Assembly: GCA_036389995.1 (NCBI GenBank)
Contig: DASWCR010000228.1
Span: 1-39,422, forward strand
Direction: 5' to 3'
DNA: 39,422 nt
DNA from: Candidatus Limnocylindria bacterium
Lineage (GTDB): Bacteria; Chloroflexota; Limnocylindria; P2-11E
Both the position numbers and the translations under genes were made by a program. Numbering within the stretch: position 1 is the first letter of the stretch; each line of letters opens with the position of its first letter. The notes below the pieces were generated by a model, which saw only the letters and a list, made by a program, of their open reading frames with translations, made no database searches and had not been told where the DNA came from. Shown here in pieces: positions 1-39,422 of the stretch.

Positions 1-620
1 CGAAGCGACGCGATCGTGAGGTCGACGAAGGGCGCGGAGACCAGCGCGCCGAGGATCTGCACCTTCAGACCGCCCTCGAGCCGTGGCGCGACAAGCAGGA
101 GCGCGGACGCGAACTGACTCGACTCGTTTCCGGCAATCACGATCTGGCCGCCGCGGATCGGCCCGACGATCGTCACCGGCAGGCGATCCCCCGTGATAGT
201 GGCGCCGAGCCTGCGCAGGGCGTCGAGCAGCGGCGCGATCGGACGCTCACGCAGGCGCGACGAGCCGGTGATCGTGACGTAGCCGCTACCCAGGGCGGCG
301 AGCGCGGCACCGAACCGCGCGACCGTACCCGCGTCCCGGGCATCGACGGCCCCACCCGCACGATGAGGACCGACGCCCGTCCCTTGAATGACGAGCTCAC
401 CGTCGTCCCGCTCCACGCGGTAGTCGAGCGCGATCAGGGCCTCGGTCATCGCGCGGACGTCGTCGCCCGGGTCGAGCGGTCCGAGCTGGAGGCGCGAGCG
501 ACCGTCGGCGATCGCCGACATCACGATCTCCCGATTCGCAACGCTCTTCGACGCCGGCACCCGGGCGCGTTTATCCACGAGCGGCCGGCGGATGGGCGTG
601 ATCGGACGGAGGTCGTCCAT
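1..620 (-). CDS. aroA: 3-phosphoshikimate 1-carboxyvinyltransferase (EPSP synthase), N-terminal ~206 codons; the gene runs off the left window edge
   Basis: Absent from the ORF track because it is open at the window edge. Own minus-strand translation from ATG (complement of 618-620): MDDLRPITPIRRPLVDKRARVPASKSVANREIVMSAIADG...VDARDAGTVARFGAALAAL...SSRLRERPIAPLLDALRRLGATI...GNESSQFASALLLVAPRLEGG. The P-x-SKS-x-x-NR, GT-x-x-RF, L-x-x-RP-x-x-x-L-x-x-AL and SSQ-x-x-SALLL blocks are the characteristic EPSP synthase blocks. Confidence 0.85.
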   Translation of the reverse strand, partial: MDDLRPITPIRRPLVDKRARVPASKSVANREIVMSAIADGRSRLQLGPLDPGDDVRAMTEALIALDYRVERDDGELVIQGTGVGPHRAGGAVDARDAGTVARFGAALAALGSGYVTITGSSRLRERPIAPLLDALRRLGATITGDRLPVTIVGPIRGGQIVIAGNESSQFASALLLVAPRLEGGLKVQILGALVSAPFVDLTIASL

Positions 621-644
621 CGGGATGCGAGGATTATCACCGCG

Positions 645-1790
645 ATGCGGTACACAAGCGCGGAGCGCATGGCGCAGGGCGGCCTGGTCGCATTCGCGCT
701 CGTCTTCGCGCTGGTCGTGTTCACGGTCCTCTTCCGCGGAGGCGACGCCGGACCTGGAGCGAGCCCGACACCGACGGCGACGATCGTCTCGCGGGCGCCC
801 GACGTGACGATCAGCCAGGCCACCTGCTGCACGCAGACCGCGCGAGCGCTCTTGGCGACGTGGGAGTCCAGCGCGCACATCAACGCGGCGAACGGCACGC
901 TGACACCGGATCCTGGTTTCGATTGCAGCGCCAGCATCGACGCGAATGGCCTCAAGGGAACGTTCAGCTGCCGCGGCCTTCTCAAGGGCGCGACCGGCTA
1001 CGTCGCCAATCTGCAGCTCACCACGGCGGTCGGCACCTTCCCCTTCGAGCACCGCTTCAAGACCATGGGCGATCGGTTGACCGACGTGAAGTGGTTCACC
1101 GAGTTCGAGGATCCGAAGGGCGAGCCGCTCTCGTGTGCCGCAGCCAGCTGCCGGATCATCCAGAACTACACGACCGGCAAGGATCCGCTCACCGCGCAGG
1201 CCATCCTCGATCTCGGCCGCCAGTTCAATAAGAGCAACGACCCCGGCCTCGATCCGGTCGCGATCGCCACGGTCCTGCAGCGCATGGACGCGGGCAATCA
1301 CTACCACTACTACCGCTTCGACACGCGCGAGGACGCGACCGGCGCGGCGGTGTACTGGCTCGTGCGCAGCGGGAAGCCGGTCATCGTCATCAGCCTCGCC
1401 GGGCAGCACGGGCCCGTGCTCATGGGCTTTCAGGGGACGTTCGGCACCTACTACGACGATCCGAGCAACCGGATCACCGGCGTCATCGTCGAGGATCCCC
1501 AGCGCGGCGATCTGAATCCACTCACGCAGAATCACCGGCCCGACATATCCCGCGCCGCCGGGTTCCAGACGGGCCAGCTCATCGGCCTCGATGCGTGGTA
1601 TGGCGAGGAATGGTGGCTGCGGTTCGCGTACCCCGCGACGATCAAGATGCCCGACGGCTCATCCCAGAACATCGAGCGCAATGACGGCGTGTACCCGACT
1701 CCACACTGGGAAAAGAAGTTCGTGATCCTGGTCGACGACGGCGATGCCGACAACCCGCCGGACCGCGAAGGGCGGGTGAGGTTTCGTTGA
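645..1790 (+). CDS. membrane-anchored hypothetical protein; C-terminal half possibly a papain-like (C39-like) cysteine peptidase fold
   Basis: Track ORF 363..1790; its first ~94 codons are antisense to aroA, so the start was moved to in-frame ATG 645 (MRYTSAERMAQGGLVAFALVFALVVFTVLF = N-terminal TM anchor; ATG 669 is also possible). The C-terminal part carries an ordered Cys...His...Asp pattern (PLSCAAASCRIIQNY ... LAGQHGPVLMGF ... VIVEDP) reminiscent of C39-like peptidases. The function is inference only. Confidence 0.55.
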   Translation: MRYTSAERMAQGGLVAFALVFALVVFTVLFRGGDAGPGASPTPTATIVSRAPDVTISQATCCTQTARALLATWESSAHINAANGTLTPDPGFDCSASIDANGLKGTFSCRGLLKGATGYVANLQLTTAVGTFPFEHRFKTMGDRLTDVKWFTEFEDPKGEPLSCAAASCRIIQNYTTGKDPLTAQAILDLGRQFNKSNDPGLDPVAIATVLQRMDAGNHYHYYRFDTREDATGAAVYWLVRSGKPVIVISLAGQHGPVLMGFQGTFGTYYDDPSNRITGVIVEDPQRGDLNPLTQNHRPDISRAAGFQTGQLIGLDAWYGEEWWLRFAYPATIKMPDGSSQNIERNDGVYPTPHWEKKFVILVDDGDADNPPDREGRVRFR

Positions 1791-2170
1791 GCGAGGCTGG
1801 GATCGACTGCGTGTTCTGCCGTATCGCGGCCCACACCGCCCCAGCGACGATCCGATACGAAGACGCGTACCTCGTGGCGTTCGACGCGGAGCCGGCCGCG
1901 ACGCCGCTGCACGTGCTCGTCGTGCCGCGCCAGCACATTCGGTCGGTGGCGGACCTCGCGGACACCGAGCTGGCCGGCCGGCTCGTCTTGGCAGCGTCTC
2001 GGATCGCGGCTGATGCCGGCGCCAAGAGCTTTCGCCTAGCGACGAACTCCGGCGCGCCTCTTCAGGACGTCTTCCACCTTCACTGGCATGTCATGGCCGG
2101 CGGCGAGATGGGGCATCCCGCGGGACTCGCGTTTTCGCGGCGGAAGGGGACGGGTCAGACTAGTCGATGA
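1787..2170 (+). CDS. HIT (histidine triad) family nucleotide hydrolase/transferase
   Basis: 127 aa. CVFCRI near the N-terminus and the histidine triad HLHWHVMAG near the C-terminus. TTG start overlaps the upstream stop. Confidence 0.85.
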   Translation: MSEAGIDCVFCRIAAHTAPATIRYEDAYLVAFDAEPAATPLHVLVVPRQHIRSVADLADTELAGRLVLAASRIAADAGAKSFRLATNSGAPLQDVFHLHWHVMAGGEMGHPAGLAFSRRKGTGQTSR

Positions 2171-2754
2171 TGGCGACGCGAAAAGTCCGTCGGAAGACCA
2201 CACCAAGACCCGCTAGCGCGGGGCCGAGCAAGCCCGCGCGGAGAGGGCATCCTCTCGTTGACCAGCTCCGATTCACCCGCAGCGAGTGGTTGCGCGGGCT
2301 CAAAGGAGTGAGCGAGGCCGCCGGGGCGCGGCATTTCGGGCAGATGAACTCGATCGGTTGGATCGTCGGCCACCTCGCGTGGCAGGAGCAGCGCTATCTC
2401 CTGCACCGTCCCCAGGGGATCATGCTGCGCGAGGACATCCAGCGAGACTTCGCGTCGGGCGGCCCGATGAGCACCCCGTCGCTCGCCGAGATGCGGATGG
2501 CCTGGCGGAAGATCACGAAGGCCACCGATCCGTTCCTCGACCAGCTCACGACGCCGAAGCTCCTTGTCGATCTGCCGTTGAACGGAAAAAAGAGCGGCCA
2601 GACGCAAGGGTCCGCCATCCGCCGGCTGACGTACCACTACTGGTTCCACATCGGCGAGATCCTGGCGATCCGGCAGCAACTGGGGGAGAAAGGCCTCCCG
2701 GAGTACGTCGGGAGCATCGAGGCGAAAGCGCCGTACCGGCCGGAGCGAGACTAA
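2167..2754 (+). CDS. DinB superfamily (DinB_2-like) metal-dependent protein
   Basis: 195 aa. IGWIVGHLAWQEQRYL and LTYHYWFHIGEILAIRQQLG match the His-containing helices of the DinB four-helix-bundle family. ATGA overlap with the HIT gene. Confidence 0.75.
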   Translation: MMATRKVRRKTTPRPASAGPSKPARRGHPLVDQLRFTRSEWLRGLKGVSEAAGARHFGQMNSIGWIVGHLAWQEQRYLLHRPQGIMLREDIQRDFASGGPMSTPSLAEMRMAWRKITKATDPFLDQLTTPKLLVDLPLNGKKSGQTQGSAIRRLTYHYWFHIGEILAIRQQLGEKGLPEYVGSIEAKAPYRPERD

Positions 2755-4193
2755 CGCGCTCCACGTAGGCTGACCGGCGGGACGTAGTCTCCGACGAGCT
2801 CGCGATGCCACCACGCGCCGGTCTCGCGGTGTTCGTTCGGCGTCGTGAACCGGTACAGGTAGAGGAGCGCGCGGACGAACCGCGGCGGCTGGCCGTCGAA
2901 AGGGTCGCGTCGGAGGAGGCGGAGCGTCGGACGATCCGACTCGAGCAGCTTCGCGAGGAATGGGACGAACCATTCGTGGTACATCGGTGAGGACATCGCC
3001 GCGAACCACATGAGCCAGTCGAGGCGCAGGTGGTACGGCGCGAACTGCGGCGGACGGCGCTTGATGTCTCCGGGCTTTCCCTTGAACTCGTACTCGCGCC
3101 ACACCGTCTGCGGCGTGAGGACCGGCTCGGCGGTCCCCTCGATCACGACCTCGAATCGCTCCTTCGTGACCGAGCCGAACGCGCCGTATGTCCCGACGAT
3201 GTGGAAGGGATCGAAGCTCGCGTTCATGATCTGCCGGCGCGAGAGCAGGTTGCGTGCGGGCCGGTAGCTGAGGAACACGATGAGCGCGGTCACCGCGAGC
3301 ACCGTCCAGAGAGACCAGCCCGGCGTCTCCTGGGGCCCGTACGGCGCGAGCGGGAAGACGCGACTCAGCGCGGCGCTGTCGAACGCCGAGATCGCGAGCG
3401 CGATCGTGAGGAAGTTCAGCCAGGCGAAGTTTCCGGAGATCACGAGCCAGGACTGGGTGCCGACGATGATGATCCCGGCCACCGTTGCGATCGGCTGGGG
3501 GAAGAAGAGGAACCACGGCACGACCAGCTGAGCGAAGTGATTGCCGAGGACCTCGAACCGATGCAACCGTTTGGGCAGGTGATGGAAGTACCAGCTGAGC
3601 GGGTTTGGCATCGGCTGGGTCTCGTGGTGGTAGTAGAGGCACGTGAGGTCGCGCCAGCACCGGTCGCCGCGCATCTTGATCAGGCCCGCGCCGAACTCCA
3701 CGCGGAAGAGAAGCCACCGCATCAGCACGATGAGGCTGAACTGCGGAGCGGTGGTCGCGCCGCCGAGGAAGATCGTGAGGAAACCGGTCTCGAGGAGGAG
3801 CGACTCCCACCCGAACGAATAGAAGGTCTGGCCGATGTTCACGATCGAGAGGTAGAAGACCCACAGCAGCGCGAACACGAGCATCGACGCGAACGGGATC
3901 GGGTAGTTCGGCCCATCCAGCCAGCCCGTGACCGCGACGACCGACAGAACGACGCCAGCCCAGGCGACGGTCATGAGCTTTCGGTCCGAATACCCGATGA
4001 GATGAAAGAGCGTCGGTGAGGCGCGGAAGGGGACCGCCCGGATGAACTCGGGTGCCGGGAGCAGGCCGCGCTCGCCGAGCAGCGGCCGGAACTGGTTGAT
4101 GGTCACGAGGAACGCGACGAAGTAGATGACGCCGAGCACACGCTCGAAGACGAATCGCGTGAGCCAGTAGTCGGGTGCGGCGAGCCAATCCAT
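2751..4193 (-). CDS. lipase maturation factor (LMF1-like) family polytopic membrane protein
   Basis: 480 aa. N-terminus MDWLAAPDYWLTRFVFERVLGVIYFVAFLVTINQFRPLLGERGLLP is typical of bacterial LMF-family proteins. Many TM segments and GC3-rich codons. Confidence 0.8.
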   Translation of the reverse strand: MDWLAAPDYWLTRFVFERVLGVIYFVAFLVTINQFRPLLGERGLLPAPEFIRAVPFRASPTLFHLIGYSDRKLMTVAWAGVVLSVVAVTGWLDGPNYPIPFASMLVFALLWVFYLSIVNIGQTFYSFGWESLLLETGFLTIFLGGATTAPQFSLIVLMRWLLFRVEFGAGLIKMRGDRCWRDLTCLYYHHETQPMPNPLSWYFHHLPKRLHRFEVLGNHFAQLVVPWFLFFPQPIATVAGIIIVGTQSWLVISGNFAWLNFLTIALAISAFDSAALSRVFPLAPYGPQETPGWSLWTVLAVTALIVFLSYRPARNLLSRRQIMNASFDPFHIVGTYGAFGSVTKERFEVVIEGTAEPVLTPQTVWREYEFKGKPGDIKRRPPQFAPYHLRLDWLMWFAAMSSPMYHEWFVPFLAKLLESDRPTLRLLRRDPFDGQPPRFVRALLYLYRFTTPNEHRETGAWWHRELVGDYVPPVSLRGAR

Positions 4194-4216
4194 GGCGCGG
4201 CTACGCTACGCGCGCC

Positions 4217-4633
4217 GTGGACCCGGCATGGAGCATCAAGCGCGCCCTCGCTGAAGCCGACGAGCTCGAGCTTGTGACGACCGGCCGCGTGAGTGGCCAG
4301 CCGCATACGGTGCGACTTCGATTCGCGTACGACGACGGCGTCGTCTGGCTGCGTACCGGCGAGCGACCTTCAGCACCGGACGCGAGCGGCATTCGCCACC
4401 GCACCGAGTCCGACCGCACTTCCGATTGGTTTCGCAACCTGGAACACGACCCAGAGGCCCGGGTCCGCATCGCGAATGCCGAGCTTCCGGCGCGATACGA
4501 GCGATCAGCCGACGCAGCCGCCGACCTGCGCCGAGCCGTGGAACTCCTTCGCGAAAAATACGGCGCCGAGTGGGTCGGCGACTGGTACCTCGACGCGGGC
4601 CGCATCCCCGTGAAATTGCGCCTGGGGGCCTGA
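4217..4633 (+). CDS. PNPOx-like split-barrel protein of the deazaflavin-dependent nitroreductase (DUF385-like) type
   Basis: Track ORF 4175..4633. GTG 4217 is preferred because it does not overlap the divergent LMF start. LVTTGRVSGQPHTVRLRFAYDDGVVWL ... DWFRNLEHDPEARVRI resembles the family pattern (G-x-x-SG ... W-x-x-NL-x-x-x-P-x-x-x-V). Confidence 0.5.
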   Translation: MDPAWSIKRALAEADELELVTTGRVSGQPHTVRLRFAYDDGVVWLRTGERPSAPDASGIRHRTESDRTSDWFRNLEHDPEARVRIANAELPARYERSADAAADLRRAVELLREKYGAEWVGDWYLDAGRIPVKLRLGA

Positions 4634-4657
4634 GCAGGCTTTGGCGTAGGGTCGACA

Positions 4658-6013
4658 ATGGTTGTGATGACCCGCCTTCATCTTGCAGTCAGGGGAGTCG
4701 CCGCACTCTCAGTCGCTCTCGGTGCATTCGGTATGGGCGCAAGCGCGCTGGCCGCGGACGCACCCGCGCCGGTACTCGTTGGCCATATTCAAGGCGAGAT
4801 CAACCCGATCACCGCCCGGTATGTCGACCGGGTGGTCTCCGATGGAGAGGCCGACAACGCGGCCGCGGTCGTCTTCGTGATCGACACGCCCGGCGGACTC
4901 ATCGACTCGACTTACCAGATCACGGCACGGTTCCTGGCGACGCGCATTCCGATCGTGACCTTCGTCGCACCGGCCGGCGCACGAGCCGCCTCTGCCGGGA
5001 CGTTCATCACCATGGCCGGCCACGTCGCCGCGATGGCGCCGGCGACGAACATCGGCGCCGCCCACCCGGTCGACTCGAGTGGTGGCGATATTCAGGGGGA
5101 TCTTCGGCTCAAGGCCGAGAACGACGCGGTCGCCCACATCGTGAATATCGCCAAGGTCCGCGGGCGGAACGAGACGTGGGCTGAGGACGCTGTCCGTAAG
5201 AGCGTGAGTGCACGCGTCGACGAGGCCTTGACCCTTCATGTCGTGGACCTCGAGGCGAGTGACGTGCCCGACCTTCTTGCAAAGATCGACGGCCGCACGG
5301 TGACGACGACCGCCGGCGCGGTGACTCTCGCGACGAAGAACGCGCCCGTCGCCGACGATGGGCTGAATCCGATCGAGACGTTCCTGCACTTCGTCGTGGA
5401 TCCGCAGATCGCCGTACTGCTCTTTACTCTCGGCACGTACGGCCTCATCTTCGAGCTCTCGAACCCTGGCCTCATCTTCCCTGGGATCATCGGCGTGATC
5501 GCGATCATCCTCGCGCTCTTCTCGTTCGGCACTCTCGACGCGGACGGCGCAGGCATCGCCCTGATGGTGTTCGCGCTCCTTCTATTTGTCGCCGAGATCA
5601 AGGTGCAGGCGCATGGCCTGCTGACGGCCGGCGGTGTCGCGGCGCTTGTCATCGGGCTCATCGTCGTGTTCCCGCCATTCCGTCCGACCTTCCCGGGCGT
5701 ACGCCAAAGCGTCGAACCGCTCCTCGTCGTCTTCGTCGTCGGCCTGACGGCGATCTTCTTCGGAGTTGCATTGCGTACCGCGCTGCGGCCGCTGCCCATC
5801 GCGAGCGGAGCTTCGTTGCTCCTCGGTGCGGTGGGGGTGGCGAAAACCGACGTCGCGCCGCGCGGGATCGCCCATGTGGCCGGCGAGGATTGGACTGTGG
5901 TGAGCGAAGGGGGAGACATCCCGAAGGGTGGCGCGGTGCGAGTGAAGCGTGTCGACAGCGTGCGGCTTATCGTCGAACCGGCGCGGGGCGCCGAAGGAAA
6001 GGGAGCGGCCTAA
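4658..6013 (+). CDS. nfeD: NfeD-family membrane-bound ClpP-class serine protease
   Basis: 451 aa. Signal/TM at the N-terminus; ClpP-like block VVFVIDTPGGLIDSTYQITARFLATRIPIVTFVAPAGARAASAGTFITMAGHVAAMAPATNIGAAHPV; central TM bundle; C-terminal OB-like NfeD domain (GEDWTVVSEGGDIPKGGAVRVKRVDSVRLIV). Immediately followed by an SPFH gene. Confidence 0.85.
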   Translation: MVVMTRLHLAVRGVAALSVALGAFGMGASALAADAPAPVLVGHIQGEINPITARYVDRVVSDGEADNAAAVVFVIDTPGGLIDSTYQITARFLATRIPIVTFVAPAGARAASAGTFITMAGHVAAMAPATNIGAAHPVDSSGGDIQGDLRLKAENDAVAHIVNIAKVRGRNETWAEDAVRKSVSARVDEALTLHVVDLEASDVPDLLAKIDGRTVTTTAGAVTLATKNAPVADDGLNPIETFLHFVVDPQIAVLLFTLGTYGLIFELSNPGLIFPGIIGVIAIILALFSFGTLDADGAGIALMVFALLLFVAEIKVQAHGLLTAGGVAALVIGLIVVFPPFRPTFPGVRQSVEPLLVVFVVGLTAIFFGVALRTALRPLPIASGASLLLGAVGVAKTDVAPRGIAHVAGEDWTVVSEGGDIPKGGAVRVKRVDSVRLIVEPARGAEGKGAA

Positions 6014-6892
6014 ATGAATCTGAGTCTTATCGGTCTCGGCATCCTCATCGTCATTTTGATCCTCGCGCTCCGGGCGATCATTCACATCGTACCGGAGTAC
6101 CAGCGTCTCATCGTCTTCCGGCTCGGAAGCTTTGAGAAAACGGCTGGCCCCGGCATCGTGCTGCTACTCCCGCCGCCGATCCAAAGCGTTGCCCAGACCG
6201 TCGATCTCCGGGAATTCGTGGTGGAGATCCCACAGCAGACCTGCATCACGAAAGACAACGCGCCGATTTCGATCGACTTCCTGATCTACCAGAAGGTCGT
6301 CGAGCCGAAGGACTCGTTCCTGAACATCCAGAACTTCCGTCAGGCCATCCAGGGCATCGCGACGACCACGCTCCGCGCCGTCGTCGGGAACATTCCGCTT
6401 GACGACGTGCTGGCTAAGCGCGAGCAGATCAACGAGGAGCTCCGGGTGAAGCTCGACGACATCACCCACCGCTGGGGCGTGAAGGTCACGAACGTCGAGA
6501 TCAAGGAGCTCACGCCGCCGCGCGACGTGCAGGAGGCGATGAACCGCCAGCTCACCGCGGAGCGGACCCGGCGCGCCGTGGTCACCGAGGCCGAGGGCAA
6601 GAAGGCCTCTCAGATTCTCGTCGCCGACGGCGCGAAGCAGGCCGCGATCCTCGAGGCCGAAGGCGCCCGGCAGTCCGCGATCCTGCGGGCCGAGGGTTTC
6701 GCCTTGGCGATCTCGACGATCAATGCGCAGGCGATGACCGCGGACGCCAAGACGATGACGCTTCAGTACTTCGACGCGCTGAAGCAGCTCGGTGCGTCAC
6801 CTTCGACGAAGTTCATCATCCCGACCGAGTTCACGAACCTCGCTGCGCCGATCAGCGCGCTCGTGGCAGCCCGCGACGGCGAGAAGAAATAG
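6014..6892 (+). CDS. SPFH/Band 7 (stomatin-like, slipin) family protein
   Basis: 292 aa. N-terminal TM, then IVPEYQRLIVFRLGSF...GPGIVLLLPPPIQSV..VDLRE...TKDNAPISIDFLIYQKV, plus a coiled-coil Ala/Glu-rich tail. Start abuts the nfeD stop (TAAATG). Confidence 0.9.
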   Translation: MNLSLIGLGILIVILILALRAIIHIVPEYQRLIVFRLGSFEKTAGPGIVLLLPPPIQSVAQTVDLREFVVEIPQQTCITKDNAPISIDFLIYQKVVEPKDSFLNIQNFRQAIQGIATTTLRAVVGNIPLDDVLAKREQINEELRVKLDDITHRWGVKVTNVEIKELTPPRDVQEAMNRQLTAERTRRAVVTEAEGKKASQILVADGAKQAAILEAEGARQSAILRAEGFALAISTINAQAMTADAKTMTLQYFDALKQLGASPSTKFIIPTEFTNLAAPISALVAARDGEKK

Positions 6893-6915
6893 CCGCCCTC
6901 TAGCCGGGTCGAGTT

Positions 6916-6973
6916 GCGCGGAAGAAGCGGCGCCACGCTCGGCCAGAACGCGTGGCTGCCGCCTCTTCCGCGC
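6916..6973 (+). terminator. long GC-rich hairpin downstream of the nfeD-SPFH operon (terminator-like, no U-tract)
   Basis: Hand-paired: 6916-6938 pairs with 6950-6973 (22 of 23 positions paired, one bulged T at 6957), loop 6939-6949. Begins 24 nt after the SPFH stop codon. No T-run follows. Confidence 0.5.
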
Positions 6974-7158
6974 GGACGCGTACGGCCATCGGCCGCACCC
7001 GTGGACGCGCGGCGAAGGGTGAGTAGACGCGAGGCGGCACCCGCCATGACGCGGATGCCGCCTCGACGTCCTGTGGTGATGGGGAGGGGAACTCCCCGGG
7101 ACGGAAGGACAGGAGAAGCGCAGAAGCAGCTGCCACGGTGCACCCCTAGAAACTGGTT

Positions 7159-7174
7159 TCGAACAGGCGTTCGC
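7159..7174. promoter_or_regulatory. LexA (SOS/Cheo-type) box 1: tcGAACaggcGTTCgc
   Basis: Perfect GAAC(7161-7164)-N4-GTTC(7169-7172) palindrome with flanking TC/G, matching the Gram-positive/actinobacterial LexA consensus (T)CGAAC-N4-GTTCG(A). About 80 nt upstream of the ligase-like CDS. Confidence 0.6.
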
Positions 7175-7178
7175 ATGA

Positions 7179-7194
7179 TAGAACGTACGTTCGC
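7179..7194. promoter_or_regulatory. LexA (SOS/Cheo-type) box 2: taGAACgtacGTTCgc
   Basis: Perfect GAAC(7181-7184)-N4-GTTC(7189-7192). Its centre lies exactly 20 bp from the centre of box 1, about 60 nt upstream of the ligase-like CDS. Confidence 0.6.
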
Positions 7195-7248
7195 CATGTC
7201 AAGAGCGGGGATACTCGAGTCCTGAGCGCCGCCCTCGGGGCAGACCTC

Positions 7249-7818
7249 TTGCCCCAACGACCTCGATCAGTCCGCGAACGAGCGGAGCGAGAGGGCCACA
7301 TCCTCGAGCCGGCGTGGACGGGCACGCGCGTGCTTGTGCGCGTCGGCCATCCCGAACCGCATTTCCTCGGCTATGAGGGCAGGGTGGACGGGCCGCGCGA
7401 GCTGTACGACGCGATCGTCGCGGAGACGAGGTGCGAGACCGCCATCCTCGACGGCGTCCTCGTAGCCGACTGGAAGGACGAGAGCGACCTCGAGGTCGAC
7501 GATCATGGCAACGCGTATACGCGGCAATTCGGAGGTCGTCAGATCTTCGCCGCGTTCGACTTACTCGAGATCGACGGCGAGTCACTCCTCCGAGTCCCGC
7601 TCCTGGAGCGCCGGCGTCACCTCGAGGGCGTTCTCGCGCCAAGCCCGAACGTCCGACTCACGCCTTTTGTCACGCGCGGCCTGCGGGCGTGGCGCGACAC
7701 ACTTCAGGCGCAGGGCTTTCGCCGCGTTGTGCTCAAGAATTGGAACAGCACGTACACGCCGGGCAAGACGACCGATGATTGGCTCGTGATCGAAAAATTG
7801 AAGGCAGCTACTCCATGA
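7249..7818 (+). CDS. ATP-dependent DNA ligase-like nucleotidyltransferase-domain protein with degenerate active-site motifs (no OB domain)
   Basis: 189 aa, TTG start. It aligns by eye to LigD/LigC adenylation-domain blocks. EPAWTGTRVLV matches motif I (canonical EPKWDGxR). ILDGVLV follows. FAAFDLLEIDGESLLRVPLLERRRHLEGVL matches motif III and the PL-x-ERR block. FRRVVLKNWNSTYTPGKTTDDWLVIEKLK matches motifs IV/V (canonical EGVVAK..S.Y.PG.RS..WLKVK). Confidence 0.7.
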   Translation: MPQRPRSVRERAEREGHILEPAWTGTRVLVRVGHPEPHFLGYEGRVDGPRELYDAIVAETRCETAILDGVLVADWKDESDLEVDDHGNAYTRQFGGRQIFAAFDLLEIDGESLLRVPLLERRRHLEGVLAPSPNVRLTPFVTRGLRAWRDTLQAQGFRRVVLKNWNSTYTPGKTTDDWLVIEKLKAATP

Positions 7819-7834
7819 CGCGTCGGAGGTACTC

Positions 7835-9109
7835 GTGAAGGCTAATGCGGCGGTGATCGACCACACCCAGCGCGATCCGTGGGAGGTCGCGCTCGAGCAG
7901 TTCAGCATCGCGGCGGACAGGCTCCATCTCGATCCGAACATGCGGCGCATCCTCAGCACCACGCAGCGCGAGCTCACCGTGCACTTCCCCGTGCGGATGG
8001 CCGACGGAGTCGTCCAGGTCTTCACGGGCTACCGCATCCAGCACAACACCACTCGCGGTCCCGGGAAGGGCGGCATCCGTTACCACCCGTCGGTGTCGTT
8101 GAACGAGGTCAAGGCGCTCGCGATGTGGATGACGTGGAAATGCGCCGTCGTCGGCATCCCCTACGGCGGCGCGAAGGGCGGCGTCGTCTGCGATCCAAAA
8201 GGCATGAGCGCGCAGCAGCTCGAGACGCTCACCCGCCGCTACACGACCGAGATCGAGCTCCTCATCGGTCCGGACCGCGACATTCCTGCTCCCGACGTGA
8301 ACACGAACGCCCAGACGATGGCCTGGATCATGGACACGTACTCGATGCATCATGGCTATACGGCCCTGGCCGTCGTGACCGGGAAGCCGCTCTCCATCGG
8401 CGGAAGCGAAGGCCGCAACGAAGCGACGGCGCGCGGTGCCGTCTACACGATCATCGAGGCCGCCAAGCACCTGAACATGGATCTCGAGGGCGCGCGCGTG
8501 GTGGTCCAGGGGTTCGGCAACGCAGGCAGCTTCTCGGCGAAGCTCATGGCTGAGCTCGGCGCCGTGATCGTCGGTCTCTCGGACACGAGTGGGGCGATCG
8601 CGAACCCGAAGGGTCTCGACCCGAATCGCGTCGACGCGTACAAGAGAGAGACGGGCTCGGTGACCGGGTTTACCGGGGCGGAGCGGATCTCGAACGCCCA
8701 GCTCCTCGAGCTCGACTGCGACATCCTCATTCCGGCCGCGATCGAGAACCAGATCGGCGAGCACAACGCGCCGCGGATCAAGGCGAAGGTCATCGCCGAG
8801 GCCGCGAACGGGCCGACGAGCCCCGAAGCTGACCGCATCCTTTTCGACAAGGGTGTCTTCCTCATCCCCGACATCCTCTGCAATGCCGGCGGCGTGACCG
8901 TGAGCTACTTCGAGTGGGTGCAGGATCTGCAAAACCTCTTCTGGCGCGAGGCCACGATCAACGCGCGCCTCAAAGAGGTGATGGTGAAGTCCTTCAATGA
9001 CGTTTTGGAGACCTCGAAGAAGCACAAGGTCGACATGCGAACCGCGGCGTACATGGTCGCGGTCGGACGCGTCGCCGAGGCGACGCTTACGCGAGGGATA
9101 TACCCCTGA
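7835..9109 (+). CDS. gdhA: NAD(P)-dependent glutamate dehydrogenase
   Basis: 424 aa. GPGKGGIRYHPSVSLNEVKALAMWMTWKCAVVGIPYGGAKGGV is the Glu/Leu/Phe/Val dehydrogenase active-site block. Rossmann motif VVVQGFGNAGS. GGAGG RBS upstream of the GTG start. Confidence 0.95.
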   Translation: MKANAAVIDHTQRDPWEVALEQFSIAADRLHLDPNMRRILSTTQRELTVHFPVRMADGVVQVFTGYRIQHNTTRGPGKGGIRYHPSVSLNEVKALAMWMTWKCAVVGIPYGGAKGGVVCDPKGMSAQQLETLTRRYTTEIELLIGPDRDIPAPDVNTNAQTMAWIMDTYSMHHGYTALAVVTGKPLSIGGSEGRNEATARGAVYTIIEAAKHLNMDLEGARVVVQGFGNAGSFSAKLMAELGAVIVGLSDTSGAIANPKGLDPNRVDAYKRETGSVTGFTGAERISNAQLLELDCDILIPAAIENQIGEHNAPRIKAKVIAEAANGPTSPEADRILFDKGVFLIPDILCNAGGVTVSYFEWVQDLQNLFWREATINARLKEVMVKSFNDVLETSKKHKVDMRTAAYMVAVGRVAEATLTRGIYP

Positions 9110-9113
9110 TCGT

Positions 9114-10247
9114 CTAGCGGAACGAGATCGGCGCGGCGAGCAGCGAGCCGGACATCGGAAGCGGCGCGGTGCGGCCGGTCGCAAGGTCGACCGCCATCGC
9201 GTTCGCTCCGCCGTCGAACGCGACGAAGGCGAGCGCTCCGTCGGAGCTAACGAGAAGGTCGCTTGCGGTCGGTAACCCTCGCGCGACGACCCGGCGAGCG
9301 CCCCCTGCCTTGGGCCAGATCTCGAGACGGTCCGCGACCAGAACGACGATCTCATCGGTGCCGGGCTTCCAGTGTGCGAACCCGATGCGCTCGCCCGACG
9401 GCGCTCCGAATTCGCGATGGTCGTTGTATGACGCGAGGGTCCAGACGCGGAGGACGCTCCCGTTCAGCACGCCGAGCACGTCGTTGCCGCTCGCGCGGAT
9501 CGTTATGGCGGGGATGCCCGCCTCCATCGGGACCCGCGAGCTCAACGCGTCCTCTCCGACCACGACCCACGCGATCCCCGTGGCATCCGGCCCCCCGTAA
9601 ACGCACGCGCCGACAAGACGCGTGACACGATCCCATCCGACCGGCCAGTACTGGCTCCCGTCGGTGAGTCGGGAGATCTCGTGGATCGATCGCGTCGGGG
9701 TGTCCACAACGCGAAGCGCCGAGAACGGCCCCGGCGCCTCCCCGGTCCCGGCTCGTCCGCTCGATTCCACGACCGCGACAATGCCGGTCCGATCAGACGA
9801 CCAGACCGCGGCCGCGCCGCGTTCGGTGTCGAGGACGGTCGCGAGAGTCGTGTCCTGGTCCGGCGCGGTGACGTCGAACACCCGCAGCTCGCTCGCGGCC
9901 CCATCGGCCGTCCTCGATACCCAGTAGGCGACGCGCCTGCCCGTTCCCGACACCGCCCCGACGAAGCCCTGACCGCGTAGCGAGCCGATCGGAGCGGCAT
10001 CGGTCTCGCGGCGAAGGTCGGCGGCCGCGGCTTTTCCCGGCAGCGCGACGAACCCGCGCGAATCCGAAAGGAGGGGGCCAGCGGGAGTCGCCGGGGCCGT
10101 GACGGTGGGGAGCGGTAGGGGCGTGGGAGTCGGTGCCGATTCTCCGCGCAGGGCGACCGAACCGCCCGCGAGGACAGCGAGCAGGACGATCAGGAGGAGG
10201 ACGGTGCCGATCCAAAACAAGACCGGGTGGGCGTCTTTGCCACGCAC
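9114..10247 (-). CDS. membrane-anchored hypothetical protein, probably a TolB/PD40-like beta-propeller
   Basis: 377 aa. N-terminal TM (VLFWIGTVLLLIVLLAVLAGG), a Pro/Thr linker, then repeated strand-like units (GRRVAYWVSRTADGAASELRVFDV..., DRTGIVAVVES..., GTDEIVVLVADRLEIW..., SSDGALAFVAFDGG...). The fold assignment is inference. Confidence 0.5.
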   Translation of the reverse strand: MRGKDAHPVLFWIGTVLLLIVLLAVLAGGSVALRGESAPTPTPLPLPTVTAPATPAGPLLSDSRGFVALPGKAAAADLRRETDAAPIGSLRGQGFVGAVSGTGRRVAYWVSRTADGAASELRVFDVTAPDQDTTLATVLDTERGAAAVWSSDRTGIVAVVESSGRAGTGEAPGPFSALRVVDTPTRSIHEISRLTDGSQYWPVGWDRVTRLVGACVYGGPDATGIAWVVVGEDALSSRVPMEAGIPAITIRASGNDVLGVLNGSVLRVWTLASYNDHREFGAPSGERIGFAHWKPGTDEIVVLVADRLEIWPKAGGARRVVARGLPTASDLLVSSDGALAFVAFDGGANAMAVDLATGRTAPLPMSGSLLAAPISFR

Positions 10248-10353
10248 TAACCACCGCTCGCCCGCACGGTCGGTGCCAGCGGCTAAAGTTGCGCTCGCGC
10301 GCCCAAGCGGCGCGACGAGTTACCGCCCCACCAGGCGGCTAGATCGGCGAGCC

Positions 10354-13098
10354 GTGGACCGTATCCTGGTCGCGGTCGACCTCGAGACAACGGGCTACGA
10401 GGCGGAGAGCGACGAGATCATCGAGATCGGCGCGATCCGCTTGACCGTGTCTCCGGAAGGCGCGGTGACGCTTGGCGAGCGGTTTCTGACGTTCGCGGAT
10501 CCGGGTCGCCCGCTGACACCGCCGATCGTGCGACTCACGGGCATTCAGGACGAGGATTTGCTTGGCGCTCCGTCGTCGTCCGAGGCGGTCGCTTTATTCG
10601 TGGCGTTCGCGTTCCGTGACGGCCCGCCCTGTTTCGTGGGCCACAACGTGGGTTTCGACGTCTCCTTCTTGGAGCGCGCCGGGATGAGCACCGGGTCGGA
10701 GATGCTCGACACCGCTGAGCTCGCGTCGATCCTGTTGCCGTCCGCGTCGAGCTACGCATTGCAGCGGCTGGCAGCCGACGCCGCGATCAGCCCCGAAGCC
10801 GCGCACCGCGCACTCGATGACGCGATCACGTCCGCGCTCGTCCTCGGCCATCTCGCGCGCGTCGCCCGCGAGCTACCCGCCGACATTCTTGGCGAGATCG
10901 CCGCCTTGACTGACCTCATCGGTCCGAGCACCGCGGAGTTCTTCCGCGACGCGGCGGGCTCGGCGACCCGCGATGCTTGGACCGACGGCGGCGAGCACCG
11001 CGGGGGTCTTCCTCGCTCGGCCCCTCGTGGGATCGCGATGTTCGGCTCGCTAGGGGCCGCTCGCTCGGAAGACCCCCACGTTGCTCGCGAATCACCGATC
11101 TCCGTCGAGTCCGTGTTCGCGCCGGACGGTCCGCTCGCGCGCTCGGTGATCGGATATGAGGATCGTCCCCAGCAGCGCGAGCTCGCTGCCGCCATCGAGC
11201 GGACATTCGCGGATGGCGGCGCGCTCGTGGCCGAGGCTGGCACGGGCGTCGGCAAGTCGATGGCGTATGCGGTCCCGGCTCTCGCATCGGCTCAGATTGG
11301 AGAACGCGTAATCATCTCAACGCACACGCTCCCGCTGCAGGACCAGCTCGTGCGGAAGGATCTCCCCGCGCTGCAAACCGCGCTGGGCACCGACGTCGCG
11401 GTCGCCGTGCTTAAAGGCAGATCGAACTATCTCTGCCCACGCAGATGGCAGATCCTGCGCGGGTCGGTCACGACCCGCGAAGAGGCGCGTCTCGTCTGCA
11501 AGACGCTCGTCTGGCGCACAGCGACGGACAGCGGCGATCGCGCCGAGCTGAACCTCATGAGAGGAGAGGGCGAGCTCTGGTCGCGAATCTCGGCGAACGA
11601 CGAATCGTGCGATCAGCGGCGCTGCAAGCGGACGCCCGGCGTGAACTGCTACCTGCAGCAGGCACGCGAGGCAGCGGCTGACGCCGGCATCGTCGTGGTG
11701 AACCACGCGCTTCTTCTCCAGGACGCGCGGATGCGCGGCGCCCTCCTTCCGCAGGCCGAGCACGTTGTCATCGATGAGGCGCACCGGCTCGAAGATGTAG
11801 CGACCGATGCCTTCGGGCTCGAGCTCTACGAGCCGCGCTTCCGTCGCGATCTGCAGCGCGTCGCGCATTCCCCGGCGGTCACCTCGGCGCTGCGAGATCC
11901 TGCGCGCGCGGAGCCCGCTGAGCGCATCCGCACCGAGATCGAGCGCGCGGTTGAACGCACGACCGAAGTGTTCGATGCGCTCGGCGCGCTCCTGGTGCCG
12001 GCGGACGGCCCGCCCGAGGAGCGCATGCGGATCACCGCGGGCCTGCGCGCGAGTGACGAGCGCTGGCTCCCCGTCGAGCTCGCCGGCGAGCGGCTCGCGG
12101 ACGCGATCGCCGGGGTCGCGTTCGCGGCGGAACGGATCCGGAACCTCGGCGGAGACGAAGACGAGCTCGCCGAGCTCGAGGCGGCGATGGGTGAGCTGGC
12201 CGGCGCACGCGCGGCGATCACGCGCGGGCTGCACGATCCCCGTTTGAGCGACATCGTGTGGCTCGAACGCGACAACGACGGCGCCCTCGCGCTGCACGTC
12301 GCGCAGACCCACCTCGGTCGGGTGATCCGAACGACGATCGTGAACACGCATCGCGCGGTCGTGTTCACGTCGGCGACCCTGGCGGTCGCGGGCTCATTCG
12401 ACTTCGCTCTCGATCGCTTCGGCATCGCGGACGTCGCCGAGCCGCTCGCGGTCGGCTCGCCCTTCGACCACCAGCGGCAGGCACTCCTTGTGCTGCCGAC
12501 CGACATCGTGCTTCCGGGCGAGGAACGATTCATCGAGGAGGCGGCCCGGCTCATCGAAGATGTGGCGCGGGCGCTCGATGGACGAACGCTCGTGCTCTTC
12601 ACGTCACACGCGAGCCTGCGCGACGCGGCCGCGCGCCTCGGTGCGCTCGAAACCGAGGGCCTCGCCGTACTGACCCAGGGCATCGACGGATCGCGCCGCG
12701 CGCTCCTCGAGCGCTTCGCCCAGGGCCGCGCGGTGCTCCTCGGTACGCAATCGTTCTGGGAGGGCGTCGATCTGCCCGGCGACGTCCTGCGATGCGTCGT
12801 GATCGCCCGGCTCCCCTTCAGCGTGCCCGACGATCCGCTCGTCCAGGGGCGCGCCGAGCGCTATGACGACCCTTTCGTACAGTTCCAGCTGCCGCAGGCG
12901 GCACTGCGGCTGCGCCAGGGCTTCGGCCGGCTGATCCGCACCAAGACCGACTACGGCGCCGTCGTGCTCCTCGACCGCCGTGTCGTGACGAGGGACTACG
13001 GCGAGGTGCTGCTCGGCTCGCTGCCCGATGCGCGCACCGAGCATTTGCCACTCGACGGCGTAGCCGCCCGCGTGTCGGCGTGGTGTGACCGTGGATGA
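10354..13098 (+). CDS. dinG: DinG-family ATP-dependent DNA helicase fused to an N-terminal DnaQ/epsilon-like 3'-5' exonuclease domain
   Basis: Track ORF 10099..13098; start moved to GTG 10354 to clear the divergent gene. Exo motifs: VAVDLETTG, GHNVGFDVSFL, HRALDDA. Helicase motifs: AEAGTGVGKS (Walker A), VIDEAHRLED (DEAH). Cys cluster: NYLCPRR ... SCDQRRCKRTPGVNCY. C-terminal block: SFWEGVDLPG. Confidence 0.9.
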   Translation: MDRILVAVDLETTGYEAESDEIIEIGAIRLTVSPEGAVTLGERFLTFADPGRPLTPPIVRLTGIQDEDLLGAPSSSEAVALFVAFAFRDGPPCFVGHNVGFDVSFLERAGMSTGSEMLDTAELASILLPSASSYALQRLAADAAISPEAAHRALDDAITSALVLGHLARVARELPADILGEIAALTDLIGPSTAEFFRDAAGSATRDAWTDGGEHRGGLPRSAPRGIAMFGSLGAARSEDPHVARESPISVESVFAPDGPLARSVIGYEDRPQQRELAAAIERTFADGGALVAEAGTGVGKSMAYAVPALASAQIGERVIISTHTLPLQDQLVRKDLPALQTALGTDVAVAVLKGRSNYLCPRRWQILRGSVTTREEARLVCKTLVWRTATDSGDRAELNLMRGEGELWSRISANDESCDQRRCKRTPGVNCYLQQAREAAADAGIVVVNHALLLQDARMRGALLPQAEHVVIDEAHRLEDVATDAFGLELYEPRFRRDLQRVAHSPAVTSALRDPARAEPAERIRTEIERAVERTTEVFDALGALLVPADGPPEERMRITAGLRASDERWLPVELAGERLADAIAGVAFAAERIRNLGGDEDELAELEAAMGELAGARAAITRGLHDPRLSDIVWLERDNDGALALHVAQTHLGRVIRTTIVNTHRAVVFTSATLAVAGSFDFALDRFGIADVAEPLAVGSPFDHQRQALLVLPTDIVLPGEERFIEEAARLIEDVARALDGRTLVLFTSHASLRDAAARLGALETEGLAVLTQGIDGSRRALLERFAQGRAVLLGTQSFWEGVDLPGDVLRCVVIARLPFSVPDDPLVQGRAERYDDPFVQFQLPQAALRLRQGFGRLIRTKTDYGAVVLLDRRVVTRDYGEVLLGSLPDARTEHLPLDGVAARVSAWCDRG

Positions 13099-13423
13099 CC
13101 GCTCGATGAGAGACCTCGACATGTGGCTCGCCGGCATTTCGCGCGACCAGGCGGCCAGATCTTCGGATGTTCGCTGAAGCAACTGCGGGATGCTGTGGCC
13201 GCGACACTTGGCGCGGATGCCGTCAAACCCACCCGGCCCTGGACTCCCCTGGAGGCGCTGCGGGACCGCGTTCGCCGTTGCGGGCACCTCGATTTCCACT
13301 AGGTATCACTCAAACGGGGGAGTACCGCCGGGGGACTGGTGGCGCTCCGGAACGCTCCTATTCTTGCTTCACGTCGGCTGGTAGTCCTCCAGCCAAACAT
13401 GGAAGAAAGGAGGGACTTGAAAA

Positions 13424-13576
13424 GTGCTCGCATTCTTCCGTGACGACGAAGGCCAGGGATTGGTGGAATACGCACTCATCATTGCTGTCATCGCCATCGC
13501 TGTCATCGTCGCCATGATCTTCCTGCGCGGTCAGCTCCAGAACATCTTCAGCAACATCGGCAACAACCTCACCTAG
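13424..13576 (+). CDS. flp: Flp/Fap family type IVb pilin prepilin (50 aa)
   Basis: Too short for the ORF track. Own translation: (V/M)LAFFRDDEGQGLVEYALIIAVIAIAVIVAMIFLRGQLQNIFSNIGNNLT*. It has the Flp motif G-x-x-x-x-EY followed by a ~20-residue hydrophobic helix. AGGAGG lies 9 nt upstream of GTG 13424, an in-frame TGA immediately precedes the start, and a strong terminator follows. Confidence 0.8.
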   Translation: MLAFFRDDEGQGLVEYALIIAVIAIAVIVAMIFLRGQLQNIFSNIGNNLT

Positions 13577-13598
13577 TACGCCCTCTGCTGGATATGTC

Positions 13599-13635
13599 GA
13601 TCGGCCCGGCGAAAGCCGGGCCGATCTCTTTGTGT
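13599..13635 (+). terminator. rho-independent terminator of flp
   Basis: Perfect 12-bp stem GATCGGCCCGGC / GCCGGGCCGATC (13599-13610 / 13615-13626) with a GAAA tetraloop, followed by TCTTTGTGT. Confidence 0.8.
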
Positions 13636-13815
13636 CAGACGAGTCGCCGCTCGCGTGAAGTACCAACGATCAGCGGCGGATCGCGAGGTACGTCCGTACT
13701 GGCCGTAACGGGAAATCAGCCGCACAACGCTGCGCAACCGGACGTGACAGACCCGAACAAGCGAGCGTTAGGTGTTTAGGCGCCGCTAAACGACGGGCGT
13801 GCGCGGGAGGAAATC

Positions 13816-14250
13816 TTGTTCGGGAAGTCGCTCGCGATTATTGCACTCATCTTCTCTTTCGCATTCCTCGTTCTCGGCAGCACCGAAGCGTTCGCGGCCG
13901 CTCACAACGGTGGCGGCGGTCACAAGTCGGTGCCGACTGGCAACCTCAGCCTCGTTCTGCTGAATTCGACCGACGGCCTTGCGCACTGGGGTCACCAAGT
14001 GACCTTCACCGTGTCGACGACGGCGACCACCGAGCCGCACGTCGGCCTCAAGTGCTCGCAGAACGGCGTAGTGGTCTACGCGGCCCAGAGCGGTTACTAC
14101 GCAAGCTATCCATGGCCGTGGACGCAGGTCATGACCCTGTCGTCCTCCGCGTGGTCCGGCGGGTCGGCCGAGTGCGTCGCGGCCCTTTACTACTTCAGCG
14201 GCACGAATTCGGTGACACTCGCAACACTGAACTTCACCGCGTACCCGTAG
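13816..14250 (+). CDS. small secreted protein of unknown family, paralog A (144 aa precursor)
   Basis: TTG start with a GGGAGG RBS. Signal peptide MFGKSLAIIALIFSFAFLVLGSTEAFA. The mature part shares long identical blocks with paralog B (LNSTDGL.HWG.QVTFTVSTTATTEPHV.LKCSQNGV.VYA.Q.G.YA.Y.WPWTQVMTL.S.AW.GGSA.CVA.LYYFSG). Two conserved Cys. Confidence 0.75.
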   Translation: MFGKSLAIIALIFSFAFLVLGSTEAFAAAHNGGGGHKSVPTGNLSLVLLNSTDGLAHWGHQVTFTVSTTATTEPHVGLKCSQNGVVVYAAQSGYYASYPWPWTQVMTLSSSAWSGGSAECVAALYYFSGTNSVTLATLNFTAYP

Positions 14251-14284
14251 CCGTCTCCGGTCGCCCGCGCTAGCCGTAAGTCGC

Positions 14285-14320
14285 AAGGGGCCCCGGCAAC
14301 AGAGCCGGGGCCTCTTTTCG
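14285..14320 (+). terminator. rho-independent terminator of paralog A
   Basis: AAGGGGCCCCGGC-aacaga-GCCGGGGCCTCTT stem-loop followed by TTTCG. The stem core GGCCCCGGC/GCCGGGGCC is the same as in the terminator after paralog B. Confidence 0.65.
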
Positions 14321-14360
14321 TCTCGCCTGACGCGGCGGGTGTAACTCAGTCGGGACGTCG

Positions 14361-15041
14361 GTGAAGCCGTCCCCCAGCGTATCGACTCATAGACTGCGTC
14401 CCGTGCGAGGACGACATGACAGCATGTTGACGGCGCGATCGCTGGCCGGCCTAACTCCGGAAGATCAGCGGATTGTCCGTTCTGTCGAGGCGCTCTATGG
14501 ACCGCCGCGCTGGGATCGAGGCGACTGGCAGACGGAGCCCCGTATCGCGCGCTCCCGGATAAAGATCGTCGCGCGGCCGCTCGGGCCGCTGGTCCTTAAG
14601 ACGCTCCTCATGACCATCGTCGCGTTTTTCGCCTGGGTTACGTTCCTCGGTGGAGCGGCATCGCTGCGAAGCGCGGCTTCGTTTGCGCTGTCGGCCGCGG
14701 GCCTGGTGCGGCCCAACGAAGCCGCGTCGGTCAGCGCGGAATACCTTTTGGCCGTTCGGACCGTCGCCGATGCAGGCACTCTCGCGCCGACCGATCCGAT
14801 TGTCCTCAGGCTCAAAGCTCTTCTGGACGAGCTGTCTCCCAAGTGCCAGGAAGATCGGTACGTGGTGGCGGAGGCCGTCATCGCGGCACACGATGCGCTC
14901 GCCACACGCGGTCTCGAGGCATCATCCGTTTCGATCCTCGTTGCGGCGAATGCGACCCTCTCGGAGCGGACGCGTCGCTCGTGGCCGACGAGTTGTGGTG
15001 ACGTGATCCAACGGATGGGTGCCGGTACTCCGGCGCACTAG
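14361..15041 (+). CDS. hypothetical membrane protein
   Basis: 226-aa ORF (GTG 14361; alternative ATG 14424). Hydrophobic segment PLGPLVLKTLLMTIVAFFAWVTFLGGAA followed by an Ala-rich helical domain. No recognisable family. Lies between the two paralog cassettes. Confidence 0.5.
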   Translation: MKPSPSVSTHRLRPVRGRHDSMLTARSLAGLTPEDQRIVRSVEALYGPPRWDRGDWQTEPRIARSRIKIVARPLGPLVLKTLLMTIVAFFAWVTFLGGAASLRSAASFALSAAGLVRPNEAASVSAEYLLAVRTVADAGTLAPTDPIVLRLKALLDELSPKCQEDRYVVAEAVIAAHDALATRGLEASSVSILVAANATLSERTRRSWPTSCGDVIQRMGAGTPAH

Positions 15042-15152
15042 CCCCGTACCCGCGTACTAGTTCCGCTGCTGTAGGTCAGGGGCCAACCCTGCGGAGGTTC
15101 CTATTCCCAGAACGGGTGATCCGCGGGAACGTTAGCCATGGATGAACAACGT

Positions 15153-15173
15153 TTCTGTGTGGAGAACACAGAA
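15153..15173. promoter_or_regulatory. inverted repeat TTCTGTGT-N5-ACACAGAA upstream of paralog B (candidate operator)
   Basis: Perfect 8-bp arms (15153-15160 / 15166-15173), about 27 nt upstream of ATG 15200, in a visibly lower-GC spacer. The regulatory role is inferred. Confidence 0.3.
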
Positions 15174-15199
15174 CGGTCGCGTAAGGAGGTGATCGCGCG

Positions 15200-15631
15200 A
15201 TGTTCAACAAGGCGCTCGCATCGATCCTTGCACTCTTCTTCATGGCATCCCTCGTCCTCGTCTCTGCGAGCGTGTCCGCTGACGCAAAGGGCCATAAGGC
15301 CAACAGCAGCGTCACCGGCAGCGGCTTTACCCTCGTCGTGCTCAACTCGACGGACGGTCTCCCGCATTGGGGTGGCCAGGTGACGTTTACCGTCTCGACG
15401 ACTGCGACAACCGAGCCGCACGTGAGCCTCAAGTGCTCGCAGAACGGGGTCCTGGTCTACGCGACCCAGACCGGCTTCTACGCTGGCTATCTGTGGCCGT
15501 GGACGCAGGTCATGACCCTCACATCGGTCGCATGGACCGGTGGGTCGGCCGACTGCGTCGCGACCCTCTACTACTTCAGCGGCGCAGACGTTGTCTCGGT
15601 CGGAACGCTGAGCTTCACCGCGCAGCCATAG
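15200..15631 (+). CDS. small secreted protein of unknown family, paralog B (143 aa precursor)
   Basis: ATG with an AAGGAGG RBS. Signal peptide MFNKALASILALFFMASLVLVSASVSA. The mature region is collinear with paralog A. Confidence 0.75.
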   Translation: MFNKALASILALFFMASLVLVSASVSADAKGHKANSSVTGSGFTLVVLNSTDGLPHWGGQVTFTVSTTATTEPHVSLKCSQNGVLVYATQTGFYAGYLWPWTQVMTLTSVAWTGGSADCVATLYYFSGADVVSVGTLSFTAQP

Positions 15632-15658
15632 TCTAAGGTCGCCCTGATCGCTGACAGC

Positions 15659-15695
15659 AAGAGGCCCCGGCTCGAGCCGGGGCCTCTTCTTTCAC
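15659..15695. terminator. bidirectional rho-independent terminator between paralog B (+) and the large exoprotein gene (-)
   Basis: Perfect palindrome AAGAGGCCCCGGCTC/GAGCCGGGGCCTCTT (15659-15688) followed by CTTTC on the + strand. It sits between convergent stops at 15631 and 15717. Confidence 0.7.
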
Positions 15696-15716
15696 TCTCT
15701 AGACGAGCCGTTCAGA

Positions 15717-17861
15717 TCAGTTCGTGATCGTGAGTGCCGTGCTCTCGCACCGCGAGGAGCCGGACACGAAGCTGTCGCTCGACGTGAAGACGACCTCCCA
15801 CGAGACGGTGCTGGTCGTCGTGACCGAGACGGCCCCCGGCCCTGTGTTCGTGGTGGATCTCATCACAGGCGAGGCCGCGCCAGAGAATGTGAAGGTCTCC
15901 GCAGCGCGGAGGACCGTGCCCGTGCAGTTGCCACCATCGTGCAGCGTGAACGACAACGATCCGCTCAAGGGTGCGGCTGAGGTGACGGTCGCGGAGTCGT
16001 TGGGTAGCCACGTCTGCGCCGAAGATGTGGACGAGGTGGTCGACACGGTGAAGCACTCGTTCAATCCGCTGTCGCTCGAGGGCAGGTAGTGGTTGTCACC
16101 GCTGTATTCGCCGCGGAAGCAGTAGCGTCCGACGGCGGTCGGGGTGACCGCGCCTGAGGTCGCGCTTGCGCTCGGTGGCGGACCATTGGTGCCGGCGTCG
16201 AGTGCGACCGGGTTGCCGGTGACCGCCGTGCCTCCGGTGTCGCAGGTGCCCGTCGCGATCGGTCCGCAGATGAAGAAGTTGACGGTTCCCGTCGGGATGC
16301 CGCCGACGGCGGATCCGGTGACGACCGCCTTGTCGTAGATCGACTCACCGAGCTGGATCGCGTTCTTGGGGGTCCCGCTCCCGTCCACCGGGGTCGTGAT
16401 CGTGTTTGACGGGATCCTCGCGACGGTGAAGCACTCGTTCGTGCCGTCGGCGCCGCCGTATTCCTTGAGCGCCGTCGTGTAGTTCGCGTCTCCCGGCCAT
16501 TCGGCGCGGAAGCAGTAGCGTCCCGGGGTGAGGCCAGCCCCCGTGTTCACGTCGGGGGAGTCGGCGCTCGCCGTGGCGCCCGAGCCGCTCAGGGTGCCGG
16601 TCCCGATGTTGGTGCCGACGTTGGTCGTGCCGTCGCAGGCGCCCGTCGCGATAGGACCGCAGAGGAAGAACGTCACGGTCCCGCTGGGCGTCTTCGAAGG
16701 CTGGTTGCCGACGACGGTCGCCGTGTCGTGGACGCCGGTACCGGGCGTGACCGGGCCCGCGTTCGACACCTGGGTCGACATCGTCGCGACGCAGTTGCCG
16801 AAGTTGCCGAGGACGAAGTCCTTCAGCGTCGCCGTCGTCGAGGTCGAGGAGCGCGTCTCGGCGAGGAAGCTAGCGAAACATTCGCTCGCGATATTGGGAA
16901 GCAGGGACAGGTTGATCCCAGCTTCGAGGAACTCACCCTGGTCGTACGCGGTGTTGCCGCGCTTGTCCAGATAGGGCCACGGGGCCGCAACCCCGTTCAC
17001 CGGGTTGACGAGCCCGCAGAAGGGGTCACCCGGTATCGCGGCCGTCACGCAGTTCGCGGCATCCGAAGTCTCCTGCAGATGCAGGTTCGCGTCAGCGCAG
17101 TACCCGGCCGGTTTGTTGGCGGCGGTGCATGTGCTGTCCCACGTGAGGATCGTGATCGTCGAGACCGTGCCGCCATTGCTGAAATCGCTGATGACCAGAA
17201 CGTCGCCATCCATGTGGACGCCGTTGAAGCCGGTAGCGCCACCGACCTTGTTGGTGCCAAGGGTGACCCGGTTCTGGAAGAACCAGAATCCCTGCTGGGC
17301 GTCGCCGCTGTTGTCGAACCGGTCCGAGCCGAAATAGACGAGCTCGCAAGTCGGAGTCCCACCTCCCGGACAGGTGGCGCTGGAGGGTTCCGAGTACCGA
17401 ACGGCGAAGCCGTGCTCGAGATTGTCCTTATCAGGCAACCCGCCGGCCCCGTCCTTCCAGGCCCACTGGTTGATATCGATCGGGTCCTTGGACCCGCCGC
17501 CGGTGAAGATGCTGCTGTTCGGGTTCGCCTCGGCGGTCCACGAGACCGCCGTCGCGCCCGACGTGGGCGACGCGATGCTGCAACGTGCTTGGGCCTGAGC
17601 CGGGGTCAGACCGTCTCCGCCCTGGCTTACGGGCGTTACGCCGACCTGGTAACAGACCTTGTCCCAGTCGTCGCTCGCCGCTGGTGTTCCGGCCGTGTTG
17701 GTACCCGTGGCGGCGTCGCCGTCGAGTTGGAAGATGCCGGTGTCGTGCACGGCCTGCGCGGCGTATGGGACCAGTAGCGTGAAAACCATTGCTGCGACGA
17801 GGGGCAGCACCAGAGAACGGCGTAAGAGCCGGATCCCGGTCGCCCCATTGACTCGCGTCAT
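15717..17861 (-). CDS. large secreted Cys-rich protein: unknown ~400-aa N-terminal domain plus two tandem Ig-like repeats and a third beta-rich C-terminal domain
   Basis: Track ORF 15717..18002. Start moved to ATG (complement 17859-17861), which has GGAGGG 7 nt upstream and gives the signal peptide MTRVNGATGIRLLRRSLVLPLVAAMVFTLLVPYAAQA. Tandem repeats: PSGTVTFFLCGPIATGACDG...GRYCFRAEWPGDANY...ECFTVA and PTGTVNFFICGPIATGTCDT...GRYCFRGEYSGDNHY...ECFTVS (bacterial Ig-like G-x-Y-x-x-x-A-x-Y-x-GD-x-N-Y style). No LPXTG or other recognisable anchor at the C-terminus. Confidence 0.8.
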   Translation of the reverse strand: MTRVNGATGIRLLRRSLVLPLVAAMVFTLLVPYAAQAVHDTGIFQLDGDAATGTNTAGTPAASDDWDKVCYQVGVTPVSQGGDGLTPAQAQARCSIASPTSGATAVSWTAEANPNSSIFTGGGSKDPIDINQWAWKDGAGGLPDKDNLEHGFAVRYSEPSSATCPGGGTPTCELVYFGSDRFDNSGDAQQGFWFFQNRVTLGTNKVGGATGFNGVHMDGDVLVISDFSNGGTVSTITILTWDSTCTAANKPAGYCADANLHLQETSDAANCVTAAIPGDPFCGLVNPVNGVAAPWPYLDKRGNTAYDQGEFLEAGINLSLLPNIASECFASFLAETRSSTSTTATLKDFVLGNFGNCVATMSTQVSNAGPVTPGTGVHDTATVVGNQPSKTPSGTVTFFLCGPIATGACDGTTNVGTNIGTGTLSGSGATASADSPDVNTGAGLTPGRYCFRAEWPGDANYTTALKEYGGADGTNECFTVARIPSNTITTPVDGSGTPKNAIQLGESIYDKAVVTGSAVGGIPTGTVNFFICGPIATGTCDTGGTAVTGNPVALDAGTNGPPPSASATSGAVTPTAVGRYCFRGEYSGDNHYLPSSDSGLNECFTVSTTSSTSSAQTWLPNDSATVTSAAPLSGSLSFTLHDGGNCTGTVLRAAETFTFSGAASPVMRSTTNTGPGAVSVTTTSTVSWEVVFTSSDSFVSGSSRCESTALTITN

Positions 17862-18052
17862 AGAAACCCTCCATTTGTCTTTCGCGGGTCTTCCCGGTCG
17901 CAGGGCGACTGGCGGCAGCGCCGAGCCCACCCCCCTTGGGCACGTTCGCGCTGCCATGGGGCGTCCCACCTCTTGCGTCCCGGCGTGGGAATGGAGCAAC
18001 AACGGACCGGGGGCAGTAAATGACCAAGAACCGGACCACCGCCGTGGCCCGG

Positions 18053-18076
18053 GTCGTACTCAGTTCTAAGTACGAC
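18053..18076. promoter_or_regulatory. inverted repeat GTCGTACT-N8-AGTACGAC in the divergent exoprotein/LuxR promoter region (candidate operator)
   Basis: Perfect 8-bp arms (18053-18060 / 18069-18076), located between divergent starts at 17861 (-) and 18187 (+). The role is inferred. Confidence 0.3.
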
Positions 18077-18186
18077 GCTCGGGTAAACGAACCGAAAGGC
18101 GCAGGCAGCGGGCGTGCATTTGCACCTCGATTCTGCGGGCGCTAAATTGCCTCGGGGCGCGCGCAGGTGGGGGGCACGGAACAACG

Positions 18187-18795
18187 ATGGCGCTCGAGAG
18201 ACGAGAGACGATCCTCGTTTGGGATGAGAGCGGAAAAGTCTTCGACGCGCTTCGCCGCGCGGCCGTGGGTGCGTCGCTGTGGCGCGTGTCCGACAAGCCG
18301 AAAAACGGCGACCTCGAACAGGTGGATCTGGCCGTTGCCGCGCTCTATCGCTCGTCGGATTGGAAAAAGATCGCCACGGTCGTGCGTCAGACTCGCACGG
18401 TCATCGTCAGCACGACGTCGGACCGTCGTGACGCAGCGCGCGCTCTGGCCTCGGGCGCTTTCGGCTACCTCGACCTCGGCGTGTCGTCGCGCGCGATGCG
18501 GCGCGCGCTTGTCGGCGCGTTGCGCGGCGAGCCTGCCTACTCGCGTGCCGTCCTAGGCGACCGGATCCGTATCGAGCTCAGGACTGCCGCGTCTCGCGGG
18601 GCGCGGACGCTCGAGCTCACGCCGCGCCAACGTGAGGTCGTCGCGCTCATCGCCACCGGCGCGTCCGACAAAGAAATCGGGACGGCCCTGGGCATCGCGA
18701 CGGCGACCGCGCAGAAGCATGTCACGCATCTTCTAAAGCGCCTCGACGTTCCCAACCGCGCCGCCGCCGTGGCGGCGACGCTGATCTCGACTTAG
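18187..18795 (+). CDS. LuxR/FixJ-family transcriptional regulator with an atypical (probably non-phosphorylatable) receiver-like N-terminal domain
   Basis: 202 aa. C-terminal HTH: LTPRQREVVALIATGASDKEIGTALGIATATAQKHVTHLLKRLDVPNRAAAVA. The N-terminal half has a receiver-like layout (ILVWDESG..., VIVSTTSD..ALASGAFGYLDLG), but the conserved Lys after GYL is Asp. No kinase gene is nearby. Confidence 0.8.
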   Translation: MALERRETILVWDESGKVFDALRRAAVGASLWRVSDKPKNGDLEQVDLAVAALYRSSDWKKIATVVRQTRTVIVSTTSDRRDAARALASGAFGYLDLGVSSRAMRRALVGALRGEPAYSRAVLGDRIRIELRTAASRGARTLELTPRQREVVALIATGASDKEIGTALGIATATAQKHVTHLLKRLDVPNRAAAVAATLIST

Positions 18796-19190
18796 ACGGC
18801 GCGGCGAAGGGGCCGCATCGAGGGGCGGCCGAGCACGCCATCACAAGCCCGGCGGAGCTCGTCCCAGAGCTCTCCGGACACCTCTTTCCGAGCGAGCATG
18901 TGCTGCCCTGGCTCGACCGTCTCGTCGCCGGTGGCAGGGAAGTCAGCTTTCGCCGGGTTGTGGAGGTCGAGGTACCACCCCCCGCGCGCGAGGCGTGTCC
19001 CTTCCGGGACGAGGGGCATCGCAGCGAGATCGGCATCGGAGAATGAAAGAAGGACGCGGTGGTCCGCCCGGACCTCCCTCGCGGTGCGCCGCTCGACGCC
19101 CGGAGGGGAGCTCATCGGGTCATCCGACATCAGGACTTCCCACCGCCGGGACGTCCCTCGGGGCACTCGCGCTTCGTCGTACTTTGCCAT
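18792..19190 (-). CDS. hypothetical protein (132 aa)
   Basis: ATG start, GC3-rich, no TM or signal. Convergent with the LuxR gene and overlapping it by 4 nt. No family recognised. Confidence 0.45.
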   Translation of the reverse strand: MAKYDEARVPRGTSRRWEVLMSDDPMSSPPGVERRTAREVRADHRVLLSFSDADLAAMPLVPEGTRLARGGWYLDLHNPAKADFPATGDETVEPGQHMLARKEVSGELWDELRRACDGVLGRPSMRPLRRAV

Positions 19191-19264
19191 GTGCCCGTAT
19201 TACTCCGCACAGTCCGTGCCGGACTTGAGAGGGACCTAAGAAAGCGAGGCCGATCGACTCGCCT

Positions 19265-19408
19265 GACGGGCTGCGGGTCCTGTCCCGGGGTCGGGGTCGC
19301 GCGCTCGCCTACCGGTCCGCTTCCCACCACTTGGACCCGCACATGGCTGACGCGGCCCGGTCAGCGGCTCGCGCGCAACCCGCTCCCCCGTGCCACCCGC
19401 AGCCCGTC
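19265..19408 (+). repeat. copy 1 of a ~140-nt long-imperfect-hairpin element (possible ncRNA or MITE/REP-like unit)
   Basis: 14-bp perfect basal stem GACGGGCTGCGGGT (19265-19278) / ACCCGCAGCCCGTC (19395-19408). The inner arms are nearly identical to the reverse complement of 39100-39240 (e.g. CCTGTCCCGGGGTCGGGG.CGCGCGCTCGCCTACCGGTCCGC and CGGCTCGCGCGCAACCCGCTCCCCCGTGCCACCCGC). The ~30-nt apex differs. Confidence 0.7.
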
Positions 19409-19515
19409 GATTCGCGACCCTTAGAATTGATTCAGATCGAGCACGAAGCTCGGTACTTCACACGTCTGCCGATCCCCCTCGTTGGTATGGCAGGCGGAGG
19501 AATAAGGGGATCACC

Positions 19516-20421
19516 TTGGCAGTCGTCACGATGAAGCAGCTTCTCGAGTCCGGCGTGCACTTCGGGCACCAGGCGCGCCGCTGGAACCCAAAGATGAAGC
19601 GCTTCATCTTCATGGAACGCAACGGCATTCACATCATCGACCTGCAGCAGACCCTCTCGCGCGTCGAGGAGGCCTACATCTTCATGCGCGACCTGGCCGC
19701 CGACGGCGGGCAGGTCCTTTTCGTCGGAACGAAGAAGCAGGCGCAGGAGTCGATCTCAGAGGAAGCCAAGCGAGCCGGGATGCATTTCGTGAACCAACGG
19801 TGGCTCGGCGGATTCCTCACGAACTTCGTCACGATCCAAAAGCGCATCCAGCGGCTCAACGATCTGATGGAGCGCAAGGAGCGCGGGGACTTTGCGACGA
19901 TGCCAAAGAAGGACGCGCAGCGCCTTGACGATGAGCTCACGCACCTGGACCGCTACTTCTCCGGCGTGCGCGAGCTGCGCCGGCCGCCGACAGCCATCTT
20001 CGTCGTCGATCCGCACCGCGAGCACATCGCGGTCGAGGAAGCGCGACGGCTCGAGATCCCGATCATCGCGATGGTCGACACGAACTGCGACCCGGACCTG
20101 ATCGACGTGATCATTCCGGCGAACGACGACGCGATCCGTGCCGTGAAGCTCATCTGCCAGAAGATGGCCGACGCGATCCTCGAAGGCCGCCAGCAGTTCG
20201 ACGCGGCGCGCAAAGAAGCGACGCCCGAGGACATGGGCTACGCGCCGTCCACGACGGCGGAGCAATACGAAGGTGGCCTCGGCGTGCCGCGGGCGAAGCG
20301 CACCCCGCGGGTGTACGAGCCAGAGGAGGACGAGGAGTATCCGATCGGCGGACAGCGCTACGAGGAGCCCGCCGAAGACGCCTCAACCGAGGCCGCTGTG
20401 GACAAGAAAGAGGACGAGTGA
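19516..20421 (+). CDS. rpsB: 30S ribosomal protein S2
   Basis: Start set to TTG 19516, giving (M)[46 protein letters not shown], the canonical S2 N-terminus. The upstream part of track ORF 19390.. is non-coding. Acidic C-terminal tail. Confidence 0.95.
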
Positions 20422-20897
20422 TGGCGAACGTAAAAGACCACGTCAAACGCCTGCGCGAGGAAACGGGCGCGGGCGTGATGGACTGCAAGAGAGCGCTGGA
20501 CGAAGCCAAAGGCGACTTCGAAAAAGCCAAGGCGCTCATCAAGGAGCGTGGGCTCGCCAGGGCAAAGGAGAAGTCGGACCGCGAGGCAAACGAAGGCGTC
20601 GTGGAGGCCTACGTCCACGCGGGCGGTCGAATCGGCGCGATGGTCGAGCTTTCGAGCGAGACCGACTTCGTGGCGCGCAATGCCGATTTCCGGGAGCTCG
20701 CGAAGGAGATCGCGATGCAGGTCGCCGCGATGGACCCCACTGACATCGGTCAGCTCCTGGAGCAGCCCTACATCCGAGATGCCTCGAAGACGATCGGCGA
20801 GCTCGTCACGGGCGTCGCCGCCAGGACCGGCGAGAACGTCCGCGTGAAGAGGTTCAAGCGGTTCGAGCTGGGCCAATCCAACGGCGAACCGACCTAG
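20421..20897 (+). CDS. tsf: translation elongation factor Ts (short form, ~158 aa)
   Basis: [44 protein letters not shown] (UBA-like N-domain) and SETDFVARNADFRELAKEIAMQVAA (core TDFVA-x-N motif). TGATG overlap with rpsB. Confidence 0.9.
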   Translation: MANVKDHVKRLREETGAGVMDCKRALDEAKGDFEKAKALIKERGLARAKEKSDREANEGVVEAYVHAGGRIGAMVELSSETDFVARNADFRELAKEIAMQVAAMDPTDIGQLLEQPYIRDASKTIGELVTGVAARTGENVRVKRFKRFELGQSNGEPT

Positions 20898-20907
20898 ACT
20901 GCCCCCG

Positions 20908-21639
20908 ATGGCCGAAGAGACGAAGGCCAAGTACGGCCGGGTGGTGCTCAAGCTCTCGGGCGAAGCGCTCCTCGGAGACCGCGAATTCGGTATCTCCCCG
21001 GAGTACACGAAGTACCTCGCCGAGGAGATCCGCAAGGTGCGCGATCTCGGCGTTCAGGTGGCCGTGGTCATTGGCGGCGGCAACATCATCCGCGGCGCGA
21101 CGGTCGCGGAGCACGGCATCGAAGAGGCGACAGGCCATTACATGGGCATGCTCGCGATGGTCATCAATGCGCTCGCGCTGCAGTCGCAGCTCGAATCGAT
21201 CGGCGTGCCGGTGCGGGTCCAGTCCGCGATCACGATCGCCGAGGTCGCCGAGCCGTACATCAGGCGGCGCGCGATTCATCAACTGGAGAAAGGTTCCGTG
21301 GTGATCTTCGCCGCGGGCACCGGAAACCCGTTCTTCACCAGTGACACGGCGGCGGCGCTGCGCGCGGCGGAGATCAACGCCGACGCGATCCTCATGGGCA
21401 AGAACGCGGTCGACGGGGTCTACGACGCGGACCCGCGCGTGGTTCGCGGAGCGAAGAAGTACGACAACATCACGTATCGCGACCTGCTCGCAAAGCAGCT
21501 CGGCGTCATGGACGCGACAGCAGCGGCCCTCGCCGAAGAGCGCGGGATCCCGATCATCGTGTTCGACATCTCGCAGCCCGACGCGATGGTGCGCGCCGCA
21601 CGAGGCGAGCACATCGGCACGCTCGTACACGCCAAATAA
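20908..21639 (+). CDS. pyrH: UMP kinase
   Basis: 243 aa. YGRVVLKLSGEAL, VAVVIGGGNIIRG, FAAGTGNPFFTSDTAAALRAAEI. Confidence 0.95.
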   Translation: MAEETKAKYGRVVLKLSGEALLGDREFGISPEYTKYLAEEIRKVRDLGVQVAVVIGGGNIIRGATVAEHGIEEATGHYMGMLAMVINALALQSQLESIGVPVRVQSAITIAEVAEPYIRRRAIHQLEKGSVVIFAAGTGNPFFTSDTAAALRAAEINADAILMGKNAVDGVYDADPRVVRGAKKYDNITYRDLLAKQLGVMDATAAALAEERGIPIIVFDISQPDAMVRAARGEHIGTLVHAK

Positions 21640-22199
21640 TGGCGCTCGAGGACATCCTCCCTCAGGTGGAGGCGAGGATGCGCAAGGCGATCGACGCGCT
21701 GAAGCATGAGCTCGCGAGCGTCCGCACGGGTCGTGCCGCCCCGAGCCTTGTGGAGGAGCTCGAGGTCGACGCATACGGAGCGGCGACGCCACTCGTATCG
21801 CTCGCCGCGATCAGCGCTCCGGAGCCACGCCAGATCGTCATCCAGCCCTGGGACCGGAACCTCATCAAGGCGATCGAGAAGGCGATCCTCGCCTCGGACC
21901 TCGGACTCACGCCGGGCAACGACGGCGCCGTCATCCGCCTGAACATCCCCGCGCTCAACGAAGAACGCCGGCGCGAGCTTGTGAAGCAGCTCCATAAAAA
22001 GGTCGAGGAAGGCCGGGTCGAGATCCGCACGCTGCGGCGCCACGCGCATGACGAGCTCAAGTCGAAGGAGAAGAGCTCCGGCGTGACTACCGACGAGGTA
22101 AAGCGTGTGGAGGCGCAGCTCCAGAAGCTGACCGACCGGTACATCCTCACCGCCGACGAGATCGGACAAGCGAAGGAGAAGGAGATCCTCTCCGTTTGA
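21639..22199 (+). CDS. frr: ribosome recycling factor
   Basis: 186 aa. ELASVRTGRAAPSLVEELEVDAYG, IQPWDRNLIKAIEKAILASDLGLTPGNDG, PALNEERRRELVKQ. Confidence 0.95.
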   Translation: MALEDILPQVEARMRKAIDALKHELASVRTGRAAPSLVEELEVDAYGAATPLVSLAAISAPEPRQIVIQPWDRNLIKAIEKAILASDLGLTPGNDGAVIRLNIPALNEERRRELVKQLHKKVEEGRVEIRTLRRHAHDELKSKEKSSGVTTDEVKRVEAQLQKLTDRYILTADEIGQAKEKEILSV

Positions 22200-22915
22200 G
22201 CGATCGAGGGGGCGCTGCCCCCTCGTACCCCCGAGCTGTCCCACGACATTTGGCGATCGTGATGGACGGCAATCGGCGGTGGGCGCGAAAGAAACATCTG
22301 CCGGTGATCGCCGGCCACCGCGCCGGCGTCGAGACCATCCGTCGCACCCTCCGCGCGGCGCGCGAACGTGGCGTCGAGTACCTCACGCTGTACAGCTTCT
22401 CGACCGAGAACTGGTCGCGCGACGAGGAAGAGGTCGGCGCGCTCATGGCCCTACTCGAGGAGACGATCCGCCGCGAGACGAAGACGCTCGTCGAGGACGG
22501 CGTACGCCTCATGGTGATCGGTCGGTTGCACCAGCTCTCGGACCGCTTGCAACGCGCGATCGCCGGCGCTGGGAAGGAGACGTCATCCGGGACCCGCGGC
22601 GTGATGACGCTCGCATTCAACTACGGCGGGCGCGCGGAGATCGTGGATGCGGTGCGGCAGCTCGTCGCCGATGGTGTGCCGGCTGAACAGATCGACGAGG
22701 CCGCGATCGCGCGCCGGCTCTATGCGCCGGAGCATCCCGACCCGGATCTGCTGATCCGGACCGGTGGCGAGCTTCGCGTCTCGAACTTCCTCCTGTGGGA
22801 GGTCGCGTATGCCGAGATGTGGGCGACGCAGGTGTTGTGGCCGGACTTTTCCGTGGCCGATCTCGACACCGCGCTGGCTTCGTACGCTGAGCGCGAGCGG
22901 CGTTTCGGCCGTTAG
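22196..22915 (+). CDS. uppS: isoprenyl transferase (undecaprenyl/decaprenyl diphosphate synthase family)
   Basis: 239 aa. PRHLAIVMDGNRRWARKK, LTLYSFSTENWSRDEEEV, IRTGGELRVSNFLLWEVAYAEMW. Confidence 0.95.
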   Translation: MSDRGGAAPSYPRAVPRHLAIVMDGNRRWARKKHLPVIAGHRAGVETIRRTLRAARERGVEYLTLYSFSTENWSRDEEEVGALMALLEETIRRETKTLVEDGVRLMVIGRLHQLSDRLQRAIAGAGKETSSGTRGVMTLAFNYGGRAEIVDAVRQLVADGVPAEQIDEAAIARRLYAPEHPDPDLLIRTGGELRVSNFLLWEVAYAEMWATQVLWPDFSVADLDTALASYAERERRFGR

Positions 22916-23550
22916 TGCGCGACCTTCGACGCCGCACGATCACCGCGATCGTCTATGCGGCGGTCGTCCTGGTCGCGGCGTTCGCGCCACCGGTCGTCTT
23001 TCAGGCGGCCCTCGCGATCACCGCTGCTCTGGCGCTGAGCGAGGTCGTAGCCCTCCGCCGGGCGGGCGTCTCGGCGGTCATCGAGGCCGCGCTCGTGATC
23101 GTCGGAAGCGTGTCGCTCTATTTCCTGCGCACTCTCTCAGGGCCCGATCCCTCGCTGCCGCTGCTCATGACGATCTTTGCCGTCTGGGCGGCCGACGTCG
23201 CCGCATACGCGGTTGGCTCATCCCTAGGTAGACGGAGGATCGCGCCCGCGATCAGCCCGGGGAAGACGTGGGAAGGGACGATCGCGGGCTTTCTTGCAGC
23301 GGCGCTCGTCGTCTTGGTGGTCGTCGCCCCCGGCGGCTTCCATGTCTGGAGCATTCTGAGCGCATTGACGATCGGCCCGGTCGCCCTGGTGGGCGATCTG
23401 CTCGAAAGCTGGCTCAAACGGCGAGCTGGAGTGAAAGACTCGGGAACGCTCTTGCCCGGACACGGTGGGGTGCTGGACCGTATCGATTCGCTGCTCGCCG
23501 CGGCGCCAGTTGTAGCGATGCTCATCGTGCTCACGGGTCGGATGGGATGA
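22915..23550 (+). CDS. cdsA: phosphatidate cytidylyltransferase (short CdsA)
   Basis: 211 aa polytopic. SPGKTWEGTIAG and KRRAGVKDSGTLLPGHGGVLDRIDS are the CTP-transferase signature. Confidence 0.85.
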   Translation: MRDLRRRTITAIVYAAVVLVAAFAPPVVFQAALAITAALALSEVVALRRAGVSAVIEAALVIVGSVSLYFLRTLSGPDPSLPLLMTIFAVWAADVAAYAVGSSLGRRRIAPAISPGKTWEGTIAGFLAAALVVLVVVAPGGFHVWSILSALTIGPVALVGDLLESWLKRRAGVKDSGTLLPGHGGVLDRIDSLLAAAPVVAMLIVLTGRMG

Positions 23551-23554
23551 TGGT

Positions 23555-24664
23555 TTGGTGACCGCTCCGATCCGTCTCGCGATCCTCGGCGCCACCGGCT
23601 CGATCGGGCGGCAAGCGCTCGACGTCGTGCGCGCGCAACCCGATCGCCTGCGCGTCGTCGCGCTCGGCGCGAACCGCAACGTAGACGAGCTGCGCGAGCT
23701 CGCATCGGAGTTTCCGACCGCGCGGACGGCGCTCGGCCCCAATGCCCTCGTCGCTCTCGCCACTGACCCCGACGCGGATCTGGTCCTCGTCGCGACACCA
23801 GGCGTCGCGGCCCTCCAAGCGACGATCGCCGCGCTCGAGGACCACAAGTGCGTCGCGCTCGCGAACAAGGAAGTGCTCGTGGCTGCGGGTCACCTCATCC
23901 GTCGCCTGGCGGGCGGGGCGGGCGACCGCCTCCGACCGGTCGATAGCGAGCACAACGGGCTCTGGCAGTGCCTGGTCGGCGAGGATCTCTCGAAAGTCCG
24001 TCGCGTTGCCCTCACCGCGTCCGGCGGTGCGTTCCGCGACGTTCCGTTCGAGGCGCTCGCGGGCGTGACGCCGCAGCACGCGCTCCGTCATCCGACGTGG
24101 AAGATGGGGCCGAAGGTCACGATCGACTCGGCCACGCTCGTGAACAAGGGTTACGAGGTCGTCGAGACGCGCTGGCTTTACGGTCTCGAGTACGAGCGGA
24201 TCGACGTCGTCTACCACCCCGAGAGCGTCGTGCACGCGCTCGTCGAGTACGTCGACGGCAGCGTGAAGGCCCAGCTCGCCGAACCGGACATGCGCCTCCC
24301 GATCCAGTACGCGCTCCTCTGGGATCGCGCGCCTTCGCCCGCGCCGCGGTTCGACTGGAAGGCCGACCGCACGCTCCATTTCGGCGAGATCGACGCCCGG
24401 CGCTATCCGTGCTTCGCAGTCGTTCTCGAGACGGCGCGTTCAGGCGATCTCGGCGCGATGATCGGCCTGTCGGCCGCCGACGAGCTGGCTGTTGAACGGT
24501 TCCTGCGTGGAGACATCCCGTTCACCGACATCGCCTCCCTTCTGCGCCGCGGCGCGGAGCTCGGGGCCAGCGCGAAACAGTCACGCGAGCCCGAGCTCGA
24601 CGAGATCGTCGCGATCGACGCTTCGGTGCGCGCCTCGCTCGCCAATTCGGCGGTGGTCGTCTGA
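23555..24664 (+). CDS. dxr: 1-deoxy-D-xylulose 5-phosphate reductoisomerase
   Basis: 369 aa. LAILGATGSIGRQALDVV, LANKEVLV, PVDSEHNGLWQCL, LTASGGAFRD, HPTWKMGPKVTIDSATLVNKGYEV. Confidence 0.95.
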   Translation: MVTAPIRLAILGATGSIGRQALDVVRAQPDRLRVVALGANRNVDELRELASEFPTARTALGPNALVALATDPDADLVLVATPGVAALQATIAALEDHKCVALANKEVLVAAGHLIRRLAGGAGDRLRPVDSEHNGLWQCLVGEDLSKVRRVALTASGGAFRDVPFEALAGVTPQHALRHPTWKMGPKVTIDSATLVNKGYEVVETRWLYGLEYERIDVVYHPESVVHALVEYVDGSVKAQLAEPDMRLPIQYALLWDRAPSPAPRFDWKADRTLHFGEIDARRYPCFAVVLETARSGDLGAMIGLSAADELAVERFLRGDIPFTDIASLLRRGAELGASAKQSREPELDEIVAIDASVRASLANSAVVV

Positions 24665-25761
24665 TGGGCGGGCTCATCCAGTTCTTCGTGCAGAATCCAC
24701 TCGCGATCCCGCTCTTCCTCGTGATGTTCACGTTGATCATCGCGGTGCACGAGTTCGGTCACTACATCACTGCGCGATTGCTCGGCATGCGCGTGCTCGA
24801 GTTCGCATTCGGCTTCCCGCCGCGCATCCTGGCGATCCGCCGCGGGGGGATCGACTACAGCGTCAACGCGATCCCGTTCGGGGGCTTCGTGCGGATCCTC
24901 GGACAGGACGACTTCTCCATCGAGCAGCACGGCGCCGGCGACCCCGGGTCGTTCACTTCGAAGCCGTGGTGGGCGCAGGCCATCGTCCTCGCTGCCGGAG
25001 TGGCGATGAACTTCGTGCTCGCGATCGTCGTGCTGACAGCGGCGTTCATGATCGGCACGGAAGGGCCGACCGGCGTCGTGCGCGTCGAAGAGGTCGCGGC
25101 GGGGTCACCGGCCGAGGTGGCCGGGATCGAACCGGGCGATGTCGTGCGGACGATCGACGGCAAGGAGATAACGCGGACCAGCGATCTGCAGTCCTACGTC
25201 TATAGCCACGCCGGCAAGGAGGTCACGATCGCCCTCGATCGCGGCGGGCAGACGGTCGGGCCGCTGACGATAGTGCCGCGGGCGACGCCTCCCGAGAACG
25301 AGGGCCCGCTTGGCGTGAAGCTGGCGGAAGTCGCGAGCCTACCGACGGCGCTCTCGCCTCCGCAGGCGTTCGTCCAGGCCGTTCGGCTCACGGGCGACGT
25401 GGTGACACAGATCGCGGAGCTTCCCGGCCAGCTGCTTTCGCGGCCCACGAATCAGCCCGGCCCGCCGCCCGTTGGTGGTCCTATCCAAATCTTCCTCGTC
25501 ACGGCGGCGGTCTCGCAGCTCGGTGTGGCCGCGTTTCTCAAGCTCATCGGGATCATCTCGGTGAACCTCGGGGTGCTCAACATCATCCCGTTCCCGGGGC
25601 TCGACGGCGGACGTCTCTTCTTCGTGCTGCTCTCCGCGGCGCTTCGGCGAAGGCTCTCGCCGCAGGTCGAGGCCGCGATCCACGCGGTCGGGTTCGTCCT
25701 GCTCCTCGGTCTGCTCGTCGTCGTCAGCGTCGCCGATATTCGTCGCGCCGCCGGAGGCTAG
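24664..25761 (+). CDS. rseP: RIP metalloprotease (site-2 protease, M50 family) with PDZ domain
   Basis: 365 aa. HEFGHYITARLLGM (HExxH) in TM1, a PDZ-like block GSPAEVAGIEPGDVVRTIDGKEI, and NLGVLNIIPFPGLDGGRLFF (LDG motif). Confidence 0.9.
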   Translation: MGGLIQFFVQNPLAIPLFLVMFTLIIAVHEFGHYITARLLGMRVLEFAFGFPPRILAIRRGGIDYSVNAIPFGGFVRILGQDDFSIEQHGAGDPGSFTSKPWWAQAIVLAAGVAMNFVLAIVVLTAAFMIGTEGPTGVVRVEEVAAGSPAEVAGIEPGDVVRTIDGKEITRTSDLQSYVYSHAGKEVTIALDRGGQTVGPLTIVPRATPPENEGPLGVKLAEVASLPTALSPPQAFVQAVRLTGDVVTQIAELPGQLLSRPTNQPGPPPVGGPIQIFLVTAAVSQLGVAAFLKLIGIISVNLGVLNIIPFPGLDGGRLFFVLLSAALRRRLSPQVEAAIHAVGFVLLLGLLVVVSVADIRRAAGG

Positions 25762-26180
25762 CCCCCGAGCCGCTGGGCGAACATCCAGCGATGGCCTTCC
25801 AGGTCCTCGACGCGGTACTGGCGTTGCCGCTCGTTCGACTCGGGCTCGCTCAGGATCTTCGCGCCGCCACGCTTCGCGCGCCCGAAATGCGTATCGACGT
25901 CGTCGATGTACACGACGAGACCGTCGACGATGAACGAGGTCTCGAGCCACTGCCGCGCGAGCGCGCAGGCCTGCGCATGCCGGCGCGGGCCCTGATAGGC
26001 GTCGCTCGGATGACCGACGAGGACCTTCGCTCCGTCGAGCTCGAGAACAACGTCTGTCACCGTGCCGACGCTGTCGTGAAACCGCTCCGTCTCTCGGAAG
26101 CCGAAGACCTTGCTGATCCATTCGGCCGCGAGACCCGCATCCTCATACGCGAGCATCGGGATGACGCGCTGCTCAGCCAT
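25758..26180 (-). CDS. VOC (glyoxalase/bleomycin-resistance/PhnB-like) family protein
   Basis: 140 aa. IPMLAYEDAGLAAEWISKVFGF ... YRVEDLEGHRWMFAQ has the typical VOC beta-alpha-beta-beta-beta ends. Convergent with rseP, with a 4-nt overlap. Confidence 0.75.
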   Translation of the reverse strand: MAEQRVIPMLAYEDAGLAAEWISKVFGFRETERFHDSVGTVTDVVLELDGAKVLVGHPSDAYQGPRRHAQACALARQWLETSFIVDGLVVYIDDVDTHFGRAKRGGAKILSEPESNERQRQYRVEDLEGHRWMFAQRLGG

Positions 26181-26250
26181 AGTCGGCCTCCTTCTCTTCG
26201 CAACAAATGATGCACTCGCGTGCGTCCGATAACGCCGTCATCATGCCCGA

Positions 26251-27258
26251 ATGACCGAGACGGTCGTCGACGTCCGCGACCTGCGCAAGACGTTCCGCGT
26301 CACGGAGCGCGAGGAGGGCCTCGCCGCGACGCTGCGCTCATTTGTGAAACGCCACCGCAAAGATGTGGACGCGGTCGCGGGCATCACGTTCCGCATCGAC
26401 CGAGGCGAGGTCGTCGGTTTTCTCGGACCGAACGGGGCGGGAAAGACCACGACGCTCAAGATGCTGTCCGGTCTGCTCCACCCTACGGCGGGCGAGGCGC
26501 GCGTCCTCGAATATGTGCCTTGGCGGCGCGAGAACGCCTATCTAAAGAGCATGACCCTGCTCATGGGCAACCGAACCCAGCTGGTGTGGGACATTCCGGC
26601 CGCCGACAGCTTCCGCGTCCTTCAAGAGATCTACCGCATCCCGGAGGAGCAGTTCCGCGCCACCGTCCACGAGCTCACCGAGCTCCTCGAGCTACAGGAG
26701 CTCGTGCACAAGCCCGTGCGCAACCTCTCGCTCGGGGAACGCATGAAGGTCGAGTTCGCGGCGGGCCTCATCCACTCGCCGAGCGTGGCGTTTCTGGACG
26801 AGCCGACGATCGGGCTCGACATCAGCATGCAGGTGCGCATCCGGAGATTCGTCGCGGAGTACAACCGGCGCACCGGCGCGACGATCCTGCTCACCAGCCA
26901 TTACATGGACGACGTCGTCGCGCTGTGCAAGCGCGTGATCGTGATCCACCGCGGACGGCTGCTCTACGACGGCCCGCTCGCGGATCTCGCTGACCGAATG
27001 GCTCCGTACAAGGTGATCACGGCGACGCTCCACGACGGGGCCGCGCCGTCGACTGACCTCGACGCGTACGGCACCGTCGTCTCGCGCGATGAGGGCCGCG
27101 TCACCCTGCGCGTGGATCGCCAGGTGGCTCCTGAGCGCACCGCGAGGCTCGTGAACGACCTCGGCAGCCGCCTGGCGGACATCTCGGTCGAGGATCCGCC
27201 GATAGAGGAGGTCATCGATCGCGTCTTCACGACGGAGCAAACGATGGTTAGCGCGTGA
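26251..27258 (+). CDS. ABC transporter ATP-binding protein (ABC-2 exporter type)
   Basis: 335 aa. GFLGPNGAGKTTTLKML (Walker A), LSLGERMKVEFAAGL (signature), VAFLDEPTIGLD (Walker B). Confidence 0.9.
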   Translation: MTETVVDVRDLRKTFRVTEREEGLAATLRSFVKRHRKDVDAVAGITFRIDRGEVVGFLGPNGAGKTTTLKMLSGLLHPTAGEARVLEYVPWRRENAYLKSMTLLMGNRTQLVWDIPAADSFRVLQEIYRIPEEQFRATVHELTELLELQELVHKPVRNLSLGERMKVEFAAGLIHSPSVAFLDEPTIGLDISMQVRIRRFVAEYNRRTGATILLTSHYMDDVVALCKRVIVIHRGRLLYDGPLADLADRMAPYKVITATLHDGAAPSTDLDAYGTVVSRDEGRVTLRVDRQVAPERTARLVNDLGSRLADISVEDPPIEEVIDRVFTTEQTMVSA

Positions 27259-28049
27259 TCCGCACGTACCGCGCGCTCCTCGTCGCGCAGATCCAGGCGG
27301 CCTCCGCGTATCGCGTGCAGTCGATCCTCTGGATGCTGTTCTCGGTCATACGCCCGGTGATCTTCCTCGCGGCGTGGGTCGCGGTCGCGAACTCGCAGGG
27401 CGGCCAGATCGGCGCATACGACGTCCGCGACTTCGCCGCGTACTACATCTGTCTCTCGCTCGTGAGCAATCTGACGATGAGCTGGAACGCGTACGACTTC
27501 GAGTTCGAGGTGCGGATGGGCCGGCTGTCGCCGAAGCTGTTGCGGCCTCTGCATCCGATCCACTACTCGGTCGTCGAGAACATCGTGTGGAAGCTCACCA
27601 CGATCATCCCGCTCGGGATCATCCTCGTGTTCATCTCGCTCACCTTCGACGCTCGATTCCGCACGACCCCCGCGCACCTGCTCCTGTTCATACCGAGCGT
27701 GCTGCTCGCGGCCGCGCTCGCGTTCTTCTCGGGATGGGTCCTTGCGACCCTCGCCTTCTGGACCACGCGGGTGCACGCCGTTTCGACGTTCTGGGATCGC
27801 GCCGCGTTCATCTTCGCCGGGCAGATCGCGCCGCTCGCGCTCCTTCCCGGACCGTTGCAGACGATCTCGCTCGCCCTGCCATTCGGATACATCCTCGGCG
27901 TACCCGCGGAGATCCTTCGCGGCGGGGTGAGTGTGCCCACCGCCCTCGAGCTCATGGCCGGTCAGGCGATCTGGCTCGTGATCTTCTACTTCGCGTTCTT
28001 CCGCGTGTGGCGCGTCGGGGTCCGGCAGTACAGCGCGGTCGGCGCCTGA
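27255..28049 (+). CDS. ABC-2 family transporter permease
   Basis: 264 aa, six predicted hydrophobic segments. GTGA overlap with the ATPase gene. Confidence 0.75.
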   Translation: MIRTYRALLVAQIQAASAYRVQSILWMLFSVIRPVIFLAAWVAVANSQGGQIGAYDVRDFAAYYICLSLVSNLTMSWNAYDFEFEVRMGRLSPKLLRPLHPIHYSVVENIVWKLTTIIPLGIILVFISLTFDARFRTTPAHLLLFIPSVLLAAALAFFSGWVLATLAFWTTRVHAVSTFWDRAAFIFAGQIAPLALLPGPLQTISLALPFGYILGVPAEILRGGVSVPTALELMAGQAIWLVIFYFAFFRVWRVGVRQYSAVGA

Positions 28050-28834
28050 TGGTCCGCTACCTCCGCTTGCTGCGGCTGTTCTTCCGGACCGAGCTTCAGT
28101 ACGAGCTCGAATACCGGCTCAACCTGCTTCTGGAGATCGTGCAGACGATCGTCGTCACCGCCACGAGCGTTGGCGCGATCCTCGTGCTCTTCAGCTACAC
28201 GACGGTGCTGAACGGATGGGACCTCGGCGCCATGCTCGTGCTTCTCGGATGCTTCTACCTCGTGCAGGGGTTCGGCGAGCTCGTTCTGCAGCCGAGCTTC
28301 GAGAAGTTCATGGAGCACGTACGCCTCGGCACGCTCGACTTCGCGCTCCTCAAGCCGGTGTCGGCGCAGTTCCTGGTCACGCTCCGCAACTTCCAGGTCG
28401 TGCAGCTCGCGCAGATGGCGCTCGGGGCGATCGTCGTCACGGTCGGCCTCTCGCGGATCCCGAGCATCGGCCTCGCCGAAGCGATCGGATTCCCGATCGC
28501 GCTCGTGTGCGGGTTTGGGCTCATCTACGCGCTCCTGCTCGCGCTCTCGACGTTCGCGTTCTGGTTCGTCCGGGTCGATAACCTCATGGCCCTGTACTGG
28601 TCGTTCATGGACGCGGGCCGGTTTCCGGTGGACGTGTATCCCGGGTGGCTGCGCGTGACGCTATCTAGCGCGGTGCCGATCGGGGTCGCGGTGACGGTGC
28701 CCGCGCAGGTGATCGCCGGACGCCTCGATCCCCTCGGCCTTGGGCTGCTCATCCTCGGGACTGTTGCCGCGTTCGTGCTCGCGTCGTGGTTTTGGCGGCT
28801 CGGTCTGCGGTCGCACACGGGTGCGAGCGCGTGA
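28049..28834 (+). CDS. ABC-2 family transporter permease (second subunit)
   Basis: The real product is the 3' half of track ORF 27374..28834, starting at ATG 28049 (TGATG overlap): MVRYLRLLRLFFRTELQYELEYRLNLLLEIV.... Polytopic. Confidence 0.75.
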   Translation: MVRYLRLLRLFFRTELQYELEYRLNLLLEIVQTIVVTATSVGAILVLFSYTTVLNGWDLGAMLVLLGCFYLVQGFGELVLQPSFEKFMEHVRLGTLDFALLKPVSAQFLVTLRNFQVVQLAQMALGAIVVTVGLSRIPSIGLAEAIGFPIALVCGFGLIYALLLALSTFAFWFVRVDNLMALYWSFMDAGRFPVDVYPGWLRVTLSSAVPIGVAVTVPAQVIAGRLDPLGLGLLILGTVAAFVLASWFWRLGLRSHTGASA

Positions 28835-28844
28835 GCGACGAGAA

Positions 28845-28863
28845 GCCGCCGTTCTACGGCGGC
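28845..28863 (+). terminator. hairpin GCCGCCG-ttcta-CGGCGGC after the ABC-2 operon
   Basis: 7-bp perfect stem starting 11 nt after the stop. No clear U-tract. Confidence 0.4.
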
Positions 28864-28886
28864 GCGGTCTCGCTAGGGCTCTCTCT

Positions 28887-28900
28887 GCTACAGTTGTAGC
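28887..28900. promoter_or_regulatory. inverted repeat GCTACA-gt-TGTAGC abutting the antitoxin start (candidate autoregulatory operator)
   Basis: 6-bp perfect arms ending 1 nt before ATG 28902. TA antitoxins commonly bind such palindromes. No Shine-Dalgarno is visible in this position. Confidence 0.35.
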
Positions 28901-28901
28901 A

Positions 28902-29204
28902 ATGGCAAGAGTGCTGAAGCCAAGAACACGCGCGCCCGGTGCTCAGGCACGCGAGATACCGCAGCGTGAACTCAGGAATGACATTAGTAAGGTCTTGGCG
29001 GCGGTCGAGCGTGGACAGCGTTTCCGCGTGACCGTCCGCGGTAGGCCTGTCGCGGACATTGTTCCCGTCGCGGGCCGTCGCACGTCGGTGCCATGGGCCG
29101 AGGTGATCGAGATGATCCGTCGTGCCCCACTCGACAAGAGGTTCATGGCCGACGTTGATGGTGCCGTGGACAACAGGCTCCGGGATCCCTGGAAGCGCTC
29201 CTAG
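28902..29204 (+). CDS. type II antitoxin, Phd/YefM (prevent-host-death) family
   Basis: 100 aa. IPQRELRNDISKVLAAVERGQRFRVTVRGRPVADIVP is the typical Phd/YefM N-terminal fold sequence. Immediately upstream of, and overlapping, a PIN toxin gene. Confidence 0.8.
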   Translation: MARVLKPRTRAPGAQAREIPQRELRNDISKVLAAVERGQRFRVTVRGRPVADIVPVAGRRTSVPWAEVIEMIRRAPLDKRFMADVDGAVDNRLRDPWKRS

Positions 29205-29569
29205 ACACGTCATTTCTCGTCGGACCCGACCCGGTCGGGCTCGCCCGTCCTCCGGTCGACGCCGGCATCTCAGTTGTGACCCTGGCGGAGATCGGTCTTG
29301 GAGTGCTCATAGCGAAACGGCTCGAAGATCGTGCTGCACGCCTGGCGGTTCTTGCCGAGATAGAGCGCCGCTTTGAACCGCTTCCAGTCGATCTCGCTGT
29401 GGCGCGGGCGTACGCCGAGATCGTCGCAGCGGCGCGGCGCCGCGGAGCCAGGCCGAGACCCTTTGACGGCCTAATCGCGGCGACGGCTGTCGTGCACGGA
29501 GTTCCGGTCTACACGCGGGACAGGGACTTCCTGCGGCTACCTGGCGTGAGGGTCGAGTTGATCGGATAG
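29189..29569 (+). CDS. vapC: type II toxin VapC (PIN-domain ribonuclease); start codon uncertain or non-canonical
   Basis: The track calls only 29276..29569, but the frame is open from 29159 and encodes (L)EALLDTSFLVGPDP... The first PIN acidic residue lies in LLDTS at 29204-29206, followed by TLAEIGLGV, FDGLIAATA and YTRDRDF. There is no ATG/GTG/TTG in frame between 29159 and 29275, so CTG 29189 is given as a provisional start. Confidence 0.65.
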   Translation: MEALLDTSFLVGPDPVGLARPPVDAGISVVTLAEIGLGVLIAKRLEDRAARLAVLAEIERRFEPLPVDLAVARAYAEIVAAARRRGARPRPFDGLIAATAVVHGVPVYTRDRDFLRLPGVRVELIG

Positions 29570-29607
29570 CCGTCTTGTGGCCAACGCGCACTCTTACACT
29601 TCTCCTA

Positions 29608-30807
29608 ATGAGCAGCATGAACGTTGATCTGAACCTTCCCGAAGACCGCGCCTCGCCCCGCCCGCGCCGCAAGTCCAAGCGCGTCTGGGTCGGCGGCACC
29701 GCGATCGGGGACGACGCTCCCGTTGCGGTCCAATCGATGTGCACGACGCTCACGCACGACGTCGACGCGACGATCCGCCAGATCGAGCTCCTGCAGGAGG
29801 CCGGCTGCGAGATCGCGCGCGTCGCCGTACCCGATAAGCGTGGGGGCGAGGCCCTCAAGGAAATCGTCCGCCGCTCGATCCTGCCGATCGTCGCCGACAT
29901 CCACTTCGACTACCGGCTCGCGCTCATGGCGCTTGACGCGAAGGTCCACAAGCTGCGCCTCAACCCCGGGAACATCCACAACAAGGACGGAGTGCGCGAG
30001 GTCGTCAAGCGCGCGAAGGAGCAGGGGACGCCGATCCGCATCGGCGTGAACCACGGCTCGATCGGCGATCGCCAGCCCGACGACATCCGCGACGAATCGC
30101 AGCGCATGGTCGACCTCGCGCTCAGCGAGATTCGTATCCTCGAGGACCTCGACTTCGACGACATCGTCGTCTCGGTCAAAGCGTTCGAGGTACCGGTGAT
30201 GATCGCCGCGTACCGGCGTCTCGCGAAGGCCGTCCCGTACCCGCTGCACCTCGGGGTCACCGAGGCGGGCACCGCGCTCTCCGGGTCGATCCGCTCCGCG
30301 GCGGGGATGAGCGTCCTCCTATACGAGGGGATCGGCGACACCATCCGCGTGTCGCTCAGCGAGGACCCGGTCGTCGAGGTCAAGGCGGGCTTCGACCTCT
30401 TGAAATCGCTCGGGCTTCGCGACCAGGGATTGACGCTCGTCGCGTGCCCGTCGTGCGGTCGCGCGGACATCGACCTCATCCCGCTCGCGAAGGTCGCGGA
30501 GGAGCGCCTGCGCGCGCTGCCGGTGCCGATGAAGGTCGCGGTGATGGGCTGCGAAGTGAACGGTCCAGGCGAGGCGAAGGACGCCGACGTCGGCATCGCC
30601 GGCGGCGTGGGAAAGGGCGCGATCTTCCGCAAGGGGAAGATCGTCGGCACATTTCCCGAGGACAAGCTCATGGATGGCCTGCTTGCGGAGATCGACAAGA
30701 TCCTCATCGAGAACGGCAAAGAGCCCTACTCCCAGAAGGCGCCGAAGCTCTCGCACGAAGGACAGCTCACTCCCGGGCGCAGTGTCCCAGCAGGACAGCG
30801 CACCTAA
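29608..30807 (+). CDS. ispG: 4-hydroxy-3-methylbut-2-en-1-yl diphosphate synthase
   Basis: Start at ATG 29608 (MSSMNVDL...). VAVQSMCTT, IARVAVPD, PIVADIHFDYRLAL, LRLNPGNI, RIGVNHGS, CPSCGR ... GCEVNGPGE (Fe-S ligands). Confidence 0.95.
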   Translation: MSSMNVDLNLPEDRASPRPRRKSKRVWVGGTAIGDDAPVAVQSMCTTLTHDVDATIRQIELLQEAGCEIARVAVPDKRGGEALKEIVRRSILPIVADIHFDYRLALMALDAKVHKLRLNPGNIHNKDGVREVVKRAKEQGTPIRIGVNHGSIGDRQPDDIRDESQRMVDLALSEIRILEDLDFDDIVVSVKAFEVPVMIAAYRRLAKAVPYPLHLGVTEAGTALSGSIRSAAGMSVLLYEGIGDTIRVSLSEDPVVEVKAGFDLLKSLGLRDQGLTLVACPSCGRADIDLIPLAKVAEERLRALPVPMKVAVMGCEVNGPGEAKDADVGIAGGVGKGAIFRKGKIVGTFPEDKLMDGLLAEIDKILIENGKEPYSQKAPKLSHEGQLTPGRSVPAGQRT

Positions 30808-31540
30808 GGAGGACGACGTTCAACCCGGCGTCGTCTCGGTGGGACGCGCCGGGCTCGCGAACGTCGACTTTCGGAAGGCGCGCTTCGACAAATTCCAGCT
30901 CGCCGTCGGCAACTTCGTCGCGTGCGACTTCCGCGGCTTGCGTCTCGACGAGAAGTTCGCTCCGTTCTTCGTAACTCGGCCGCGCAGCACTTTCGTGTCC
31001 TGCAAGTTCGACGGAGCGGATCTCCGTCAGGTCACGGCCGAGGGCACGCGCTTCGAGAAATGTTCGTTCGACGATGCGCGGCTCGACGGCTGGACCCCGG
31101 CGCGGGCTGAGTTCGTCGACTGCCGCTTCGCCGGCAAGGTCGTGAGCGTCACCTTCAGCGGCCGGCCCGCAGGTCCCGGCTCAACCCGGATCGACCCGGT
31201 CCGGTCGAAGAACGACTTCCGCGGAAACGACTTCCGCGATGCCCAGCTCATCGATACGGTCTTCGTGTTCGGAATCGATCTCGGCCAGCAGCGCTGGCCA
31301 GAGGGACACGACTACGTGCGGCTCGACAAGTTCCATCGCAGGCTCGAAGCGGCGCGGGCCGACATCCTCGGGTGGGAGGCCGGCGAGATGCGTACCGCCG
31401 GCCTCGCCATGCTCCAGTCGCTCGCGCAACGCTGGCAGGATCAGCGCGAGATCATCGGAATGCGCGTCAGTCCCGCCGTAAAGGCCGCGCCTCGCGTGCA
31501 GATCCGCGTCTGGGACGCGCTCGAGCACGCGAAGATCTGA
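30782..31540 (+). CDS. pentapeptide-repeat-like protein (start uncertain: GTG 30782 or GTG 30839)
   Basis: The N-terminal half shows irregular A(D/N)LXX-type repeats (ANVDFRKARFDKFQL, CDFRGLRLDE, CKFDGADLRQVTAEGTRFEKCSFDDARLDGW, AEFVDCRFAG, NDFRGNDFRDAQLIDTVF). The track start 30674 lies inside ispG. Confidence 0.55.
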   Translation: MSQQDSAPKEDDVQPGVVSVGRAGLANVDFRKARFDKFQLAVGNFVACDFRGLRLDEKFAPFFVTRPRSTFVSCKFDGADLRQVTAEGTRFEKCSFDDARLDGWTPARAEFVDCRFAGKVVSVTFSGRPAGPGSTRIDPVRSKNDFRGNDFRDAQLIDTVFVFGIDLGQQRWPEGHDYVRLDKFHRRLEAARADILGWEAGEMRTAGLAMLQSLAQRWQDQREIIGMRVSPAVKAAPRVQIRVWDALEHAKI

Positions 31541-31546
31541 GGGCGC

Positions 31547-31774
31547 TCAGCTCGGGAGCTTCAGCTCCATTCCGGGCTGGATCAGGTCGGGGTTATCGCC
31601 GATGACGTCCTTGTTCAGGTCGTAGATCTCGCGCCAGCGATTCGCGTCACCCAGCTCCTGCTTCGCGATCGCGGAGAGGTTGTCGCCGCTATCGACCGTG
31701 TACGTCTTTGGCTTGGTCTCCGTCGCGCCCGGGTCCTTGGGGTACTCGCGATGGCTCTCGTTACTCTCTGGCAT
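31547..31774 (-). CDS. small LysM-domain protein (75 aa, no signal peptide)
   Basis: Start moved to the ATG at complement 31772-31774 (AGGAGG RBS). YTVDSGDNLSAIAKQELGDANRWREIYDLNKDVIGDNPDLIQPGMELKLP is a canonical LysM. Confidence 0.75.
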   Translation of the reverse strand: MPESNESHREYPKDPGATETKPKTYTVDSGDNLSAIAKQELGDANRWREIYDLNKDVIGDNPDLIQPGMELKLPS

Positions 31775-31823
31775 TGTTGGCCTCCTGTTTTGAATCAAGT
31801 AACAGCAGGCCGGGTGCCAAGCC

Positions 31824-32780
31824 CTAATCCACTTTCAGCTTCGGATCCAGCGCGTCCCGCAGCCCGTCACCGAGGAAGTTGAAGCAGATGAGCGTCACCG
31901 CGAGCACGACCGCCGGAAAGAGCAGCTCGTGCGGGAACGCGCGCATGTTGCGGACCCCTTCGGCGATGAGGATGCCCCAGCTCGGAAGCGGCGGTCGCAC
32001 GCCCAACCCCAGGAAGGACAGTCCTGCCTCCGTGGCAATGGCGCCGGGTATGCCGAACGTGGCGGCGACGATCACCGGCGCGAGCGTGTTCGGAAGGAGG
32101 TGCCGGAAGATGATCCGCCCGTTCGCGGCTCCGGTCATCCGCGCAGCCTCGATGAACTCCTTCTCCTTGAGCGATAGGACCTGGCCGCGGACGAGACGCG
32201 CGACCGTGAGCCAGGAGACGAGGCCAAGCGCGATGAAGACCCCGAGCAGACCGCCTGTTATGCCGTCGAGGCTCCCGATGATCCCGAGGAGCGGCCCCTG
32301 CGGCTGGTCCAGCACCGCCCGCAAGTACGTAATCACCACGATGACGAGCAGCAGATTGGGGAAGGCTAGGAGCACATCGACCGTGCGCATGACCAGAACA
32401 TCGACCCAGCGGCCGAAGAATCCCGCCGCCAGACCGAGCGGCACGCCCACGACCAGCACGATGAGGACGTCCACGAGCGCGACGGCCAGCGAGATGCGAC
32501 TCCCGTAGATCAAGCGGCTGAGCTCGTCGCGGCCGAGGCCGTCCGTTCCGAAGAGATGCCCCGCGCCGGGCCCGAGGTCGGTGTTGTCGAGGTCCTGCTG
32601 CTGGAAGGGGAAAGGCGCCACGACGTTCGCGAAAACCGCGATGAGAAGCAAGAGGACGATGTACGCGAGGCTGACCACCGCGGCGCGGTTTTGCACGAGG
32701 CGGTGCCAGGCGTCGCGCCACAGGCTGGCCGGTCGGCGAATGGGGACCGGTGCGTCGAGGGTGGCGGCACTAGTGGTCAT
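31824..32780 (-). CDS. peptide/nickel ABC transporter permease (DppC/OppC-like)
   Basis: 318 aa. EAARMTGAANGRIIFRHLLPNTLAPVIV is the EAA loop of binding-protein-dependent permeases. The N-terminal region is typical of OppC. Confidence 0.9.
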   Translation of the reverse strand: MTTSAATLDAPVPIRRPASLWRDAWHRLVQNRAAVVSLAYIVLLLLIAVFANVVAPFPFQQQDLDNTDLGPGAGHLFGTDGLGRDELSRLIYGSRISLAVALVDVLIVLVVGVPLGLAAGFFGRWVDVLVMRTVDVLLAFPNLLLVIVVITYLRAVLDQPQGPLLGIIGSLDGITGGLLGVFIALGLVSWLTVARLVRGQVLSLKEKEFIEAARMTGAANGRIIFRHLLPNTLAPVIVAATFGIPGAIATEAGLSFLGLGVRPPLPSWGILIAEGVRNMRAFPHELLFPAVVLAVTLICFNFLGDGLRDALDPKLKVD

Positions 32781-33703
32781 CGGTACCGGATCCGCGGGTC
32801 GAGGAATCCGTATGAGAGGTCGACGAGAAGGTTCACGAGCGAGATGAGCAGCGCGAACACCAACACGATGCCGAGGAGCAACGGGTAGTCGCGGCCGCTC
32901 ACGCTATCGACGAACTGACGGCCAATCCCAGGCACGCTGTAGATCCGCTCCACGAAGAACGATGCGGTGATCACGTTCGCGAGCGTGACCCCGGCGACCG
33001 TGACCACTGGGATCAGCGCGTTCTTCATCGCGTGGCGAATCACCACGGCGGTCTCGGTCAGGCCTTTCGCGCGCGCCGTCCGGATGAAGTCCTGGCCATG
33101 AACCTCCAGGAGGCTCGACCGCGTGTAGCGCGCCAGGATCGCGGCCGGGCCAAGGCCGATCGCGAGGACCGGGATGATCGCGCGGGAGTCGAAGATCCCC
33201 TCCCAGCCGCCGGTCGGAAGCCACCCCAGCACGAGTGAGAAGAAGACGATCAGCAGCGACACGCGCACGAACGGCGGCGTCGCTATGCCGGTGACCGTGA
33301 TGAGCGACGACACGTAGTCGATCCACGTGTTGTGCTTCACCGCCGCGAGCGCTCCGAGCGGAACGCCCACGACGATCGCGAAGAGCATCGAGGCGAGGCC
33401 GAGCTGCGCCGAGACGGGCAGCGTGGCGGCGATGATCTCCGAGACCGAGCGCTCAACGCTGCGGTACGAGGGGCCGAAGTCACCGCGCAGCACGTTCGCG
33501 AGGTAGTCGATGTACTGCTTCGGAAGTGGATCGTCGAGGTGGTACTGGCGGGCGAGGTTCTCCTTGACCGCAGCGGGCAGCGGCTTGTCGCTCTCGTCCC
33601 AGGGGCTCCCGGGCGTCGCGTGGACGAGGATGAACGTGAGCGTGAACACCACGAAGAGGCTGGGAAGGACCCAGAGGAGCCGCCGCAGAACGTAGGTCGT
33701 CAT
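32777..33703 (-). CDS. peptide/nickel ABC transporter permease (DppB/OppB-like)
   Basis: 308 aa. MTTYVLRRLLWVLPSLFVVFTLTFILVHATPGSP is the canonical OppB/DppB N-terminus. EAA-type loop: DFIRTARAKGLTETAVVIRHAMKNALIPVVT. Confidence 0.9.
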   Translation of the reverse strand: MTTYVLRRLLWVLPSLFVVFTLTFILVHATPGSPWDESDKPLPAAVKENLARQYHLDDPLPKQYIDYLANVLRGDFGPSYRSVERSVSEIIAATLPVSAQLGLASMLFAIVVGVPLGALAAVKHNTWIDYVSSLITVTGIATPPFVRVSLLIVFFSLVLGWLPTGGWEGIFDSRAIIPVLAIGLGPAAILARYTRSSLLEVHGQDFIRTARAKGLTETAVVIRHAMKNALIPVVTVAGVTLANVITASFFVERIYSVPGIGRQFVDSVSGRDYPLLLGIVLVFALLISLVNLLVDLSYGFLDPRIRYR

Positions 33704-33762
33704 CTGGTCACACCGGGTGAGGCGGAGGCCGGTCCGCTCTTATGCCGGCCTCCGCCATAGCA

Positions 33763-35388
33763 CTACTTGTTGACCTTAACCAGGTAGCCCTGGATGCGTC
33801 CGAGCACCCGGTAGTGGTTGAGCCCCTGGATGTACGGCTTGATCAGGTCGAAGCGCGCCCAGTGGTAGACGGTGATGTAGGGCGCCTCAGTATTGATGAT
33901 CTTGTCGGCGCTCTCGTACGTGGTCCTGCGCTTCGCCACGTCGTTCTCTTTCAGTCCCTGGCCGACGAGGTTGTCGAACTCGGTGTTCTTCCAGTGCGCG
34001 TAGAAGAAGTCGGCCTTCGAATCGAAGAGCAGGTTGTACCAGTTGTTCGGGTCCTCGTAGTCCGATCCCCAGCCGCTCACATACATGTTGAAGGGCTGGT
34101 CCTTCCGCGTCGTCCGCCAGTTGTCAAAGGCCTTGTCCTCCATCGGCTCGAGCACGATGTCGATGCCGAGGTTGGACTTCCAGATCCCCTGCACGGCCTC
34201 GGCGATGGCCTTCGTCTCAGCGGCGCCGCTCGCGAATGTGAACTTCACGTTCGCCGGCCAGCCCTTCCCGTCGGGATATCCCGCCTCGGAGAGCAGCTGC
34301 TTTGCCTTGGCCACGTCGAAGCCGAGGGCGTTCTCCTTCTTCTGCCCCGGTATGCCCGGCGCCACGATGGAGACCGCGTTGAAGTACGCGTCCTTGAGAA
34401 CGACCTCGTTCAAACGCTTGGTGTCGGTTGCCATGGAGAGGGCCTGCCGCACCTTGACGTTGTTCAAAGGCGCGTTGGTCGTGTCAAGGATGATCCACTG
34501 CGAGCCCTGCCGCTCGAACTTCTTGATCTCCTTGCTCAGCGTCGCGTCGGCCTTCGCGCGCGTGATGTCCGCCCCGACGAGCACCGCTCGGTCGATCTCG
34601 CCCGCTTCGTAGGCGATGACCGACTTCGTCGCGACGTCGTCGTAGAGCGTCCAGACGATCGTGTCGGGGCCGTTGTTCTCGCCCCAGTAATTCGGGTTCT
34701 TCTCGACGGTCATGCTCTGCTCGGGCTTCCACTCGACGAGCCGGTAGTGGCCGTTCGAGATGTAGGTGTCCTTCGTGAGCGTCCACTTGTCGGCGTTCTT
34801 GTCGATCGTGTCCTTGCGGACCGGGTACGCCGTCCACGTCGCCGCGAGATGCATGAAGAACGGGGCCGGCCGCTCGAGCGTGACCACGAGCGTCCGGTCG
34901 TCCGTGGCCTTGACGGCCATTCCATCGGCGGTGCCTTTGCCGGTGCCGAATGCCTCTGCTCCCTTGACCGGCCACAGTGTCTGCGCGTAGCGCGACTTCG
35001 TCGCCGGGTCGGTCGCGCGCTTCCAGGCGTACTCGAAGTCCGACGCCTTGAGCGCCTGACCGTCGGACCATTTGAGGCCCGACCGAAGGTTGAACGTGTA
35101 CGTGAGACCGTCCGGCGAGATCGTCCATTTCTCCGCCTGGCCCGGTTTGATCTCACCAGAGACCTGATCGACGTACGCGAGCCCCTCGAACGTGTTCTGG
35201 ATCTGCTCGAGGCCCGCGCCGCCCGAGCTGATGCCGGGATCCATGGTGTTCACGATCTTCGCGGCCTCCGGTAGCCGCAGCGTGGTCAGTTTCGCCGCGC
35301 CTGACGGACTCGGCGTGCCCGAGCTCGTCGGGGTGCATGCGGCAACAGCCAAGACGACCAATAGCGAAAACGCGACCAGCTTCCTCAT
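33763..35388 (-). CDS. ABC transporter substrate-binding lipoprotein, family 5 (oligo/dipeptide type)
   Basis: Start moved to the ATG at complement 35386-35388 (AAGGAG RBS). MRKLVAFSLLVVLAVAAC contains a lipobox. The body shows family-5 SBP features (WTISPDGLTYTFNLRSGLKWSDGQAL, YRLVEWKPEQSMTVEKNPNYWG). Confidence 0.9.
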   Translation of the reverse strand: MRKLVAFSLLVVLAVAACTPTSSGTPSPSGAAKLTTLRLPEAAKIVNTMDPGISSGGAGLEQIQNTFEGLAYVDQVSGEIKPGQAEKWTISPDGLTYTFNLRSGLKWSDGQALKASDFEYAWKRATDPATKSRYAQTLWPVKGAEAFGTGKGTADGMAVKATDDRTLVVTLERPAPFFMHLAATWTAYPVRKDTIDKNADKWTLTKDTYISNGHYRLVEWKPEQSMTVEKNPNYWGENNGPDTIVWTLYDDVATKSVIAYEAGEIDRAVLVGADITRAKADATLSKEIKKFERQGSQWIILDTTNAPLNNVKVRQALSMATDTKRLNEVVLKDAYFNAVSIVAPGIPGQKKENALGFDVAKAKQLLSEAGYPDGKGWPANVKFTFASGAAETKAIAEAVQGIWKSNLGIDIVLEPMEDKAFDNWRTTRKDQPFNMYVSGWGSDYEDPNNWYNLLFDSKADFFYAHWKNTEFDNLVGQGLKENDVAKRRTTYESADKIINTEAPYITVYHWARFDLIKPYIQGLNHYRVLGRIQGYLVKVNK

Positions 35389-35580
35389 TGTTGTGCTCCT
35401 TGCGGGAATCTCCGCCCCCAACGCCGGAAGGATAACGACGCGTGAAAGCGCGCCCGCGGGACCGACTAGACTCGCCCTCGATGACGCGCCACCGAGGGTC
35501 CTCGTACCGAATCCCGCGTTAGCCGGCGCAGCTGCGCCGGCGATTCTGCCGCGCCTCAATATGACCCTCGGAGTTCAGTG

Positions 35581-37299
35581 ATGAGACAGTCGAAGCTCTT
35601 TGGCCGCACCCTACGCGAAGCGCCCGCGGAAGCTCAGACGCCCGGGCACCGCCTCATGCTGCGCGCCGCGATCGCGAAGCCACTCGCTGCGGGGCTGTAC
35701 ACATGGCTGCCCCTCGGCTTCCGCGTCGCGAAGAAGGTCGAGCAGATCATCCGCGAAGAGCAGGACCGGATCGGCGCCCAGGAGATGGAGATGCCGGTCC
35801 TGACACCGGCCGACCCATGGAAGCAGACCGGCCGGTGGGAAATGCTCGAGCCGATCACCTTCCGCACGACCGACCACAACGGCCGTGAGTTCATGGTGAG
35901 CTACACGCACGAAGAGTTCGTGCATCTCCACGCGATGCAGGAGATCCAGAGCTACAGGCAGATGCCGCAGATCGTCTACCACTTCCAGTCGAAGGGACGC
36001 GACGAGGCGCGGCCGCGCGCGGGCTTGCTTCGCGTGCGCGAGTTCGTCATGAAGGACGCGTACAGCTTCGATGTCGACCAGGCCGGCCTCGAGAAGAGCT
36101 ACGCCGCCGAGTACGGGGCTTACGAGCGAACGTTCAAGCGGATGGGGCTCGATGCGATCAGCGTCGAGTCCGATACAGGCGCCATGGGCGGTGACGTCGC
36201 GCACGAATTCCAGGTGCTCACTGAGGTAGGGGAGGACCGCATCGCTATCTGCGCGAACTGCGATTACCGCGCGAACCTGGAAAAGGCGACCCGTCACATG
36301 GAAGGCCAGCGAGCGCGGGCCGACGTCGTCCCGGCTCCGACTCAGATCGCGACGCCTGGTACGGAGAGCATCGAGGCGCTCGAGGCCTCGCTGAATCAGC
36401 CCAAACACGCCTTCCTGAAGACGCTCTTGTTCCGCGATCAATCAGGCAAGGTCGTCGCGGTCGTGCTGCCGGGCGACCGTGACGTCAACGAGGCGAAGCT
36501 TCGCAAGACTCTCGCGACCGGCGAGGTCAAGTTCGCGAGCGATGCCGATTTCGCGGCCGCTGGAGCGGTCCGAGGCTACATCGGCCCGGTCGGCCTCAAA
36601 GCGCGAGTCCTCGTGGACACCGGCGTGGGCGGCGGCGGGTATACCGCGGGCGCGAACAAGAAGGACGCGCATCTCCGCGATGTCGTCCTCGGCCGCGACT
36701 TCCAGGGCGAGCGTGTCGATGCCTCGGACGTGCGTGAGGGCGACGTCTGCCCCAAATGCAAAGTCGGAAGGCTCACGATCAAGCGCGGGGTTGAGGTGGG
36801 AAACATCTTCGCCTACGGCACGTATTACTCGGACAAAATGAACGCCACTTTCGTCGATGAGGATGGCACGCGCAGGCCGTTCTTCGGCGGCAGCTATGGC
36901 ATCGGAGTCGGTAGAGCGGTCCAGACGATCATCGAGACACACCATGACGACAAGGGAATCATCTGGCCGCCCCAGGTCGCGCCCTTCGACGTGCATGTAT
37001 TGGCTCTGCCGGTGAACGACGATGCGGTACGCGCGGCGGCCGAGAAGCTTGTCGCCGATCTCGAGAGCCGCGGCCTAGACGTGCTCTACGACGACCGCAA
37101 CGAGAGCGCAGGAGTGAAGCTCGCCGATTCGGACTTGATCGGAATTCCGATCAGAGCGACCGTGAGTAAGCGCAATCTCGCCGAAGACAAAATCGAGATA
37201 AAGCAGCGCCACGTGGCCGAGCCGCTGATGGTGAAGTCACTCGAAGCCGTCTCGTGTATCGAGACGTTCGACGCCGAGAAACTCAAATGGCGAGGGTGA
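35581..37299 (+). CDS. proS: proline--tRNA ligase (bacterial type with editing insertion)
   Basis: [30 protein letters not shown]..., [11 protein letters not shown] (motif 2 region), GSYGIGVGR (motif 3). ATG 35581 is preferred over GTG 35578. Confidence 0.95.
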
Positions 37300-38339
37300 C
37301 CAAGGCGCGTGAAGCCGCACCGACGGCCTTGCCCGGCGAGGAGCGCTCGCTCGAGGCCTCGCTGCGGCCACAGCGCCTCTCCGACGATGAATACATCAAC
37401 CAGGACAAGGTCAAAGGGCAGCTTCGCATCATCATCGAAGCCGCGAAAGCACGCCGCGAGACCCTCGAGCACATCGCCCTTTACGGTCCCCCGGGAGTGG
37501 GGAAGACCTCACTGGCGAATGTGATCGCGCACGAGCTCGGCGTGCCGATAAAGATCACGAGCGGCCCGGCCATAGAACGCGCGGGCGATCTCGCGGCGAT
37601 CCTCACGAATCTCGAGAACGGCGCCGTGCTGTTCATCGACGAGGTGCACCGCCTCCCGCGGGTGGTCGAGGAAGTCCTCTATCCAGCGATGGAAGAGTTC
37701 CATCTCGACATCATCCTTGGGAAGGGCCCGGGCGCGCGCACACTGCGGCTGCCATTGCCGCGCTTCACGCTCGTCGGTGCGACGACGCGCATCGGCCGTC
37801 TCTCCGCGCCGCTTCGCGATCGGTTCGGGGCGATCTACCACCTCGATCTTTTCAAACCCGAAGCACTGGAGCGGGTCGTGCGCCGATCCGCGCGCATCCT
37901 CAAGGTCGAGATCGACTCCGCGGCAGCGCATGAGATCGCCCTGCGCGCGCGAGGAACACCGCGGATCGCGAACCGCTGGCTGAAACGGGTGCGCGACTAC
38001 GCCCAGGTGCGCCACGACGGCAACGTCACCCTGCCTGTCGCGCGTGAAGCGCTCGCCGCACTCGAGGTGGACGATGCGGGCCTCGATGACCGCGACCGCA
38101 GTCTCCTCCGGGCGATCACGGACAAGTTCGGCGGCGGTCCGGTCGGGCTCGAGACACTCGCTGCCGCCGTGAGCGAGGACGCCGAGACGATCGAGGACGT
38201 GTACGAGCCGTACCTCCTGCAGGAGGGGTACCTCAAGCGCACCCCCCGCGGCCGCGTCGCGACGGAACGCACCTACCGGCACCTCGGCGTGGACGTGCCG
38301 AAGAACGGCACGCTCTGGGACGGGCATCAAGGGGAGTGA
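37287..38339 (+). CDS. ruvB: Holliday junction branch migration DNA helicase RuvB
   Basis: Start at ATG 37287, overlapping the proS 3' end by 13 nt. [17 protein letters not shown] (Walker A), LFIDEVHRL (Walker B), [44 protein letters not shown]. Confidence 0.95.
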
Positions 38340-39085
38340 AGCGCTTCGAGCTGGAGCGCGCGATCAGAGAGAACGAGCTCGTCCTGCACTACCAGCCGAT
38401 GGTCGGAGTGCCAAGTCGCCGGCTCACCGGTGTCGAGGCGCTGGTGCGTTGGCGCCACCCCGAGCGCGGTCTCGTCTCTCCGCTCGAGTTCATCCCCGAG
38501 GCGGAGGCGACCGGACTTATCCGGCGGCTCACGTTCTGGGTCCTTCGGGAGGCGCTCCTCCAGGGGAACGTGTGGCGACGGGACGGCTCAACGCTCACCG
38601 TCGCGGTGAACCTGTCGGTCGACAACCTTCATGACACGCACTTCCGCCGCTACACCGAGCTCACCCTGAAGGTCGCCGGCGGACCCGAGCACTTGATCAT
38701 GGAGGTCTCGTCGCGCGCGCTCGCGCGCGACCCCGATCCGCCGATACCGATCCTCGAGCTCATGCGCGCCAAGGGGATCCGCGTCACGCTCGACGACGCG
38801 ACCGATGAGGACGCGCATGTTCTCGAGAGGTTTCCCGTCGACATAGTCAAAGTGAGCCGCACGCTGATTACGCGGATGGGACGAGACCACCGCGCGCTTG
38901 AGTATGTCCGCGCGGTTGTCAGTGCGGCGCGGGGGCGTGGGCTCGAAGTGATCGCAGTCGGCGTCGAAGACGAGGAGACATGGCAGCGACTGAGCGAGCT
39001 TGGATTCTCCGGCGCGCAGGGCTTCCTGATCGCGGCACCGATGCCACCTTCTCAACTAAGTGAGTGGCGTGCGACGAGGGTGTGA
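38336..39085 (+). CDS. stand-alone EAL-domain protein (c-di-GMP phosphodiesterase family, several catalytic positions substituted)
   Basis: 249 aa, GTGA overlap with the ruvB stop. LHYQPMV...[33 protein letters not shown] is the EAL signature region. Later blocks: [51 protein letters not shown]. Confidence 0.85.
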
Positions 39086-39099
39086 CGCGCCGGAATGAT

Positions 39100-39240
39100 G
39101 CGGCGGCGGGTGGCACGGGGGAGCGGGTTGCGCGCGAGCCGTTGACCGGCCGCGTCGCTGGCGGACCGTTCGTAATGCCGGGGCAGCGGACCGGTAGGCG
39201 AGCGCGCGGCCCCGACCCCGGGACAGGACCCGCCGCCGCA
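39100..39240 (-). repeat. copy 2 (inverted orientation) of the ~140-nt long-hairpin element
   Basis: 13-bp perfect basal stem TGCGGCGGCGGGT (39100-39112) / ACCCGCCGCCGCA (39228-39240). The inner arms match the reverse complement of copy 1 almost base for base. The apex (about 39155-39190) is unrelated to that of copy 1. Confidence 0.7.
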
Positions 39241-39422
39241 CGGGCCTGCCGGAACCGGCATGGAACTGTCCAGGTCGCTGCCCCGTATATGAACTTAAGG
39301 TCTTCCTACGTTGTTCTTTAGGAAGCCCTGATACTCAGTAGTGGCGGCCGCGGAAACTCAACGAAGAGGGGTAAGCAGCACGGTGGAGAAAGCTCTCGCG
39401 GCGAAGGTCAACGGCGTGGTCG

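Follow-up and report, generated by a model that had tools for sequence, protein, structure and literature searches.

Layout of the locus

The window, i.e. the whole stretch of DNA that was analysed (39,422 nucleotides), was scanned for exact matches to GAAC-N4-GTTC and two were obtained: box 1 at 7161–7172 (GAACAGGCGTTC; extended form tcGAACaggcGTTCgc, 7159–7174) and box 2 at 7181–7192 (GAACGTACGTTC; extended form taGAACgtacGTTCgc, 7179–7194), neither being assigned to a strand. Re-reading of the letters returned both sequences and their coordinates exactly as in the original prediction, and likewise the distance of 20 bp from centre to centre and the position 55–90 nt upstream of the ligase-like ORF, measured to its TTG at 7249; the claim that no further site occurs, upstream of dinG included, agrees with the scan. 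To the right, on the plus strand, lie the gene of the ligase homologue, termed pseudo-ligase below (7222–7818; mechanical ORF from TTG 7249 to 7818, 189 aa), a glutamate dehydrogenase gene (gdh, 7835–9109; Pfam match) that follows it after 16 nt, and a gene for a DinG-like exonuclease-helicase (10099–13098; Pfam RNase_T and Helicase_C_2). To the left, on the minus strand, an unannotated small gene was found (6900–7136; GTG start, 78 codons, TAG stop; product MAAASALLLSFRPGEFPSPSPQDVEAASASWRVPPRVYSPFAARPRVRPMAVRVRAEEAAATRSGRAWRRFFRATRPG). The region of 356 bp (6893–7248), given as intergenic in the original prediction, is mostly occupied by this conserved gene.

The right end of the window could be extended by ~1 kb by exact-protein look-up; the protein at the left end had no exact record.

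Occurrence and conservation of the boxes

Of 100 shuffled versions of the window, 12 contained two or more exact matches, so that the count alone is not rare; a pair of exact matches at most 40 bp apart is rare, being given by 3 of 3000 dinucleotide shuffles. Sites with one mismatch were not enriched (13 observed, 17.5 expected), and those near 13810 and 15110/15144, considered as further operators, were rejected as they had no consensus flanks.

Orthologous loci were collected from metagenome-assembled genomes of Candidatus Limnocylindria (Chloroflexota). At least one exact box was present at the equivalent position in 79/79 evaluable loci, and the surrounding non-coding bases were variable in the same loci. 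Two boxes were found in 64 of the 79, i.e. in 65/80 sequences once the window is counted, with a spacing of 20 bp (45 sequences), 21 bp (4) or 22 bp (16); box 2 is present in 80/80 sequences and box 1 in 65/80. The pseudo-ligase orthologues of the loci compared share 64–99% protein identity, and the conservation of the boxes thus spans real divergence. Among ligase homologues that lack the lysine, those of other lineages had no boxes; only 21 metagenome loci of Limnocylindria type carried them.

Elsewhere the motif is scarce: 5 exact boxes in ~1.16 Mb (1.155 Mb) of flanking DNA, ~20 being expected (scaled up from 0.69 per 39.4 kb in the shuffles). All 145 operator sites scored 15.7–25.2 bits with the site matrix, and the scan of 1.19 Mb returned a single further site of at least 14 bits and no credible candidate for another regulon member. 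The GAAC and GTTC arms are invariant and the spacers variable, which is the pattern expected of a site read by a protein; the alignments thus support the boxes as a selected protein-binding operator.

Minus-strand promoter

One sigma-70-like promoter was called in 6700–7400, on the minus strand: TTGACA-16-TATCAT, with 11/12 matches (0.1 expected). Its −35 hexamer TTGACA (7197–7202; TGTCAA in plus-strand reading) is invariant in 80/80 sequences, and its −10 hexamer TATCAT (7175–7180) has the form TAnnnT in 78/80. Box 2 fills the 16-bp spacer and adjoins the −10 hexamer directly. In all 80 sequences this arrangement is unchanged, with TTGACA, a spacer of 16–18 bp, box 2 inside it and the −10 hexamer abutting; the distance from box 2 to TTGACA is 4 nt in 74 sequences, 5 nt in 1 and 6 nt in 5. 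The lineages with a single box retain exactly this unit of box 2 and promoter (locus L161).

From the hexamers we infer a transcription start near 7168 on the minus strand, whereby box 1 would span about −4 to +8 of the predicted transcript. Overlap with core promoter elements, a trait of LexA operators, was thus found for box 1 and box 2 alike, relative to the predicted start sites. A Shine-Dalgarno-like AGGGGTG (7141–7147, minus strand) stands 4 nt before the GTG start, as read from the sequence, and GGGGAG-type sequences occupy the equivalent place in two-box relatives. No U-tract terminator was found in the same scan as the promoters.

In plus-strand reading, TGTCAAG...TAnnnT resembles the actinobacterial PafBC / RecA-independent promoter motif. 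This assignment was rejected: across the loci the two parts stand anywhere from 17 to 211 nt apart, and TGTCAA is accounted for more readily as TTGACA, the −35 hexamer on the other strand.

Small gene and its product

The small gene was recovered in 77/80 genome loci and in the window, with aligned start and open frame, and invariably divergent from the pseudo-ligase gene; among the metagenome loci it accompanied 21/21 with boxes and 0/59 without. Within its conserved motifs the alignment columns hardly vary at codon positions 1 and 2 and vary by 0.7–1.6 bits at position 3; this codon pattern across the alignment shows it to be a real protein-coding gene. Its GC3 is 0.69–0.79, below that of the neighbouring genes (about 0.88), and its GC2 is 0.70.

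The product (65–93 residues across the loci; pI 12; ~50% Ala + Arg + Pro) contains two linear motifs without variation, PPRVYSP and RPMA. It is predicted to be disordered (AlphaFold2 pTM 0.20, the model being built from an alignment of 8 sequences), and as its longest hydrophobic run is only 8 residues it should not be membrane-anchored. Searches against Pfam, NCBIfam and PADLOC gave no match, and as a called protein it occurs only 7 times among 5.8 billion.

A strong GC-rich hairpin (6920–6969, not assigned to a strand) lies in the 3' part of the gene; its stem was noticed in spurious microRNA alignments, which were the only matches returned by Rfam, no family being assigned. The hairpin may be the 3'-end element, or the terminator, of the two convergent genes.

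RNA contigs of 151–196 nt mapping wholly within 6915–7123 were obtained from 4/4 metatranscriptomes (unstranded, with a low depth of 2–3). The interval 7177–7390 was covered in none of the runs, and the remainder of the pseudo-ligase gene gave RNA traces in one run only. Ordinary metatranscriptomes of soil and sediment, without known stress, thus contain RNA of the small gene; this fits a leaky strong promoter and is not evidence of repression.

Pseudo-ligase

The only Pfam domain of the ligase-like protein was PF01068 (37 bits), with no second domain, and all NCBIfam ligase models scored far under their cut-offs. The best Foldseek matches were adenylation domains of ATP-dependent DNA ligases (probability 1.0; TM-scores of only 0.4–0.47, with a query model of moderate quality, mean pLDDT 66). 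The best sequence match among solved structures was the ligase domain of M. tuberculosis LigD (Rv0938; PDB 1VS0, 6NHX; E = 5e-6), with which the protein shares the nucleotidyltransferase fold (Foldseek), motif IIIa FDLL..DG and the NSxYxPG region. In contrast to LigD, motif I reads EPAWTGTR in place of EGKWDGYR (1VS0) and motif III DGV in place of DGE, so that the lysine of motif I (KxDGxR) is replaced by Ala or Glu, Asp by Thr and the Glu of motif III by Val, and the lysines of motif V are lost. The motif I lysine position is occupied by E or A in 25/25 aligned orthologues. The chain stops at residue 189, shortly after motif V, and has no C-terminal OB-fold; its 189–198 aa likewise leave out the polymerase and phosphoesterase domains of LigD.

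With the catalytic residues of LigD lost, self-adenylation by the known mechanism is not possible; with neither catalytic lysine nor OB domain, the gene called ligase-like in the original prediction cannot encode a ligase. Judged by its sequence, the protein is a LigD-type nucleotidyltransferase domain alone, catalytically dead.

Plus-strand unit

The start of the pseudo-ligase gene is probably CTG at 7222 and not TTG at 7249, because the residues LGADL upstream of the latter are conserved in frame, three loci (L001–L003) have TCG where the window has TTG 7249, and other clades have a TTG or GTG start at the position aligned with 7222.

A −10-like GATACT (7211–7216, plus strand) would provide the promoter, its −35 region (about 7188–7193) overlapping box 2 and box 1 lying at about −62 to −51. 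It is absent from the calls of the stringent promoter scan, and the promoter is presumed to be weak. In most loci the ATACT motif stands 41–52 nt before the PQR codons, moving along with the pseudo-ligase start. Its distance after box 2 is 17–19 nt in 46/80 sequences (the window and L161 included), and box 2 would there overlap the plus-strand −35 region; the distance is 25–32 nt in 23 sequences and 49–211 nt in 7, so that direct repression of the pseudo-ligase would not be universal. From the last box to the matched ligase-like start, 68–269 nt were counted across the loci.

The gdh gene follows the pseudo-ligase gene in 79/79 loci, in L161 with overlap of stop and start, and is probably co-transcribed with it. 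The order pseudo-ligase, GDH, DinG was found in 71 loci; in most relatives DinG comes directly after GDH on the same strand, and the minus-strand gene between them (9114–10247) is confined to the clade of the window (only 18 loci).

Identity of the operator

Of the 145 sites, 143 have a purine at spacer base 1 and 144 a pyrimidine at spacer base 4. The consensus of box 1 across the orthologues is T-C/A-GAAC-R-G-R-C-GTTC-G-C, and in the window its flanks (TCGAAC...GTTCG) match the extended LexA consensus CGAACRNRYGTTYC. A paper by Fernandez de Henestrosa et al. (J Bacteriol, 2002) is said to describe GAAC-N4-GTTC as the LexA motif of Dehalococcoides ethenogenes, a member of the Chloroflexi. In Firmicutes and Actinobacteria this is the LexA motif (PMC3323433). 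The arms, the R..Y spacers and the class-wide conservation of the present sites support the reading of the original prediction to the extent of a selected operator of Gram-positive type in a position suited to repression; we infer from the motif that the binding protein is LexA. Homologues of LexA or RecA were not found among the ORFs of the window and 160–166 loci (~1.5 Mb), searched with approximate queries (E. coli and B. subtilis LexA, E. coli RecA). Nothing was found in the literature search on LexA control of ligase homologues or on an SOS system of Limnocylindria. Altogether the site looks like an SOS operator of canonical type that adds new members to the regulon, whose induction by DNA damage would be expected.

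Discussion

Proposed regulation and alternatives

With a probability of roughly 0.75, the boxes are LexA-type operators placed in overlapping back-to-back promoters, from which they control the small gene leftward and the pseudo-ligase unit rightward. Leftward, TTGACA-16-TATCAT would drive the 78-codon gene, whose disordered product is very basic and rich in Arg, Pro and Ala; box 2 would lie at about −24 to −13, in the spacer, and box 1 over the start site, and two repressor dimers bound 20–22 bp apart on one face of the helix would thus cover the whole minus-strand promoter. Rightward, the weaker GATACT promoter would give a probably leaderless mRNA, with a predicted start near 7222, for the dead LigD-type domain, and transcription would probably run on into gdh and, ancestrally, dinG; since box 2 overlaps the plus-strand −35 region, the same repressor would also limit this unit. 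Upon DNA damage, self-cleavage of LexA stimulated by RecA would release both units. The original prediction of a tightly repressed SOS gene downstream is borne out in part: the pseudo-ligase is a plausible target, box 2 overlapping its putative −35 region, but the boxes are tied to the minus-strand promoter and their distance to the ligase-like start is not fixed.

A rather unlikely alternative is that LexA acts on the small minus-strand gene only and that pseudo-ligase, gdh and dinG are expressed independently: box positions are constant relative to the minus-strand promoter alone, the −10 motif of the pseudo-ligase lying 17–211 nt away, the consensus scan left the plus-strand promoter uncalled, and the unit includes gdh, a housekeeping gene. 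The overlap with the −35 region in 46 of the 80 sequences speaks for control of both sides, as does the adjacent and divergent position of the two genes at every locus, which suggests linked function and regulation. The nature of the leftward product was also considered. A non-coding RNA with an incidental ORF would account for the short discrete RNA contigs, the strong internal hairpin, the atypical GC2 and GC3 and the near-absence of the gene from gene-caller output; it is nonetheless very improbable in view of the open frame with aligned start, the PPRVYSP and RPMA codons with variation at position 3, the Shine-Dalgarno sequence or leaderless ATG at correct spacing, and the lack of a matching Rfam family.

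As to the protein that reads the boxes, a regulator other than LexA, e.g. a lineage-specific helix-turn-helix repressor, would place the locus outside the DNA-damage regulon. In its favour, 1.5 Mb of sequence yielded no further SOS gene preceded by the motif, and RNA of the small gene is present in metatranscriptomes of ordinary soil and sediment; this reading is held to be improbable, as the agreement with the LexA consensus reaches past the arms into spacer and flanks, in the neighbouring Gram-positive phyla LexA is established to read this motif, as it reportedly does in a Chloroflexi member, the conserved neighbourhood encodes no regulator gene, and the neighbours (ligase homologue, DinG) are related to DNA. 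A chance origin of functionless palindromes could appeal to the frequency of two exact matches in shuffled windows; the rarity of so close a pair speaks against it, and conservation at every evaluable locus across a bacterial class, amid varying non-coding bases, already refutes it, leaving it a negligible probability.

Relation to known systems

On the preferred reading, i.e. LexA-type control of both units, the site is comparable to the Gram-positive LexA operator (Cheo box, CGAACRNRYGTTYC; B. subtilis, M. tuberculosis, Dehalococcoides), with which it shares GAAC-N4-GTTC, the R..Y spacer and the overlap with core promoters, box 1 having the TCGAAC/GTTCG flanks as well; it differs in that LexA binding is here predicted from the motif and neither controlled gene is a known SOS gene. 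In SOS genes under tight repression, LexA sites are commonly arranged in tandem at a distance of about two helical turns. Divergent SOS promoters are represented by B. subtilis lexA/yneA and M. tuberculosis lexA/Rv2719c, with boxes between divergent units of which one encodes a small, poorly conserved damage-induced protein. A box set shared between divergent units, one of them for a small protein, is found here too, but the partner of the small gene is a dead ligase homologue and not lexA, the small protein has no transmembrane segment or LysM domain, and the two promoters are so close that a single box occupies the spacer of one and overlaps the putative −35 region of the other.

Like SulA, YneA, SosA, SidA and DinI, the small gene lies under SOS-type boxes, is lineage-restricted and is easily missed in annotation; unlike them, its product (pI 12, disordered) has no sequence or domain similarity to these proteins, and the transmembrane anchor and/or LysM domain typical of the YneA/SosA/SidA/ChiZ proteins is lacking.

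Possible role and significance

Less than even odds are given to a further proposal, namely that the locus is a class-specific two-gene SOS module in which the small protein and the dead LigD-type domain, expressed from overlapping divergent promoters with shared LexA operators, act jointly as a new damage-response effector, for example as a sensor of DNA ends or nicks together with a small peptide that would inhibit or adapt some core machinery (ribosome, RecA, replisome, division apparatus or the like). Should both products prove to be damage-response effectors, these would be new.

A LexA operator inside a promoter is a textbook switch, and the value of the present one lies in the genes controlled and in the lineage. 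Candidatus Limnocylindria is an abundant, uncultured class of soil and freshwater Chloroflexota, and the boxes offer a first, very well conserved anchor for its DNA-damage regulon. Although essentially all genomes of the class have the small gene, annotation pipelines have missed it almost everywhere. The gene routinely labelled 'LigD / ATP-dependent DNA ligase' is, by its sequence, that of a pseudo-enzyme, which bears on the end-joining capacity inferred for these organisms.

Boxes in the window and their conservation

Two exact GAAC-N4-GTTC boxes (box 1, 7161-7172; box 2, 7181-7192) were read from the sequence; the stretch 7159-7194 is tcGAACaggcGTTCgc - atga - taGAACgtacGTTCgc, in agreement with the sequences and coordinates of the original prediction. 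Its further statement, that no other exact site lies in any intergenic region, including upstream of dinG, was also borne out: the pair are the sole exact sites of the 39.4-kb window, and dinG is not preceded by a one-mismatch site either. Two exact sites anywhere in the window are not unusual by chance (12 of 100 shuffles); a pair at most 40 bp apart was obtained in only 3 of 3000 dinucleotide-preserving shuffles. One-mismatch boxes were not enriched in the window (13 observed, 17.5 expected).

Close homologues of the ligase-like protein (7249-7818) number in the hundreds in soil metagenomes; those bearing names are Chloroflexota of the class Candidatus Limnocylindria. A one-genome-per-species scan gave 80 loci in MAGs of this class (64-99% protein identity to the window), one of them truncated by a contig end and 79 evaluable for boxes. 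At least one exact GAAC-N4-GTTC was found upstream of the ligase-like gene in 79 of 79, and two in 64 (65 of 80 sequences with the window included), at a spacing of 20 bp (45 sequences), 21 bp (4) or 22 bp (16). Loci L004, L005, L049, L063 and L071 are labelled Candidatus Udaeobacter, Bathyarchaeia archaeon, Acidiferrales and Saccharimonadales; they contain the same syntenic Limnocylindria locus (pseudo-ligase identity 67-93%), and the labels most likely reflect binning contamination of those MAGs.

A position matrix was built from 145 operator sites, which themselves score 15.7-25.2 bits; in a scan of 1.19 Mb only one non-operator site exceeded 14 bits. The box arms do not differ among the sites, and variation of the four central bases is restricted, base 1 being a purine in 143 and base 4 a pyrimidine in 144 of the 145 sites; box 1 also retains T-C before and G-C after the arms. 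These features were absent from the search pattern and are those of the Gram-positive LexA consensus CGAACRNRYGTTYC, which argues that the boxes are a selected protein-binding site of LexA type. The flanks of the 80 loci (1.155 Mb) hold 5 other exact boxes vs about 20 predicted from the window shuffle rate; away from the operator the motif is thus about fourfold rarer than composition predicts, and selection against stray repressor sites could account for this scarcity.

Leftward promoter

The 80 regions were aligned on box 2, and a wider conserved block was revealed: an AT-rich hexamer immediately before the box, and TGTCAAG after it by 4 nt in 74, 5 nt in 1 and 6 nt in 5 sequences. Read on the minus strand, the block is TTGACA, a spacer of 16-18 bp with box 2 inside, and TATCAT. 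All 80 sequences have the TTGACA hexamer unchanged; the -10 hexamer is TAnnnT in 78 of them. A consensus promoter scan of 6700-7400 returned this as the sole sigma-70-like promoter (11 of 12 matches; 0.1 expected). For a predicted start near 7168, box 2 occupies approximately -24 to -13 and box 1 approximately -4 to +8, so that two bound dimers would cover the promoter wholly. In the one-box lineages box 2 is still in the promoter spacer; one of them, the related locus L161, has the layout TTGACA-acgt-GAACAGACGTTC-TATCGT, 9 nt, ATG.

The original prediction assigned the boxes to the ligase-like gene as a member of the SOS regulon. The matched start of this gene lies 68 to 269 nt from the last box, whereas the register with the leftward promoter is fixed; judged by this register, the operator belongs primarily to an overlooked divergent promoter of near-consensus sequence, which serves an unannotated small protein gene. 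The LexA-type operator of the SOS reading is thereby retained, and the ligase-like gene is plausibly repressed via the boxes as well; primary ownership passes to the small gene.

Small minus-strand gene

Downstream of the leftward promoter are a Shine-Dalgarno-like AGGGGTG (7147-7141, minus strand) and a frame of 78 codons (minus strand, GTG at 7136, TAG at 6902-6900), whose stop and that of the convergent SPFH gene are 7 nt apart. With a profile built on this frame the gene was detected in 77 of 80 genome loci, in every one adjoining the ligase-like gene on the opposite strand; of the three loci missed, one shows the gene by eye and two are without upstream sequence. Common to the products (64-93 residues) are MA(V/I)A at the N-terminus, (W)RxPPRVYSP(F/L/Y) in the middle, RRxxRPMA(V/I), and a C-terminal end that is basic. 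Across these motifs the first two codon positions hardly change and position 3 shows 0.7-1.6 bits of variation; this pattern indicates selection on a protein and, at the level of codons, identifies a real protein-coding gene.

The small protein (pI 12; ca. 19% Ala, 18% Arg, 14% Pro; longest hydrophobic run 8 residues) is mostly disordered in the predicted structure (pTM 0.20) and matched nothing in Pfam, NCBIfam or PADLOC. Among 5.8 billion predicted proteins a profile search picked out only 7 family members; gene callers almost always miss the gene.

In four metatranscriptomes (soil, freshwater sediment) the region 6850-7300 was matched only by single whole RNA contigs of 151-196 nt, all within 6915-7123, i.e., inside the small gene; none covered 7177-7390, and the ligase-like gene gave traces over 7391-7604 in one run and none over its remainder. 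The contigs fit a short discrete transcript of the small gene; they are weak evidence because of low depth and unrecorded strand. The 3' end of the small gene contains a strong GC-rich hairpin, GGAAGAGGCGGCAGCCACGC...GCGTGGCGCCGCTTCTTCC (6920-6969), and the RNA contigs have lower ends (6915-6944) that coincide with it or fall inside it; no U-tract terminator was found.

Pseudo-ligase

The sole family match of the ligase-like product is the adenylation domain PF01068 (37 bits); it falls far under the cut-off of every NCBI ligase model. Compared with the ligase domain of M. tuberculosis LigD, motif I is EPAWTGTR (LigD: EGKWDGYR), motif III is DGV (LigD: DGE), KxK of motif V is missing, and the chain stops at motif V without the OB domain. 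The catalytic lysine position is Glu or Ala in 25 of 25 aligned orthologues. On these losses the product is a conserved pseudo-ligase and not a ligase. A structure model of moderate quality (pLDDT 66) has ligase adenylation domains as best matches.

A conserved (G/A)ATACT (7211-7216 in the window) moves together with the pseudo-ligase start; it follows box 2 by 17-19 nt in 46 of 80 sequences, by 25-32 nt in 23 and by 49-211 nt in 7. The -35 region of this putative promoter would share bases with box 2 in the window. Translation probably starts at CTG 7222 rather than at the annotated TTG 7249: the in-frame residues LGADL upstream of TTG 7249 are conserved, TCG stands in place of this TTG in the closest relatives (L001-L003), and other clades start with TTG or GTG where the window has CTG 7222. 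The aligned start falls 6-9 nt past the -10 motif (6 nt after GATACT in the window), suggesting that the mRNA is leaderless and starts on a non-AUG codon.

The gene order NfeD, SPFH (plus strand), box region, ligase-like, glutamate dehydrogenase (GDH) and DinG-like exonuclease-helicase (plus strand) is conserved in the class. GDH is next after the pseudo-ligase in 79 of 79 loci, DinG follows in 71, and the pseudo-ligase stop and the GDH start of L161 overlap; the rightward unit therefore probably comprises the pseudo-ligase, gdh and, ancestrally, dinG. In the window's clade gdh and dinG are separated by an inserted minus-strand gene (9114-10247, 377 residues, no Pfam match); of 79 related loci only 18 have it, and these all belong to the closest relatives.

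Wider homologues

In a profile search of 1.84 billion representative proteins the Limnocylindria family proper proved narrow (two clusters at 50% identity) and part of a broad set of adenylation-domain-only homologues of 200-250 residues. Here the catalytic lysine is always replaced (EPxWxGxR; x = F, D, H, L, E, Y, W, C or A, never K); the motif III Glu is also lost (P0141-P0211, alignment A3). Of 80 metagenome loci fetched for the wider set, 21, all of Limnocylindria type, have boxes, and exactly the same 21 carry the small gene; both were absent from the others. On this distribution the module of operator, small gene and pseudo-ligase is specific to Candidatus Limnocylindria; dead ligase homologues by themselves are far more widespread. 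The broad-set loci are on high-GC metagenome contigs (0.67-0.74); many of the genes directly follow a DEAD-box helicase or epimerase-like gene, with -10 boxes near the start codon.

Regulator

For Dehalococcoides ethenogenes, which belongs to the Chloroflexi, the same motif was reportedly described as the LexA site by Fernandez de Henestrosa et al. in 2002. The surroundings of the operator encode no regulator gene, and neither the window nor any of the fetched loci gave a LexA or RecA homologue. GAAC-N4-GTTC is the LexA site in Firmicutes and Actinobacteria (PMC3323433), and the extended consensus, the promoter position and the DNA-related neighbours fit LexA as the regulator; LexA with damage induction is given a probability of roughly 0.75-0.8. 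The locus would then be a canonical SOS operator in kind, with new regulon members in an unstudied lineage. Tentatively, the small disordered protein might work via its conserved linear motifs on a partner, either the pseudo-ligase or a core cellular machine, and the pseudo-ligase, its catalysis lost, may perhaps be a DNA-nick or DNA-end binding factor.

Other genes and sites of the window

One-mismatch boxes GAACGGGTGATC and GAACAACGTTTC, 34 bp apart (15110-15155), lie 45-90 nt upstream of an ORF starting at 15200 with a good ribosome-binding site (AAGGAGG), where GC is lower (13-16 kb) and the genes are small and unmatched in Pfam; the corresponding L161 region contains a Flp-pilin gene. The pair was rejected as operators: the consensus flanks are missing, and the sites are probably chance matches. 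The remaining window genes are housekeeping (rpsB, pyrH, frr, uppS, cdsA, dxr, rseP, ispG, proS, ruvB); ruvB (37254-38339) comes after proS, the two coding regions overlapping, and lacks a LexA-type box. A LysM domain is known in the SOS division inhibitor YneA of B. subtilis; a protein of 75-83 residues with a weak LysM match (31547-31798), at the end of an oligopeptide-transporter operon, has no box. The gene at 2167-2754, likewise without a box, encodes a DinB_2 / mycothiol-S-transferase-like superfamily protein, which is not a DNA polymerase despite the DinB_2 name, and adjoins the gene of a lipase-maturation-factor-like membrane protein (2751-4193, minus strand).

Follow-up and report, generated by a model that had tools for sequence, protein, structure and literature searches.

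A run of genes lies between dinG and rpsB in a genome of Candidatus Limnocylindria, and the question raised by this locus is whether they form one surface module or, if not, which of them belong together. A first-pass annotation of the window, i.e. the whole stretch of 39,422 nucleotides analysed here (GCA_036389995.1 DASWCR010000228.1:1-39422), had described a block of exclusively surface or secreted proteins. Its gene inventory was correct, with the genes at the positions it gave, and the lack of enzymatic families was borne out by Pfam and NCBIfam, which returned zero enzyme matches across the block. The products are not exclusively surface-bound or secreted, since the LuxR regulator and a 132-aa protein have no signal or transmembrane segment. 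The features of the locus are as follows:

13424..13626, + strand: Flp prepilin gene (13424-13576, 50 aa; Pfam Flp_Fap) with its terminator, backbone
13599-13626, + strand: strong terminator hairpin after flp
13634..18791, no strand: accessory cassette parA-TM-parB-exo-luxR, present or absent at the dinG-rpsB site
13688..13699, no strand: paired CGTAC half-sites GTACG-tc-CGTAC, conserved, candidate regulator site upstream of parA
13816..14250, + strand: parA, predicted small secreted Ig-like/E-set beta-sandwich, 144-aa precursor (AF2, Foldseek)
14285..14316, + strand: terminator hairpin after parA (arms of 13 nt, 92% complementary)
14361..15041, + strand: single-pass membrane (TM) protein, 226 aa, in one cassette type only (conservation)
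15045..15057, no strand: paired sites CGTAC-ccg-CGTAC upstream of parB, kept in L002 and L083-L085
15153..15173, + strand: perfect inverted repeat with 8-bp arms, parB leader (symmetry)
15200..15631, + strand: parB, 143 aa, parA paralog placed tail-to-tail with exo (ORF, alignment)
15659..15688, no strand: perfect 30-nt palindrome (15+15), bidirectional terminator between parB and exo, common to both
15717..17861, - strand: exo, predicted 714-aa secreted protein with signal peptide, head, two Ig repeats and C-terminal domain (alignment, per-domain HMM coverage)
15720..16040, - strand: conserved C-terminal domain of exo, QTWLPNDSAT...CESTxLTITN, with no known anchor (alignment, HMM coverage)
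16041..16766, - strand: Ig-like repeats of Big_3_5 type, two in number, with paired Cys in both (Pfam, alignment)
16767..17756, - strand: N-terminal head domain of exo, residues 36-365 (AF2 model, motifs)
18053..18076, no strand: candidate palindromic operator CGTACT-N8-AGTACG in the exo-luxR spacer, perfect 8-bp arms
18120..18148, + strand: putative luxR promoter TTGCAC-17 nt-TAAATT, a consensus reading only, conserved across cassette types
18187..18795, + strand: luxR, LuxR/NarL-family regulator with GerE HTH and degenerate receiver
18792..19190, - strand: 132-aa cytoplasmic protein with no signal or TM segment, backbone

Comparison with sister genomes revealed a composite block, rather than the single module including Flp and the 132-aa gene that had been proposed. 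In sister genomes that share the dinG-Flp...rpsB backbone, exactly window positions 13634-18791 are missing: at the empty sites of L117, L119, L120 and L123, alignment to the window ends at 13631-13633, just past the Flp terminator, and resumes at 18792/18793, where the 132-aa gene ends, the two aligned flanks being only about 15-20 bp apart. These exact presence/absence breakpoints delimit a 5.2-kb accessory cassette, located between a Flp gene and a 132-aa gene that we assign to the backbone because sister genomes keep both without it. No target-site duplication or terminal repeat was seen at the cassette junctions, no tRNAs were found, and an Rfam scan of 13000-19500 gave only terminator-like hairpins below threshold. 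At another site, in L002 and L006, the TM-parB-exo-luxR unit adjoins a cox operon. Across all cassette proteins, PHROGs, PADLOC, Pfam and NCBIfam scans returned only GerE and weak Big_3_5 matches. The cassette may be horizontally exchanged, and would encode a regulated extracellular protein pair.

The Flp gene is inherited independently of the cassette and lies outside the module. Its product matches Flp_Fap (35.6 bits, cut-off 32.2), carries the G/XXXXEY processing motif (...EGQG/LVEYALI), and is 100% conserved whether or not the insert is present; an identical 50-aa Flp lies between dinG and rpsB in the cassette-free L117, L119-L121, L123 and L124. The identical protein was found in 1632 blocks of the collection, and at all 8 places read it was just downstream of dinG, with or without a cassette. 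In the empty-site genomes, the 132-aa gene stands next to Flp at 83-89% identity. The annotated absence of tad/cpa and sortase genes was confirmed among the ORFs scanned across the window, and no prepilin peptidase, TadA/TadBC or RcpA was detected there or within 8 kb on either side of Flp in 8 other contigs. A literature search on Limnocylindria with pili gave nothing relevant.

Within the cassette, the largest gene encodes Exo, a protein of 714 aa counted from an ATG with a GGAGG ribosome-binding site, in which a head of a new family precedes an Ig-like stalk and a conserved C-terminal domain. More than 2033 homologues were identified. The head (~330 aa) displays the motifs FTGGGSKD, PDKDNL, DRFDNSGDAQQGFWFFQ, HxDGDxLVxSxFxNGG and ETRSSxSxTAxLKDF, and its AF2 model is confident (pLDDT 87.4, pTM 0.90). 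Foldseek found no match to this model in the PDB (best E 1.8e-3, TM 0.13) and no real match in BFVD, a PDB sequence profile search with Exo returned nothing, and the head matched no Pfam or NCBIfam model, and no known adhesive domain, toxin or lytic domain, or enzyme family. Head conservation across phyla is 45-60%, and a set of polar residues (GSKD, PDKD, DR..N.GD, H..GD, ETRSS...LKDF) is invariant in Chloroflexota, Actinomycetota and Vibrio. Such strongly conserved polar residues would also suit an enzyme. The two stretches matching Big_3_5 do so weakly (26.9 bits, cut-off 35.5), PF16640 being precomputed for many homologues, among which the repeats vary from 1 to 4. The C-terminal domain also occurs in Intrasporangium-type proteins whose N-terminal part fails the head profile; these have the Ig and C-terminal parts in common with Exo, and Pfam found no known alternative head on them. 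Exo contains 20 Cys, no anchor domain or motif of a known kind and, as had been noted of its end, no LPXTG-like motif in a regular-expression search for variants and no C-terminal hydrophobic span. Its 5' leader showed no excess stability over shuffled sequence (z = 0.58), and literature searches on Big_3_5 with Actinobacteria, or on the accession of a Vibrio homologue, gave nothing relevant.

ParA and ParB are 65% identical, each with an N-terminal hydrophobic signal and two Cys. A search for the ParA family gave 586 matches, every one hypothetical and without a Pfam domain. The family falls into 735 clusters at 50% identity, and those of its members that were listed are all stand-alone proteins of 67-258 aa. 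The AF2 core of ParA (pLDDT above 90) has seven strands, and its Foldseek matches were generic Ig-like/E-set folds only, with RhoGDI best at a TM of about 0.45 and weak matches that include carbohydrate-binding and CARDB-like domains; the protein also carries a conserved YPWPW aromatic patch. A PDB sequence profile search with ParA found nothing, and hhalign of ParA against Exo aligned the signal peptides and nothing else. The partner family consensus shows no lipobox, and the partner appears from its sequence to be soluble and secreted. The TM protein, whose single hydrophobic span covers roughly residues 69-102, matched no Pfam or NCBIfam model; its GC3 is weaker (0.72), but we consider the gene real because it is conserved in four other loci (66-70% aa identity, in L002, L083, L084 and L085 only).

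The exo and parA-family genes display a conserved convergent pairing. A parA-family gene lies convergent to exo, 57-369 bp away, in 34 of the 68 exo-anchored loci, with the position and orientation that parB has in the window, and exo is convergent in 26 of the 34 partner-anchored loci. This fixed arrangement recurs at dozens of loci with differing flanks in several phyla, the co-localized pairs belonging to Actinomycetota and Chloroflexota plus a few MAGs assigned to other phyla. The two families thus co-localize in many other genomes, always convergently, which supports the first-pass annotation on this point. When ORFs near exo were clustered across 82 loci, the only widely recurrent real families were exo, parA and luxR, and no usher, chaperone or dedicated processing enzyme was found in the cassette or among recurrent neighbors. 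An iterated HMM search of the exo loci without parA found no divergent partner, save two fragmentary ORFs ~1.7 kb downstream in L081. Arrays of the partner gene are one to three copies long (L016, L051, L094), and orphan partner genes without exo also exist, including two tandem copies on a Saccharibacteria contig; next to proteins whose N-terminal part fails the head profile, a partner is never present. ParA distances follow those of the head (r = 0.42) more closely than those of the C-terminal domain (r = 0.16), although the correlation with the head is modest and confounded by phylogeny. Between sister genomes, pair types are swapped, because the pair is only 33-51% identical (head 33-37%, ParA 34-51%) while LuxR and the flanks are 72-98% identical (LuxR 72-78%, rpsB 87-98%, gdh 94-98%).

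The LuxR protein has a GerE match of 46.9 bits (cut-off 23.5) and no Response_reg match. Its alignment to NarL covers residues 56-194, starting past the acceptor position, and by eye NarL D59 aligns with Ala52 while K109 is lost; weak alignments, far below model cut-offs, were obtained with NarL, CsgD, EpsA and FimZ models. No cognate kinase was found in the window, and LuxR is probably phosphorylation-independent, because its receiver reads as a pseudo-receiver. A GerE/LuxR regulator lies divergently upstream of exo in 15 of 64 loci, so the orphan regulator of the first-pass annotation is often found at this position, and may control the adjacent genes. Paired CGTAC sites number 4 in the window vs 0.76 expected, single CGTAC being common (94 copies). 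The half-sites upstream of parA are kept in L083 and L084, and read GTACG-gc-CGTAC in the divergent cassette of L118. In L098, L102 and L118 the exo-luxR palindrome becomes CGTACC-N8-GGTACG, its two arms being altered symmetrically, and the parB-leader repeat of L002, L083 and L084 differs in both arms while keeping its symmetry. These are the two perfect 8-bp-arm inverted repeats reported earlier, at 15153-15173 and 18053-18076, and neither is a terminator. Conserved paired sites near parA, parB and exo-luxR fit the co-regulation that had been proposed, through which LuxR would control parA, parB, exo and itself. Four genes had been credited with terminators of their own: four are indeed served, but by three strong hairpins, one of them common to parB and exo. 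Spacers are less GC-rich in most but not all cases (0.595-0.70 vs 0.662 for the window).

Beyond these phyla, the head domain has at least 553 homologues in Proteobacteria. In homologues from Proteobacteria and Acidobacteria the stalks are of the DUF7507/CLIPPER_2 isopeptide kind, and CLIPPER-type stalks are typical of extracellular surface polypeptides (PMC12617251). In Proteobacteria, the head gene lies tail-to-tail with a secreted metzincin gene, with T2SS genes nearby, and hhalign of ParA against this metzincin partner gave nothing. A CS1-type fimbrial operon adjoins a homologue on a Vibrio plasmid, an adjacency to which we gave no weight, as transposase-like ORF remnants lie between them (by eye); no such link was seen in chromosomal loci.

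Among the described locus types that could be compared here, none matches this composition, as the first-pass annotation had stated. Gram-positive fibrillar adhesins combine an N-terminal head with tandem stalk domains, and nearly half of the catalogued fibrillar adhesin-like proteins also have no known anchor (PMC8286594). Exo resembles them in its predicted export as one polypeptide chain, in which an N-terminal head precedes what appear to be tandem Ig-like domains, but its head belongs to no known adhesive family, its stalk has 1-4 repeats only, it has a conserved C-terminal domain and none of the LPXTG, SLH and LysM anchors, and its gene is tail-to-tail with that of a dedicated small partner. 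Matrix and fiber loci such as curli csgDEFG-csgBAC and Vibrio vps/rbm are governed by LuxR regulators of the CsgD/VpsT type. The present loci are similar in that a LuxR/GerE regulator with an atypical receiver is divergent from genes for predicted secreted structural proteins, and in that proteobacterial head homologues adjoin VpsR-domain sigma-54 activators; they differ in having no assembly machinery genes and no sequence relation to curli, RbmA, Bap1 or TasA, and there is no evident W[FLM][TS]R motif of the VpsT kind. In Pseudomonas aeruginosa, pilA groups swap together with cognate accessory genes (tfpO/tfpW-Z) at a fixed locus. Here too the genes for a predicted surface protein and its cognate partner are exchanged jointly, in deeply diverged types, at a conserved site between close relatives, but the proteins are unrelated, and it is the Flp pilin that is invariant and a non-pilin pair that varies. 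Pore-forming colicin operons carry an oppositely oriented immunity gene with its own promoter, which recalls the small convergent cognate gene with its own promoter in an accessory unit that comes in types; unlike in colicin operons, there is no toxin domain, the partner is predicted to be secreted rather than membrane-bound, and it is missing in half of the loci. With Tad/Flp pilus loci the cassette shares only an adjoining bona fide Flp prepilin (Flp_Fap), no TadV/CpaA, TadA/CpaF, TadBC or RcpA being present among the ORFs scanned in 39 kb, and it differs from sortase-assembled pili in that Exo has no LPXTG sorting signal or hydrophobic tail and the window no sortase gene.

Our tentative proposal, to which we give somewhat less than an even chance, is that the cassette encodes a regulated extracellular pair for cell-surface or matrix interaction, occurring as swappable diverged types under LuxR control. 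We infer that Exo is exported and that ParA and ParB, likewise exported, serve as its cognate partner, with binding to the Exo head as the most likely mode, in a role that is most likely adhesion, aggregation or recognition at the cell surface or in the matrix; the pair would exist as deeply diverged, swappable specificity types. Set against this proposal are the lack of a known adhesive domain, anchor or sortase signal, the half of exo genes without an adjacent partner, the conserved polar residues of the head, the modest correlation of ParA with the head, and the commonness of single CGTAC in the window. The integrated filament of the first-pass annotation, with Flp as fiber, ParA and ParB as accessory subunits and Exo as tip adhesin, is not what the evidence shows. 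While Flp adjoins parA in the window and in L004, L054, L083 and L098, the identical Flp occupies the same site without the cassette, has its own terminator, and is excluded by the breakpoints; no Flp-like ORF occurs near exo outside close relatives, no tad machinery is in the window, and ParA, as read from its sequence, lacks the prepilin G/XXXXEY signal, all of which makes such a filament very improbable. A chance juxtaposition of unrelated hypothetical genes deserves, if anything, still less credence for the locus as a whole: the fixed convergent layout of the core pair refutes it for parA/parB and exo and, in part, for luxR, whereas it does hold for Flp and the 132-aa gene, which, like the TM protein, accompany the pair only in close relatives.

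Two further explanations concern what the pair does. Exo could be a secreted effector, bacteriocin-like or lytic, with ParA/ParB, transcribed from a convergent promoter of its own, as a secreted protein that neutralizes it or confers immunity. However, no toxin or lytic domain was found in Exo and no match in PADLOC, a head that is 45-60% conserved across phyla is unlike arms-race toxin domains, the partner is apparently soluble and secreted without a lipobox, and the half of exo genes without an adjacent partner would be self-harmful if immunity were obligate. We thus consider antagonism unlikely, even though a convergent partner with its own promoter and terminator, found in arrays and as orphans, from a family as diverse as 735 clusters, and the presence/absence polymorphism of the cassette with co-diverged types in sister genomes, would all be in keeping with it. 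About equally doubtful is a secreted enzyme with an accessory protein, in which the head would be catalytic, e.g. on a glycan or cell-wall polymer, and the beta-sandwich partner would bind the substrate or modulate activity. The invariant polar residues of the head, the secreted metzincin and T2SS genes of Proteobacteria, and the YPWPW patch and weak carbohydrate-binding/CARDB-like fold matches of ParA are consistent with this, but the head resembles no known enzyme fold or family, and stalks built from Ig or CLIPPER repeats more typically go with binding domains on display (PMC8286594, PMC12617251).

For the head-domain family, its fixed gene partner, local biofilm-type regulator and type swapping between near-identical genomes are hallmarks of a selected surface interaction determinant, and the attractive but wrong link to the neighboring Flp pilin is corrected. 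This family is large, monoderm soil phyla contributing more than 2000 matches and Proteobacteria at least 553, and is annotated only as “hypothetical”, “Ig-like” or “DUF11”. Neither Pfam nor NCBIfam has a model for it, and the PDB contains no structural relative. We know of no genetics in Limnocylindria, a lineage of soil Chloroflexota, so that culturable carriers of the head family, which include isolates of Vibrio, Aeromonas, Pseudomonas, Shewanella, Terrabacter and Nocardioides, give a testable handle. Among these, Terrabacter sp. Root181 has exo together with its partner (L055) and Nocardioides jejuensis has exo without one (L065), whereas Aeromonas media and Vibrio diabolicus combine the head protein with a metzincin and a VpsR-like regulator. 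A broader and rather improbable reading is that the head defines a new extracellular system across phyla, in swappable specificity types, whose gene is almost always tail-to-tail with that of a cognate secreted partner. On this reading, the partner role would fall to a small Ig-like protein in Chloroflexota and Actinomycetota, and to a metzincin in Proteobacteria. If true, this would be a new cell–cell recognition or self-assembly device, built on a fold without a solved relative.

The ORF list and family scans matched the gene inventory that the first-pass annotation had given for the dinG-rpsB block.

Features of the block (rpsB is its right neighbour)
10099-13098: dinG, left neighbour of the block
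13424-13576, plus strand: Flp prepilin, 50 aa, with a Flp_Fap score exceeding the cut-off
13816-14250, plus strand: parA, small secreted Ig-like protein
14361-15041, plus strand: TM, single-pass membrane protein, 226 aa
15153-15173: inverted repeat with perfect 8-bp arms
15200-15631, plus strand: parB, paralog 65% identical to parA
15717-17861, minus strand: exo, secreted protein, 714 aa
18053-18076: inverted repeat with perfect 8-bp arms
18187-18795, plus strand: GerE/LuxR regulator
18792-19190, minus strand: 132-aa ORF (u132)

Several features described from sequence alone were recovered, including the two perfect inverted repeats in spacers and the lack of any enzyme-family match among the block genes in Pfam and NCBIfam scans. 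Scanned ORFs elsewhere in the window include the core genes gdh, NfeD/Band_7, tsf, pyrH, frr, uppS, cdsA, dxr, rseP, ispG, proS and ruvB. No tad/cpa or sortase gene was found among the ORFs scanned in the window, and exo, which has 20 cysteines, displays neither an LPXTG-like motif nor a C-terminal hydrophobic tail, in agreement with the reported absence of Tad machinery and sortase signals. Four genes had been credited with their own terminators; four are indeed served, but by only three strong hairpins, which terminate flp, parA and, in common, the convergent parB/exo pair. Similarly, spacer GC is modestly below the window average, as described, but inconsistently so among spacers. The nearest relatives in public data come from soil MAGs with the label Chloroflexi or Candidatus Limnocylindria, for example locus L083 (gdh 100% and parA 96% identical to the window). 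Outside the block, two sizeable conserved ORFs (9114-10247, minus strand, and 363-1790, plus strand) have no Pfam match, one encoding a 377-aa protein with an N-terminal membrane anchor that is syntenic in relatives at 58-96% identity, and an ORF after ABC-2 transporter genes (28740-29204, plus strand) has a Phd/YefM antitoxin-like match just under the Pfam cut-off (28.2 vs 29.8 bits).

The identical 50-aa Flp is listed in 1632 collection blocks, and in 8 of 8 places read it lies directly 3' of dinG with the neighbouring core genes next. The interval between Flp and rpsB, however, differs among these genomes (loci L117-L124).

Content of the Flp-rpsB interval
L121, L124: empty
L117, L119, L120, L123: 132-aa gene alone
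L118, L122: parA-exo-GerE set plus the 132-aa gene

In BLASTN comparisons with empty-site genomes, the window is collinear until 13631-13633, just beyond the Flp terminator, and homology returns at the 132-aa gene's stop (18792/18793). Given these breakpoints and the variable interval, 13634-18791 (parA-TM-parB-exo-luxR) is a 5.2-kb accessory cassette set in a backbone that includes Flp and the 132-aa gene. The cassette junctions, compared with empty-site genomes, show neither a target-site duplication nor terminal repeats. The TM-parB-exo-luxR unit also adjoins a cox operon in L002 and L006/L085 (68-85% protein identity), hence the regulator travels with the unit; the TM gene is limited to the window's cassette type. 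These comparisons contradict the proposed model of a Flp filament tipped by exo, as Flp is kept without the cassette and Flp-like ORFs occur close to exo only in close relatives. Flp is 92-100% identical across the L117-L124 genomes although dinG is only 60-90% identical, a degree of conservation that is unusually high for a pilin, and the 8 kb on either side of it on these contigs contain no tad genes. The site gathers different small genes: in L118 (8462-8851), where another cassette variant occupies it, a 71-aa gene and a 129-aa DUF7475 gene are added between Flp and parA. Positions 13094-13302 hold the remnant of a 104-aa gene that is intact after dinG in L117 and L123; its N- and C-terminal parts lie in different frames with an internal deletion, and it is probably a pseudogene.

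The accessory cassette swaps between types, as seen in sister genomes carrying it at the same site.

Identity to the window in sister genomes with the cassette at the same site
gdh: 94-98%
rpsB: 87-98%
Flp: 92-100%
u132: 68-83%
LuxR: 72-78%
parA: 34-51%
exo head (N-terminal domain): 33-37%

Nucleotide homology with sister cassettes returns some 35-50 bp before the exo start codon. In contrast with the head identity in sister genomes, exo of the window shares 57-58% identity with Actinomycetota proteins. Because parA and the head are far less identical than LuxR and the flanks, yet exo retains this similarity to Actinomycetota, the secreted pair comprises ancient, deeply diverged types that are exchanged jointly at one fixed site, leaving the regulator and promoter region in place. 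This comparison is much stronger evidence for a cognate unit than the correlation of parA distances with those of the head (r = 0.42) relative to the C-terminal domain (r = 0.16; 34 pairs, confounded by phylogeny), itself a weak hint. Intrasporangium-type proteins, which share the Ig and C-terminal parts but have an N-terminal part not matching the head profile, never have the partner, whereas some exo proteins lacking the C-terminal domain do.

The convergent pair spans phyla. The exo family (more than 2033 matches) derives from Actinomycetota, including isolates of Terrabacter, Humibacillus, Nocardioides and Promicromonospora, from Chloroflexota, and from a few MAGs assigned to Acidobacteriota, Gemmatimonadota and other phyla. 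Among 79 exo-anchored genome loci, 68 extend 800 bp or more past exo on the downstream side; the next gene in 34 of these belongs to the parA family, in every case on the opposite strand and at a distance of 57-369 bp. Conversely, exo is the convergent neighbour in 26 of 34 parA-anchored loci, the exceptions being mostly contig ends. The expected co-occurrence of the paralogs with exo is thus upheld, while that of the regulator holds in part, with GerE within 1.5 kb upstream of exo in 15 of 64 loci and absent there in the rest. Clustering of ORFs around exo yielded no further widely recurrent real family, most other large clusters resembling alternative exo frames. Iterated HMM searches of parA-less loci detected no hidden partner, except in L081, where a pair of fragmentary ORFs lies some 1.7 kb 3' of exo, and the partner is therefore optional. 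Two Saccharibacteria-assigned contigs carry parA-family genes without exo: two tandem copies in L099 (5317-6432; contig GC 44%), flanked, by eye, by recO, glyS and mraZ-rsmH-ftsI-like genes, and a single copy in L096 (GC 50%). As Saccharibacteria are episymbionts of Actinomycetota, this points to host-derived genes and to the small protein having a role by itself.

The parA family (586 matches at 90% clustering; 735 clusters at 50% identity) consists, among the matches listed, of stand-alone proteins of 67-258 aa. They combine an N-terminal signal, in which an AXA-type site is recognisable, with a Gly/Ser-rich linker and a beta-sandwich of seven strands containing one conserved Cys pair. Exo comprises a signal peptide, a head of about 330 aa, Big_3_5-type Ig repeats (1-4 in the family, two in the window) and a conserved C-terminal domain of about 110 aa, i.e. 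a head-plus-stalk architecture. The profile and structure searches proposed earlier gave only generic Ig-like/E-set Foldseek matches for parA, and parA has no detectable relationship to any exo domain. The head, whose structure is predicted confidently (pLDDT 87.4, pTM 0.90), is without known relative: Foldseek returned no meaningful match in PDB (best E 1.8e-3, TM 0.13) or BFVD, and there is no PDB sequence relative and no Pfam or NCBIfam model.

A tblastn search of plasmids revealed a homologue of the head on conjugative plasmids of Vibrio (37% identity across about 350 residues), and a protein search at least 553 proteobacterial members of about 520-560 aa, from Vibrio, Aeromonas, Shewanella, Pseudoalteromonas, Pseudomonas and Marinobacterium. 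In these, the head precedes DUF7507/DUF11 (CLIPPER) domains, a type of stalk domain with intramolecular isopeptides that occurs in extracellular surface polypeptides (PMC12617251). Across 75 proteobacterial loci (pairing loci L126, L128 and L130-L204), the downstream neighbour in 43 is a convergent secreted metzincin of about 600 aa (HELGHNFGLxH motif; NPCBM_assoc and Big_9 domains), 59-160 bp away in 32 of those. Of the 75 loci, 26 have a VpsR-domain sigma-54 activator no more than 4 kb away, 18 have T2SS secretin genes upstream and 12 have T2SS-M genes upstream. The metzincin has no similarity to parA, and this is a second conserved locus, apparently undescribed. On plasmid pHLB-202008 of Vibrio parahaemolyticus (L125, 7779-9413; WP_077202393.1), the homologue has two DUF7507 repeats; it occurs on conjugative plasmids of shrimp-associated Vibrio, and between it and a CS1-type chaperone-usher fimbrial operon lie remnants of transposase-like ORFs.

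The LuxR protein combines a GerE HTH with a NarL-like, degenerate receiver that has no Response_reg match and, aligned by eye, an Ala at the phospho-acceptor position. The exo-luxR spacer is kept across cassette types and contains a luxR promoter-like element (TTGCAC-17-TAAATT) and a palindrome reading CGTACC-N8-GGTACG in other types and CGTACT-N8-AGTACG in the window, a symmetric change of both arms as expected for a candidate dimer-binding site. Paired CGTAC sites also lie upstream of parA (GTACG-tc-CGTAC, also in the divergent L118 cassette) and parB (CGTAC-ccg-CGTAC, kept in four loci). An exact-pattern search found 4 paired CGTAC sites in the window vs 0.76 expected (2 of 100 shuffles reach 4), namely the parB site, one within a Band_7 gene, and the exo-luxR palindrome counted once per strand. 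As the single pentamer is common in the window, this excess is suggestive of regulator sites, not proof, and we infer that LuxR may regulate the cassette. Two leader elements were also noted: a hairpin before parA (13774-13791, GTTTAG-GCGCCG-CTAAAC), identical in L083 and L084 while flanking bases vary, and a block before exo (17900-17960, minus strand, GCAGCGC...GCCCAAGGGGGGTGGGC...GCGCTGC) that persists across cassette types although their exo proteins are only 33-37% identical. The exo leader has no Rfam match and, as a whole, is no more stable than shuffled sequence.

CsgD/VpsT-like LuxR and VpsR-like families are known controllers of matrix genes, and we take the window's LuxR to be CsgD/VpsT-like and the proteobacterial activators to be VpsR-like. 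Based on these local regulators and a fibrillar-adhesin layout, we tentatively favour the reading that parA/parB and exo form a regulated extracellular matrix, adhesion or recognition pair, although we hold it at somewhat less than even odds. An N-terminal head on a stalk is the layout of fibrillar adhesins in Gram-positives, nearly half of which have no known anchor (PMC8286594), and head-domain proteins likewise place the head N-terminal to Ig or CLIPPER stalks. An effector with a neutralising partner seems unlikely: the existence of types, partner arrays, orphan partners (including on a Saccharibacteria contig) and a convergent partner under a promoter of its own would fit, but the partner is missing from half of the loci, no toxin domain was found and the head is conserved. 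A new secreted enzyme with an accessory protein would account for the invariant polar motifs of the head and the metzincin and T2SS neighbours in Proteobacteria, yet the head has no enzyme-like fold match, and we consider this improbable as well.

The locus fits none of the families tested. Under the favoured matrix or adhesion reading, the cassette would come closest, in how it works, to an FA-type surface protein, to which a dedicated partner and a LuxR regulator encoded nearby are added. Both the head domain and the tail-to-tail pairing rule of its gene with a secreted partner appear undescribed. With the Flp link of the original claim removed and function only predicted, this large uncharacterised family represents a solid, testable lead.
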